DNA of 46,076 nucleotides from Pseudomonadota bacterium (lineage in GTDB: Bacteria; Desulfobacterota; JADFVX01), in contig JADFVM010000320.1 in the NCBI GenBank assembly GCA_015222555.1, positions 1 to 46,076 on the forward strand. Reading direction: 5' to 3'. Positions 1 through 46,076 of the stretch are shown one piece after another. The first letter of the stretch is position 1. Each line of letters starts with the position of its first letter. The notes under the pieces are model-generated. The model saw nothing but the letters and a program-made list of their open reading frames with translations. It had not been told where the DNA came from and searched no databases. The position numbers and the translations under genes are program-made.

Positions 1-668
1 AAATCACTAAGCTTGTCTGTTATAATCTGACGAATGAGAAGTTCATCTTCAACAAGAAGGATAAGATCATTAGGTCTGAAAGAGCGAAGTTTGTCACTCA
101 GGTTTTCAATGTTTTTATTTATCTCACCCTTAATAGAGTCGGCTGTTTCTTTCCTGTCCTTGCGCTTTGGTTTTTTTTGAGTATTACTTGATGCTTTCAG
201 ATAACTTTCCATCTCGTCATCATCAAGACTTTTAGGGTCAATAAGAATAGTGGATGGAACGCTTTTCTCAAGATTCTCATCGAAGCGGAAGAAACCATCC
301 TGCCAAAAATTCATGCCATGAATGACTTCCTTTATCTGAACTTTAATGAGATCTTCAAGATCGATATTATCGATAAATCCCAGCTCGACCAGTATCTCGC
401 CTAGATGTTTTCCCTGTTTTTCTTTCTTCTGAAGGTTCAACGCCTGCTGGATTTTAACTTCCGTGGCGAGGCCCATTTCACCCACTCTTCTGCCAAGACG
501 TTCCGTACTTTGGGATGAAGTGGCCATGGCAATCTTGCCTTCCTTAATATAAATAGAGCCCATGCCATAGTAGCTTTTCACATCCAGAGTGCCCGTCAAA
601 TGCTCATCACTGATCTCCCGGAGTAAATCAATGAGACTTTTAACCTTCAAACATCCACTTTTAACCAT
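1..668 (-). CDS. PATAN/DUF4388 domain plus response-regulator receiver protein; C-terminus cut by the window edge (222 codons present)
   Basis: Absent from the ORF track because it runs off the window. I translated the reverse complement by hand from the ATG at 668-666 and found no stop down to base 1. It reads MVKSGCLKVKSLIDLLREISDEHLTGTLDVKSYYGMGSIYIKEGKIAMATSSQSTERLGRRVGEMGLATEVKIQQAL, which is a DUF4388-type pattern. A K-rich linker follows, then DLILLVEDELLIRQIITDKLSD, the start of a receiver domain. Confidence 0.7.
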   Translation of the reverse strand, partial: MVKSGCLKVKSLIDLLREISDEHLTGTLDVKSYYGMGSIYIKEGKIAMATSSQSTERLGRRVGEMGLATEVKIQQALNLQKKEKQGKHLGEILVELGFIDNIDLEDLIKVQIKEVIHGMNFWQDGFFRFDENLEKSVPSTILIDPKSLDDDEMESYLKASSNTQKKPKRKDRKETADSIKGEINKNIENLSDKLRSFRPNDLILLVEDELLIRQIITDKLSD

Positions 669-847
669 GCTTCTTCCCTATTCCTAATTAGTTTTATGAT
701 TCAGGTTATGAGTACATTCCCCTGCAGCCTTTATCTCTATGTCATCACAGGTCTTTAAAAAAATACTTTCAATGATGTTGTCGCGCAAGCCGGGCTTTAT
801 GTACGGTGATCATCAAATAAAATAGCAATTAAGTAAGTACAATGCAA

Positions 848-2932
848 TTACTTAAAGATTTTTCTGAAGAGGCCTTTCTTATCCTGTTCACGCCTCTCAG
901 TGATTATTTCCAGCTTTTTTAGAGCCGTTTTGTTGCTGGGATTAATTTTCAGTGCCTTATTAAATTCTGATTCGGCGAGTGTTAAATTCCCTTCGTCGAG
1001 CAGGATGGTCCCTTTAAGGGCATAAGCGATGGAGAGCTTACCCAGTTTCAGAGATTTGTTAATTAATTCCTTTGTCCTGCCGACGGACGTGGCATTCCCT
1101 TTGTTGACCGGGTTGTTATAAATTGCAATTGCAAGGTAGGCGTAATATTCCGGTTTTTTTGAGAAGATGTTGATACAATTAAGGAATGCCTTTTCTGCAC
1201 TGTCATACTGACTATCTTCGAGAAATACCTTGCCGGACTGAAATTGTATCTGAGCCTGGAATTTCATCTCTTCCTTTCCAGAGCCTTTGGTGATAGGCGC
1301 AGAGGACTCAAGCAGTTCGTCGTAATTCTCCTTTGAAACGACATTTGATAAAGTGTTATAAGCTGTTGAAATTTTAGAAAGAAATTCCTCAGAAAGAGTC
1401 ATGACCTCGCCTGGGCTGGCGATAAACTTTTCGGGGCTGAATTTTCTTGTTAAATCAAAGTAAGCCTTTTTTAGCTTATCGAATGAATAATCGTTTTGTT
1501 TAAGATTGAACATCTCATAGTAGCTTTTGTCCTGACCCTTTTCCCATTGAGCCCTTAATTCATCTTCCAGTGTCTTAAGTTGCTCATCTTCTTCCCCTGG
1601 TGATGACGGGATGCCAGACTCTTCCAGCGTCTCAAGTTCATCGGCCAGCAAACTCAGTTCTTCCCCCAGATCTTCAAACTCCTCTTCAAGTGTTATCGTT
1701 TCTTCGTCACTTTCCTGAGAAGCTGTGGGCGGCATTTCCCGAAGAGGGAATGGGGGAGAAACTTCTACATGATAAGGTTTCTCTGTAAAGTTGATCATGT
1801 TTAAAAAGTTTAGGGTGTACAAAATGGCAAGGGCTGACTCATTTTCGATGTCAATTGAATTCATTATATCTGTTGCTGTGTGAGTGCCGTCGAGCAGGCC
1901 TATGACCGAATTGAATATCGGTTCACCGGAGAGGTGATTCTGGTAATTGTAAAAGTTTTCCGAGCGGCTTAAATAAAGACTGCCTTTTTCTTCCAGAAAA
2001 GTGTTCTCACGCGCGGGAGAAAGGTGTTCTTTAAATCCATGGTAGAGGATGTAGGACCTCTCGATTCTGGCCCTGTAGGGCGCCATCATAAATGAGGCTT
2101 TTGGTTCAAACAGGTAGAGGCCGCTTTTCCAGGAAAAACAGTCGATAATGTTATCCCTTAAATATTTTTCATTCTCTGCAATAAATTTTCCCGAGGAAAG
2201 GGCGCCCATTTTAACAAAAATATCTCTGGGGTCCTCACTGTTATTCACCTTAAGCTCCTCATAGGCACGCAGTTCGACCATGGAAATAAGTCCTTTATTG
2301 AAAAGATAATTTCCAAAACTATCCGACTCGGACGAAACGTCCACTTCAATTGGTGAACCTCCAAGAAAGAAGAATTTCTTTTTTCTTACCTCCTTGCTTG
2401 TTAAGAGTGTTCCCGTTAGCTTTTTTCTGTGTATAAGGGTGAGCATGCTATCAAAGGGTGTTTTCTCAAAGTGGCCTTTAAATGATTTAGGCAGAGAGGT
2501 CGATTTTTTTTGTGGTGATGGTGGCGACTTGGTTTGAGTAAAGGTCTGATCCGTCTTTTGATCAAGAGAGAGAGCACTTTGCAGAGAGCTGTACAGCAGG
2601 TCAAATGGAAAAGGTTTTTTTAGAAAAGTATGAATCTTTAGTTCCTTTTTCAACTTCACAATATCTGATGAGTCTCTTACAAAACCGCTCATCATTAGGA
2701 TTGGAATTTCTTTGCCTTTTTTGCTCTCCCTGATTTTTTTACAAAGTGTTTCTCCATCCATTAGGGGGATTTTTATATCCACGAGAAGGAGTTTATAATC
2801 TCCTCTTGCGAAAGAATTCAGTGCGCTCACACCGTCAAAAGATGTGTCTGCACTCAAATTCTTTTTGAGAAGGAATTTCTGGATAAAAAGGGCAAGGTTT
2901 TTGTTGTCTTCAATGACAAGAATATCAGGCAT
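848..2932 (-). CDS. Multidomain signalling protein: receiver (REC), DUF4388/PATAN, acidic linker, J-like domain lacking HPD, TPR repeats
   Basis: 694-aa ORF. REC residues are present: IEDN, LLLVDIKIPLMDG, MMSG, LKKPF. The DUF4388-like core is KKLTGTLLTSKEVRKKKFFFLGGSPIEV. The J-like segment is SYYEMFNLKQNDYSFDKLKKAYFDLTRKFSPEKF...STAYNTLSN. The C-terminus has TPR-like A/Y/L periodicity (AEKAFLNCI..., AESEFNKALKINPSN). Confidence 0.8.
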   Translation of the reverse strand: MPDILVIEDNKNLALFIQKFLLKKNLSADTSFDGVSALNSFARGDYKLLLVDIKIPLMDGETLCKKIRESKKGKEIPILMMSGFVRDSSDIVKLKKELKIHTFLKKPFPFDLLYSSLQSALSLDQKTDQTFTQTKSPPSPQKKSTSLPKSFKGHFEKTPFDSMLTLIHRKKLTGTLLTSKEVRKKKFFFLGGSPIEVDVSSESDSFGNYLFNKGLISMVELRAYEELKVNNSEDPRDIFVKMGALSSGKFIAENEKYLRDNIIDCFSWKSGLYLFEPKASFMMAPYRARIERSYILYHGFKEHLSPARENTFLEEKGSLYLSRSENFYNYQNHLSGEPIFNSVIGLLDGTHTATDIMNSIDIENESALAILYTLNFLNMINFTEKPYHVEVSPPFPLREMPPTASQESDEETITLEEEFEDLGEELSLLADELETLEESGIPSSPGEEDEQLKTLEDELRAQWEKGQDKSYYEMFNLKQNDYSFDKLKKAYFDLTRKFSPEKFIASPGEVMTLSEEFLSKISTAYNTLSNVVSKENYDELLESSAPITKGSGKEEMKFQAQIQFQSGKVFLEDSQYDSAEKAFLNCINIFSKKPEYYAYLAIAIYNNPVNKGNATSVGRTKELINKSLKLGKLSIAYALKGTILLDEGNLTLAESEFNKALKINPSNKTALKKLEIITERREQDKKGLFRKIFK

Positions 2933-3075
2933 AATAGATTCCCAGTTAGATTATGTTATTTTACATAACGTGGTCAAAAAAACAAGCCATTAATTGTTGC
3001 TCCCACTATATATAATCCTTGACTTAGCAGGCCATATTGATAAACTAAAGGCAAATATTCATGCGAGGTGTTTTC

Positions 3076-4755
3076 ATGGTAACTCATGATCTGATTATTG
3101 TAGGTGCTGGACTGGCAGGAATGAGAGCGGCCATTGAGGCGATAAAAACGCCGGACCTTAATGTTGCCATTATTAGTAAAATCCATCCTGTGAGAAGTCA
3201 TTCCGGCGCGGCCCAGGGGGGCATTAATGCCGCACTTGGTAATGCCGCCGAAGACTCCATTGAGAGCCATACCTTTGACACCATTAAAGGAAGTGACTAT
3301 CTGGGTGATCAGGATGCCATTGAGATAATGTGTCAGGATGCGCCGGGTGACATCTATGAACTTGAGAGAATGGGGACAATCTTTTCAAGAGACAAAAATG
3401 GAAGGATAGCACAGAGACCTTTCGGCGGGGCAGCTCAGCCAAGGGCATGTTACGCAGCAGATAGGACAGGGCACGCCATTTTACATCTGCTTTATGAGCA
3501 GCTCATGAAGGGGGGTGTCATGGTGTACGAAGAATGGCATGTTATCAAACTGGTTGTTGAAGACGGTACAGCAAGAGGTGTCGTTGCCATAAACCTTCTC
3601 AGTGGGAAGCTTCATAGAATCAGGGCAAAGGCGGTTATCTTTGCCACAGGCGGGTATGGAAGAGTCTTTCATAATTCGACAAATGCCCATGCAAATACCG
3701 GTGATGGAATGGCCCTGGCTTACAGAGCGGGTGCGCCACTTATGGATATGGAGTTTGTACAGTTTCATCCGACGACTCTGAAAAGTACGGGTATCCTCAT
3801 ATCTGAAGCGGCTAGAGGAGAAGGGGGATATCTGTTGAACTCAGAGGGCGAGAGATTTATGAAAAAATATGCCCCCAATGCTCTGGAACTTGCCAGTCGG
3901 GATGTTGTGTCAAGGTCAGAGCAATCGGAGATTGAAGAAGGGCGAGGCATTGATGGTTGTGTCCATCTGGATATCAGACACCTTGGCCGGGATAAGATAT
4001 TAAAGCTCTTGCCCCAAATCAGGGACTTGAGCATTACCTTTGAAGGCGTTGATCCCATCGATGAGCCCATCCCTATCAGACCGGGCGCCCACTACTCGAT
4101 GGGTGGCATAAAGGCCTCCGTTGATGGGATGACAAGCATTAAAGGCTTTTTTGCGGCTGGAGAGTGCGCCTGTGTCAGTGTCCATGGTGCAAACCGGCTC
4201 GGTGGAAACTCCCTTCTGGAAGCCGTCGTCTTCGGACGGCGTGTCGGCGCCGCTGCCGCAAAATTTGCAGAGGAGGCTGAGCTGGCTGACTGGTCTGAGT
4301 CTGCCCTGAAAGATGCGGCAGCAGAAATTGCCAGCCTCCTTAACAGAATAGAAGGAGAACCCTATCCCAAGATCAGGCAGGATCTGCAGAAGATGATGAT
4401 TCAATATGTGGGGGTTTACAGAGACAGAGAAAAACTGGAAACAGCCAGGGTAAAAGTGTCAGAACTTAAGGCACGCTACGAAAATGTATCCATCCAGGAC
4501 CTTGGCGATGTCTTTAATACCGACCTTTTAGGTGCCCTTGAAGTGGGGAACCTTCTTGATCTTGCAGAGGCCATAGTGGAAGGTGCTTTGAATAGAGAGG
4601 AAAGCCGCGGCGCCCACTCCAGAACAGATTTTACCGAAAGGGATGATGAAAACTGGATGAAACACACTATGGCTTACAAGGCGGAAGAAGGTGTGAAGCT
4701 TGACTACAGCAATGTTACCAAAACCAAATATGAACCGACGATTAGAAAGTATTAG
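3076..4755 (+). CDS. sdhA: Succinate dehydrogenase/fumarate reductase flavoprotein subunit
   Basis: [11 protein letters not shown] dinucleotide-binding fold. [14 protein letters not shown] carries the covalent-FAD His motif, and HPT and RGAHSR active-site motifs are present. The ATG at 3076 has a GAGGTG RBS 5 nt upstream; the ATG at 3061 (ORF-track start) is the alternative. No twin-arginine signal. Confidence 0.9.
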
Positions 4756-4766
4756 AGGACTTTTAA

Positions 4767-5708
4767 ATGCGAAAAAAGATACTTATCAGGAGATTTGATC
4801 CTGAAACGGTAGATGAGTCATTTCTTCAGGCCTTCAACGTTGATCTGCCTCAAAATGCCACCATATTGGATGCGCTGATAAAAATAAAAGAAGAACAGGA
4901 TGGCACAATCTCCTTTAGAAAATCATGCCGGAGTGCTATTTGCGGTTCCTGTGCTGTCACCGTGAACGGTGTCGCTGTCCTTGCCTGCAATTCACAATTT
5001 AAGTCAATTTCCTGGGTTGAAGGTGATGTGATTATTGAGCCCCTCGGAAATCTTCCCGTATTAAAGGACCTCATTGTAAGATTTTACCCCTTCTGGCACG
5101 AGGTGGAGAAAACGATGCCCTGGCTGGAGCCAAAAGAAGAAATAGGTGAAAAAGAAAACATCGTTTCGGCTGAAGATGTGGCAATAATTGATGAATCTGC
5201 CAACTGCATCATGTGTGGTTGCTGTTTTGGTGACTGCACTATCAGGGAAACAGATGACAACTTCATGGGGCCTGCAGCCCTTGCAAAGGCATGGCGATTT
5301 GTAGGCGATACGCGGGATGCAATTAAAACAGAGCGTTTGGAGCTGCTAAGCAAAGCCTGTAATGCCTGGGATTGTACAAGATGCAACCTCTGTATTGATC
5401 GCTGTCCAAAGGGAGTGAGGCCGTTGGACCAGATCGTTCGTATCCGCCAAGAAGCAATGAAAGCCGGCATTAAAGACAATAAAGGCGCCAGGCATGCCCT
5501 GGCATTTCAATCTGACATAAAAAACCATGGAAAGCTGAACGAAACGACGATGCCTCTGAAAACAGTGGGCATCATCAGATCGCTTGGCATGATCCCAATG
5601 GCTTTAAGGATGCAGATGAAAGGAAAGGTCCCCTTCCCGATTCAAAAAGATATTGAAGGTATCAAAGAGGTGAAGAAAATTTATAAAATCATGGAGGTAG
5701 ACGAATGA
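4767..5708 (+). CDS. sdhB: Succinate dehydrogenase/fumarate reductase iron-sulfur subunit (all-Cys third cluster motif, C-terminal extension)
   Basis: CRSAICGSCAVTVNG...LAC is the 2Fe-2S motif and CIMCGCCFGDC the 4Fe-4S motif. The third motif is CTRCNLCIDRCP (Cx2Cx2Cx3CP). At 313 aa it is about 70 aa longer than classical SdhB. Confidence 0.9.
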   Translation: MRKKILIRRFDPETVDESFLQAFNVDLPQNATILDALIKIKEEQDGTISFRKSCRSAICGSCAVTVNGVAVLACNSQFKSISWVEGDVIIEPLGNLPVLKDLIVRFYPFWHEVEKTMPWLEPKEEIGEKENIVSAEDVAIIDESANCIMCGCCFGDCTIRETDDNFMGPAALAKAWRFVGDTRDAIKTERLELLSKACNAWDCTRCNLCIDRCPKGVRPLDQIVRIRQEAMKAGIKDNKGARHALAFQSDIKNHGKLNETTMPLKTVGIIRSLGMIPMALRMQMKGKVPFPIQKDIEGIKEVKKIYKIMEVDE

Positions 5709-6592
5709 AATACGCCTACTACCCAGGTTGCGCCGCCGAAGCGATTATGAAAGAAGCTGATGAGACCACCCGTCAGGTGGCTCGTATCCTTGGCATTGAA
5801 CTGATTGATATGAAAAATGCGACCTGCTGTGGGGCAGGCTGCCTCGATGAGGCTAACCTGGAGCTCAGTTATGTTATTAATGCCAGAATATTTGCTATCG
5901 CAGAAAGTATGGGCCTTAATAGTATTATGACCATATGCAGTACATGCCTGCAGACAATGACAAAAATAAACCAGGAACTTCAGTCCGATCCTGAATTGCT
6001 TGAAAGAGTGAATAAGGTTTTAAGAAAAACGGGTACAGAGTACAGAGGAAACGTTCAGATGACCCATCTTTTATGGGTGTTGGTGAAGGATTACGGTCTT
6101 GACAAAGTCAAAAAACATGTTAAACGACCCTTGAATATGTTAAATGTTGCGGCATTTTATGGCTGTCATACACTGCGTCCGGCTGAAATCCTCGGCTATG
6201 AGGACCCTAGAAATCCCAAGTCCCTTGACCTTCTGATTAAGGCCCTGGGTGGAAAAACAGTAGATTATAGAGGAAAGACCCGTTGTTGTGGCTTTCATAC
6301 TCTGCTTGTTAACGAGCGGGCCTCTCTTAAGGCCGGTGGTAAGAGGCTTCAGGAAGCGAAAGACAAAGGGGCGGATTGTATGGTAACGCCCTGTCCATTA
6401 TGTGATGTGTCGCTCGATGTTTATCAAAGTGAGGCTGAGAAGCTTTATCAGAAAAAAACCCAACTTCCTGTCTTTAATCTTTCTCAGCTCATCGCCCTGG
6501 CGCTTGGTGTTGATGTTAGTGATCTCAGTTTCAGAAAACACCTCGTTTCTCCCAAAAAAATTATCTCGGCGGTTATCGCAGCAGAGGGATGA
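5705..6592 (+). CDS. CCG-domain (HdrB-like) subunit of a type E succinate:quinone oxidoreductase / thiol:fumarate reductase-like enzyme
   Basis: Two cysteine-rich CCG motifs (NATCCGAGC and KTRCCGFHT), plus CSTC and PCPLC. Its start overlaps the sdhB stop as ATGA. Confidence 0.8.
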   Translation: MKYAYYPGCAAEAIMKEADETTRQVARILGIELIDMKNATCCGAGCLDEANLELSYVINARIFAIAESMGLNSIMTICSTCLQTMTKINQELQSDPELLERVNKVLRKTGTEYRGNVQMTHLLWVLVKDYGLDKVKKHVKRPLNMLNVAAFYGCHTLRPAEILGYEDPRNPKSLDLLIKALGGKTVDYRGKTRCCGFHTLLVNERASLKAGGKRLQEAKDKGADCMVTPCPLCDVSLDVYQSEAEKLYQKKTQLPVFNLSQLIALALGVDVSDLSFRKHLVSPKKIISAVIAAEG

Positions 6593-8148
6593 AGGACAAT
6601 CAATATAAATTTCAAAAGCCGGATTCAACAAAACAGGACTCACCCGTTAAGCAAGACCCCTTTAACGACCCAAGATTGGCCCTGCTTGAAAATATCAGTA
6701 ATATCGTCGGCGCTAATCTTGACGTTAAAAAACTTCTATTTCTTATCCTTGATGCTGCGGCGCCTGTAATAAATGCAGAAGCCAGTTCTCTCCTTCTCGT
6801 AAGCAGTGACAGAAAAAAACTTTACTTTGAAGCGGCTACAGGTCCTAAATGTGACGAAGTGCGGCATTTTGAGGTAGATATGGGCAGCGGTATAGCCGGC
6901 TGGGTTGCTGAAAATGGACAGCCGCTTCTTGTTGCCGATGTGCACAAAGACAAAAGGTGGAGCAAAACCGTTAGTGACGCTGTTGCGTTTGAAGCAAGGT
7001 CCATCGCCTGCGCACCCATGAAGCATGAAAATGAAGTTATCGGCGTGATGCAGATGGTCAACAAAGCTGATAAGAAGCCCTTTGACGAGAGGGACCTGGC
7101 GCTGCTGTCTGCTTATACAAAAGTAGCGGCTGTCGTCATTTCGAGGACAAAGTCCTTTCAGAATATAACGAGAGAAAATATAGGCTTAAAAAAGGCCCTT
7201 AGTCCAAAGGGGAGAATTGTTGGGGAATCTGAAAGCCTGACAAAAGTCATCAATAATGCCCTCAAATCTGCAAGAACGGATTCAACGGTATTGATCACCG
7301 GTGAGAGCGGGACAGGTAAAGAACTGTTTGCGAGGCTGCTTCATGACAACGGAAAGCGGTGCAAAGGCCCTTTTATTGTTGTCAATTGTGCCGCTATCCC
7401 TGAAAACCTCATCGAAAGTGAATTTTTTGGACATGAAAAGGGATCTTTTACCGGTGCGTTGTCAAGGCAGCTTGGAAAGTTTGAATTAGCTGATGGCGGG
7501 ACACTCTTTCTTGATGAAATTGGAGATATGCCAATAGGCTTACAGGTCAAACTTCTAAGGGTGTTGGAAGAGTCAGAGATACAAAGAGTGGGAGGACAGG
7601 AGCCCTTAAAAATCGATGTCAGAGTCATATCTGCAACTAATAGAGACCTTAAAGAGTCTATTGCGGCCGGCCAGTTTAGAAAGGACCTCTATTACAGGTT
7701 AAATGTCGTTAATCTTCACCTTCCGCCATTAAGGGAAAGAAAGGAAGATATTCCACTGCTTCTAGAGTTTTTAATCAATAAATATAACAAGGAATTGCAC
7801 AAGAATTTTGTCGATATTTCCAATGAGGCATTAAGTTGCCTCATTGCCCATGAATGGAAGGGAAATATAAGGGAATTACAAAATCTGATTGACAGGATTA
7901 TAACATTGGAGGATGGTCCAACTATTCTCCCTGAACATCTGCCCTCAGAGTTAAGGAATTGTGACCTCAAAATGGAAAGTGAAGCGGGCATGAGTGGTGA
8001 CTTGAAAGAAGCGCTTACAGTATTTAAAAAAGATTTTATCAATAAAACTCTTGAAAGTGTTGATGGCAATAAAACAAAAGCTGCAAAAATATTGAATGTA
8101 CAGCGCAGTTATCTCTCCAGAATGGTCAAAGAATTGGGCATAGAATGA
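6589..8148 (+). CDS. Sigma-54-dependent transcriptional activator with N-terminal GAF domain (no receiver domain)
   Basis: AAA+ sigma-54 interaction module: GESGTGKE (Walker A), GSFTGA (GAFTGA-type loop), LFLDEIG (Walker B), RVISATN and FRKDLYYRL. C-terminal Fis-type HTH: NKTKAAKILNVQRSYLSRMVKELG. The N-terminal ~170 aa are GAF-like. The ATG overlaps the stop of the preceding gene (ATGA). Confidence 0.9.
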   Translation: MKDNQYKFQKPDSTKQDSPVKQDPFNDPRLALLENISNIVGANLDVKKLLFLILDAAAPVINAEASSLLLVSSDRKKLYFEAATGPKCDEVRHFEVDMGSGIAGWVAENGQPLLVADVHKDKRWSKTVSDAVAFEARSIACAPMKHENEVIGVMQMVNKADKKPFDERDLALLSAYTKVAAVVISRTKSFQNITRENIGLKKALSPKGRIVGESESLTKVINNALKSARTDSTVLITGESGTGKELFARLLHDNGKRCKGPFIVVNCAAIPENLIESEFFGHEKGSFTGALSRQLGKFELADGGTLFLDEIGDMPIGLQVKLLRVLEESEIQRVGGQEPLKIDVRVISATNRDLKESIAAGQFRKDLYYRLNVVNLHLPPLRERKEDIPLLLEFLINKYNKELHKNFVDISNEALSCLIAHEWKGNIRELQNLIDRIITLEDGPTILPEHLPSELRNCDLKMESEAGMSGDLKEALTVFKKDFINKTLESVDGNKTKAAKILNVQRSYLSRMVKELGIE

Positions 8149-8262
8149 CATCTTTTTAAAACGAGGAACTCTTCTTGTATAAATAAATATAAACAGTAGT
8201 ATGAAAATTTTACGCCTGTTTACGCTTTGTGAGAAAAGCAGTTATGGGAAAGAGGTTATGAA

Positions 8263-8871
8263 TTGATACAGATTAATCCGGAAAATCCACAGAAAAAATT
8301 AATTAACAAAGTGGTAGAAATTCTTAAAGAAGGAGGCGTAATTGCTTATCCAACAGATACCATCTACGGGATAGGGTGCGACATCTTTAATAAGAGGGCC
8401 ATTGAAAAAATCTACAGAATTAAAGGAAGGGACAAGAAAAAACCGATGAGCTTTGTCTGTTCTGACCTCAGTCATATCAGTCAGTTCGCCAAGGTTTCAA
8501 ATTACGCATATAGAATAATGAAACGCCTTCTGCCAGGGCCCTATACATTTGTGCTGGAGGCATCGAGTGCAGTGCCAAAACTTGTTTCTACAAGGAGAAA
8601 AACTGTGGGGATCAGAATTCCTAACAGTGAAATTGCCTTGTCCATCGTCAGGGATTTAGGAAATCCCATTATCAGTACAAGTGCAAATGTGTCAGGTGAA
8701 AATATAATCTCTGATCCATTTCAGATTGAGGACCTCTTTGGCCGTCAGCTTGATGCTGTTATTGATGGTGGAAACCTGTCGGGCGATCCCTCAACCGTAA
8801 TAGACCTTTCAGGGGTTGCACCTGTAGTCCTAAGAGTGGGTGCCGGCGACACCAGTTGGGTGGAAGATTAA
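8263..8871 (+). CDS. tsaC: L-threonylcarbamoyladenylate synthase, YrdC/TsaC type
   Basis: GGVIAYPTDTIYGIGCD, SFVCSDL, LLPGPYTFVL, VGIRIP and ISTSAN are typical YrdC-domain blocks. TTG start with an AAGAGG RBS 8 nt upstream. Confidence 0.85.
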   Translation: MIQINPENPQKKLINKVVEILKEGGVIAYPTDTIYGIGCDIFNKRAIEKIYRIKGRDKKKPMSFVCSDLSHISQFAKVSNYAYRIMKRLLPGPYTFVLEASSAVPKLVSTRRKTVGIRIPNSEIALSIVRDLGNPIISTSANVSGENIISDPFQIEDLFGRQLDAVIDGGNLSGDPSTVIDLSGVAPVVLRVGAGDTSWVED

Positions 8872-8895
8872 AGCTTTTTTACCTGATTTAAGATT

Positions 8896-8924
8896 TTGAC
8901 ATTTTAATTTGAAAAAGATATTCT
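8896..8924 (+). promoter_or_regulatory. Candidate sigma-70 promoter for the orphan MCP (TTGACA-N17-TATTCT)
   Basis: Perfect -35 hexamer, 17-nt spacer and a 4/6 match at -10. Found by pattern match only. Confidence 0.3.
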
Positions 8925-9047
8925 TTCAGTTGAAAAATACCTCTAGCTTCCTCCTCAAATTAATTAAATCGTTTTAACGGGAAAGTATAAAATAATTCGA
9001 TTCTTGATTGCCTTTTTGAAAATAAAGATTTTAGAAAAAAGATAAGG

Positions 9048-10637
9048 TTGCTGCAATTAATGATGACCATGCCAGATAAACGCCTGTTGACTCCCCGTAC
9101 TTCTCTTTATCTGCTTTTTACTTTCTTTCTTATCCTAATATTCAACCAACTATTTTTAGGTGCTCCGCTTATTACGATCTTTGTCGTTTTTCTGTTGATT
9201 ATTCCCTTTTACCGGCTCTTTACAGAAGAATCAGGTCATGGAGCAGTTCTCACAATCGAAACAAACGGTGACGGACTTGAGCAAAAATACCAGGAGCTGG
9301 AAGCCTGTTTATCCCAAGGAAAACGCCTTGTCGCTGATTTTCAAGAGAAAGCTGCTTTAATGGTTTTAAGCGCAGAAGCCCAAGCAGATTCTCTCGGGAA
9401 GACGACAGCTTCGTTAGACGGAATCAACGAAACAATAGACAAAACTGTTAATAGGGTTGATGACCTTTTCTCTTTAACAGATAGGGCGTCTATTTCAACT
9501 CATGGTGTTGTTAACTCCATTAATGAAGTTAGTACTCATAATAAAAATATGCTTGAAGTGGTGGCTAAATCTTTGACAGATGTAAAAATTTTAAGCAACT
9601 CGGTTATGAAAATAAAAAACAATTTTACAGATTTAAGTGAAGCCTCTAAAAAAGGTGCTACGGCCATTCAGCAGGTCAACGTTTTTGCCAAGGAGATCGA
9701 AGAGAATGCACTTAAATCTCATGAAATGTCAGAGGATGTATCAAGAGAGTCTGAACTTGGTGTATCAGCGGTAATAAAGACAATTGAAAGTATGGATAAG
9801 ATTAAAAAAATTGTGTCGGAATCGTCATCAGTAATCAAAACTCTGGGTGAGAAATCAGGTGAGATTGGAAGTGTCATAGGCATTATAAATAATATAACAA
9901 AGAGAATTAATCTCCTTTCTCTTAATGCCTCCATTATTGCATCACAGGCGGGTGAACATGGAAAAGCTTTTGCTGTTGTCGCCGACGAAATGGAAAAACT
10001 GGCCAGTCAAACATCGTTATCTACCGTCGAAATCAGCGAATTAATTAAAATGACTCAGGAAATGGTAACCAATACGGTTCAGTCTAACGAAGTGGGCATG
10101 TGGGGTGTCGAAGAAGGTGTGACGCTGGCCAATCAGGCAGGAGATATCCTTAATAAAATTCAGGCCAGTGCAGGCGCTTCCCTGTCCATGTCAAAGATGA
10201 TCTTAATGTCAACTAAACATCAAAGTGAAATGGTTGAAAAGGTCTTTGAGGCTATCTTTGAAGAGGGAAGATATTTTGATACGGCAAGCAACTCCATTAA
10301 TGGACACATGGAAATTAGTGAGTCTGTTGAAAAATCCACGGAAGAGGTTGTTCATATTTCAAGCAGTGTAAGGAAAGATATTGACAGGCAGCTAATAGCT
10401 TCTGAGGATGTTTTAGAAGTGATTAAAACGGTGACGGATACTGTAAAAGATTTGGAAAAACTTACAAAGCAACAAATCATAGACGGTGAGCGGATCAAAC
10501 AGGCTACAGAGATGATGACCTTTATAACAAATGAAAATGTGACAAAAGATTTAACATTAGAAGTAGAAAGAATCAGAGCTGTGATCAACTCAATGGAGGA
10601 AATTGTTTTTCCTCAAGCTTCAACCACAGCGGGATAG
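9048..10637 (+). CDS. Methyl-accepting chemotaxis protein (two N-terminal TM segments, long helical cytoplasmic domain)
   Basis: Signalling hairpin tip LLSLNASIIASQAGEHGKAFAVVADEMEKLASQT. The hydrophobic N-terminus is LYLLFTFFLILIF...LITIFVVFLLII. The start is uncertain: TTG at 9048 or the ATGs at 9060-9069. Confidence 0.9.
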   Translation: MLQLMMTMPDKRLLTPRTSLYLLFTFFLILIFNQLFLGAPLITIFVVFLLIIPFYRLFTEESGHGAVLTIETNGDGLEQKYQELEACLSQGKRLVADFQEKAALMVLSAEAQADSLGKTTASLDGINETIDKTVNRVDDLFSLTDRASISTHGVVNSINEVSTHNKNMLEVVAKSLTDVKILSNSVMKIKNNFTDLSEASKKGATAIQQVNVFAKEIEENALKSHEMSEDVSRESELGVSAVIKTIESMDKIKKIVSESSSVIKTLGEKSGEIGSVIGIINNITKRINLLSLNASIIASQAGEHGKAFAVVADEMEKLASQTSLSTVEISELIKMTQEMVTNTVQSNEVGMWGVEEGVTLANQAGDILNKIQASAGASLSMSKMILMSTKHQSEMVEKVFEAIFEEGRYFDTASNSINGHMEISESVEKSTEEVVHISSSVRKDIDRQLIASEDVLEVIKTVTDTVKDLEKLTKQQIIDGERIKQATEMMTFITNENVTKDLTLEVERIRAVINSMEEIVFPQASTTAG

Positions 10638-10800
10638 AAGTCATTGAAAGTAAAGGAATTAATAGACACCTAAATCCTGCAAGTGTCGATTCAGTCCGTT
10701 CGAAAGAGACGCCGCTCGAACAATTAGCACCGCTATCCCAGATTTCCACTCGTGCCACACAAAAAATAATCGGGGACAGGTTGTTTTCTGCCTGTTATTC

Positions 10801-10995
10801 TCATGAGAGTCTGTTGAAGGACGCACATGTACCCCTGATCTTTAATTTCTTCTTACAACAGTGACACAGACAGGGACATCTGCTCCCAAGCCCTCCATAA
10901 CTTGTCAGTCCTTTTCCCGTCATTTTTACTTTTATTTTTGGCTGTTTTTTCTCTTTTCTCTGTGCTATTTTCTTCATGGAAAAGGTGAACCTCAT
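10801..10995 (-). mobile_element. Possible N-terminal remnant of a DDE transposase (IS1380/IS4-like leader); decayed and non-functional
   Basis: The 64-aa ORF reads KKIAQRKEKKQPKIKVKMTGKGLTSYGGLG. This resembles the basic leader plus LTSxGGL motif at the N-terminus of some DDE transposases. No transposase body follows and I saw no inverted repeats. The call rests on memory of the motif only. Confidence 0.2.
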
Positions 10996-11017
10996 TTTGG
11001 GTTGTATTTGCGTGTAA

Positions 11018-11362
11018 CCTGTTGGAGATGCTATCTTTTCCGACTTTTTACCGCAATCTGTTTCCTGCCACTTGCAGGATTTAGGTGACAGCGGTAATAG
11101 ACTGAAACCCTGCGCAAATATTACTATGAAATCTATTGCTGAAGGTTATGGTAGGAACAGTTTAGGCATTATATTGACAGGTATGGGCGACGATGGTACT
11201 CAAGGTGCTGAAGCGATGAAAAAGAGGGGGGCAATTATTTTTGCCCAGGACGAGGCTTCATCATGTATATTTGGTATACCTCGTTCAGTCATTGACGCGG
11301 GCTACGCCGATGCTGTTATCTGTCTCAATCAGATGGTGGACCGCATCCTTTCGCTTCAATAA
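11018..11362 (+). pseudogene. cheB: cheB 3' fragment (C-terminal about one third of the methylesterase catalytic domain)
   Basis: The frame reads KPCANITMKSIAEGYGRNSLGIILTGMGDDGTQGAEAMKKRGAIIFAQDEASSCIFGIPRSVIDAGYADAVICLNQM. This is colinear with the intact CheB in this window (APSVDKMFTSVAEIFEERAIGVILTGMGNDGKNGVKKIKRSKGYIIAESEETAIVYGMPREAVNAGAVDKILPLNDI). The REC domain and the GSSTGGP and HMP catalytic blocks are missing. Confidence 0.7.
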
Positions 11363-11390
11363 CTGTAAGTTTAGGTTCCAAACAAACCTT

Positions 11391-11419
11391 TTGACACTGC
11401 CTGCGAAATCAAATATCAT
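11391..11419 (+). promoter_or_regulatory. Candidate sigma-70 promoter (TTGACA-N17-TATCAT) ahead of the PP-loop genes and che operon
   Basis: Perfect -35, 17-nt spacer and a 5/6 match at -10, about 60 nt upstream of the ATG at 11479. Confidence 0.5.
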
Positions 11420-11478
11420 GGGCAGGTATGCTTGGGCAAATGGCCCTATTTTTTATTAATTTAGATAAAGGTTAACTG

Positions 11479-12498
11479 ATGAACAAAAAAGCTATAGCAC
11501 TAATGTCGGGCGGCCTGGATAGTACGGTCGCCGTCAAGCTGATAGTCGAACAGGGTATAGATGTTGTTGCGCTTAATTTTAAAAGCCCTTTTTGTCTTTG
11601 TGATGGAAGCAAGAGTGAAGGTTGTAAAAGTCACGCCGTGGCGGCGGCAGAGCAGTTTGATATTGAGATCAAAACACTCCACAAAGGACTGGACTATCTC
11701 GACATAATTAAGACGCCAAAATACGGCTATGGAAGCGCCATTAATCCCTGCGTTGATTGCAGGATATTCACCTTTAAAAGCGCTAAGAAATATATGGAAG
11801 AGACGGGGGCATCCTTTATTATTACAGGTGAAGTTTTAGGACAACGTCCCATGTCCCAGAGGCGTGATCCCATGTTTCTTATTGAAAGGGAAAGTGGTCT
11901 TGAAGGCCTGATTTTAAGGCCCCTTTCGGCGAAACTTCTTCCCCCGACGCTTCCGGAAATAGAGGGCATAGTTGACCGTGAAAAACTTCTCTCCATACAG
12001 GGCAGGTCGAGAAAGGAGCAGATAAAAGTAGCAGATGACTATAAGATAGAAGATTATCCCTGTGCTTCTGGTGGATGTCTCCTTACGGATAAAAATTTTG
12101 GGAAACGTATGAGTGACGCATTTAATCATAAAGAAAACCTTGGCTGGAGTGATGTCAAGCTTCTTACCATGGGTCGACATTTTCGCTTGAATGAGACGGT
12201 GAAGGCTGTTGTGGGAAGGAATGAAGATGAAAATAGACGGATTGCAGCTCTTGGGAAAAAGGGTGTAGTCCTGACACCAAACAATTTTTCCGGACCTACG
12301 GTATATGTAGAGGAAGAAAGGAATGGAATCCTGGATGATGATCTTACAGATATGGCAGGGGCTTTAATCTTAAGATTCAGTAAACTTGCAGACGATGAAG
12401 AGCCAAAGATTGATTATTCTTCAGAGGAGAAAAAGGGTGCTTTCATCGCCAGGAAAGTGCTTTCCAGTGATGAAGTTGACAGAATGTGGCTCAGATAA
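11479..12498 (+). CDS. PP-loop ATP pyrophosphatase, ThiI/MnmA-like tRNA sulfurtransferase family (no THUMP domain)
   Basis: SGGLDS PP-loop. INPCVDCRIFTFKSAKKYMEETGASFIITGEVLGQRPMSQ resembles the ThiI adenylation-domain block. Extra Cys clusters are present (FCLCDGSKSEGC and YPCASGGC). Confidence 0.7.
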   Translation: MNKKAIALMSGGLDSTVAVKLIVEQGIDVVALNFKSPFCLCDGSKSEGCKSHAVAAAEQFDIEIKTLHKGLDYLDIIKTPKYGYGSAINPCVDCRIFTFKSAKKYMEETGASFIITGEVLGQRPMSQRRDPMFLIERESGLEGLILRPLSAKLLPPTLPEIEGIVDREKLLSIQGRSRKEQIKVADDYKIEDYPCASGGCLLTDKNFGKRMSDAFNHKENLGWSDVKLLTMGRHFRLNETVKAVVGRNEDENRRIAALGKKGVVLTPNNFSGPTVYVEEERNGILDDDLTDMAGALILRFSKLADDEEPKIDYSSEEKKGAFIARKVLSSDEVDRMWLR

Positions 12499-12499
12499 T

Positions 12500-13348
12500 A
12501 TGGATAATCTTGAAAACAAGCATGAAAAACTGAATGACATTGTAAGAGAAATGGATTCTCTCATGGTGGCTTTCTCAGGTGGTGTTGACAGCACCTTTTT
12601 ACTTAAGGTTGCCTTTGATGTCCTGGGAGAGAAAGCGCTCGGCGTGACAGCCACGGCACCAACCTATCCGAAGTTTGAGCTTGATGAGGCTCTGAATCTT
12701 GCGCGAAGCATAGGATGCCGGCACATTCTAATGAAATCTAATGAACTGGAAGTTCCTGGTTTTTCCGATAATAGCCCCCGAAGGTGCTATTTTTGCAAGA
12801 GTGAACTCTTCGGCATTCTCATAAACAAGAGTAAAGAGTTGGGAGTAAAGCATGTGGCAGACGGTAGTAATTGCGATGATCTTGCCGATTACAGGCCGGG
12901 AAGAGAGGCCGCGAAAGAACTCGGTGTTAGAAGCCCTCTTGTGGAGGCCGGGATGTCCAAGGAGGACATTCGCCAATTAAGTAGAAAACTCAGACTTCCT
13001 ACCTGGGATAAACCTGCCTTTGCCTGTCTGTCATCCAGGTTTCCCTATGGCACCAAAATCACTGAAGACAGGGTTAAAAGGGTGGAGGTTTGTGAGGCGG
13101 TTCTTAGAACGCTATCCTTCACTCAATTCAGAGTAAGGTACCATGATGAAATTGCCAGAATTGAGGTGGGGGAGGCTGACTTTGAGAAAATTCTTTCAAC
13201 GGATGTGAAGAACTTAATTGTTAATGAATTTAAAAAACAGGGTTTTAAATATATTTCACTGGATATTGAGGGTTATAGGGCTGGAAGTATGAATGAGGTT
13301 GTAACTACTACAACTATTAATGCAGATAGAGATGAACCTGTCAAATGA
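12500..13348 (+). CDS. larE: LarE-like ATP-dependent sulfur transferase (TIGR00268-type PP-loop enzyme)
   Basis: MDNLENKHEKLNDIVREMDSLMVAFSGGVDSTFLL carries the PP-loop. RRCYFCKSELF and FACLSSRFPYG supply a Cys triad. I chose the ATG at 12500, 1 nt after the upstream stop, over the TTG at 12386 in the ORF track, which would overlap the upstream gene by 113 nt. Confidence 0.8.
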   Translation: MDNLENKHEKLNDIVREMDSLMVAFSGGVDSTFLLKVAFDVLGEKALGVTATAPTYPKFELDEALNLARSIGCRHILMKSNELEVPGFSDNSPRRCYFCKSELFGILINKSKELGVKHVADGSNCDDLADYRPGREAAKELGVRSPLVEAGMSKEDIRQLSRKLRLPTWDKPAFACLSSRFPYGTKITEDRVKRVEVCEAVLRTLSFTQFRVRYHDEIARIEVGEADFEKILSTDVKNLIVNEFKKQGFKYISLDIEGYRAGSMNEVVTTTTINADRDEPVK

Positions 13349-15123
13349 GTTTGGTTGGCAACCTAGAAGATCTTGGCCTTGGGGATATTCTCCAGATTGT
13401 CAGTCTGAGCAGAAAATCAGGCATCCTTTTTATCAGTGGCGATGATAATGAAGGTAAAATCATTTTTAAGAATGGTCAGGTTATCAGATGCACGGCGACT
13501 GATGTTTTTGAAGACCTGAAGGAGGCGATTTCTTCGTTAGCACTGATTAGCTCTGAACAGCTTGATGAGGCAATGGCCTTGTTTGAAGATAAAAGCTCTG
13601 CTGAGACAATGGATTCAATCCTCACGAAACACTTCGGTGTTTCTCCCGATGACGTTGAGGCATTGAAAAAGGAGAGCATAGAGAAAGCTGCATATTCACT
13701 CTTTTCCTGGCGATCTGGCACCTTTAATTTTGAATTAAAGGATGTTGATAATATTCTGGATTGCAGGAATGATTTTTTCATTTATGAGCACGGAATTAAT
13801 CCTCAGTTCCTTGCAATGGAAGGAACACGCTTGCAAGATGAAATGCAGCGTGATAAAGATGAAAAGAAAGGATTGTCTAAAGAAGCTCCCCTTCAGAAGA
13901 CTCTGGAAAGGGAAGATGAACCTGAGCAACTAGAAGAAGAAAAGTCTATTGCCGAAAAGGTTGAAGAGGTGCCTGTTCCTGAAAGAGCGCCCTTTCCCGT
14001 TGAAGAAAAGAAAAATAAGGAAGCTCAGCCGCTTTCGGCAGCCGTCGATGAAGCGATAGTCATCATTGACGATGACAAAAGCACCCTTGAGAAGATAGAA
14101 AATAGCTTATCTTCCAGGCATTTTAATGTTTTTGTTGAAGAGAAGTCGGAAAATGCCTTACACACCATTAGTCGTCTTGACAATTCAGGGGCGAATATAG
14201 TTGTTGTTTCCGATCTCATTATGCCTCGAATGGATGGTACGGGAATTCTTGGGGGGATTGAGATCCTTGAAGTGTTAAAGGGAGGCTTCCCTAATATACC
14301 GGTTGTTCTTATGAGTGACCATGTCAATAAAGAGGCAGAGACAAGAGCTCACGAGATGGGGGTGAGTTTATACATAGACAAACCGAAAAGATCTGACTTT
14401 GGCGATGCGGCGGAAGAAGAAAAGGTCAGCTTGTTTTTACAAAAGCTGGAAAATGCATTAAGACCATTAATCCTGGGTGAAGAGAGTGTCAGCATTGAAG
14501 ATATCTCAGGAATGATTAACCTTGCCGATGGCCTGGAAGAAGAGTTTGAGGCGGTGGGAAGCATATTGCCGCAAGACAGTGATGACCTTCCCCCGCCATC
14601 GACACCTGGCTTATCAATGTTGAAAACAATGGTTGAGGAGCTTAATAGCCCCGAAGGAAGGAAACAAATCTCTCTTCTAGCATTGCGGTTTGCTTCAGAA
14701 CTAATGAACAGGGCCGTGTTATTCCTTGTTAGAAGTGATAATTTTGAGGGCCTGGGACAGTTTGGTGTAGAAATAGAAAATGACGTCGCTGACAAGAGAA
14801 TCAGGACGATGAAACTTTCAAAAAATGCCCCTTCTATACTGAAAGATGTCCTGGAGTCAGGAGTTAGCATAAAGAAAAAAATGGAAGATACAGAAGGAAA
14901 CAGGTATATTGTGGATCAATTAGGCGGAAAATTTCCCAAAGAATCATATGTAGGTCCAATCATAACGGAAGGAAAAGTTTCAGTCATTGTCTATTGTGAT
15001 AATGTGCCGGAATTTAAAGATATTGGTGATACCTCAGCTTTTGAAATTTTTCTTATACAGGTTGGTGTTGCAATGGAGAGAGGGCTGCTGGAACGAAAAA
15101 TGAGGGAAATTTCAAAAAACTAG
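13345..15123 (+). CDS. DUF4388/PATAN, receiver, GAF-like three-domain response regulator
   Basis: N-terminus LVGNLEDLGLGDILQIVSLSRKSGILFISGDDNEGKIIFKNGQVIRC is the DUF4388 signature. The REC has canonical residues (IIDDD, VVSDLIMPRMDG, LMSD, YIDKP). The C-terminal ~170 aa are GAF-like (RAVLFLVRSDNFEGLGQFG...VIVYCDN). The start overlaps the larE-like stop (ATGA). Confidence 0.8.
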   Translation: MSLVGNLEDLGLGDILQIVSLSRKSGILFISGDDNEGKIIFKNGQVIRCTATDVFEDLKEAISSLALISSEQLDEAMALFEDKSSAETMDSILTKHFGVSPDDVEALKKESIEKAAYSLFSWRSGTFNFELKDVDNILDCRNDFFIYEHGINPQFLAMEGTRLQDEMQRDKDEKKGLSKEAPLQKTLEREDEPEQLEEEKSIAEKVEEVPVPERAPFPVEEKKNKEAQPLSAAVDEAIVIIDDDKSTLEKIENSLSSRHFNVFVEEKSENALHTISRLDNSGANIVVVSDLIMPRMDGTGILGGIEILEVLKGGFPNIPVVLMSDHVNKEAETRAHEMGVSLYIDKPKRSDFGDAAEEEKVSLFLQKLENALRPLILGEESVSIEDISGMINLADGLEEEFEAVGSILPQDSDDLPPPSTPGLSMLKTMVEELNSPEGRKQISLLALRFASELMNRAVLFLVRSDNFEGLGQFGVEIENDVADKRIRTMKLSKNAPSILKDVLESGVSIKKKMEDTEGNRYIVDQLGGKFPKESYVGPIITEGKVSVIVYCDNVPEFKDIGDTSAFEIFLIQVGVAMERGLLERKMREISKN

Positions 15124-15149
15124 AAATATAGTTTTTTAAGGAGGGTTTA

Positions 15150-15521
15150 ATGTCAAAGAATATCCTGATAGTGGAAGATTCCTCCACCATGCGTTCATTA
15201 ATTGTGTCAACACTGGAGCTCCTTGAAGATATTGATATAACAGAATCACCCAGCGGTTTTGAGGCACTCAAAATCCTGCCGCTCAAGAAATTTGACTTGA
15301 TCCTTACCGATATAAACATGCCGGATATTAATGGCCTTGAACTTGTCAGCTTTGTAAAGAATAATCAGGCCTACAAATCAGTTCCCTTAATTATAATTTC
15401 TACAGAAGGTAGCGACAAAGACGTAGAGAGAGGCATGGCTCTGGGTGCTGATGAATACATTAAAAAACCTTTCAAACCGGAAGAACTTCAATCACTTGTA
15501 ACAAAGTATCTTGAAAAATAA
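15150..15521 (+). CDS. cheY: CheY-like single-domain response regulator
   Basis: 123 aa with VEDS, LILTDINMPDINGLE, IIISTEG and YIKKPF. An AAGGAGG RBS lies upstream. Confidence 0.9.
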   Translation: MSKNILIVEDSSTMRSLIVSTLELLEDIDITESPSGFEALKILPLKKFDLILTDINMPDINGLELVSFVKNNQAYKSVPLIIISTEGSDKDVERGMALGADEYIKKPFKPEELQSLVTKYLEK

Positions 15522-15523
15522 GC

Positions 15524-17581
15524 ATGAGCGAAGATAAAGATAAAAATACCCCCTCTGTTATCCCGGCAGAATTTACTTCTGAAGCCGAGGAGATAATCGG
15601 GCAGCTTGGGAGGGACCTGCTTGCTCTCAGTTCGAACAAGGAGGAAGTGGATCCATCTATTCTGAACAGTATTTTCAGGTCAGCTCATACCCTGAAAGGG
15701 CTTTCGGGGATGTTCAGCCTTAACAGGCTCACTGAAGTTAGCCATAATATGGAGAACCTTCTTGATGCCTTACGACTCGGTAAAGTAAGACTCTCTGATG
15801 GACTCGTTGACCTTTTGTTCGAAAGCCTTGACATTATCACCCTTTTGGTCAAAGAAGGCGGCCATGTGAAGGATGACAGCCAGATAATAAAGCTCATGGA
15901 AGACCTTGAAAAGGCCCTTACAGAAGATGGTCAGACATCACAGGAGTCAATTCTCGATTCTCTGAACATAAAAGAAAGTATTCTTGCTGTCCTGACTGAA
16001 TATGAGGAACACCGTCTCCTGGAGGGAATCAGGGCCAATAAAAATATATACGTAATTAATACAACCTTCAGCCTCACCGATTTCGACAAGGGATTAAGCG
16101 ATATAAACGGCACAATCAAGGACTTTGGAGAGGTTATTTCAACGCTTCCCAGTTCTGAGGGAGGGAAAGAGGGAGAAATAGCTTTTGACCTTCTCGTAAG
16201 CTCAACAAAGAGTCTGGACTTCGTCGAGGACGGCCTTTGTGACAGCGGTGCCACCCTAACAATGGTGTCAGGTGGTGAGGATAGAGAAACAATAGCCACG
16301 GAAAGGGTTGAAAAAGATATCCCGCAGGAGAGAGAAAAGCCGAAGGAGAAAGTGGAACTGTCAAAGGAGGAGGAGCCAGCAATCACCTCCATGAAAAGTG
16401 CAAGCCAGACAGTTAGAGTGGACATCTCCAAACTTGACAAGCTTATGAATACTGTAGGAGAACTTTTAATCGCAAAAAGTGTAATTGCTCATATTTCAGA
16501 AGAAGTGAAGTCTACGTCTGTAAACCCTGTTTTGGCAAGTGCCCTTCACAAGGGGAGCAGAGATCTTGGAAGAAAACTGGTTTCTCTGCAGGAGGGCTTA
16601 ATGGAAATCCGCATGGTTTCCCTTGAAAACCTCTTTGATAGATTGGCTGTTACGGTGAGGAAAATAGCAAAGGCACATGCCAAAGAAGTCGATTTAAAGA
16701 TATCCGGCGCCGAGACGAAGCTTGATAAATTAATTATTGAGGAAATTGGTGATCCTCTTATGCATCTCATCAGGAATGCCATTGATCATGGCATTGAGCC
16801 ACTTGTATTGAGAAAAGAGCTTGGCAAGCCGGAAAAAGGGAGCATAAAGTTAAGTGCAAATCAGAGGGGAAATAATGTCACTGTTGAGATTGCCGATGAC
16901 GGCGCTGGAATAGATAAAGAAAACATCTTGAGGAAGGCACGTCAGAAAGGTTTGGTTTCCGAGGACCGCGAACTCGATGATGATGAGATTATGGACCTTA
17001 TTTTTATGCCTGGATTTAGCACAAGTGCGGAAATCAGTGAAATATCAGGCCGTGGCGTTGGTATGGATGTTGTGAAAAATAACCTAACCAAAATTAGTGG
17101 TCACATCGATATTGACAGTGAAAAAGGAAAGGGCTCAAAGATAACTATAAGCCTTCCCATTACCTTAGCTATTTTACAGGCTGTCATTGTAGAAACATCT
17201 TCAAGGATTTATGCTATTCCGCTCCACTCGGTTCAGGAGAGTTTATTAATTGTGGCCGATGACGTAGAAACGGTGGAAAAAAGAGAAGTCCTGAAGTACA
17301 GATCCATCACTCTTCCACTGGTACGATTGGAGGACGTTTTTGGACTTTCCAGATCTGATGCAAATTCAAAAGAGCTGTATGTTGTTGTTATTGCCATTGC
17401 ACAACATAAATTTGGAATCGTTGTTGATGCTGTTATTGGTGAACAGGATATTGTTATAAAATCAATTGGAGAAATCTTTAGCAATATAAAAGGTGTTGCA
17501 GGGGCAACCGACCTGGGCAACAATGAGATTATTCTTGTCTTGGATGTAGCCTCTATTATTGAAGAAATATCTGGAGGATAA
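15524..17581 (+). CDS. cheA: Chemotaxis histidine kinase CheA
   Basis: Hpt motif SAHTLKGLSGMF, N-box HLIRNAIDHG, G1 DDGAGID, F-box PGFSTS, G2 GRGVGMDVV and a C-terminal CheW-like domain. Confidence 0.95.
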   Translation: MSEDKDKNTPSVIPAEFTSEAEEIIGQLGRDLLALSSNKEEVDPSILNSIFRSAHTLKGLSGMFSLNRLTEVSHNMENLLDALRLGKVRLSDGLVDLLFESLDIITLLVKEGGHVKDDSQIIKLMEDLEKALTEDGQTSQESILDSLNIKESILAVLTEYEEHRLLEGIRANKNIYVINTTFSLTDFDKGLSDINGTIKDFGEVISTLPSSEGGKEGEIAFDLLVSSTKSLDFVEDGLCDSGATLTMVSGGEDRETIATERVEKDIPQEREKPKEKVELSKEEEPAITSMKSASQTVRVDISKLDKLMNTVGELLIAKSVIAHISEEVKSTSVNPVLASALHKGSRDLGRKLVSLQEGLMEIRMVSLENLFDRLAVTVRKIAKAHAKEVDLKISGAETKLDKLIIEEIGDPLMHLIRNAIDHGIEPLVLRKELGKPEKGSIKLSANQRGNNVTVEIADDGAGIDKENILRKARQKGLVSEDRELDDDEIMDLIFMPGFSTSAEISEISGRGVGMDVVKNNLTKISGHIDIDSEKGKGSKITISLPITLAILQAVIVETSSRIYAIPLHSVQESLLIVADDVETVEKREVLKYRSITLPLVRLEDVFGLSRSDANSKELYVVVIAIAQHKFGIVVDAVIGEQDIVIKSIGEIFSNIKGVAGATDLGNNEIILVLDVASIIEEISGG

Positions 17582-17587
17582 CGAGAT

Positions 17588-18394
17588 ATGTATGAAGAAT
17601 ATTATGGCCTGAAGTCTCGTCCTTTCAGCAAAACACCGGATCCAAAATTTCTTTTTATGAGTAAGGAGCACAATGAGGCCCTTGCCCGATTGCAATATGG
17701 TGTTGAAGAAAGAGAACTTGTTTTAATGACTGGGGAAATTGGTACAGGAAAGACGACACTTTCCAGAGCGCTAATAGATACCTTAGATGAAAATTTTAAA
17801 CCCATTCTCATTATCAATCCCAGACTCAGTCCTACACAGTTCCTCAAACTTCTCGCAAAGAGGCTTGGAATAGAAAAACCAAGTTATTTTAAGGCTGATC
17901 TTGTTGAAGAAGTGAGTGAAGCGCTCTACTCTCATTACGAAAAAGGGATATGTCCCGTTATTATCATCGATGAAGCTCAACTGATTCCCGGCAAGGGAAC
18001 CTTTGATGAGATCAGGCTGTTGACTAACTGTCAGCTCGATGATCAGAGCCTGTTTTCCCTCATTTTGATCGGCCAGCCTGAACTGAGAAAAAGGCTTGCG
18101 AAAAAGCATTATGAGCCTCTTTTGCAAAGGGTAAGCATTCATTATCATTTAAAGCAACTTGATTTTGATGAAACATGCAGTTACATAAAACACCGTCTTA
18201 GTGTGGCGGGTACTGATGACGAAATATTTACGGAAGAGGCACTTGAAGAAATATTCAAATATTCTGAAGGCGTCCCCAGAAAAATCAATAATCTTGCTGC
18301 AAATTCGCTTCTGGAGGGATTTGGAAAGGAAGTGAGCCCCATAGGCCGGGATGTTGTTTTTGATGTAGCACAAGACATGTATCTAGTTGATTAG
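17588..18394 (+). CDS. ExeA/GspA/MshM-like AAA ATPase (short form, no TM or peptidoglycan-binding domain)
   Basis: YYGLKSRPFSKTPDPKFLFMSKEHNEALARLQYGV is the typical ExeA N-terminus. Walker A is GEIGTGKT and Walker B VIIIDEAQ. GQPELRKRL and the RV...L block are also present. It sits 6 nt after cheA and 9 nt before cheW. Confidence 0.85.
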   Translation: MYEEYYGLKSRPFSKTPDPKFLFMSKEHNEALARLQYGVEERELVLMTGEIGTGKTTLSRALIDTLDENFKPILIINPRLSPTQFLKLLAKRLGIEKPSYFKADLVEEVSEALYSHYEKGICPVIIIDEAQLIPGKGTFDEIRLLTNCQLDDQSLFSLILIGQPELRKRLAKKHYEPLLQRVSIHYHLKQLDFDETCSYIKHRLSVAGTDDEIFTEEALEEIFKYSEGVPRKINNLAANSLLEGFGKEVSPIGRDVVFDVAQDMYLVD

Positions 18395-18403
18395 GAGCTG
18401 AAA

Positions 18404-19186
18404 TTGGATCTCGTTGAAATAAGGAAAAAGGCCAAAGCGCTTAAAGATAATAAAGCCAAAGACGGTTCGAAGGCTAAGGAGAAAAAAAGTGCCAGGAAGA
18501 CCGTCGAGGAAAAGGTGGAAGAAAAGCCGCTTGCCTTCGATTTGACAGAGACTGATGCAAATGAAATAGAAAAGCTTGAGGGCATTGAAGAGACAGCTTT
18601 TGCAGATGACTCCGTACCTACAGATGAGATCGTCGAAGATCAACTTGTAAACCCTGCAGAGGAAGAAGAACCTTCAGATTTTCTTACACGTGCTATGAAT
18701 GCCCTCTATGAGCAAAGTCTGGAGAAGGAGCAAAATGGCGCCCTTGAAGAGGAGGAGGATGACGAAAAACTGGAATATCTCTGCTTCATGCTTTCAGATG
18801 AAGAATATGCACTTGATATCAAGGAGCTAAGAGAGGTCATAAATGTAATAAAAGTTACTGAAGTCCCAAAGACGCCGTCCTATGTTATCGGCATTATTTC
18901 ATTACGGGGTAATGTTATACCTCTATTTGACTTGAGAATGAGATTGGGCCTTGAAGGTCGTCAATATGATTCGAAGACAAGGATTCTAGTTGTCTCAAAT
19001 AATGGCGCCAGCATGGGACTTGTCGTTGACAGGGTGACGGAGGTTGTAAAGCTAAGCAAAAGTGCATTGGAAGCACCACCGACCTTAATCAATACGGTTA
19101 ATGCAGATCTGTTGGAAGGTGTTGGAAGATATAATGACAGATTATTAATTATCCCAAACCTGACAAAGGTTTTAACGTTAAATTAA
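18404..19186 (+). CDS. cheW: CheW-domain coupling protein with a ~125-aa charged N-terminal extension
   Basis: The C-terminal 135 aa are CheW-like (EYLCFMLSDEEYALDIKELREV...IISLRGNVIPLFDLRMRLG...MGLVVDRVTEV). The N-terminus is K/E/D-rich low complexity. TTG start with an AGGAG RBS 7 nt upstream. Confidence 0.85.
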   Translation: MDLVEIRKKAKALKDNKAKDGSKAKEKKSARKTVEEKVEEKPLAFDLTETDANEIEKLEGIEETAFADDSVPTDEIVEDQLVNPAEEEEPSDFLTRAMNALYEQSLEKEQNGALEEEEDDEKLEYLCFMLSDEEYALDIKELREVINVIKVTEVPKTPSYVIGIISLRGNVIPLFDLRMRLGLEGRQYDSKTRILVVSNNGASMGLVVDRVTEVVKLSKSALEAPPTLINTVNADLLEGVGRYNDRLLIIPNLTKVLTLN

Positions 19187-19224
19187 TGATAAACATAGTA
19201 CTCTAACTTTGCGGATGTGAATTA

Positions 19225-19728
19225 ATGAGTGATGAAATTCTAAGTATTAGTGACGTCGCTGACAGCGAGGTTCAATTGGCAGTCTTTTTTATCGATGAGG
19301 AAAGATATGCAATCGACATTATGAAGATCAAAGAGATTGTTAAACCGATGAAAACGACTCCCCTCCCTGATGTGCCGGACTTTATTAAAGGTGTTATTAA
19401 TTTGAGAGGCGTGGTGCTTCCCGTTATTTCAATGCGAGAAAGATTTGGTCTGTCTCATGAGGAAACAGAAGAGTCCAGAATTATAATTATTGGTTTGAAA
19501 AAAATAACTGTTGGAATACTTGTAGATGCCATTGAGGAAGTCATTACTATCCCCTTGAAGGATGTGAAGCTGCCTCCTAAAATAGCCAAAGGCGTGGACT
19601 CTACATATTTGAAGGGTATCTGCAGACTGGGGGAGGACGTCCTTGTCCTTCTGGATTTGGATAAAATATTAACATCTGTCGAGAAGGTTATGGTCGATGA
19701 ATTGAAGAAAAAGGATTCTTACCGATGA
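19225..19728 (+). CDS. cheW: CheW coupling protein (canonical size)
   Basis: 167 aa with QLAVFFIDEERYAIDIMKIKEI, VINLRGVVLPVISMRERFG and VGILVDAIEEV. Confidence 0.9.
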   Translation: MSDEILSISDVADSEVQLAVFFIDEERYAIDIMKIKEIVKPMKTTPLPDVPDFIKGVINLRGVVLPVISMRERFGLSHEETEESRIIIIGLKKITVGILVDAIEEVITIPLKDVKLPPKIAKGVDSTYLKGICRLGEDVLVLLDLDKILTSVEKVMVDELKKKDSYR

Positions 19729-20005
19729 CATTTTTCACGGGCTGTTGCCCAAGCCTGTTTTGTGCTTACACAGGCTCAGCATGACAGGAAAATAACAATT
19801 ATTTAGTAACTTAGAAATAATATACTGCGATTTTTTGGTAGAATATTATTTTTTTGAAGGCACTTACACCCCTCAAGGGGGTACTGAAAATAGTCCGGTT
19901 CATCCGGGTCAGTATTAAAGAGTCACCTGTAGTCTGCTCTGAGTTTACCGAAGAGCAAGTCGAAGGGGGGATTTATTTGGGCAATATCCGTTTAATATAA
20001 ACACC

Positions 20006-20034
20006 TTGCCTTGTAAAAGGTTTTTGCTAATAAT
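20006..20034 (+). promoter_or_regulatory. Candidate sigma-70 promoter (TTGCCT-N17-AATAAT) for the mcp-to-cheB half of the cluster
   Basis: Pattern match only, with 4/6 at -35 and 5/6 at -10. It lies in the 353-nt gap inside the che cluster. Confidence 0.3.
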
Positions 20035-20081
20035 CAGCCTCGGAAAGCTATGGGGAAATGGAGTTGCATAGGAGGTTTCTC

Positions 20082-22172
20082 ATGTTCGGCTTAAAACTTA
20101 AAGCGCAGATAACGCTGGTTATGCTTGGTGTCATGTCCGCAATCGTTATACTGCTTTTCGTAATTCTTGAAAATAACTTTTCCAGGAATTACAATGAATT
20201 ATCTCAGGCAAAAGGCCGCATTATTGTCGACCTCCTGGAAAAAGAGATCGCAAGGTATTCCTCGGCGGGAACATCTCTGGCTCCCATGGCAGGCCTGAAT
20301 GAAGTATGTCAAGAAATGGTGAATCAATATGAAGACATAGGATATGCCCTCGTTACCGATGCAAAGGGGCAGATTCTCCATCATAATGTCCCTGCTGAAA
20401 TCGGTAATAACCGGGCCAGTGGGTGGATCAAAACGGTAACAGACAGATCAGGGAAGGGTGAACTAATTCAAAAAATGAGCATGTATGGAAGTAACTATTA
20501 CGACATAACAAGGCCACTAATAGGGACTGACAATAAGCTAATAGGTTATGCATCAATTGGTATGGATGCAACGGTAGTATCCGACAAGCTTAAAGACATC
20601 TTTCCCAATCTGCTGGTTATCATCATTGTTGCTCTTCTCCTGGTGGCTGTTGTGGTATTCTTTTTTTGGAGGAAAGTTGTTTGGCCTTTAGAAAAACTCA
20701 TAGAGAGAGTATCTGAGTTAGGAAAGGGTGATATAGATCTTTCCAAAGGATTAGACCTCACCTCACATGATGAAATCGGTGAGCTTGTAGATTGTTTGAA
20801 CATCTATACAAAAAATGTGCAAAGAAAGATTGCCAAATCCTGGGAATCGATCGATATTATCAATGAAATTTCCGGAAAAATTGTCGAGAATATGGAAAAG
20901 GTCAGTGTTGGCGTAGAACAGCAGTATTTAGCCGCAGAAAACACCTCTTCATCAATTGAAGAGATGAATTCCAGCCTTGGTGAAATTGCCGGAAACATAG
21001 AAAACCTTTCATCAACGACTGAAGAAGCCTCTTCATCAATTCTGGAAATGGCTGCATCAATCGTGGAAGTGGCAGGTATTGCAGAAAATGTTTCTGAATC
21101 TGTCGATGGCACGTCTTCATCAATAGAGGAAATGACAATTTCAATCAAAGAGATTGCATCCATTTCAGATGAACTCGCCTCTTCGTCCGATAGAACCATC
21201 GCCTCCATTGAACAAATTAACGCTTCCATCAACGAAGTAGACAGGTCTTCAAAGGCCTCTTCAGAAGTTGCCGAGGAAACGGCTGATCATGCCGAGAAAG
21301 GGATGGTTGCCGTCGAAAAAACGATAGAAGGGATGAATCAAATCAAATTTTCAATCGATGAGACGGTCGGCATCATTGAGACGCTTAAGGAAAAGTCTGA
21401 GAGCATTGGAGAGATACTCACTGTAATCGATGAAGTTGCAGAACAGACAAATCTTCTTGCACTGAATGCCGCTATCATTGCAGCTCAGGCGGGTGAACAT
21501 GGAAAAAGTTTTGCTGTCGTTGCCGAAGAAATTAAGGAGCTCTCCGAGCGCACCGCCATGTCTACAAAGGAAATCTCAACGTTAATACAATCTCTTCAGA
21601 ATGAGGCAGTTAATGCTGCCAAAGCAATGGATCAGGCTTCGGAAAATGCCGTAATCGGAGTTGAGCTATCACGGGAGTCAGGCGTCTCCCTGGAAAAAAT
21701 TCTCTGGAGTGCAAGTAAATCAAAGGACATGACGATACAAATAGCATCAGCCACGTTAGAACAGTCAAAGGGTAGCAGTCAGGTCAAGGAAGCGATGGAG
21801 AATGTTAATCATCTTATAATGAGAGTTGCAAAAGCAACACAGGAGCAATCTAAAGGGAGTGAGATGATCATTCAGGCAACAGAGTCAATGAAGGATGCTA
21901 CAGGTCACGTGAAGAGGGCAACTCAGGAACAATCCAAAGGAGGTAAGCAGATTACGCAGGCCATAGAAAATATCACCAACATGACTAATTTCGTAAATAA
22001 TGCAACTCGCGAACAGGCAACGGGTGTTGGTTATATCGTAGAGTCTGTTGAAAATATAAAAAAGCTTTCCGAAGATTATGGGACTGTTATTGATGAAATG
22101 AATAAAACTGTTAATTCACTGATCGCACAAACTGACCTTCTAAAGACCGAAATAAAGGAAAATAGATCTTAG
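20082..22172 (+). CDS. Methyl-accepting chemotaxis protein with a ~150-aa extracytoplasmic sensor region and HAMP domain
   Basis: TM1 is [18 protein letters not shown] and TM2 [20 protein letters not shown], followed by a HAMP-like [21 protein letters not shown]. The tip is [34 protein letters not shown]. The ATG at 20082 has a GGAGG RBS 6 nt upstream; the ORF-track start at 20058 is the alternative. Confidence 0.9.
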
Positions 22173-22218
22173 ATTAATGTCTTTGAACCTAAATATGAAA
22201 GAGAAAACCCTATAATTT

Positions 22219-23070
22219 ATGAAAATAACCTGTCCATCATGTAAGATGTCATTCAACGTAAGGGATGATAAGATTCCTGGTGATGAAAGTAAGTTAAGAT
22301 GTTTCAATTGTAAGGAAGTGTTTCTTCACAACAAAGGGAGTGAAGAAAAGCCTCTCATTTTGGTTGCTAATGAAAGTAGGGAGTTCTGTGAAACAGTAAC
22401 TGATCTTCTTGTAAAAAAGAACTATGAAGCTAAATTCGTTAATGACGGTGTTGATGCGCTCATGATGGTTCAGGAGATGCGTCCGGCCGTTGTTCTCCTT
22501 GATGTCGCTTTGCCAAGAATGTTTGGTTTTGAAGTATGTGAAACTATTCGAAATACAGAAGAGATAAGGGACACAAAAATTCTGTTGATTGCAGCTATCT
22601 ACGACCAAACGAGATATAAAAGAGCGCCTGTTACACTATACGGCGCTGATGACTATATAGAAAAACATCATATCCATGATCTCCTCATTAAAAAGATTGA
22701 AAATCTTCTATCGGAATCTCCAGTAGAAAAGGTCTTGCCCGAAGCTGTTCACAGCAAAGATCCCCTGGCCTCTAATTTGGATGGGGAGGCTCTGGCAAAG
22801 AAACTCGATGAAAGTTCCGCTGGATTTGAGGAAGAAGAACACGAGAAGGCTAAAAGGTTGGCCCGCATAATTGTGTCAGATATTGCGTTATATAATGAAC
22901 ACCTGCTTAATGAAGGTGTAGATAATAATTACCTTGAACTATTTAAAGAGGACTTAGAAGAAGGTAAACAATATTTCAGAGAGAGAGTGTCCCGGGAGAT
23001 TTGGGAGAAACGGGATTACATTATAGAGTTCTTTAATGATTTAATTGCAAAACATACAAAATCGAATTAA
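22219..23070 (+). CDS. MJ0042-type zinc-ribbon, atypical receiver, uncharacterised C-terminal helical domain
   Basis: The N-terminus MKITCPSCKMSFNV...LRCFNCKEVF provides two CxxC pairs. The REC-like core is LILVANESREF...VVLLDVALPRMFGFE...DDYIEKH. The C-terminus is AKRLARIIVSDIALYNEHLL. Confidence 0.7.
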   Translation: MKITCPSCKMSFNVRDDKIPGDESKLRCFNCKEVFLHNKGSEEKPLILVANESREFCETVTDLLVKKNYEAKFVNDGVDALMMVQEMRPAVVLLDVALPRMFGFEVCETIRNTEEIRDTKILLIAAIYDQTRYKRAPVTLYGADDYIEKHHIHDLLIKKIENLLSESPVEKVLPEAVHSKDPLASNLDGEALAKKLDESSAGFEEEEHEKAKRLARIIVSDIALYNEHLLNEGVDNNYLELFKEDLEEGKQYFRERVSREIWEKRDYIIEFFNDLIAKHTKSN

Positions 23071-23085
23071 CAGGACATTATCCAT

Positions 23086-25089
23086 ATGATTGATTTAGAA
23101 AAAATAAAATCGCTGATAGGGAATGCCGATGAAGATTTGCGTATTAAGGGGCTTAAATATCTGAAGGAAAGTCAGAACAGTTCAGCGCTTGAACTTCTAA
23201 CGAGCGCTCTGGGTGATGATAGCTGGAGAGTCCGGAAAACAGCCGTAGAAATAATGACTGATTATAGTGATGTAGAATCTCTTCTCCCCTACCTTCTTGA
23301 GTCTTTAAGGTGTGAAGACAATGCAGGTATGAGAAATTCTTCTGCTGAGGTATTAGAGATACTGGGCAGGAAATCAGCCAATTACCTGGTCCAGTTTGTT
23401 GACGATGAAGATCACGATCTCAGGAAGTTTGTTATAGACATCCTTGGAAATATAGGGGATAAAATCGCCACGCCTTATCTTATAAAGGCCCTTTCAGATG
23501 ATGACGAAAATGTAAAGTCATCAGCCGCAGAAAGCCTTGGAAAAATAGGTGACGATAAAGCAGTGAACTCGCTCATTGATTCGTTGGCAAATAATGACCT
23601 TTTATTGCAATTCTCTGCTCTTGAAGCCCTCTGCAAAGCAGGCAAAGGTCTTCCTGTTTCAAAAATAGCTATTCATCTGAATAATCCCCTCTTAAAAAAA
23701 GCAGCCTATGACGTCCTTGGTGTGTCTAATGATATTGAAGCTCTGCCTTATCTTCTTAAAGGCCTGGAAGATCGATCTAAGGGTACGAGAAAGGCTGCCC
23801 TGAAGAATCTGGTAACACTGTTTGAAAGAATGACGGTCGATAAAAATGAAGCAAAGGCCATGCTTGAAGAGAAAAAAACAATCATTTCCGGAGTTGCTGC
23901 TTCCTTTCTTGAAAAGGAAGATGAAGAAACTGTTGCTGCCGCGATTAAACTGCTCGGCTGGATTAAACATAAACAGTCGATAAAGGAAATACTACCATGG
24001 TCTTCTTTTGAGACCCTGGCACCTCTCGTTACGGAGGTCATATCAGACATTGGCCTTGATGGTCAGGCAGAACTCATTGATGCCTATTTAAAAAGCGATG
24101 ATGTCTTAAGACCTTATATCTGTTCAATGTTGGGCGAAATAGGAGCTCAAAACGCTGTGGATCTCTTAATCGAAGCATTGAGGAATGATGTGGGACACAT
24201 CAGGCATTCAAGTGCTATTTCTCTTGGCAAACTCCGTGACCAAAGAGCAATTAAACCTCTTATGCCCTTATTTGAAGATGATTATGGGGATGTGCAGGAG
24301 GCGGCAGTGATAGCTTTTTCATATCTTGCAGGAGAACACAGAGATGCAGTCCTGGCTGTGCTGAAAAACTACATTAATTCTGAATCGTTCTCTATCCGGC
24401 GTAACTGTGTGAAGGTCCTGTCAAACCTGGGAAAAAAAGGAGATTTTAGCCTTGCTCTGACTGCTTTAAGAGATGAAGAAGGCTCCATAAGGAAGAATGC
24501 TGTTGAAGCCTTGGGTGCCTTGGGTGGCGATGAGGCTGTCAGTCCTCTTATCCTTTCACTTAGTGACGAGGAAAGAGATGTGAGGATAGCCGGCATCGAA
24601 TGCCTCGGTAAGATGAAGTGTAAAGAGAGTCTAAAACCGCTTTTAACCGGATTGTATGACGAGGATATCTGGGTAAAGAGCGCGGCAATCAGAGCCGTTG
24701 CTTCAATCGGTGAAGGGGATGTGGCAGATCAACTCACTCAATTACTTAATGATGGTGTTGGTCTCATTGTCATTGTTGCTCTTGAAGCTCTGGGTAAGCT
24801 GGCTCTTGATGAAACTGTTCCTGCAATGATGAATGCAATGGAAAATGAAGATAACGAAGTCGTTAAAGCTGCCGTGGAAAACATGTCATTTAGTGAAGAT
24901 GAAACATATCTCACTAAACTTATGTCCTTCATTGATCATAAAAACTGGGAAATTAGAGTGGCTGCAATAAAGGTTCTCTCTGAAAAAAACGTTAAAGGAT
25001 TAAAAGAGATGTTAAGCAAGAGGCTTGATCTTGAAGATGATGACCTTGTAATTTCTTCAATTAATGAAGCCCTTTCAAACTTAACTTAA
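23086..25089 (+). CDS. HEAT-repeat (PBS-lyase-like) protein
   Basis: 667 aa built from about 30-aa repeats of the type D(E/D)xxxVRxxAaxaLGxiGdxxAvxxLixaL (for example DDSWRVRKTAVEIM, DEDHDLRKFVIDILGNIGD, DDDENVKSSAAESLGKIGDDKAV, EEGSIRKNAVEALGALGGDEAV). Confidence 0.85.
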   Translation: MIDLEKIKSLIGNADEDLRIKGLKYLKESQNSSALELLTSALGDDSWRVRKTAVEIMTDYSDVESLLPYLLESLRCEDNAGMRNSSAEVLEILGRKSANYLVQFVDDEDHDLRKFVIDILGNIGDKIATPYLIKALSDDDENVKSSAAESLGKIGDDKAVNSLIDSLANNDLLLQFSALEALCKAGKGLPVSKIAIHLNNPLLKKAAYDVLGVSNDIEALPYLLKGLEDRSKGTRKAALKNLVTLFERMTVDKNEAKAMLEEKKTIISGVAASFLEKEDEETVAAAIKLLGWIKHKQSIKEILPWSSFETLAPLVTEVISDIGLDGQAELIDAYLKSDDVLRPYICSMLGEIGAQNAVDLLIEALRNDVGHIRHSSAISLGKLRDQRAIKPLMPLFEDDYGDVQEAAVIAFSYLAGEHRDAVLAVLKNYINSESFSIRRNCVKVLSNLGKKGDFSLALTALRDEEGSIRKNAVEALGALGGDEAVSPLILSLSDEERDVRIAGIECLGKMKCKESLKPLLTGLYDEDIWVKSAAIRAVASIGEGDVADQLTQLLNDGVGLIVIVALEALGKLALDETVPAMMNAMENEDNEVVKAAVENMSFSEDETYLTKLMSFIDHKNWEIRVAAIKVLSEKNVKGLKEMLSKRLDLEDDDLVISSINEALSNLT

Positions 25090-25124
25090 AATTATTATTT
25101 AATTTCACCTGTAAGAGGCTGTTC

Positions 25125-26006
25125 GTGCAAAATCCTGATCAAATTGTTGAGATGTCAGACGAGGAGTTCCGTGCAATACGGGACTATATTAACAACCAAT
25201 GTGGTTTATATTTTGATTTGCCTTCGAAGTATTTGCTTGAAAAAAGACTCTCCAGAAGGGTCCATGAACACCGCCTTTCAAGCTTTAAGGAATATCATTA
25301 TTATCTCCGATATGATAAAAACAGCGTCGATGAGTTAAACAAAATTACTGATATCCTCACAACAAATGAAACTTATTTCTACAGGGAGGCTTACCAGCTT
25401 CTGGCTTTCAAGGATGAGATTCTGCCTGAAATTCATGCGATAAAGAAGGACAAAAAGTTGACAATCTGGAGTGCCGGCTGCTCCACTGGCGAGGAGCCTT
25501 ATACTCTTGCCATGTTAATAATCTTATCAAACCTGTTCTCCGACTGGAGGGTAGAGGTTGTTGGCAGTGATATCTCACAGAGGGTGCTCCATGCGGCAAG
25601 GCGGGGTATTTATTCTGATTCCTCTTTTCGCACGATGCCGGAAGAATATAAAAATAGATTTTTTACTAAAGGTGACGATGGAAAGTTTCATGTTATTGAT
25701 GAAGTAAAGGAGATGGTTACCTTTGGGAAGGTCAATCTCCTTGACAGCAAGATGCTAAACCTGATTCCTAGTATTGATATCATATTTTGCAGAAATGTTA
25801 TTATATATTTTGATCTTGAGACTAAAAAGAAGGTTGTCGAAAACTTTTATGAGAAATTAAATGACGCTGGTTATTTGCTTTTAGGTCACTCAGAGTCATT
25901 GATGAGCATTTCAACGTCCTTCAAATTAAAGCATTTAAAAAATGATATGGTTTATCAAAAGCCTCTTATCGAAGACTCCTTAAAAGTCCTTAAAGGGGGC
26001 GATTAA
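25125..26006 (+). CDS. cheR: Chemotaxis protein methyltransferase CheR
   Basis: EFRAIRDYINNQCGLYF and TNETYFYRE are present. The SAM motif is IWSAGCSTGEEPYTLAM, and there are also IFCRNVIIYFD and GYLLLGHSES. GTG start with an AAGAGG RBS. Confidence 0.9.
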   Translation: MQNPDQIVEMSDEEFRAIRDYINNQCGLYFDLPSKYLLEKRLSRRVHEHRLSSFKEYHYYLRYDKNSVDELNKITDILTTNETYFYREAYQLLAFKDEILPEIHAIKKDKKLTIWSAGCSTGEEPYTLAMLIILSNLFSDWRVEVVGSDISQRVLHAARRGIYSDSSFRTMPEEYKNRFFTKGDDGKFHVIDEVKEMVTFGKVNLLDSKMLNLIPSIDIIFCRNVIIYFDLETKKKVVENFYEKLNDAGYLLLGHSESLMSISTSFKLKHLKNDMVYQKPLIEDSLKVLKGGD

Positions 26007-27062
26007 ATGGAAAAAACGAGAGTGCTCGTTATAGATGATTCAGCGTATAACAGAAGGGCATTGGCCGAGATGCTGGAAAAATCATCAGGGATTGAAGTTG
26101 TTGGAACTGCCCCTGATGGTGAACAGGGATTAAAAAAGGCCTTAATGCTTAAACCTGACGTCATTACTCTTGATCTTGAAATGCCGATCATGGATGGATT
26201 TACTTTTTTACGTTTGCTGATGGTAAAAATGCCTACACCCGTGATTGTGATCAGCGCAAGAGATCATGATGCCAACGTCTTTAAGGCCCTTGAGCTTGGT
26301 GCTGTTGACTTTTTGTCTAAACCGACAGCCAGAATTTCAAAGGAATTGATGAATATTGAAAATAACCTGATCTCGAAAGTTGAAGTCCTGTCGAATTTAA
26401 GCATGGATAATGTTACGAAGCGGATGGAAGGTCATGTAGATACTGCCCCCCCCCAAACCGACATTAAAGGTGAAAAAAAGAGAAAAGAAAAGTTTGAGGT
26501 CATGGCAATCGGCTCTTCGACAGGTGGGCCACCGGCCTTGCAGAGCCTCTTTACTTCCTTGCCTCCGGAATTTCCTCTTTCAATTGTCGTCTCTCAACAT
26601 ATGCCGCCAGGTTTTACCGGAGCCTTTTCTAACCGTCTCGATAGGCTTTTACCTTTCGATGTGAGTGAAGCTAAAAGTGGAGACAAAGTTGTCAAGGGAA
26701 GGATACTCATTGCACCCGGTGGTCACCATATGACATTTAAAAAAGTCAAGGGTGGAGTTGAAGTTGAGATCAGTGAACGAGACGGTAATGATATTTACGC
26801 ACCTTCTGTGGATAAGATGTTTACTTCTGTGGCCGAAATTTTTGAAGAAAGAGCCATAGGTGTTATTTTGACGGGTATGGGAAATGATGGTAAAAATGGT
26901 GTAAAGAAGATCAAAAGATCAAAGGGCTATATTATTGCCGAATCTGAAGAGACAGCAATTGTTTATGGTATGCCGAGAGAAGCGGTTAATGCCGGCGCTG
27001 TAGATAAAATTCTTCCCCTCAATGATATTGGTAGCCAGGTATGCAAGCTTAGTGACAACTGA
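26007..27062 (+). CDS. cheB: Chemotaxis response regulator protein-glutamate methylesterase CheB
   Basis: The REC has VIDDS, VITLDLEMPIMDG, VISA and FLSKP. The catalytic domain has AIGSSTGGPPAL, SQHMPPGFT, IAPGGHHM, PSVDKMF, LTGMGNDG and YGMPREA. Confidence 0.95.
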   Translation: MEKTRVLVIDDSAYNRRALAEMLEKSSGIEVVGTAPDGEQGLKKALMLKPDVITLDLEMPIMDGFTFLRLLMVKMPTPVIVISARDHDANVFKALELGAVDFLSKPTARISKELMNIENNLISKVEVLSNLSMDNVTKRMEGHVDTAPPQTDIKGEKKRKEKFEVMAIGSSTGGPPALQSLFTSLPPEFPLSIVVSQHMPPGFTGAFSNRLDRLLPFDVSEAKSGDKVVKGRILIAPGGHHMTFKKVKGGVEVEISERDGNDIYAPSVDKMFTSVAEIFEERAIGVILTGMGNDGKNGVKKIKRSKGYIIAESEETAIVYGMPREAVNAGAVDKILPLNDIGSQVCKLSDN

Positions 27063-27082
27063 GATTGTCTTTAATGGATAAG

Positions 27083-27111
27083 TTGACATATGCCATGAAA
27101 TATTGTATATT
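27083..27111 (+). promoter_or_regulatory. Candidate sigma-70 promoter (TTGACA-N17-TATATT) for the GAF-cheY pair
   Basis: Perfect -35, 17-nt spacer and a 5/6 match at -10, in the 102-nt gap after cheB. Confidence 0.55.
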
Positions 27112-27164
27112 CGCAAAAAAAAGCAATAGTTTGTTAAGGTAGGTATCAATATGGGAGCCTCGGA

Positions 27165-27998
27165 ATGACAGATAAAATAAAAGATACTGGAGAAGAGCCT
27201 TTAGTACAAAAGAAAGAAGAATTCCTGCAGATCTTTAAAAAAGGTGCTGAATTTACCCAGGAACTGCTGAAAGAAAATGAGCGCCTGAGATATAAGCTTG
27301 CGCAACTGGAAGAAAGCACCGGCTCCTTGCCTGGCGATTCATCAGGATCAGATGAAAAGCTTCGTCGAAAAATAGAGGATCTGCAAGCGGAGATCGAGAA
27401 TCTCACCGTGGCATTCAAGAAGGTTGAGTCTGAAAATACTGACTTTGCCAGTAGATATGTCGATATCGAGGAGGAGAATAATAACCTGGCTAATTTGTAC
27501 ATCGCCAGTTACCAGCTCCACTCGACGCTTGACTTTTCAGAAGTGCTCCAGATAATCATGGAGATTATAATCAACTTGATTGGCGCAGAAGTCTTTGCTG
27601 TCCTGCTTCTTGACGAAACATCACATTGTCTGTTGCCTGTTGCTACGGAGGGAATCACAGAGGAAGAAGTTCCTGAAATAAAGGTTGGTGATGGAGTGAT
27701 TGGAGGCGTACTAAAATCAAGTGAGAGCTATTTTACCCAGGACCTCAGCAGTAAGGGGGATGTCGACCCTCTTGATCCCCTGGTTTGCATTCCTTTAACG
27801 ATTAAGGACCAGGTTATCGGAGTGATTGTCATATACAAATTATTAATGCAGAAAGAAAAATTTCGTGACGTTGATTATGAACTTTTTACCCTCCTGGCAG
27901 GACATGCGGCCACGGCGATATTTGCAGCGAGATTGTACTCTGAATCAGAAAGAAAACTTTCAACTATACAAGGCTTTATTGGCCTGTTAACCAAGTAA
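27165..27998 (+). CDS. Coiled-coil plus GAF domain protein
   Basis: The N-terminal ~110 aa show heptad-type sequence (LKENERLRYKLAQLEE, LRRKIEDLQAEIENLTVAFKKVESEN). The C-terminal ~160 aa are GAF-like (LDFSEVLQIIMEIIINLIGAEVFAVLLLDE...VIGVIVIYKL...ELFTLLAGHAATAI). Confidence 0.7.
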   Translation: MTDKIKDTGEEPLVQKKEEFLQIFKKGAEFTQELLKENERLRYKLAQLEESTGSLPGDSSGSDEKLRRKIEDLQAEIENLTVAFKKVESENTDFASRYVDIEEENNNLANLYIASYQLHSTLDFSEVLQIIMEIIINLIGAEVFAVLLLDETSHCLLPVATEGITEEEVPEIKVGDGVIGGVLKSSESYFTQDLSSKGDVDPLDPLVCIPLTIKDQVIGVIVIYKLLMQKEKFRDVDYELFTLLAGHAATAIFAARLYSESERKLSTIQGFIGLLTK

Positions 27999-28020
27999 GG
28001 TACCCTGAGGAAGCCAGATC

Positions 28021-28398
28021 ATGTCAAAATTTAAGGTTCTAGTCGTTGATGATTCTCCCACTATGAGGCAATTGATTGTCTTTGCTCTGAAGAGATTAAG
28101 AGACGTGAGCATTACTGAAGCGAATGATGGTGTTGATGGTTTAAAAAAGATTTCGGCTGACAAGTTTGACCTGGTACTTACTGACATTAACATGCCGGTC
28201 ATGGACGGTTTAAAGCTTGTAAGCTTAATTCGCAGTGACGCAACGCACAAAGACGTTCCTATTGTGGTCATAACGACTGAAGGTGGTCTGGAGGACAAAA
28301 ACAGGGCAATAGCGCTTGGAGCAAACTCATATATAACTAAGCCGATTCAGGCTAATCATGTTTTAACAGTTGTTAAGGACCTCTTAGCAATAACTTAA
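28021..28398 (+). CDS. cheY: CheY-like single-domain response regulator
   Basis: 125 aa with VVDDS, LVLTDINMPVMDGLK, VVITTEG and YITKP. Confidence 0.9.
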   Translation: MSKFKVLVVDDSPTMRQLIVFALKRLRDVSITEANDGVDGLKKISADKFDLVLTDINMPVMDGLKLVSLIRSDATHKDVPIVVITTEGGLEDKNRAIALGANSYITKPIQANHVLTVVKDLLAIT

Positions 28399-28513
28399 CC
28401 TTCATATAACACGCTTCTCAACACCATATCCTTTACGAACTTTCAGTAAAGTTCTGCCATTTATTTAATAATATTCTATCTCTAAATTTGCCATTGTTAA
28501 AGCAGGAGCATTA

Positions 28514-29878
28514 ATGCAGATAATTATTATAGGCGCTGGAGAAGTCGGTTACAGCATTGCTGAAATCCTTTCCAGAGAGAATAAGGATGTTGTTGTCATC
28601 GACGCAGATGCGGCCAGACTAAAGAGAGTAAGTGATGGTCTTGATATCAAGACCGTTTGCGGCAGTGGAAGTAACCCAAAAGTCCTCTCTATGGCCGGTT
28701 TGAATCAGGCTGATATGCTTATCGCTGTGACAGACAGTGATGAAGTGAATATGATTGCCTGCCTCATTGCAGGTTCACAGGCTAATATCCCGGTTAAGAT
28801 TGCCAGAATCAGGAACCCTGAATATGCAGAAAATACGACTATTCTGGACAAAAAACATCTGAATATTGATCTGGCCATTAGTCCGGAACGGGCAGCCGCT
28901 GACGTCATCCTTAACATTCTTGCCGTGCCTCACGCTTCTTCAGTTGCTGAGTTTTTTGAGGGGAAAGTTAAACTTTTCAGTTTGAAGGTTAATTCGGGGT
29001 GTCCTGTTATCGGAAAACTTTTAAAAGATCTGCCTTTTTTGCATCCCGGCAGTAATGTTTTGATCCCGGCCATTTGTCGGGAAGGGAAAATTATTATACC
29101 AAGGGGCAATGATCTTATTCTTGAAGGTGATGAGGTGTACACTATCACTGCATCGGAGAATGTTAGCAGAGTGATCAGCTTTTTCGGATTTGATGCTGAC
29201 AAGGGTAGAAGGGTCATGATTGCCGGCGGAGGAAGGATCGGTCATTATCTGGCAAAAAAACTTGAAAAACAGGGTATAAGCGTCAAGATCGTTGAACGGT
29301 GTGAGGCAAAATGTGAAGAGATTGCCGAGGATTTAAAAAAGACAGTTGTATTAAATGGTGATGTTTCTGAACAGGATTTGTTAACAGAGGAAAATATTTC
29401 CAATATGGATTATTTTATTGCTGTAACAAATGATGACGAAGTGAATATATTATCCTCTATCCTGGCAAAACAGATGGGTGCAAAAACTGTTATTACACTG
29501 GTGAATAAAGCAACATATATCCCCCTGACGTCACAGGTCGGCATTGATGTTGCCCTCAGTCCAAGGCTTTCCACGGTGAGCGGAATTCTTCAATATGCCA
29601 GAAGGGGGAAGATCTTATCTCTCACCTCCATCCATGAAGAAGATGCCGAGGCAATTGAGGTCATCGCCCTTGAAACATCAGACATTGTTAATAAACCCCT
29701 TAAAGATATCAAAGAGCCTAAAGGCGCTATCATAGGAGCTATTGAAAGGGAGGGGCGTGTAATTATTCCAAAAGGAGAAGATGTGGTGCTCCCGGGAGAC
29801 AGGGTGCTTATATTTACTCTCCGTGCATCTATTAAAGATGTCGAAAAATCGCTCATGGTAAAGATGGAGTTCTTTTAG
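28514..29878 (+). CDS. trkA: Trk potassium uptake system NAD-binding subunit TrkA (tandem RCK)
   Basis: MQIIIIGAGEVGYSIAEIL and a second VMIAGGGRIGHYLAKKL Rossmann motif, each followed by an RCK-C-like segment. Confidence 0.95.
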   Translation: MQIIIIGAGEVGYSIAEILSRENKDVVVIDADAARLKRVSDGLDIKTVCGSGSNPKVLSMAGLNQADMLIAVTDSDEVNMIACLIAGSQANIPVKIARIRNPEYAENTTILDKKHLNIDLAISPERAAADVILNILAVPHASSVAEFFEGKVKLFSLKVNSGCPVIGKLLKDLPFLHPGSNVLIPAICREGKIIIPRGNDLILEGDEVYTITASENVSRVISFFGFDADKGRRVMIAGGGRIGHYLAKKLEKQGISVKIVERCEAKCEEIAEDLKKTVVLNGDVSEQDLLTEENISNMDYFIAVTNDDEVNILSSILAKQMGAKTVITLVNKATYIPLTSQVGIDVALSPRLSTVSGILQYARRGKILSLTSIHEEDAEAIEVIALETSDIVNKPLKDIKEPKGAIIGAIEREGRVIIPKGEDVVLPGDRVLIFTLRASIKDVEKSLMVKMEFF

Positions 29879-31323
29879 TGCAATTTCGTCTTTTGTTTCA
29901 CACCCTTAGTATTCTCACTATTTTCCTCGGTGTGAGTATGCTTTTACCCCTCTGTGTCGGCTTTATTTACGGCGAAAATGATGTGAAAGCCTTCTCAATC
30001 TCACTCTTGCTTTGCCTGTTATTCGGGGCCATCTTATACGTAATAACGAGAAATCCAAAAAAAGAAATTAGCCATAAAGAGGGCTTCGCAATTGTCACCC
30101 TGGGTTGGATCACTGTTGCTTTTTGGGGGGGCTTTCCTTACCTGTTATCCGGTTCCCTTCACAGCTTTACCGACGCATATTTTGAATCAGTTTCAGGTTT
30201 TACTACGACGGGGTCAACGGTTATTACTAATATAGAGAGCATGAGCCATGCCATCCTAATCTGGAGGAGTTTTACTCAATGGCTTGGCGGAATGGGAATT
30301 ATTCTTCTTTCTATTGCCATTTTACCACTGTTGGGTGTGGGCGGTATGCAGCTTTACAAGGCAGAGGTTCCCGGCCCGGTGAAAGATAAACTTAGGCCGA
30401 GAATCGGTGAGACAGCCAAGCTGCTCTGGAAGGTATATCTCTTGTTAACATTTATAGAATTCATTCTTCTTCGGGTGGGTGGAATGAGTTTTTATGATGC
30501 TATTTGTCACAGTTTTACAACAATGGCAACGGGGGGATTTTCTACAAAAAATATTAGTATCGAAGCTTTTCACAGCAATTATATAGAAGGCGTGGTTACT
30601 GTCTTTATGCTTCTTGCAGGTATTAATTTTGCGCTCCACTACCAGGCACTGGTAGGTAACATCAAGTCCATGATAAAAGATAATGAATTTAAATTTTATA
30701 TAGCGGCTATCGCTTTTGCCATAGTTATGATTTTTATCAATCTTCTCTCCGTGTCTGGCTATAGTATTGGAGATGCCTTTCGTTACAGTGCCTTTCAGGC
30801 TGTCTCAATAATGACTACAACGGGGTACTCATCTACGAACTTTGAGAACTGGTCAGGTTTCGGACAATGCTTTCTACTTGTATTGATGTTCATTGGTGGC
30901 TGCGCTGGATCCACTGCCGGTGGGATTAAGGTCCTCAGAGTCGTTATTCTTTTAAAGTTGGGCTACAGGGAGTTATACCGTCTAATTCATCCAAGGGCGG
31001 TTGCGCATATAAAATTTAACAATGCGAAAGTTCCTTCTGATGTTGTCGATTCAATTTGGGGATTCGTATTCCTTTACATGCTTTTCTTCGTTATAGCTGC
31101 AGCGATTATGAGTTTTCTGGGAATGGACTTAATCAGTGCAGTATCGTCTGTTGCTGCTTCAATCGGTAACATCGGGCCAGGACTTGGGACTGTAGGACCT
31201 TATGATAATTTCAGCGCTATACCTGTTATTGGTAAATGGGTACTGATTTTCTGCATGATACTGGGTCGGCTGGAAGTATATACGCTATTAATTCTCTTTA
31301 TTCCCGAGTTCTGGAGAAAATAA
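29878..31323 (+). CDS. trkH: Trk potassium uptake membrane subunit TrkH
   Basis: Polytopic, with selectivity-filter-like GFTTTGST, MATGGFST and TTTGYSS repeats. The GTG start overlaps the trkA stop. Confidence 0.95.
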   Translation: MQFRLLFHTLSILTIFLGVSMLLPLCVGFIYGENDVKAFSISLLLCLLFGAILYVITRNPKKEISHKEGFAIVTLGWITVAFWGGFPYLLSGSLHSFTDAYFESVSGFTTTGSTVITNIESMSHAILIWRSFTQWLGGMGIILLSIAILPLLGVGGMQLYKAEVPGPVKDKLRPRIGETAKLLWKVYLLLTFIEFILLRVGGMSFYDAICHSFTTMATGGFSTKNISIEAFHSNYIEGVVTVFMLLAGINFALHYQALVGNIKSMIKDNEFKFYIAAIAFAIVMIFINLLSVSGYSIGDAFRYSAFQAVSIMTTTGYSSTNFENWSGFGQCFLLVLMFIGGCAGSTAGGIKVLRVVILLKLGYRELYRLIHPRAVAHIKFNNAKVPSDVVDSIWGFVFLYMLFFVIAAAIMSFLGMDLISAVSSVAASIGNIGPGLGTVGPYDNFSAIPVIGKWVLIFCMILGRLEVYTLLILFIPEFWRK

Positions 31324-31605
31324 TTGACGTAATATGATTTTTTTAATAATGAGGATATTCGCCTCTGCCGTACAATTGCCCAGGCTGTCGGCAACGCAAT
31401 TAATTACAAAAGTTCACTATCAAACTGAAAAGGGTTTCTAACCATCACTTTTCTGCCCTCCCTCCCAGCATTTCTCCTAATTACGATCTATTCTTCGCAA
31501 ATTGATTTTGTAATAATTGCATGACATTAATAATGAACAACTATGCCGTGCTTTGATGTTAGGCTATAATAGGAATTAACAGCTTATATTAAGATAAAAA
31601 CCGAT

Positions 31606-33447
31606 ATGAAAAAACTAAAAACAGACATATTCCAGGAAAAGCTTAAAAAGCTTCCATCAACATCAGGTGTCTACCTGATGAAAGATGATAAAGATGGAAT
31701 TATCTACGTCGGTAAGGCTAAAAACATTAAAGCAAGGTTGTCGTCCTACCTGGGTGGAAAGGATAGTCGATATCAGGTCAAATTTCTGATGAGGAATGTC
31801 GCCGACATTGAAGTCATGGTGACGGATACGGAAAAAGAGGCCCTTATCCTGGAGGATATCCTCATAAAGAAACACAGGCCTCGCTACAATATTCATCTTA
31901 AAGACGATAAAACCTACCTTAGTCTCAGAGTCAATACAAAACATCCCTTCCCCCGTGTGGAAGTGGTCAGGAAAAGAGAAAAAGATTCTGCCCTTTATTT
32001 CGGACCCTATTCGTCAGCTCAGGCCTTGCGCGATACCTTGAGCCTATTGCAGCGTGTTTTTATGATCAGGACCTGCACGGAAAGCTACTTCTCCAACAGG
32101 GCAAGACCTTGCCTCAATTATCAGATTAAAAGATGTCTGGGCCCCTGTTGCGATCTTGTGTCGAAGGAAGAATACGGGGACGTGATGTCCGAGGTGATAC
32201 TCTTTCTGGAAGGCAAGAATAAGGAATTGATAAAGAGGTTCAAAAAGAGGATGAAGAAAACTTCTGACCAGATGAATTTTGAAGAGGCGGCGAGGTTTCG
32301 GGATTGCATCTTCAATATCGAAAAAACACTGGAAAAACAACATGTCTTCACCTCACAGGGTGTAGAGAGAGATGTTGTCGGATTTTACTTTCATGACCGC
32401 AAAGTTGCTATCTACTCACTTTTTATAAGGGGGGGCAAGGTGGGTGGTGGAAAGTCTTTTATCTTTGAAGACCGGGGCGTGCCTGAAAGTGAACTGCTGT
32501 CATCCTTTTTACGGCGTTACTACAGTAGCGGTCGATATATCGCAAAAGAGCTGCTCATTCCCCTTGAAATTGATGATTGGGAAGTCATTGAAGAATGGTT
32601 AAGTGACATGAAGGGGAAAAAGGTGCGCCTTTATAATCCAAAAATGGGTGAAAAACGGCGTTTAGTCGATCTTGCAATGAAGAACGCAAAAAGCAGTCTG
32701 ATGGCGGAACTGAAGGATGAAAGGTCCGATGAAGAGCTCTTGTCAAGAATCAAAGAGCAGTTTAATTTAAATCATCTTCCCACCAGGATAGAGTGTTTTG
32801 ACATCTCCAATATTCAGGGTGAACAGGCTGTTGGCTCTTTGGTGACTTTTGTCGCTGGAAAGGCTGACAAAAATCTCTATCGTCATTTTAAGATCAAAAC
32901 AGTACAAGGCCCCGATGATTTTTCCATGATGTATGAGGTGATCCATAGGAGATTAAAGAGAGGACTGGAAGCCGGAGATTTGCCAAACCTCATCTTGATT
33001 GATGGGGGTAAAGGACAGCTTTCCATGGCAAAAAAAGCACTCGAAGAAAATGGTTTGACGGATGCTGTAGACCTTCTTGCAATAGCCAAGGAAAAAGTGT
33101 TAAAGGTAAAGGGGATTGAGGAAAAAAAGGAAGAGAGAGTCTACATGCCGGGAAGGAAAAATCCGGTAAAGCTGAAGGACAAGGGTGAAATACTTTATTT
33201 ATTCCAGAGAATAAGAGACGAGGCGCATCGTTTCGCCATTACCTATCATCGAAAACTTAGAGGTAAGGCGGCATTGATTTCTCCTCTCGATGGCATTAAA
33301 GGTGTAGGACACTCGAAAAAGACGTCTTTGTTAAATCACTTTGGCAGCCTTAAGAAGGTGAGATCGGCGTCTATAGAGGAATTGCAAGAGGTTCCCGGTA
33401 TTTCAGAGAAGCTTGCAGTTGAAATCAACAGAGGGCTGAGAGCTTGA
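31606..33447 (+). CDS. uvrC: Excinuclease ABC subunit C
   Basis: GIY-YIG motifs (GVYLMKDDKDGIIYVGKAKNIKARL), a UVR domain (FEEAARFRD), the endonuclease block IECFDISNIQG and a C-terminal (HhH)2. Confidence 0.95.
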   Translation: MKKLKTDIFQEKLKKLPSTSGVYLMKDDKDGIIYVGKAKNIKARLSSYLGGKDSRYQVKFLMRNVADIEVMVTDTEKEALILEDILIKKHRPRYNIHLKDDKTYLSLRVNTKHPFPRVEVVRKREKDSALYFGPYSSAQALRDTLSLLQRVFMIRTCTESYFSNRARPCLNYQIKRCLGPCCDLVSKEEYGDVMSEVILFLEGKNKELIKRFKKRMKKTSDQMNFEEAARFRDCIFNIEKTLEKQHVFTSQGVERDVVGFYFHDRKVAIYSLFIRGGKVGGGKSFIFEDRGVPESELLSSFLRRYYSSGRYIAKELLIPLEIDDWEVIEEWLSDMKGKKVRLYNPKMGEKRRLVDLAMKNAKSSLMAELKDERSDEELLSRIKEQFNLNHLPTRIECFDISNIQGEQAVGSLVTFVAGKADKNLYRHFKIKTVQGPDDFSMMYEVIHRRLKRGLEAGDLPNLILIDGGKGQLSMAKKALEENGLTDAVDLLAIAKEKVLKVKGIEEKKEERVYMPGRKNPVKLKDKGEILYLFQRIRDEAHRFAITYHRKLRGKAALISPLDGIKGVGHSKKTSLLNHFGSLKKVRSASIEELQEVPGISEKLAVEINRGLRA

Positions 33448-33972
33448 CAAGAAACATTTTAAGGGTGTGACTAAGCTAAGGGCGGTTTTATCATGAAATA
33501 TGAGTTTGTAGAAGCACTGGATATGGCTTTTAATGCCGCGCTGTCAGCCGGTATATTATGCCGCAGGATCAGGTCATGCGTATCCCGGTCGAGTCCTTCC
33601 ACCCGTTTCGGAGAAGTCCTTCCATCTATTCCGATAAATCTCTTCCAGTAATTCCGATTTAGTTCTTCCACCATTCCGTTCTAAACCTTCCATTTATTTG
33701 GGCGTTTAAATGCCTCATGTCTTTACCTATACGGCTGTGAACCAGACGGCAGAATATGAGCCACCAATGTTGAGCAACTATAGCAGCACGGCAACGGTTT
33801 ACAGCTTTTTTAAGGAGCATCATGACATACCTTATCTACGCTGGGAAGATAGGGTTAATTTGACGCTTACAAAAAAAGGATGAATAGTTTTGAATTTCCC
33901 TGAAAAAGGTGTTCATCAAGGGGATAAAATTATAGACTTATTTCACCTATTGCGGTATATTATGCCGATTGT

Positions 33973-34049
33973 CGGGGCGTAGCGCAGCCTGGTAGCGCAC
34001 CTGAATGGGGTTCAGGTGGTCGGAAGTTCAAATCTTCTCGCCCCGACCA
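33973..34049 (+). tRNA. tRNA-Pro (anticodon GGG)
   Basis: Hand-folded cloverleaf: acceptor CGGGGCG/CGCCCCG, D-stem GCGC/GCGC, anticodon stem CCTGA/TCAGG with loop ATGGGGT, T-stem GGAAG/CTTCT with TTCAAAT, and an encoded CCA. Confidence 0.9.
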
Positions 34050-34087
34050 TTTCATCCTTTCCAAATAACTTAAGCACCCTAAATCCC

Positions 34088-34828
34088 TTGAATATTCTTG
34101 TAACAAACGACGACGGTATTTTCTCAGAAGGGATAAAAGCCCTTGCTCAGTCATTAATGAGTATGGGAGATGTTTATGTCGTCGCGCCTGACAGGGAACG
34201 AAGCGCTGCCGGTCATTCTCTAACCCTTCACCATCCCCTTCGTGTCGAAGAAGTTTCTAAAAACCACTTTTCAGTTGATGGCACGCCCACGGATTGCGTT
34301 AATCTGGCAATGAACGGTATATTGCCATTTCGTCCGGATATCATCGTCTCCGGTATAAACAAGGGCGCCAATATGGGTGATGATATTACCTATTCGGGGA
34401 CAGTCTCTGCCGCGATGGAGGGGACACTCCTCGGGATTCCTTCTGTTGCTTTCTCTCTGGATACAAGGAAAGATTTTGACTTTTCTGTGGCGTCAAACTT
34501 TTCCCTTAAGGTTGTTAAAAAGGTCCTTGAAATAGGAATGCCCAAGGACACCTTACTCAATGTTAATGTACCCCATTTAAGCGAAAATGAAATTAAAGGC
34601 TGTAAAATTACACGGCAGGGTAAGCGGGTTTATGGTGATGCCATTGTTGAAAAGGTTGATCCCCGTGGAAGGAAGTACTTCTGGATAGGTGGGGATGATC
34701 TGGGCTTTGAACATGTTGAAGATTCCGACTTTCAGGCCCTTGCGGAAGGATATATTTCCATCACCCCCCTTCATCTTGATCTGACCAATTACAGCTCCAT
34801 GGATGAGCTGGGCACGTGGAGGTTTTGA
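34088..34828 (+). CDS. surE: 5'/3'-nucleotidase SurE
   Basis: [59 protein letters not shown] and ITPLHLDLT. The ORF-track start at 34016 lies inside the tRNA-Pro gene. The TTG at 34088 gives the usual (M)xILxTNDDG N-terminus. Confidence 0.9.
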
Positions 34829-34832
34829 TTTC

Positions 34833-35501
34833 GTGATAGACCACAGGAGAGCTTCCAGGCGGATGGTTGAAGACTATGTCATCTCCAATGGCGTAAAGGA
34901 TGAAAGGGTCATTGACGCCATGGTTGAGGTGCCGCGTCATCTCTTTGTGGAAGAGGCCCTTGCAGGACAGGCCTATGGTGATTCTGCCCTTCCCATCGGT
35001 GATGGCCAGAGCATCTCCAGGCCCTTTGTCGTTGCACGGATGTCGGAAGCGCTGTGTCTTCAGGGGGATGAAAGGGTCCTGGAAGTAGGTGGAGGCTCTG
35101 CTTACCAGTCGGCAATCCTTTCGAGGCTGGCAGGAGAGATCTTCAGCATAGAGCGCTTGCAGTCGCTGGCAACAAAGGCCAGGCGGATATTGTTGACCTT
35201 AAAGTGTCAAAACGTCCTCTTTAAAGTGAGTGACGGCACGCTCGGCTGGAAGGACAAGGCCCCCTTTGATGCCATCCTTGTGGCCGCCTCGTCGCCCGCG
35301 GTGCCTCAGGAGCTATTAAGCCAGTTGAAGGATGGCGGTCGCCTGGTCATTCCCATCGGCAAGGGCGGCAAGAACGATGTTCAACACCTGATGCGATATG
35401 TGAAGATGGGTGACAGCTTTAAAAAGGAATACCTAGATGACTGCTCCTTTGTCCCTCTCATTGGTGAACAGGGATGGAAGGAAGGCGAGATCAATGCTTA
35501 G
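34833..35501 (+). CDS. pcm: Protein-L-isoaspartate O-methyltransferase
   Basis: VPRHLFV, ALPIGDGQSISRPFVVARM and VLEVGGGSAYQSAIL (SAM motif). The GTG at 34833 lies 5 nt after the surE stop, with GGAGG upstream. The ATG at 34803 (ORF track) is the alternative. Confidence 0.85.
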   Translation: MIDHRRASRRMVEDYVISNGVKDERVIDAMVEVPRHLFVEEALAGQAYGDSALPIGDGQSISRPFVVARMSEALCLQGDERVLEVGGGSAYQSAILSRLAGEIFSIERLQSLATKARRILLTLKCQNVLFKVSDGTLGWKDKAPFDAILVAASSPAVPQELLSQLKDGGRLVIPIGKGGKNDVQHLMRYVKMGDSFKKEYLDDCSFVPLIGEQGWKEGEINA

Positions 35502-36078
35502 AAAAAGTTATGACTGGGTCATGCAGTGGGCAGATTCCCCTTATGGCACATGGGCGCTTTTCTGGCTTGCCCTGGCTGAATCCTCATTTTTCCCCATCCC
35601 TCCCGATGTCCTTTTAATGGCCCTTTCTCTTGCAAAACCTTCCAAGGCCTTCATTTATGCAGGCGTATCATCCCTTGGTTCCCTTATCGGCGGTGTGATA
35701 GGCTATTTTCTCGGTTTTGGCCTTATGGAAGCCGTGGGTAATCCTATTCTCCATTTTTATGGGGCCATGGATAAATTTGATACCATACGTGAATTATATA
35801 ACAACTATGACGCCTGGGCTGTCGCCATCGCCGGGTTTACACCCATCCCTTACAAGGTGTTTACTATTGCAGCCGGTGCATGTGAAATCAACCTTACCGT
35901 CTTTATTGTCGCCTCACTGATAAGCCGCTCAGCCCGTTTTTTTATCGTGGCAGGGCTCATCTATAAGTTTGGAAAACCTGTTAAAGGTTTCATCGATAAG
36001 TATTTTAACCTTCTGACTATCATATTCGTCATCCTTCTTGCTGCCGGTTTTGCATTAGTAAAGATATTTTTCAAATGA
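35494..36078 (+). CDS. YqaA/DedA-like (VTT domain) inner-membrane protein
   Basis: WALFWLALAESSFFPIPPDVLLMAL is the typical YqaA block, and there are 4-5 hydrophobic segments. The ATG at 35494 overlaps the pcm stop region. The ORF-track start at 35437 would lie inside pcm. Confidence 0.7.
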   Translation: MLRKSYDWVMQWADSPYGTWALFWLALAESSFFPIPPDVLLMALSLAKPSKAFIYAGVSSLGSLIGGVIGYFLGFGLMEAVGNPILHFYGAMDKFDTIRELYNNYDAWAVAIAGFTPIPYKVFTIAAGACEINLTVFIVASLISRSARFFIVAGLIYKFGKPVKGFIDKYFNLLTIIFVILLAAGFALVKIFFK

Positions 36079-36794
36079 TTGGACAAGTTAAATATAAGAA
36101 ATTAGCTTTATTATTCCTCACCCTTCTTGTTTTTCTTGGTTGTGGTTCCGGGTATGGCATATACCACGGAGTCAGGCCGGGCGAAACATTTCAGATGATT
36201 TGCAAGGCCTATGGCCTTAATGAAGAAAGTGTGGCAAATTTTAATTACATCCCCGATACATCAAAGGTTAAGGCCGGTGACGCAATCTGGATATCGGGCG
36301 CAGAACGCGAGCTATCAGCCCGTGAAATTAAATCGCCATCCAGCAACAATACATCTAAGATCAAGGCAAACAGAAAAAAGACAGTTCTTCAAAAGAAAAG
36401 TCCCCCCGTCAGTCGTAGTGCCAAAGGCGCCTTTCAGTGGCCCCTTCAAGGGGATGTATTTTCTAAATTTGGTAATACGAATGGTGAAGTCCATGATGGA
36501 ATTGATATTCGCGCCGGCATTGGCGATGAAATAAGGGCTTCCGCTGGCGGCAGGGTAATCTATAGCGGGAATGATATTAAGAGTTACGGACACATGGTGA
36601 TCATCAAACATGAAGGCCGGTTTTCTTCTGTTTATGCCCATAACAAAAAGAATCTCGTCGAAAAGGGAAGTTTTATTAAGGAAGGTGAAGTGATTGCTCT
36701 TGTAGGTGACAGCGGCATCAGTAACGGCCCCTCACTTCACTTTGAAATAAGGGAAGGGAAGAAAGCAGTCAATCCTCTCTCATATCTCCCATAA
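36075..36794 (+). CDS. nlpD: NlpD-like lipoprotein: LysM plus M23 peptidase domain
   Basis: Lipobox LVFLGC. LysM-like YHGVRPGETFQMICKAYGL...VKAGDAIWI. M23 block with HDGIDI, GHMVIIKH, SVYAHN and GPSLHFEIR. Confidence 0.85.
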   Translation: MIGQVKYKKLALLFLTLLVFLGCGSGYGIYHGVRPGETFQMICKAYGLNEESVANFNYIPDTSKVKAGDAIWISGAERELSAREIKSPSSNNTSKIKANRKKTVLQKKSPPVSRSAKGAFQWPLQGDVFSKFGNTNGEVHDGIDIRAGIGDEIRASAGGRVIYSGNDIKSYGHMVIIKHEGRFSSVYAHNKKNLVEKGSFIKEGEVIALVGDSGISNGPSLHFEIREGKKAVNPLSYLP

Positions 36795-36826
36795 TTAAAA
36801 AAAACATCGAAATAAGGAGAAAATAG

Positions 36827-37342
36827 GTGGAAAAGTTAAAGGAAATAATCAGGGATGTTCCTGACTTCCCGAAGGAAGGGATCGTCTTTAAAGACATCAC
36901 AACACTCTTGCAGGATGCTAAATCTTATCAAAGAATGATCGATTTAATTGCTCACAGATACATTGATGAAAAAATTGACCTGGTTCTTGGTGTAGAAGCA
37001 AGAGGTTTTATTATGGGCGCCGCGCTGGCATATAAACTTGGAAAGGGTATTATCCTAGTAAGAAAGCCGGGGAAACTTCCCTATAAAACACACAGCACGA
37101 CCTATGAACTTGAATACGGAACCGATGAACTGCATATCCATCAGGATGCCATCAAAAAGGGACAGAGGATTCTTATTGCCGATGATCTGCTGGCCACGGG
37201 GGGGACGGTGAAGGCGGTCATAGACCTGATAGAAAAAATGGGGGCTGAGATAGTCGAATGCGCATTCCTTGCAGAGTTGAAGTTTCTTAATGGGCAGGAA
37301 AAGCTGAAACCTCATAAAGTCTTTTCCCTGCTTCAATTTTAA
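36827..37342 (+). CDS. apt: Adenine phosphoribosyltransferase
   Basis: [24 protein letters not shown] and the PRPP motif [16 protein letters not shown] start with an AAGGAG RBS. Confidence 0.9.
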
Positions 37343-37453
37343 TCGCTTGGGGTTAAATTCCCCGCAGCTTGCTGCGTCCTGTCATTCTCGCACTGCAAGC
37401 GGCATAAACTTCGCGGGAATCCAGCCCTTCGGAAACAAAATCTGATTGACTCT

Positions 37454-37488
37454 AGAGCTACATTTATATAAGATGGCTCTTTTTTTTT
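37454..37488 (+). terminator. Weak intrinsic terminator after apt (AGAGCT-loop15-GGCTCT plus T9)
   Basis: A 6-bp stem including one G-T pair, with a long loop. The T-run abuts the tRNA-Arg 5' end. Confidence 0.35.
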
Positions 37489-37565
37489 GCCCCCGTAGCT
37501 CAGGTGGATAGAGCGCCGGTTTCCTAAACCGTAGGTCGTATGTTCGAGTCATACCGGGGGCACCA
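37489..37565 (+). tRNA. tRNA-Arg (anticodon CCT)
   Basis: Hand-folded cloverleaf: acceptor GCCCCCG/CGGGGGC, D-stem GCTC/GAGC, anticodon loop TTCCTAA, T-stem GTATG/CATAC with TTCGAGT, and an encoded CCA. Confidence 0.9.
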
Positions 37566-37591
37566 TAAAAACATCACAACCACTTCAATTT

Positions 37592-37616
37592 AAGGGCTTT
37601 TTATAGCCCTTTTTTC
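37592..37616 (+). terminator. Intrinsic terminator after tRNA-Arg
   Basis: AAGGGCT-ttttat-AGCCCTT followed by a T-run. Confidence 0.7.
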
Positions 37617-37893
37617 TTGCCTTGAATTCACATTAGGCAGGTGTTGATATTATTAAGGCCTGTATTATTCCAAACTACGGCTGTGCCAAAAAGGTGCTCC
37701 TCATTGAGGGGAAAGCACAGATGAACGAGATGTGACCTGGGTCGATGCGCCATAGTTCAACTATAGAAAAACTTACCCCTGCCTTTAGAAGCCCTTTCTT
37801 GTTTTAAACTGTTAATAGTCCTGTTCTTCTCTTCCCCTCATAGGTTATAATTATACGTCACCTATTCAAAAATCAAAAGGAAAGAAGCTTTAT

Positions 37894-39963
37894 ATGAAAG
37901 ACAGAAAGATACCCGAACTGCTAGCCCCTGCAGGCAATCTGGAGAGTTTCTTTGAAGCTCTCGATTCTGGCGCAGACGCTGTTTATGTTGGACTTCAGGT
38001 ATTTAGTGCCAGGGCAAGAGCGAATAATTTTGATATCAAAGCCCTGGAAAGGATGCTCCCTTTTGCTCATTCACGGGGAAGAAAAGTTTATGTGGCAATG
38101 AACACGCTTCTAAAGGAAAGCGAGCTTCCAACGGCAATTGATGCATTGGCTGCTCTTGATTTTCTAGGTGTTGATGCTGTCATCCTTCAGGACTTGGGGG
38201 TTTATCAACTGGCTAAAGATTATTTCCCCTCCCTTAACCTGCATGGCAGCACACAACTGACGGTTCATAACAGCGCCGGTGTCTTGCAAATGGAGAAGAT
38301 GGGCTTTAAGAGAGTCGTTCTTGCGCGCGAGATGACACTTGACGAGATACTATCAGTTAGAAAAAAAACGGATCTTGAAATTGAATCATTTGTTCATGGT
38401 TCAATGTGTTTTTCTTATGCCGGATCCTGTTATTTCAGCAGTTATCTCGGCGGAAAGAGCTCCAATCGAGGCGCCTGCTATCAGCCATGTCGAAGAGAGT
38501 ATAAGGAAGGTCATGAAGAGGTTAATCCCTTTTCCATGGGCGACCTCTCCACCATTGAACTCATACCGCAGTTGATGGAATCAGGAATAGATTCCTTTAA
38601 GGTCGAAGGAAGGATGAAGTCGGTAGACTATGTGGGTAGCGTTATTAAAAGCTACAGAATGGTAATGGATGCAAATAAAGATGATCTTAAAAATGCCATG
38701 TCTGAAGCAAAGGCTTTATTAAAGGGCGCTATCGGCAGGACCAGAACAACAGGTTTTTTCATGACTAAAAACCCCGTTGCCATAACAAATCCGGGCAAAA
38801 GTGGAAACTCGGGAAAATTTGCTGGAAAGGTTTTACATGTGAAGGGAAAATCGGCTGTCTTTAAAACAGCCATTCAATTAACTGTGAGAGACCGGCTGAG
38901 AGTACAATCATCCAGGACAGGCGGTCGTACTCCATTTTCACTATCCAACCTTAAGGTTAAGGGGCAAAACGTTACGTCCGCGGATAAGGGAATCCTTTCG
39001 GAAATTGTCACACCCTATGCATTAGCTGTTGGAGATTCTATTTTTCAAACAGCCTCCCATGAACAAAGAGGGAAAAATGTTGAGGCAAAAAAACGCCTTC
39101 AGAGCCTGCCGGCTGTCAAGTCAGGAAGTGATTATAAAAAAATAGCAAAAAAAATTATCAGTACTACACATTCCATCATTCCGCCAAAGGGCCGAACCAT
39201 TAATGGCACGCTTGTCAAAGTGAAGGAGTTGAGGGAGATCTATGGCGTGGCTCGAAACTTTGATGGCGTCATCATAACGCTTTCGCGTGCCGTTATTCAT
39301 CAATTGAGAAATAATGTAAAAAGACTGAGGTCATTGAGGGATAAATTAGTCTGGTCTCTACCGTTAATCATTCAGGAAGATGATCTTCTCATGTATAAAG
39401 ATGTGATCGCATTTCTGGAACAGAATGGTTTTAACAGGTGGCAATTATCAAATATATGCCACTTTAATTTAATTGATTGTGAAAAGGCGGAAGTTTTGAC
39501 TAGCCAGTATATGAACACTTTAAACAGTATGGCTGCAAGGGCCTATCAATTGTTGGGATGTGACAGGCTTGCTTTATCTGTTGAAAATGATCTGGAAAAT
39601 CTGGCGGCCCTTGCCCAAAAAGGTCTTACCTCTTCAGGGGAGATTATCGTTTATTCAAATCTTCCCCTTTATGTCTCCAGAGTTAAAGCCCGACATAAAA
39701 AAGGAAAAGATATTGAAAACGATGGTGAGGATCATTTCAGGATCAAGGAAAAGGATGGCCTTACATTTGTCTATTCAGATAAACCACTTTCTTTTATTAA
39801 ATATTTAAAGCGGTTTAGGAAAATGGGATTCAGGAACTTCCAGATAGATCTAAGCGGAGAAAGTAAAGAACACGGGGCCAATGGCGCGGTTTTTAGAGAT
39901 TATAAAAAAGGGGAAACCCAGGGAGAAAGCTCACAATTTAATCTTGAAACGGGACTGCAATAA
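37894..39963 (+). CDS. U32-family protein (long form) with Cx6Cx15Cx3C Fe-S cluster motif
   Basis: The N-terminus PELLAPAGNLESFFEALDSGADAVYVG is typical of U32. The motif CFSYAGSCYFSSYLGGKSSNRGACYQPC lies at 38407-38490. Confidence 0.85.
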   Translation: MKDRKIPELLAPAGNLESFFEALDSGADAVYVGLQVFSARARANNFDIKALERMLPFAHSRGRKVYVAMNTLLKESELPTAIDALAALDFLGVDAVILQDLGVYQLAKDYFPSLNLHGSTQLTVHNSAGVLQMEKMGFKRVVLAREMTLDEILSVRKKTDLEIESFVHGSMCFSYAGSCYFSSYLGGKSSNRGACYQPCRREYKEGHEEVNPFSMGDLSTIELIPQLMESGIDSFKVEGRMKSVDYVGSVIKSYRMVMDANKDDLKNAMSEAKALLKGAIGRTRTTGFFMTKNPVAITNPGKSGNSGKFAGKVLHVKGKSAVFKTAIQLTVRDRLRVQSSRTGGRTPFSLSNLKVKGQNVTSADKGILSEIVTPYALAVGDSIFQTASHEQRGKNVEAKKRLQSLPAVKSGSDYKKIAKKIISTTHSIIPPKGRTINGTLVKVKELREIYGVARNFDGVIITLSRAVIHQLRNNVKRLRSLRDKLVWSLPLIIQEDDLLMYKDVIAFLEQNGFNRWQLSNICHFNLIDCEKAEVLTSQYMNTLNSMAARAYQLLGCDRLALSVENDLENLAALAQKGLTSSGEIIVYSNLPLYVSRVKARHKKGKDIENDGEDHFRIKEKDGLTFVYSDKPLSFIKYLKRFRKMGFRNFQIDLSGESKEHGANGAVFRDYKKGETQGESSQFNLETGLQ

Positions 39964-40115
39964 CTTTTGTTTATTTTTTAAAGTATGGGTGTCAATATTG
40001 ACACTATTATTCATATTATGTTAGAGCTATAAAAATTGTAAGATACCTTACTCGGATGTCCCCCCTTGTAGGCGGAGAGCCTCACTATTATTTAATATTG
40101 GAGAAGTTAGTGTAA

Positions 40116-43076
40116 ATGAAAAAAATCGATATAAAATCAGGCGAAATAACAAAGGGTTTTTTATGTAAACAGGTGGTGGAACTTGCAGACTTAAGGGCTG
40201 TTCTTTACCGCTTCGTTCATGAAGGTACAGGTGCGGAACTGATCCATTTTTTAAATGACGATGAAAACAATCTTTTTTCAGTGGCCTTTCGAACGACTCC
40301 AAGTGATTCGACAGGTGTTGCCCATATACTTGAACATACGGCACTTTGTGGATCCGAAAGGTATCCCGTTAGAGATCCCTTCTTTTCCATGTTGAAGCGA
40401 AGCCTTAATACCTTCATGAATGCTTTTACGGCCAATGACTGGACCATGTATCCCTTTTCAACGCAGAATGAAAAGGATTTTTATAATCTCATGGATGTGT
40501 ATCTCGATGCCGCTTTTTTACCTAATCTTAAAGAATCAAGCTTTAAACAGGAAGGCTGGAGGCTTGAGTTTGAAAACTCACCGGATGGCGAGGAGGCTTT
40601 GACTTATAAGGGCATTGTTTATAACGAGATGAAGGGGGCCATGTCGGATCCAAATTCTTTAATGGTCAGGCGGATTCAAAAAGCATTGTATCCAACTACG
40701 ACATATCATTACAACTCCGGTGGCGAACCTGAGGATATCCCGGATCTTACCTGGCAGGGCCTCAAGGATTTTCACGCAAAATATTACCATCCCAGCAACG
40801 CCAGATTTTTTACTTACGGTAACCTGAATGTTATTAAACATCTGGAAATGATTGATGATAGAGTCCTTTCGAAATTTGAAAGAGTTGAAGTTAACACAGC
40901 TGTAGGTAGCGAAAAGAGATTTGTTGAGACCAGGAGAGAGGAATATTCCTACGCAGTCGATGCTTCGACGCCAAAGGAAGAACTTACCAACCGTTCAATT
41001 ATCAGTGTGGCATGGTTAACCTGTGACGTGACAGACTATTTTGAAACCTTTGCCTTGAGTATCCTTTCATCGCTTCTTTTGGGCAATGCGGCTGCGCCAT
41101 TATATAAAGCGCTAATGGATTCAAAGATTGGTTCTGCCCTTGCTCCGGGTACGGGGTTTGAAGATGAAAATAAGGAGGCATCCTTTTCAGCGGGACTGCA
41201 GGGCGTCAATCCGGATGATGCGGATAAAATAGAGACGCTGGTGCTGGAAACGCTGAAAAAAGTCGTCAAAGAAGGATTTACAAAAGAAAGAATTGAGGCT
41301 GTCATTCATCAGGTTGAGTTTGGAAACAAGGAAGTGGTCGGCAATCATTATCCCTATGCATTAAACGTTCTTTTCCGGATTTTCGGGACATGGGTTCATG
41401 ATGCTGATCCTGTACAGCCTCTTTTGATTAATGAAACCCTCAGTAGACTGAGAAAAGAGGTTGAGAGAGGCAATTTTTTCGAGAATTTGATAAAGAAATA
41501 TTTTTTGAATAATCCACATAGAGTGACCGTTATTTTGAAACCCGACGAAGAAGAGGGGAAAAGGGCAGAGCAAAAGCTTGAAGTAAGGCTTTCAGCCATA
41601 GAAGATAAATTGACGGAAGAGGAAAAAAGAAAGATTATTAATGATGCTGCAGAGCTTCAAAAAGCGCAGGAGCTGGAGGAAGATATTTCCTGTCTGCCGA
41701 CGCTGGAATTAAAAGATATTCCCCTCACATTTCCTTTAGTTGACCATGTGGCCGATGAAAGGGAAGGCGTGCCGGTTTACTGGTTTGATCAGCCAACTAA
41801 CGGCATCAGTTACTTTAATGCCCTTGTAAGTGCAGAGACGTTACCCCCCGACCTCAAGCCTTATGTACCTCTTTTTTGCACTCTTTTGACGAAAGTCGGT
41901 GCAGGCGGATTAAATTATATGGAGATGGCCGAAAGGATAGAGGCTCATACGGGTGGAATTGGCGCCTATGCAAATGTTTGGGAGGATTTGGCAGATCTTG
42001 ACAACTTTAGCTCTGTCGTAGAGATAAGCGGAAAGGCCTTAGTAAGAAACCATGGGAAACTGTTTGAAATTCTAAAGGACATGTTTATATCCCCTGATTT
42101 CAGGGATTTGGATCGTCTTCATACGGTCATAGGTCAGGTTAAAACGTCGATTGAAAATTCAGTGCCCGGCTCAGGTCATAGTTATGCCAGAGGTCTTGCG
42201 GCAAGGCACCTCACACCGGCTGCAAGGTTAAGAGAGAGTTGGGCCGGAATTCATCATCTCAGCCTGATTAAAGAAGTTGCCAGCCGGGATGTTGAGGCCT
42301 TGGGAGAAGTTGCAGAAAAGTTGGAAGCCATATCTGCTCATCTGCTCAATAAAAGCAGCATGAAGGTGAGCGTTATTTCTGAAAAGAGGTATTTTGATGC
42401 TGTGAGCAAAGAGATGGTTTCTTTCCTGAGGGAAATTAATTCGGAAGATTTTCTGGTACAGGAAGGAGTGAGTCAAGAGGAAGGCAATGAACGCGAAGGA
42501 TGGAGTACAAATGTGCCTGTTTCTTATGTAGCAAAATTATTCAGGACAGTTCCATACAGTCATGATGATTCATCGACTTTACTTGTCTTGTCAAGATTAC
42601 TCCGCGCCTGCTATTTGCATAGAGAGATCCGGGAGAAGGGGGGTGCCTATGGAGGTTTTGCCGCCCATTCTTCTTCGGAAGGACTCTTCTCTTTTCTTTC
42701 TTATCGTGATCCCCATCTGGAAAGAACAATTCAGGTCTACAATGATTCAATTGATTGGGTTCTGTCCGGAAAGTTTAGCAATGAAGATCTAAAAGAGGCC
42801 ATATTGAGCACCTTTGCTGACATTGACAAGCCAATGGCACCATCGGGAAAGGGTAATAGCGAATTTGTTGCAATTCTTAGAGGCTTGACAAGAGAGATGA
42901 GACAAAAAAGAAGGGAAGAGATCCTCGCTTTAGATAAGGATGCTATTATTAGCGTGGCAAACAAATACCTGAAGGGTAATAATAAAAGTTCCATAGCCGT
43001 TATCTCAAATGAAGAGAAACTTAATGAGGCTAATGAAGCACTTAAAGAGTCTCCTTTAAAAGTCCATAGGATTTAA
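40116..43076 (+). CDS. M16C (PreP/pitrilysin-like) zinc metalloprotease
   Basis: The inverted zinc motif HILEH (VAHILEHTALCGS) and GIVYNEMKG, in a ~990-aa four-domain protein typical of presequence-protease-like M16C enzymes. Confidence 0.85.
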   Translation: MKKIDIKSGEITKGFLCKQVVELADLRAVLYRFVHEGTGAELIHFLNDDENNLFSVAFRTTPSDSTGVAHILEHTALCGSERYPVRDPFFSMLKRSLNTFMNAFTANDWTMYPFSTQNEKDFYNLMDVYLDAAFLPNLKESSFKQEGWRLEFENSPDGEEALTYKGIVYNEMKGAMSDPNSLMVRRIQKALYPTTTYHYNSGGEPEDIPDLTWQGLKDFHAKYYHPSNARFFTYGNLNVIKHLEMIDDRVLSKFERVEVNTAVGSEKRFVETRREEYSYAVDASTPKEELTNRSIISVAWLTCDVTDYFETFALSILSSLLLGNAAAPLYKALMDSKIGSALAPGTGFEDENKEASFSAGLQGVNPDDADKIETLVLETLKKVVKEGFTKERIEAVIHQVEFGNKEVVGNHYPYALNVLFRIFGTWVHDADPVQPLLINETLSRLRKEVERGNFFENLIKKYFLNNPHRVTVILKPDEEEGKRAEQKLEVRLSAIEDKLTEEEKRKIINDAAELQKAQELEEDISCLPTLELKDIPLTFPLVDHVADEREGVPVYWFDQPTNGISYFNALVSAETLPPDLKPYVPLFCTLLTKVGAGGLNYMEMAERIEAHTGGIGAYANVWEDLADLDNFSSVVEISGKALVRNHGKLFEILKDMFISPDFRDLDRLHTVIGQVKTSIENSVPGSGHSYARGLAARHLTPAARLRESWAGIHHLSLIKEVASRDVEALGEVAEKLEAISAHLLNKSSMKVSVISEKRYFDAVSKEMVSFLREINSEDFLVQEGVSQEEGNEREGWSTNVPVSYVAKLFRTVPYSHDDSSTLLVLSRLLRACYLHREIREKGGAYGGFAAHSSSEGLFSFLSYRDPHLERTIQVYNDSIDWVLSGKFSNEDLKEAILSTFADIDKPMAPSGKGNSEFVAILRGLTREMRQKRREEILALDKDAIISVANKYLKGNNKSSIAVISNEEKLNEANEALKESPLKVHRI

Positions 43077-43092
43077 TTTTACAGGATAAGTC

Positions 43093-43680
43093 ATGATATT
43101 AATGATAGATAACTATGATTCATTTACCTATAACCTGGTACAGTATTTCGGAGAGCTGGGTGCCGACATCAAGGTCTACCGGAATGATAAAATCACAGTT
43201 GATGAAATAGAAAAACTTGATCCTGATAAGATTGTCATATCGCCAGGGCCCTGCACTCCTAAAGAGGCGGGTATTTCCGTGGAAGTTGTTAAGCGGTTTT
43301 CGGAAAAAATGCCGATTCTTGGTGTTTGCCTGGGCCATGAATCGATTGCTGTTGCCTTTGGTGGAAAAATTACAAAGGCAAAAAAACTGATGCATGGAAA
43401 AACCTCACCCATTTCACATGATGGTAAAGGAATATTTCATGCTATTGAACAGCCATTCGAGGCTACACGTTATCATTCTCTGGCCGTTGAAAGGAGTTCG
43501 CTTCCCTCTTGCTTTGATGTTTCCGCATGGACAGATGATGACAATGAGATTATGGGTATTCGACATAAAGAGTTGCCTGTCGTCGGCATTCAGTTCCATC
43601 CTGAATCAGTCCTTACTGGAGTGGGCAAAGAGCTTCTTAAAAACTTTCTGGAAAGTAGCAATAAGCTCAGAAGGGGGTAG
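43093..43680 (+). CDS. Class I glutamine amidotransferase, anthranilate/aminodeoxychorismate synthase component II (TrpG/PabA)
   Basis: MILMIDNYDSFTYNLVQY, ISPGPCTP, GVCLGHE (catalytic Cys) and GIQFHPES (His/Glu). No component I gene is adjacent. Confidence 0.85.
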   Translation: MILMIDNYDSFTYNLVQYFGELGADIKVYRNDKITVDEIEKLDPDKIVISPGPCTPKEAGISVEVVKRFSEKMPILGVCLGHESIAVAFGGKITKAKKLMHGKTSPISHDGKGIFHAIEQPFEATRYHSLAVERSSLPSCFDVSAWTDDDNEIMGIRHKELPVVGIQFHPESVLTGVGKELLKNFLESSNKLRRG

Positions 43681-43682
43681 AG

Positions 43683-44147
43683 ATGTTTCTTTATCTTGTC
43701 CAGCATGGTGAGGCAAAAAGTAAAGAAGAGGATCCATTAAGGCCTCTTTCTGATGAGGGAGGAAAATTAGTTGAGAAAACGGCAAAATATCTTGGGAAGT
43801 TAAAGCCTAACATCAATAAAATCATTCATAGTGGCAAGCTTAGGGCAGAGCAGACAGCCAGATCCATTTCCGTTGAATTGTCACCTAAACTCACAATATC
43901 ACAGGAAGATTACCTCTCCCCAAATGATGATCCCAATATATGGGCAGACCGTCTCAAAAAATCTGAAACGGATATCATGATAGTCGGGCACTTGCCTTAC
44001 CTTTCCAGATTAACATCACTTCTTCTTTGTGGAGACGGTAAAATTGATTTGATTACTTTCAAAAATGCAGGTGCTGTTTGTCTGAAAAGGGAAGAAAGCG
44101 GGGAATGGTCGCTCATCTGGATATTGATTCCTGAAATGATATTGTAA
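43683..44147 (+). CDS. sixA: SixA-like phosphohistidine phosphatase (RHG motif reads QHG)
   Basis: MFLYLVQHGEA...RPLSDEG...LRAEQT...VGHLP is colinear with E. coli SixA as I remember it. Confidence 0.7.
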   Translation: MFLYLVQHGEAKSKEEDPLRPLSDEGGKLVEKTAKYLGKLKPNINKIIHSGKLRAEQTARSISVELSPKLTISQEDYLSPNDDPNIWADRLKKSETDIMIVGHLPYLSRLTSLLLCGDGKIDLITFKNAGAVCLKREESGEWSLIWILIPEMIL

Positions 44148-44338
44148 AGACTCAAATTTTGAATTCAAATGGAGTGGATAACATGTGACCAACTATGAAT
44201 TGTTTTCATGATCTGATAAAGTTTTCATGGCATTTTCAAGATTCCTTTAAAATTCGTTTAGAAAGTTACGCCATCAATTAGAAAAAATAATCTGACATAA
44301 CAATATCTTATGCAAACAATCTGATTTTCCTCTTATTC

Positions 44339-44354
44339 GTGGCACCTTCATTGC
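44339..44354 (+). promoter_or_regulatory. Sigma-54 (RpoN) -24/-12 promoter TGGCAC-N5-TTGCA
   Basis: Exact match to TGGCAC-N5-TTGCW, with the GG-to-GC spacing of the consensus. It lies about 270 nt upstream of the ATG at 44624 and about 35 nt upstream of the riboswitch P1 stem. Confidence 0.65.
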
Positions 44355-44389
44355 AATAAGATACTTTAGTTTAGCAGTTAGCATTTTCA

Positions 44390-44511
44390 CTCTGTAAAGA
44401 GCAAACCAGGAGAAATCCTGGGACGCAGAGCCACGGGGCTAAGAAAGTTGTTTAAAATGAGGAAGAAATCTTTCCATTTATTTCACTTTCAAGTCTGCCG
44501 AGCCGCCAGAG
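44390..44511 (+). promoter_or_regulatory. c-di-GMP-I (GEMM-I) riboswitch aptamer
   Basis: The core GCAAACC-AGGA-GAAA-TCCT-GG-GACGCAGAGCC (44401-44432) matches the conserved GEMM-I core. P1 is CTCTG/CAGAG (44390-94 / 44507-11). The second helix pairs CGG-GGCT with AGTC-tg-CCG and is extended by GAAAGT/ACTTTC and GGAAG/TTTCC. Confidence 0.8.
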
Positions 44512-44536
44512 AAATTAATCTCAGGCGGTTTTTTTT
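44503..44536 (+). terminator. Intrinsic terminator serving as the riboswitch expression platform
   Basis: CCGCCAGAG-aaattaat-CTCAGGCGG followed by T8. The 5' arm contains the P1 3' strand CAGAG. Confidence 0.8.
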
Positions 44537-44623
44537 GCACTTTTTTTGTAAAAGGAAGACCTGATGTAATGGTTAAAAGTATAAAAAAACTTTAAGAATT
44601 AAGTTACGTATGAGGAGGTTGTT

Positions 44624-46075
44624 ATGTCATCATCAAATTTATTACTCCAATGGTCGAGTCAAGCGGCGACCTCTATTTTAATATGGATTGTCATTGCAGT
44701 CATTCTCTTGTACGCTGCTCGCAAGCCGGCCCATGAATTAATTTTTTCTCTTTGCAGATTAATTCACAATGCCTTAAGAGTTGCAGGCCGATCTATTATG
44801 ATTGCAGAAAAGAAACTCGCAGACCGTAACAGGGAAGTCCTTCTTGCCGCCGGCGAAGAATCTGTTCAACGATTAATAGAACGTGAATTCCATCGGGTCA
44901 ATGCCGTCGTCAGCCGTGACCTGAGTGGGTATCCTGCCTTTCAGCGTTCATTGAAAGATCAGATTACACGGATCGATGAAGATTACCAGAAAAGCGTTGA
45001 AATTCCACCTTCACCACCGGGCTGGATGCCTGCTGTTGAAGCGGTGGCCAAAATTCCACCCACAGGTGATACGATGGTGGCCAATATTCTGAAAGATATC
45101 AATAAATCAATAGATAAACAACATAACAGGGCTATTGAAGAATATCGCAAGGCAAGCACTGTAAGGCATACTCTTCTTAAAAAGATGATGCCCTTCTGGC
45201 GAAAAATGTCTAATACTCTGGATGAAGTGGATAAGACCATTTCAGGCCTCCTTGAGCGCTCCAAATTCATCGACAGCAAGATGGAAGAGTATGAGCAGAT
45301 CAGAAAGGGCTCTGACAAAGCGGTACGGACGCTGTCATCTTCCTCTATGACTCAATTTGTTATTTCAGGTTTTGTTCTGCTAATAGCGATTGGCGGCGCC
45401 GTGATTAACTTCAATCTTATTGCCTTGCCTATGTCTGAAATGGTCGGCGGCAGCAGCTATATTGGCGGCTTCAAAACCTCAAATGTTGCTGCCATGGTAA
45501 TCATTCTTGTCGAGGTTGCCATGGGCCTCTTCCTTATGGAATCACTTCACATAACCAAGCTCTTTCCCATCATCGGGAGCATGGATGATAAAATGCGGCG
45601 CCGCATGGTCTGGATTTCTTTTTCCATTTTATTTATCCTTGCCGGTATTGAATCGTCACTGGCCTATATGCGTGACATAATCGCCGCCGACATGCAGGCA
45701 TTAAGACAATCCCTGGCTGATGTTACCGCTTCCGGTGAGGTTTCTGGTAGCTGGATCCCCACGGCAGGTCAAATGATAATGGGTTTTATCCTGCCCTTTG
45801 CACTGACCTTTATTGCTATCCCGCTTGAGTCCTTTATTCATTCATCCAGAACGGTTTTAGGTGTTTGTATGGTGGGATTGCTAAGGGTGAGCTCATTTTT
45901 ATTAAGGCTATTTGGGAACATTTCAAGATCAGCAGGTGTAATGTCTGTAGCGATATACGATCTGATTGTCTTTGCGCCTTTGTGGTTCGAGGGGCACCTT
46001 CGTGGTATGAGTAATAAAAAAGGCGAAAAGGCCGATACTTCAGTTGAACATGTTGAGAATGGAGAAATATCATGA
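44624..46075 (+). CDS. Uncharacterised polytopic membrane protein (N-terminal TM, ~200-aa helical soluble region, then about 6 TM segments)
   Basis: 483-aa ORF with a GAGGAGG RBS. Hydrophobic segments include ILIWIVIAVILLYAA, FVISGFVLLIAIGGAVINF, VAAMVIILVEVAMGLFLM, MVWISFSILFILAGI, MIMGFILPFALTFIAIPL and GVCMVGLLRVSSFLL. I recognise no family. The next ORF starts at 46072 (ATGA overlap) and leaves the window. Confidence 0.8.
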   Translation: MSSSNLLLQWSSQAATSILIWIVIAVILLYAARKPAHELIFSLCRLIHNALRVAGRSIMIAEKKLADRNREVLLAAGEESVQRLIEREFHRVNAVVSRDLSGYPAFQRSLKDQITRIDEDYQKSVEIPPSPPGWMPAVEAVAKIPPTGDTMVANILKDINKSIDKQHNRAIEEYRKASTVRHTLLKKMMPFWRKMSNTLDEVDKTISGLLERSKFIDSKMEEYEQIRKGSDKAVRTLSSSSMTQFVISGFVLLIAIGGAVINFNLIALPMSEMVGGSSYIGGFKTSNVAAMVIILVEVAMGLFLMESLHITKLFPIIGSMDDKMRRRMVWISFSILFILAGIESSLAYMRDIIAADMQALRQSLADVTASGEVSGSWIPTAGQMIMGFILPFALTFIAIPLESFIHSSRTVLGVCMVGLLRVSSFLLRLFGNISRSAGVMSVAIYDLIVFAPLWFEGHLRGMSNKKGEKADTSVEHVENGEIS

Positions 46076-46076
46076 A

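Follow-up and report, generated by a model that had tools for sequence, protein, structure and literature searches.

A putative sigma-54 promoter in series with a predicted GEMM-I ON riboswitch, probably responsive to 3',3'-cGAMP, upstream of a gene for a predicted membrane protein

The stretch of DNA analyzed here (hereafter the window, 46,076 nt, to which all coordinates refer) carries close to its end a gene for a 483-aa protein preceded by a long leader, and the features of this region are collected in Table 1. The encoded protein has a long predicted helical region followed by hydrophobic C-terminal helices, on the basis of which we read it as a predicted membrane protein. No Pfam family was found for it, and NCBIfam returned only matches far below its cut-offs. 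Homologues number more than 5000, many of them in metagenome-assembled genomes (MAGs) labelled Deltaproteobacteria, Desulfobacterales or Nitrospirota. An AlphaFold model based on an alignment of 14 sequences was of low confidence (pLDDT 57, pTM 0.26). In relatives, the next gene specifies a protein of ~213 aa, with a PF02594 gene behind it. The leader is predicted to govern a conserved operon of two (or more) genes that starts with the predicted membrane protein.

Table 1. Positions of the elements identified in the leader and at the start of the predicted operon.
Feature	Position	Strand	Remarks
Possible enhancer repeats, two copies of GTTTTCATG 19 nt apart	44202-44229	+	~115-140 nt 5' of the promoter
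Putative sigma-54 promoter, TGGCAC-N5-TTGCA	44340-44355	+	Exact consensus match; -24 GG at 44341-42, -12 GC at 44353-54
Predicted transcription start	44365-44367 (~44366)	+	From the usual spacing between -12 and start; leader of ~258 nt
P1 5' strand, CUCUG	44390-44394	+	CUCUG/CAGAG covaries with CUUUG/CAAAG in L061 and L072
J1/2, UAAAGA	44395-44400	+	Last base, A44400, is the ligand-specifying position
P2	44401-44426	+	Closing pairs G44401-C44426 and C44402-G44425; hairpin 44406-44421 with GAAA at 44412-15
J2/3, AGA	44427-44429	+	A44427 is the equivalent of A47 (intercalating); G44428 is position 48, where the consensus is A
P3	44430-44503	+	Receptor-like CUAAG 44439-43 / CAAGU 44490-94; 37-nt distal extension
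Intrinsic terminator, CCGCC-A-GAGA / UCUC-A-GGCGG + T8	44503-44536	+	Hairpin alone -17.3 kcal/mol
J1/3, GC	44505-44506	+	C44506 is the equivalent of C92, which forms a Watson-Crick pair with the G-beta of the ligand; topology as G74-C75 of Gs1761
P1 3' strand, CAGAG	44507-44511	+	Common to the aptamer and the terminator 5' arm
Leader motif, TGTAATGGTTAAAAGTATAAAAAAA	44565-44589	+	Resembles a motif conserved in orthologous leaders that have no riboswitch
Shine-Dalgarno, GAGGAGG	44612-44618	+	From sequence
Regulated gene, 483 aa	44624-46075	+	Predicted all-helical, with hydrophobic C-terminal segments
Start of the next gene	46072-46076	+	ATGA overlap with the regulated gene

A search with the Rfam covariance models gave a match to RF01051 (c-di-GMP-I) on the + strand at 44390-44510, which spans the full model (positions 1-87) and scores 57.9 bits against a gathering score of 35 (E = 7e-9). 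When the region was searched alone, RF01051 was still the best member of its clan, with two lower-scoring clan matches suppressed, and c-di-GMP-II gave no match even at E <= 10. The initial annotation of this DNA had proposed a GEMM-I architecture and had named a covariance-model search, with c-di-GMP-II as its control, as the way to check it. The proposal is confirmed by these scores, and P1, the P2 hairpin with its GAAA loop and the P3 helices were all located where that annotation had placed them. The leader RNA is a GEMM-I-class cyclic-dinucleotide aptamer occupying 44390-44511. Its A47 and C92 ligand contacts are retained, with A44427 and C44506 aligning at these positions, and the predicted tetraloop receptor CUAAG/CAAGU agrees with the CUAAg...AuGac of the RF01051 model. 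The distal extension of P3 contains two further helices (44443-48/44485-90 and 44461-75). For comparison, orthologues of the downstream gene were gathered from genomes and assemblies. An Rfam search of their upstream regions found GEMM-I in several of them, and a covariance model built from six orthologous leaders identified 13 aptamers in 12 of 85 sources. In the alignment of the six leaders, 93.5% of the cells are paired, as compared with 29-56% in register-shifted controls, and compensatory changes are seen in 12 of 26 pairs, also within P1 (3 of 6 pairs in the P2 hairpin and 4 of 9 in the P3 core).

Directly behind the aptamer lies an intrinsic terminator, with arms at 44503-12 and 44519-28 and the T8 tract at 44529-36. 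The 9 bp, the tract and the overlap with CAGAG are as previously described, except that the stem is not perfect and carries an A.A mismatch. Its 5' arm takes in C44503 (the outermost P3 pair), C44506 and the entire 3' strand of P1. Because C44506 and this P1 strand are claimed by both structures, aptamer and terminator are mutually exclusive, and the ligand should therefore act as an ON signal. The initial annotation had drawn the same conclusion for P1 and the terminator, and the shared segment C44506-G44511 bears it out. In the folding calculations, the terminator fold reaches -55.6 kcal/mol versus -38.7 kcal/mol for an enforced aptamer fold, a gap of ~17 kcal/mol. Since the terminator fold is the thermodynamic minimum, switching must be kinetic and, going by these calculations, must draw on energy from tertiary contacts and the ligand, which the folding model omits. 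Only ~17 nt separate the completion of P1 from that of the terminator. The terminator is kept, with sequence changes, in seven related loci (L081, L083, L084, L082, L061, L035 and L004). A precedent for this arrangement is the cGAMP ON switch of Geobacter pilM, which has been shown experimentally and in which the terminator sequesters the ligand-pairing C75 (PMC9262584). The window resembles pilM in being a predicted transcriptional ON device whose terminator excludes the aptamer and sequesters the ligand-pairing C, C44506 here being the counterpart of C75. In Clostridioides difficile Cd1, on the other hand, the terminator coexists with the aptamer and the riboswitch is an OFF switch, unlike the mutually exclusive pair in the window.

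The identity of the ligand hinges on A44400, the base just 5' of GCAAA. It aligns with the highest posterior ('*') to position 11 of the RF01051 model and is equivalent to G20 of Vibrio cholerae Vc2, G11 of Cd1 and A14 of Gs1761, a mapping that was checked against the Cd1 G11C and G11A mutant sequences (PMC9262584 supplement) and the topology of Gs1761. Thus, where the canonical c-di-GMP-selective subclass has the G of Vc2 position 20, the window has A, and this A20 is combined with retained A47 (A44427) and C92 (C44506), which is the GEMM-Ib signature. All nine related aptamers of the window's lineage share A20. An A at this position sets the cGAMP-responsive GEMM-Ib class apart and renders Vc2 bispecific (PMC6140456, PMC6456294, PMC9481103), and exchanging A and G there shifts or widens the specificity of the Vc2, Gmet_0970 and Desulfobacca acetoxidans aptamers (PMC6140456, PMC6456294, PMC9481103). 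For example, the Vc2 G20A mutant binds both ligands (PMC6140456), a Geobacter cGAMP riboswitch becomes a c-di-GMP sensor upon A20G substitution (PMC6456294), and in D. acetoxidans an A variant of otherwise similar aptamers gains affinity for cGAMP (PMC9481103). In natural A20 aptamers, selectivity varies between 1200-fold at one extreme and bispecific binding at the other (PMC6140456, PMC6456294). As Vc2 G20A and some of these natural aptamers bind both ligands, selectivity is not readable from A20 alone. With A44400 in place of G, the most likely signal at the riboswitch is 3',3'-cGAMP; c-di-GMP is unlikely to be the sole ligand, and the aptamer may not prefer it. The assignment of c-di-GMP in the initial annotation is therefore unsupported as it stood. 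Its remark that the core differs from Vc2 at only a few positions was correct, but one of these differences, which it missed, is the ligand-specifying position 20. A search of the 46-kb window for a cGAMP synthase (Hypr GGDEF) found no GGDEF motif.

Metagenomes were scanned for the riboswitch variant with the pattern AGAGCAAAC-N12-22-GACGCAGAG, which matched at least 120 contigs, and 110 aptamers from two alignments (A4 and A5) were tallied among the matches listed. In 95 of the 97 A20 aptamers with an aligned 3' junction, J2/3 is AGA and is followed by C90, while the nine aligned G20 aptamers have AAA in every case and U90 in six (again among the matches listed). The A20 copies were largely chosen by a search pattern that requires G48; the unselected ones, found in orthologous leaders or as second copies on the same contigs, obey the same A20/G48/C90 rule. 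By analogy with Gs1761, in which an A42-U73 pair opens P3 (PMC6274999), G48 could pair with C90. A crude pattern count found CCGCC...GGCGG and a T-tail behind 56 of 96 A20-variant aptamers (among the metagenome matches listed). G20 and A20 aptamers lie side by side in the single leaders of L088, L183, L149, L146 and L089, and G20 aptamers are found upstream of orthologues of the 483-aa gene in L079, L068 and L077. In folds of the latter three leaders, in which P1 is ambiguous, the aptamer and a separate terminator can form together, which is a suggestion of OFF logic for these G20 copies.

These patterns bear on the reading in which the window's RNA is an ordinary c-di-GMP sensor, so that the gate would be an enhancer-binding protein AND high c-di-GMP, as initially proposed. 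We consider this reading unlikely, even though several observations speak for it. Its best Rfam family is c-di-GMP-I and, position 20 aside, its backbone is nearer to Vc2 and Cd1 (G21-C46, GAAA tetraloop and receptor) than to that of Geobacter pilM. [quoted passage not shown] However, position 20 is the known discriminator and is A here, and it is hard to explain with one and the same ligand why G20 and A20 aptamers should occur together in single leaders or alternate 5' of orthologues of the downstream gene. The linkage of A20 with G48 and C90 further suggests a selected, distinct pocket. The ligand that we favor is 3',3'-cGAMP.

Upstream of the aptamer, the sequence TGGCACCTTCATTGCA at 44340-44355 matches the sigma-54 consensus. 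The initial annotation had recognized this motif, TGGCAC-N5-TTGCA, and had placed it at 44339-44354, one base to the left of its true position. It is the single exact match to TGGCAC-N5-TTGCW in the 46-kb window; shuffled windows are expected to contain 0.12 exact matches, and 11 of 100 shuffles had one or more. The site is correctly oriented (+) and lies 269 nt from the start codon. A scan for TGGCAC-N5-TTGCW covered the 500 nt upstream of each orthologue, requiring GG and GC and tolerating at most two mismatches. It found 45 sigma-54-type sites in the sense direction, spread over 39 of 84 loci, and 6 in the antisense direction. Only the -24 and -12 elements of these sites are conserved and their flanks vary (for example, TGGTATGGATCTTGCT and TGGTACGGAATTTGCT), and the downstream gene family thus appears to be commonly sigma-54-dependent. 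Of the riboswitch-bearing loci whose upstream sequence is long enough, a sigma-54 site is present in the window, L081 and L083. The one in L083, TGGCATTTTATTTGCT, is ~46 nt 5' of the aptamer, such that both elements occur in one leader. The promoter of L081 is identical to that of the window, but because the whole intergenic region is ~88% identical, this is uninformative as a test of conservation. For the same reason, little weight attaches to the conservation in L081 of the 9-nt direct repeat GTTTTCATG (44202/44221), a possible enhancer element; only short repeats were recovered when the region upstream of the promoter was searched.

Further loci were provided by the metagenome scan. Among the matches listed, 14 sense sigma-54-type sites were counted in 23.9 kb 5' of the variant, as opposed to 1.8 expected from the control rate, an enrichment of ~8-fold (Poisson p ~7e-9). 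Eight of the 14 (matches listed) are positioned 58-75 nt 5' of the aptamer core; the distance is 58 nt in the window versus 61-75 nt in the other loci. In the single leader of L088, a perfect sigma-54 consensus is followed by a G20 aptamer, an A20 aptamer and a terminator, and the A20 variant is found behind sigma-54 promoters in the window, L083, L088, L166, L174 and others. A gene for an enhancer-binding protein (EBP) with GSFTGA and GESGTGKE motifs lies at ~6523-8145, 37 kb from the promoter, and its presence indicates that the organism uses sigma-54. When a cognate activator was sought with a GAFTGA-motif scan within 3 kb, EBP genes were found in only 2 of 84 orthologous loci. Sequence and conservation of the element are observed directly, and from them its function as a promoter at 44340-44355 is inferred.

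Transcripts may also reach the leader by other routes. No terminator was found between the end of the upstream sixA-like gene at 44147 and the leader, so read-through could enter it as well, and a weak sigma-70-like site (9/12 match) is present at 44292-44320. The sigma-54 promoter is therefore possibly not the sole source of transcripts, and of the two-input gate put forward in the initial annotation both elements stand, while a strict AND gate is less well supported, given possible read-through from the sixA-like gene. An extreme version holds that the sigma-54 motif is not a working promoter, or not the only one, and that the riboswitch is the only real input. We judge this to be quite improbable. 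It would draw its transcripts from the upstream GATase/sixA-like operon or from the sigma-70-like site, and it gains from L061, L072 and L035, in which TTGACA-type (sigma-70-type) promoters precede the same riboswitch. Against it are the perfect consensus with a spacing to the aptamer core like that seen elsewhere, the wide occurrence of sigma-54-type sites 5' of the gene family, and the identical site in L081, albeit in a generally conserved region. We retain the reading in which promoter and riboswitch both act.

Taken together, the data lead us to favor, with moderate confidence, a sigma-54 promoter and a GEMM-I ON switch in series, the ligand most likely being 3',3'-cGAMP; that there are two inputs is, as far as sequence comparison goes, well supported. 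An activated enhancer-binding protein would fire the promoter at 44340-44355, with transcription starting near 44366, and the nascent leader would fold into the GEMM-I aptamer at 44390-44511. Without ligand, C44503-A44512 would pair with 44519-44528 to form the terminator, which together with its U8 would stop transcription ~90 nt before the start codon. With ligand, P1 and C44506 would be locked and the terminator blocked, allowing polymerase to read into the operon. This ON switching is inferred from the overlap of aptamer and terminator and from the match to the proven pilM design. Given A44400, the second input would most likely be 3',3'-cGAMP, with c-di-GMP possibly accepted too.

Of the known systems, the Geobacter GEMM-Ib riboswitches, G. 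metallireducens pilM and G. sulfurreducens Gs1761/pgcA, share with the window an A at position 20 and the retained A47 and C92. The agreement with Gs1761 is base for base in the 6-nt J1/2 ending in A, the A47 that follows the closing pair, and the G-C preceding P1 (PMC6274999). Tandem copies, which are a feature of Geobacter GEMM-Ib, also occur in relatives (L061). Differences are seen elsewhere in the pocket region. While pilM has C21-G46 and A48, these are G21-C46 and G48 in the window, with C at position 90 thereafter, such that A-CU...GACGG-AAAG in pilM corresponds to A-GC...GACGC-AGAG in the window, which falls outside the validated Geobacter subtype. In addition, P3 of the window has its 37-nt extension, the host is not Geobacter, and the target is an uncharacterised predicted membrane protein rather than a cytochrome or pilus gene. 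In the accessible literature, coverage of which is incomplete, no sigma-54 promoter is reported for the Geobacter GEMM-Ib examples. With Vc2 and Cd1 (RF01051), the window shares the fold, the GAAA tetraloop and receptor, G21-C46, A47 and C92, and it differs from them in having A rather than G at position 20 and G rather than A at position 48. A further parallel is the cluster-3 GEMM-I variant of D. acetoxidans, which likewise has A for G at the specificity position and is otherwise c-di-GMP-I-like (Sherlock et al. 2022, PMC9481103). This variant comes from a deltaproteobacterium other than Geobacter and, as in the window, is predicted to be an ON switch in a multi-input leader, the second input being a tandem AdoCbl riboswitch there and the sigma-54 promoter here (PMC9481103). 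Judged by sequence, the window's RNA is best described as an RF01051 member with a GEMM-Ib pocket signature and a platform like that of pilM. Automatic annotation labels it a c-di-GMP riboswitch, a name that is probably incorrect or, at the least, incomplete.

A sigma-54 promoter followed by antitermination in the leader by a protein is found at Klebsiella nasF, where NtrC and NasR act. At Geobacter nifH, an RpoN promoter and a leader terminator are similarly combined, with GnfL/GnfM and the ANTAR antiterminator GnfR (PMC2995071). The predicted scheme for the window is like that of nifH in that an EBP licenses initiation from -24/-12 elements and passage through a leader terminator calls for a second signal (PMC2995071). 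It is unlike nifH in that the second sensor would be the RNA itself, a riboswitch, and the signal a cyclic dinucleotide. The initial annotation had left undecided whether the combination had been described before: the version with a protein antiterminator is known (PMC2995071), and for a riboswitch as the second stage behind a sigma-54 promoter we found no paper in the accessible, and incomplete, literature. The locus would be a testable example of a natural promoter-AND-riboswitch gate. More generally, expression of an entire uncharacterised family of predicted membrane proteins appears to depend on sigma-54, and some lineages appear to have added a checkpoint that reads a cyclic dinucleotide. 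The pairing of a second messenger with sigma-54 offers a handle on the function of this unannotated family of more than 5000 members. The pocket base predicts cGAMP responsiveness far from Geobacter, which would extend Hypr-type cGAMP signalling beyond its known range.

The 483-aa gene was also considered as a common target of the A20 variant and rejected, as tblastn did not find the protein in the variant-carrying metagenome contigs (at least 120); the variant is predicted to control many other genes. A broader proposal, which we put forward as tentative and rather doubtful, is that A20/G48/C90 aptamers form a distinct and widespread specificity subclass for 3',3'-cGAMP or another dinucleotide outside Geobacter, and that multi-input circuits for envelope and surface genes have recruited them on repeated occasions. 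On this view, the A20 ligand would switch the gene for the predicted membrane protein ON in some lineages, and in others (L079, L068 and L077) c-di-GMP would control this gene via G20 aptamers, possibly turning it OFF. That the A20/G48/C90 aptamer senses a different ligand altogether, such as another cyclic or linear dinucleotide, is very improbable: positions 20, 48 and 90 covary strictly, the subtype differs from the validated Geobacter one and, as background, Rfam holds pocket-base variants of GEMM-I as separate families of the same clan, but A47 and C92 are unchanged with the alpha-site base alone differing, and the sole non-Geobacter A variant to have been tested, that of D. acetoxidans, gained cGAMP binding (PMC9481103). 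Both the linkage among positions 20, 48 and 90 and the tandems that mix G20 with A20 would lend themselves to inexpensive tests in vitro. The host of the window belongs to an uncultivated lineage, the closest relatives of which are MAGs labelled Deltaproteobacteria or Nitrospirae.

Alignment of GEMM-I aptamers from the comparison loci (L001–L184; alignments A4 and A5) showed that positions 20, 48 and 90, corresponding to 44400, 44428 and 44504 of the window, are strictly linked. G48 and C90 accompany A20 in 95 of 97 aptamers, a count to be read with the fact that the A20 set was picked largely with a search pattern requiring G48, and G20 is accompanied by A48 in every case and by U90 in most. 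The cGAMP riboswitch of Geobacter pilM is A20/A48, whereas aptamers of the window type are A20/G48; the A20/G48/C90 combination therefore constitutes, at the sequence level, a second A20 subtype beside that of pilM.

Both aptamer classes were also found together, with G20/A48 and A20/G48 aptamers sharing a single leader at five loci (see table). The tandem-riboswitch survey PMC9481103 gives such mixed GEMM-I tandems no category of their own. Because a perfect sigma-54 consensus (TGGCACAACATTTGCT, 1246–1261) precedes the two aptamers of L088, this is a possible three-input leader. Three orthologues of the window's membrane-protein gene are preceded by canonical G20 aptamers. A separate terminator of the form CGCCUUUGGG...CCCAAAGGCG-UUUU lies 3' of each and is able to coexist with the aptamer, and these aptamers may be OFF switches, contrary to the A20 ON switches.

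Coordinates of features in the window and the comparison loci
Feature	Location	Strand	Detail
G20/A48 and A20/G48 GEMM-I aptamers in a single leader	L088:1246-1655; L183:9078-9429; L146:10001-10276		
G20/A48 and A20/G48 GEMM-I aptamers in a single leader	L149:963-1283; L089:6708-6987	-	
Canonical GEMM-I aptamers (G20, A48)	L079:2518-2606; L068:466-554; L077:43-131		5' of membrane-protein gene orthologues, other Desulfobacterales MAGs
Sigma-54-like site and A20 riboswitch 5' of secreted-protein ORF	L174, ORF from reverse-strand position 1313	-	High-G+C metagenome contig
Sigma-54-like site and A20 riboswitch 5' of secreted-protein ORF	L128, ORF from 284	-	High-G+C metagenome contig
Sigma-54 enhancer-binding protein gene	Window 6523-8145	+	GESGTGKE Walker A, GSFTGA loop
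Sigma-54-like site TGGTACTCAAGGTGCT	Window 11194-11209	+	2 mismatches
tRNA gene	Window 33973-34046	+	Rfam tRNA, 60.8 bits
tRNA gene	Window 37489-37562	+	Rfam tRNA, 64 bits

The pairing of a sigma-54-like site with an A20 riboswitch extends to other genes. The secreted proteins of L174 and L128 carry repeated TAPGDDG...YDIRY modules that appear fibronectin-III-like by eye, and the same arrangement at L203:1411 lies ahead of a large surface protein with, also as judged by eye, Ig-like repeats followed by a beta-helix. All three are typical "environment and membrane" targets.

In the minimum-energy fold, CUCU of the window's P1 5' strand pairs locally with AGAG of J1/2, A44400 included. With the switch OFF, the resulting small hairpin (44391–44401) would conceal this specificity base. 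The high-G+C variants lack the hairpin, which is peculiar to the window lineage. In the window's closest relative, L081 (protein 90% identical), the P2 hairpin of the aptamer (1339–1502) carries 38 inserted nucleotides, which move the GAAA cap off the helix end. This aptamer falls below the Rfam threshold, yet scores 68.5 bits with a custom model built from six orthologous leaders. Terminator and sigma-54 site are both intact, and the riboswitch may be in decay or remodelled.

In orthologues without a riboswitch (L002, L005, L006, L008, L010–L012, L019–L021, L024–L031 and others), 160–360 nt separate the sigma-54 site from the start codon. No Rfam match was obtained in these leaders, which may hold other regulatory elements. 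A motif, TGTGYATR-N5-6-GTACAAAAAAAGACAC, is conserved 79 or ~140 nt 5' of the start codon in riboswitch-less leaders (L005–L008, L010–L014, L016, L021, L022). Since changes in its putative stem were uncompensated among the orthologous leaders compared, it may be a protein-binding site. A sequence resembling this motif also occurs 3' of the window's terminator (44565–44589).

Elsewhere in the window, the enhancer-binding protein gene lies 37 kb 5' of the leader's sigma-54 promoter. The additional sigma-54-like site falls inside the 840 nt that separate an ORF with its end at 10634 from the next, which begins at 11476, and may be a further sigma-54 promoter.

Follow-up and report, generated by a model that had tools for sequence, protein, structure and literature searches.

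The window (the whole stretch of 46,076 nucleotides of DNA that was analyzed) ends in a gene for a 483-aa membrane protein, which is preceded by a riboswitch aptamer and overlapped at its stop codon by the start of a second gene (Table 1). The genes upstream encode a PabA-like amidotransferase and a SixA-like phosphatase. As sigma-70-like matches are frequent in this AT-rich region, the promoter ahead of the aptamer is a weak candidate. The reading frame of the membrane protein is, judging from its relatives, a real gene: 5,695 homologs were scored at E ≤ 1e-3, and conservation extends over the full length down to 27% identity.

Table 1. Features at the end of the window, with the basis of each assignment.
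Feature	Position	Strand	Basis
Candidate sigma-70-like promoter, CTGACA-17-AACAAT	44292..44320	+	Consensus scan 9/12, weak
GEMM-I class cyclic-dinucleotide aptamer	44390..44510	+	Rfam RF01051
Intrinsic terminator, stem GAGCCGCC.AGAG / CUCA.GGCGGUUU then U8 (44529-44536)	44500..44536	+	RNA folding
Shine-Dalgarno sequence GAGGAGG	44612..44618	+	5 nt 5' of ATG, direct sequence reading
Gene for 483-aa polytopic inner-membrane protein, undescribed family	44624..46075	+	ATG start, ORF list, homologs, model
First 5 nt (ATGAA = M-K...) of overlapping downstream gene, cut by contig end	46072..46076	+	Sequence; L001 ortholog

The homologs of the 483-aa protein fall into 785 clusters at 50% identity and span at least 547 species genomes, mostly of Desulfobacterota and Nitrospirota, and the family is common in sediment, cold-seep and subsurface members of these two phyla. 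Searches for a known family or fold were negative throughout. Pfam gave nothing significant (best E 0.07), the top NCBIfam score was far under the cut-off, phmmer against the PDB reached an E-value of 0.96, and a per-member Pfam scan of 59 diverse members found no shared match. The PADLOC models of defense proteins, which cover anti-phage systems including those using cGAMP (e.g., CBASS effectors), matched neither the membrane protein nor the partner described below. Using the model of the 483-aa protein, Foldseek found no structural neighbor (best E 0.03, TM-score <0.2). Thus, the original prediction that this protein has no known family held up in sequence, profile and structure searches alike, and a confident match to a known transporter or other characterized family was looked for and not found. 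The protein represents a widespread, unstudied new family behind a known regulator.

Several faint resemblances were set aside. Searching the PDB with a profile of 59 aligned sequences returned solely matches to AT1R (22 bits); since these span the transmembrane segments only, the likeness was rejected as compositional. A Pfam match to Prominin (E 0.23) and Foldseek matches to TTYH2 (E 0.07–0.2) and MscK (E 0.2–0.4), with TM-scores <0.2, were treated as noise. Like the 483-aa protein, Tweety-homolog/prominin-type and MscK-type proteins have long helices that extend from transmembrane segments, but their soluble domain lies on the opposite side of the membrane. The label “YwqI/YxiC family protein” on one NCBI homolog was unsupported by any search that we ran.

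The hydropathy profile of the protein comprises a single N-terminal transmembrane segment (residues ~17–32), a charged helical stretch at residues 33–240 and six further hydrophobic segments (~243–268, 287–308, 328–349, 380–402, 409–431 and 436–455), the last of which is followed by an acidic tail. This agrees with the layout first proposed from the letters of the sequence, i.e., one transmembrane segment, a ~200-aa cytoplasmic region, about six transmembrane helices and an acidic tail. We predict a periplasmic N-terminus, TM1, a cytoplasmic domain at residues 33–240, six transmembrane helices and a cytoplasmic tail; the charge distribution is positive-inside, in line with this topology. The AlphaFold model is all-helical, and its membrane-domain part is of low confidence (pLDDT 40–70, pTM 0.43). 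Two membrane-embedded acidic residues, E306 and D446, are conserved in all members compared, as are several Arg, Trp and Tyr residues of the cytoplasmic domain. An invariant loop, N262-FNLIALPMSEMVGG-276, is placed in the periplasm by the predicted topology. Neither the membrane domain nor the cytoplasmic domain shows signs of an internal duplication (hhalign of halves, probability <2%).

That the gene is the first of an operon, as had been proposed, is borne out by the ATGA overlap of its TGA stop (46073–46075) with the next ATG (46072–46074), 46076 being the end of the window, and by the conservation of a partner gene. We compared the best ~80 of ~550 species loci; a gene for a ~215-aa lipoprotein lies directly downstream in 74 of the ~82 related loci, mostly with a stop/start overlap. 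At the syntenic locus L001, which is 90% identical to the window, the identical ATGA overlap opens a 213-aa ORF, and contigs in other metagenome runs extend beyond the end of the window. The “further ORF” of the original prediction does exist, but it is no generic reading frame: judging from the orthologous loci, it encodes a ~215-aa lipoprotein with a VWA domain and its MIDAS site.

The lipoprotein starts with a signal segment and lipobox (MKK..LLVFFIG-C16), in which C16 is invariant, and has a weak match to LPAM_1. The MIDAS residues (D31-x-S33-x-T35, T112 and D140) are invariant in 41 homologs and lie at the expected strand ends in the AlphaFold model of the L001 ortholog (pLDDT 82, pTM 0.82). 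Foldseek searches against the PDB gave 81 matches at E ≤ 1e-3, of which the best 50 are all VWA domains with a probability of 1.0 (best E 1.6e-6); the matches include Cav α2δ, CLCA1, integrin I-domains, the pilus adhesin SpaC and TRAP. Pfam VWA_2 matched the L002 ortholog with 24 bits against a threshold of 27 (E 6e-5) and did not match three other orthologs. Two homologs of the lipoprotein carry a precomputed PF13519 assignment, and some bear the NCBI label “VWA domain-containing protein”. Since a profile search of the PDB gave no match at E ≤ 0.01, the VWA assignment is based on fold and MIDAS residues together with the sub-threshold Pfam matches. On the strength of the model, the lipoprotein is a Rossmann-like α/β VWA domain with a complete MIDAS metal site.

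This lipoprotein is almost certainly the physical partner of the 483-aa protein. In two independent assemblies, the two are naturally fused into a single protein of 685 aa (P0129). The hydrophobic signal segment of the lipoprotein is retained between them as a linker, as would be expected if the membrane protein ends in the cytoplasm and the VWA domain is periplasmic. Wherever the partner is present, loop residues 262–290 of the membrane protein do not vary, whereas four gammaproteobacterial members that lack the partner have a degenerate loop. However, E272 of this loop is retained in three of these four, which weakens the idea that it exists for MIDAS binding.

Two groups of known VWA proteins invite comparison. 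Cav α2δ and CLCA1 (on TMEM16A) likewise contain extracytoplasmic, membrane-tethered MIDAS-VWA domains that act with a polytopic membrane protein, and in those systems the MIDAS site contacts an acidic side chain in a loop of the channel. At 15–18% identity to the lipoprotein this is an analogy only, and Cav and TMEM16 are unrelated to the bacterial membrane protein. The best structural matches are the VWA domains of Bacteroides BatA/BatB (PDB 4jdu and 3ibs, E 1.6e-6 and 3e-5), which are also bacterial, membrane-associated and poorly understood in function. They are, however, 12–15% identical to the lipoprotein, and the Bat VWA proteins have transmembrane helices of their own, in contrast to the lipoprotein with its 7-TM partner. 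The Bat operon contains a MoxR ATPase, DUF58 and TPR proteins; these Pfam families were absent from the loci examined. A search of the literature turned up no relevant report of VWA or lipoprotein genes downstream of GEMM riboswitches.

The aptamer upstream of the two genes matches the Rfam c-di-GMP-I model over its full length (model positions 1–87) with 57.9 bits against a gathering threshold of 35 (E 7e-9), and a covariance model built for this analysis scores it at 83 bits. One hairpin carries a GAAA tetraloop (CCAGGA-GAAA-UCCUGG) and the second a 37-nt extension. Across 12 leaders of the gene family, 14 of the 21 pairs in the two-hairpin fold show compensatory changes and 91.7% of cells are paired; none of 500 shuffles reached the observed covariation score, and slid controls collapsed. 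Alignment to the consensus places equivalents of the intercalating A47 (GACGC-A-GAG) and of the ligand-pairing C92 (...GCC-G-CC-AGA, at about 44506). Both residues, together with the two hairpins and the GAAA tetraloop, are common to the canonical Vc2 and Cd1 c-di-GMP-I aptamers. By contrast, these have G20, whereas in the Rfam alignment the window has an A at this position (44400, AAAG-A-GCAAACC).

This substitution bears on the ligand. G20 reads one guanine of c-di-GMP, and A20 makes GEMM-I aptamers cGAMP-binding or dual-ligand (PMC6140456). With an A at the G20 position, the earlier label “c-di-GMP leader” is not safe: a GEMM-I aptamer is confirmed by Rfam, but the signal may not be c-di-GMP. 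As far as its sequence indicates, the riboswitch may sense 3',3'-cGAMP instead of, or besides, c-di-GMP. The GEMM-Ib riboswitches of Geobacter (pilM of G. metallireducens, Gs1761/pgcA of G. sulfurreducens) have the fold, A20 and the ligand-pairing C in common with the window and, like it, occur in Desulfobacterota-type organisms. The details of the pocket are nevertheless distinct. In the window, A20 is combined with a G-C closing pair and an AGAG junction, whereas the validated cGAMP-selective pilM aptamer combines A20 with a C-G pair and AAAG (pilM sequence, PMC9262584 supplement), and the c-di-GMP aptamer Cd1 has G20 with AAAG. Gs1761 pairs C15-G40, with A41 and A42 (PMC6274999). Whereas the closing pair of pilM is C-G/U-G, the window retains the G-C pair found in c-di-GMP aptamers, and in this respect it resembles the engineered Vc2-G20A RNA, a binder of both ligands.

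The aptamer overlaps an intrinsic terminator (−18.3 kcal/mol, z −3.65) that also forms in the MFE structure of the whole leader. Its 5' arm (44500–44507) reuses the aptamer 3' strand, including the ligand-pairing C, which makes aptamer and terminator mutually exclusive; thus, the riboswitch is predicted to be a transcriptional ON switch. The same overlap is found in four other A20-type leaders (L002, L040, L066 and L077) and in the validated pilM cGAMP ON switch, whose terminator likewise sequesters the aptamer 3' strand with the ligand-pairing C (PMC9262584). Cd1, in contrast, is an OFF switch. Transcript fragments were present in a single metatranscriptome, and at 92–94% identity they derive from a relative and are uninformative on termination versus read-through.

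Aptamers in the other leaders were called with the covariance model, which detects those of L073, L082, L084 and L040 that a regular expression missed. A GEMM-I aptamer lies upstream on the same strand in ten of the 69 loci with enough upstream DNA. These loci sit at no fewer than five separate places on the family tree and include both A20 and G20 types, with a tandem pair in one (L066). The other 59 (~85%) have no GEMM aptamer by this model, and an Rfam search of the long leaders among them detected no other known RNA element. The original prediction had named as a counterargument that orthologs might never occur with c-di-GMP riboswitches; the association does recur in several lineages, but most orthologs are free of it, so that dinucleotide control appears to be lineage-specific and the family is not an obligate member of such a regulon. 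For comparison, G. sulfurreducens has 17 GEMM-I elements, and deletion of its cGAMP synthase gene lowers the expression of all genes under GEMM-Ib control (PMC6456294).

Apart from the VWA partner, which is the sole neighbor conserved family-wide, the gene neighborhoods are heterogeneous. At L002, the riboswitch-controlled operon encodes a ParA-like ATPase, an HTH_25 protein, the membrane protein, the VWA protein and a DUF167 protein, and sits within an exopolysaccharide cluster (Wzy, Wzz and Poly_export genes). At L009, the 5' end of the membrane-protein gene and an HTH_25 gene overlap. Clade by clade, the same-strand neighbors include an M23 peptidase with a bactofilin (11 and 9 loci) and LysM proteins (8 loci). 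SH3_3 proteins are encoded nearby in one Desulfobacterota clade and at the distant gammaproteobacterial loci L086 and L091. One clade has a PilZ-domain gene three positions upstream.

The reading that we favor, tentatively and at somewhat less than an even chance, is that the region forms the start of a dinucleotide-induced operon for a two-protein envelope module in which the VWA domain docks on the first periplasmic loop. The regulatory part of this reading is well supported: when ligand is absent, the terminator would form and transcription would stop ahead of the gene, whereas binding of 3',3'-cGAMP, c-di-GMP or both would let the aptamer keep its 3' strand and RNA polymerase read through. 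The lipoprotein gene is translationally coupled to that of the membrane protein, and the lipid-anchored VWA domain would reside in the periplasm as an auxiliary or regulatory subunit, docked through its MIDAS metal on the invariant loop. The membrane protein would be the working part, most likely ion-conducting, transporting or transmembrane-signaling, as suggested by the two buried conserved acidic residues and the Arg- and aromatic-rich cytoplasmic domain. In this way, the module would alter the cell envelope as dinucleotide levels rise during surface-associated growth. Given a membrane model of low confidence with no structural neighbor, a channel or transporter role is a guess, and the lack of a transporter-typical internal repeat counts against it.

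The neighboring genes raise a different possibility, namely an envelope-morphogenesis or peptidoglycan scaffold that positions or regulates wall remodeling and moves no ions or solutes, with the cytoplasmic domain recruiting a RodZ-like HTH_25 protein, a ParA/MinD-like ATPase and bactofilin and the VWA domain contacting cell-wall factors. We consider it unlikely. The HTH_25 and ParA-like genes adjoin the membrane-protein gene at L002 (HTH_25 also at L009), L002 lies inside the exopolysaccharide cluster, and peptidoglycan-related neighbors (M23 with bactofilin, LysM, SH3_3) appear in different clades. Nevertheless, every neighbor type is limited to one clade and may reflect a single inherited gene order, whereas the VWA partner alone is conserved across the family; the window itself has no such neighbors, and a pure scaffold leaves the buried E306 and D446 unexplained. 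An adhesion module, which is the speculative effector of the sessile/motile switch put forward in the original prediction, seems less probable again. Here the lipoprotein would act as an adhesin at the surface or outer membrane, its MIDAS attaching to a substratum or another cell, and the membrane protein would be its dedicated anchoring, export or inside-out-signaling partner. Genes for pili, cytochromes, polysaccharide and surface proteins abound in GEMM-I/GEMM-Ib regulons (PMC6456294), and one clade has the PilZ-domain gene nearby. VWA/MIDAS is also a classic adhesion module, represented among the Foldseek matches by integrin I-domains, SpaC and TRAP. In addition, the lipid-modified Cys is followed by Ala and not Asp; by the E. 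coli sorting rule, which may not hold in these phyla, this favors the outer membrane. On the other hand, the partner is a bare VWA domain of ~190 aa with no stalk, repeats or other adhesin features, and the P0129 fusion ties it directly to an inner-membrane protein, which is hard to square with a location at the cell surface. Moreover, the existence of partner-less family members, such as those of Thioalkalivibrio sulfidiphilus HL-EbGR7 and Gynuella sunshinyii, implies that the membrane protein also functions independently of the lipoprotein.

It could also be that the riboswitch is incidental, the two genes being a housekeeping envelope cassette with no specific role in cyclic-dinucleotide physiology. 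The large share of aptamer-free loci (59 of 69), the lack of an aptamer in all six extra loci from mid-distance and distant members and the otherwise heterogeneous neighbors point this way. Against it, the same riboswitch class lies directly upstream and on the same strand in ten independent species-level loci from at least five lineages, with two aptamer subtypes and the L066 tandem pair among them. Such recurrence is far above chance for an element present at roughly a dozen copies per genome, and repeated acquisition or retention of the aptamer implies selection for dinucleotide control; we rate an incidental link as improbable as adhesion. Returning to the docked two-protein module under dinucleotide control, its most ambitious form would be a 7-TM ion-conducting or signaling protein gated by the MIDAS-VWA subunit, i.e., a prokaryotic counterpart of α2δ/Cav or CLCA1/TMEM16A, combined with a new A20/G-C/AGAG specificity subclass of GEMM-I. 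This we regard as the most doubtful proposal of all.

Cyclic-dinucleotide riboswitches mark genes that are turned on at the commitment to surface-associated life, and most “hypothetical” genes in such regulons have never been studied. One such target is now defined as a conserved two-protein module with thousands of sequences, absent from Pfam, whose architecture can be tested at the level of its topology, its MIDAS partner, its buried acidic residues and the loop proposed for docking. The leader is no textbook c-di-GMP sensor, which matters for signaling networks inferred from Rfam matches alone. If a dinucleotide-induced channel with a VWA auxiliary subunit were true, it would constitute a new envelope mechanism; otherwise, the family is well delimited and can be curated and studied genetically in cultured relatives.

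Unusually long members of the family contain no informative domain fusions, just low-complexity tails and the one fusion to the VWA partner. Within the 483-aa protein, we also noted a short motif echo (IALPMSE and IAIPLES).

The gene behind the GEMM-I leader encodes a 483-aa membrane protein that belongs to a real, uncharacterised and widely conserved family. A search of 5.8 billion proteins recovered 5,695 homologues (E ≤ 1e-3), nearly all annotated as "hypothetical" and none with a Pfam domain, and searching cluster representatives exhaustively with HMMER gave 785 clusters at 50% identity. Alignments are full-length (~470-500 aa) down to 27% identity. The protein is encoded in at least 547 species-level genomes, mostly of Desulfobacterota (Desulfobacterales, Syntrophobacterales, Desulfuromonadales, Geobacteraceae) along with Nitrospirota MAGs, and remote homologues occur in the cultured Gammaproteobacteria Thioalkalivibrio, Ectothiorhodospira, Thiohalospira and Gynuella. 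The original prediction could place the protein in no known family, and we likewise found no match in Pfam, NCBIfam, PADLOC, or PDB sequence and profile searches. Its AlphaFold model is all-helical throughout (pLDDT 67.6, the cytoplasmic domain better than the membrane domain) and Foldseek found nothing significantly similar to it in structure (best E 0.03, TM-score below 0.2). The ORF and the overlapping downstream ATG lie where they were first placed, and hydropathy bears out the layout proposed then, with one N-terminal TM helix, a charged helical region (residues 33-240), six more hydrophobic segments and an acidic tail. A short motif echo at the ends of TM2 and TM5 (IALPMSE, residues 266-272, and IAIPLES, 397-403, with Pro and Glu invariant in both) may be the relic of an ancient 3+3 TM duplication; hhalign did not confirm it (probability 0.2%).

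Coordinates of features in the window and in related loci (L numbers; each with a membrane-protein homologue)
Feature	Position	Strand	Details
c-di-GMP-I (GEMM-I) aptamer	44390-44510	+	Rfam, 57.9 bits vs gathering score 35
Terminator hairpin, U8 tail	44500-44536	+	-18.3 kcal/mol, z -3.65 (RNA folding)
Shine-Dalgarno GAGGAGG, strong	44612-44618	+	5' of 483-aa ORF
Membrane-protein gene	44624-46075	+	ATG start, 483 aa, TGA stop 46073-46075
ATG of next ORF	46072-46074	+	Overlaps TGA 46073-46075; contig ends 2 bases beyond ATG
PabA-like amidotransferase and SixA-like phosphatase	Immediately upstream		
Large chemotaxis-like cluster	11479-27062		Two DUF4388 (PATAN)+receiver proteins
Receiver-DUF4388-DnaJ-TPR protein, separate	848-2932	-	
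Fumarate-reductase-like set and sigma-54 activator	Elsewhere in window		
TrkAH, UvrC, two tRNAs, peptidases	Elsewhere in window		
Other GEMM-I aptamers	L002 6268-6362; L040 2509-2593; L066 1659-1851; L077 4853-4933		Upstream of orthologues
Other GEMM-I aptamers	L073 467-551; L082 about 44-129; L084 4519-4603		Upstream of orthologues
P0129 fusion gene	L087 1925-3982; L088 2169-4226		Adjoins MauG-type di-haem peroxidase and PadR regulator genes

Because the window is a whole contig, the operon beyond position 46,076 was read from relatives. In L001, a 90%-identical, syntenic locus, the overlapping ORF codes for 213 aa and is followed by a DUF167/YggU gene. We compared 84 loci: in 74 of the ~82 with sequence available, the very next gene on the strand encodes a member of one ~215-aa partner family, as expected if the membrane-protein gene opens an operon, and this placement persists at 45% identity. 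The partner has a lipoprotein signal peptide whose Cys16 is invariant, as are the residues of a complete MIDAS metal site (D31-x-S33-x-T35, T112, D140). Its model is confident (pLDDT 82, pTM 0.82), and every top Foldseek match is a VWA domain (probability 1.0), including those of BatA/BatB, ITIH1, Cav alpha2delta, CLCA1 and integrin I-domains. Pfam VWA_2 falls slightly under threshold for one orthologue, and NCBI labels several homologues "VWA domain-containing protein." Judged from sequence and model, the partner is a predicted VWA-type lipoprotein with its metal site complete.

In P0129 (685 aa), found in two independent metagenome assemblies, the two proteins are naturally fused, with the lipoprotein's retained hydrophobic signal segment as linker. 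This argues for a physical partnership and fits the predicted topology, with the C-terminus of the membrane protein inside and the VWA domain outside. Thioalkalivibrio, Gynuella and Ectothiorhodospira encode the membrane protein without the partner, and the lipoprotein is therefore regarded as accessory. By the positive-inside rule, residues 33-240 are predicted to be cytoplasmic and loops 269-286 and 350-379 periplasmic. Membrane proteins that have the partner show no variation in the first periplasmic loop with its flanks (N262-FNLIALPMSEMVGG...A290), and the same stretch is degenerate in the four partner-less gammaproteobacterial ones. The loop is accordingly the leading candidate for where the lipoprotein's MIDAS face would dock. 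Conserved throughout the family are the membrane-embedded acidic residues E306 and D446 and several Arg, Trp and Tyr residues of the cytoplasmic domain, a pattern that would suit a membrane protein which handles ions or a substrate, or transduces a signal, and is regulated through its cytoplasmic domain.

We propose that the lipoprotein, its MIDAS face docking on the first periplasmic loop, could serve a dinucleotide-induced envelope complex as an auxiliary subunit. The analogy draws on the mechanisms of alpha2delta/Cav and CLCA1/TMEM16A, whose VWA domains are among the partner's structural matches. The VWA protein is less likely to serve purely as an adhesin, since in P0129 it is fused to an inner-membrane protein. 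A rival reading is a cell-wall- or cytoskeleton-linked scaffold, which would fit the clade-specific neighbours of the cassette (the two genes together): M23 peptidase and bactofilin, LysM, SH3_3, HTH_25 and ParA-like genes, and an exopolysaccharide cluster. In L002 and L009, an HTH_25 (RodZ-like) gene precedes the cassette inside the riboswitch-controlled operon; in L009 it (140-439) overlaps the start of the membrane-protein gene, and in L002 the operon also has a ParA/MinD-like P-loop ATPase gene (extra genes 6441-7983) and is situated within an exopolysaccharide cluster (Wzy/Wzz/Poly_export). Each of the neighbour associations listed here may go back to one gene order inherited within a clade. 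In a riboswitch-less Desulfobacterales clade (L054, L058, L070, L081), a conserved same-strand run of PilZ-domain, DUF4124 and DUF2914 genes lies 2-4 positions upstream of the cassette, and MFS and LysM genes come after it. Through its PilZ gene, this run offers a possible further link to c-di-GMP.

The GEMM-I leader on which the original prediction turned also precedes orthologues of the gene. With a covariance model built from seven aptamers and run over all loci, we detected a same-strand upstream aptamer in 10 of the 69 loci having >450 nt of upstream sequence (the window, L001, L002, L009, L040, L066, L073, L077, L082 and L084), that of L009 being cut off by the contig end. Six of these loci (the window, L002, L066, L073, L077, L082) are independently confirmed by Rfam hits that pass the gathering score, and compensatory changes at 14 of 21 pairs among the leaders of this gene family back the aptamer fold. 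No other Rfam elements were detected in the long leaders of riboswitch-less loci. Riboswitch-bearing loci occupy at least five separate places in the membrane-protein tree; the cassette has repeatedly been placed under GEMM-I control, and the link is recurrent yet not universal.

Some leaders depart from the simple arrangement. L066 has two tandem A20-type aptamers (1659-1748 and 1764-1851, 64.5 bits each in Rfam; A20 denotes A at the position of Vc2 G20) followed by one single overlapping terminator ahead of the orthologous gene. Tandem arrangements have been reported for Geobacter cGAMP riboswitches as well. The L001 leader (1341-1499) carries a 38-nt insertion within the first hairpin that seems to disrupt the GAAA tetraloop hairpin; its aptamer is under the Rfam gathering score, yet reaches 55.6 bits with our own model. 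The G20-type aptamer of L082 best matches RF03167 (c-di-GMP-I-GGC; 68.5 bits vs gathering score 59) rather than RF01051. Between the SixA-like gene and the window aptamer lie ~240 nt (44148-44389) that are ~90% conserved in L001, about like coding regions; they may include promoter or other regulatory sites, or the conservation may only reflect close relatedness.

The GEMM-I assignment of the leader stands, but its c-di-GMP label is doubtful. Position 44400, which is unpaired and immediately precedes the first helix, is A where the Rfam consensus has G; it corresponds to Vc2 G20, the base that recognises one guanine of c-di-GMP and that is A in cGAMP-binding GEMM-Ib riboswitches (PMC6140456). 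Changing G20 to A in Vc2 yields an RNA that accepts both ligands, and dual specificity is also documented for several natural A20 RNAs (PMC6140456). Ahead of this gene family, seven aptamers are A20, always with a GC-AGAG junction, and three are G20, with GC-AAAG. Position 20 and the second junction nucleotide (window 44400 and 44432) covary strictly across the aptamers of the window, L002, L040, L066, L073, L077, L082 and L084. The validated cGAMP-selective pilM RNA combines A20 with a flipped closing pair (C-G) and AAAG, and the c-di-GMP Cd1 RNA combines G20 with a G-C pair and AAAG (PMC9262584 supplement; Gs1761 numbering from PMC6274999). The window aptamer (A20, G-C, AGAG) matches neither and is therefore of a third type, nearest to the dual-ligand Vc2-G20A context. 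A20/AGAG aptamers may thus constitute a distinct specificity subtype. The predicted ligand in the window is a cyclic dinucleotide with at least one G, probably cGAMP or both cGAMP and c-di-GMP. Overall, the original prediction is partly supported: the protein does fall outside known families and its gene does open an operon, and a part as effector of the sessile/motile switch is speculative. We rate the locus as a new cargo family, possibly with a new aptamer subtype too, behind a known riboswitch class.

The 5' arm of the window terminator is the 3' strand of the aptamer, including the ligand-pairing C, and L002, L040, L066 and L077 share this overlap. It agrees with how pilM has been shown to work, as an ON switch (PMC9262584), and in G. 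sulfurreducens deletion of the cGAMP synthase lowers all GEMM-Ib-controlled genes (PMC6456294). Together, these precedents and the overlap predict that ligand would induce the operon.

The chemotaxis-like cluster of the window further encodes a CheA with a C-terminal CheW domain, MCPs, a 667-aa HEAT-repeat protein, CheR and CheB. No GGDEF, EAL or HD-GYP domain was found among the window's 20 largest ORFs. The contig originates from cold-seep and marine-sediment metagenomes, contigs of other runs extend beyond its end, and 92-94%-identical fragments of the membrane-protein gene occur in a metatranscriptome.
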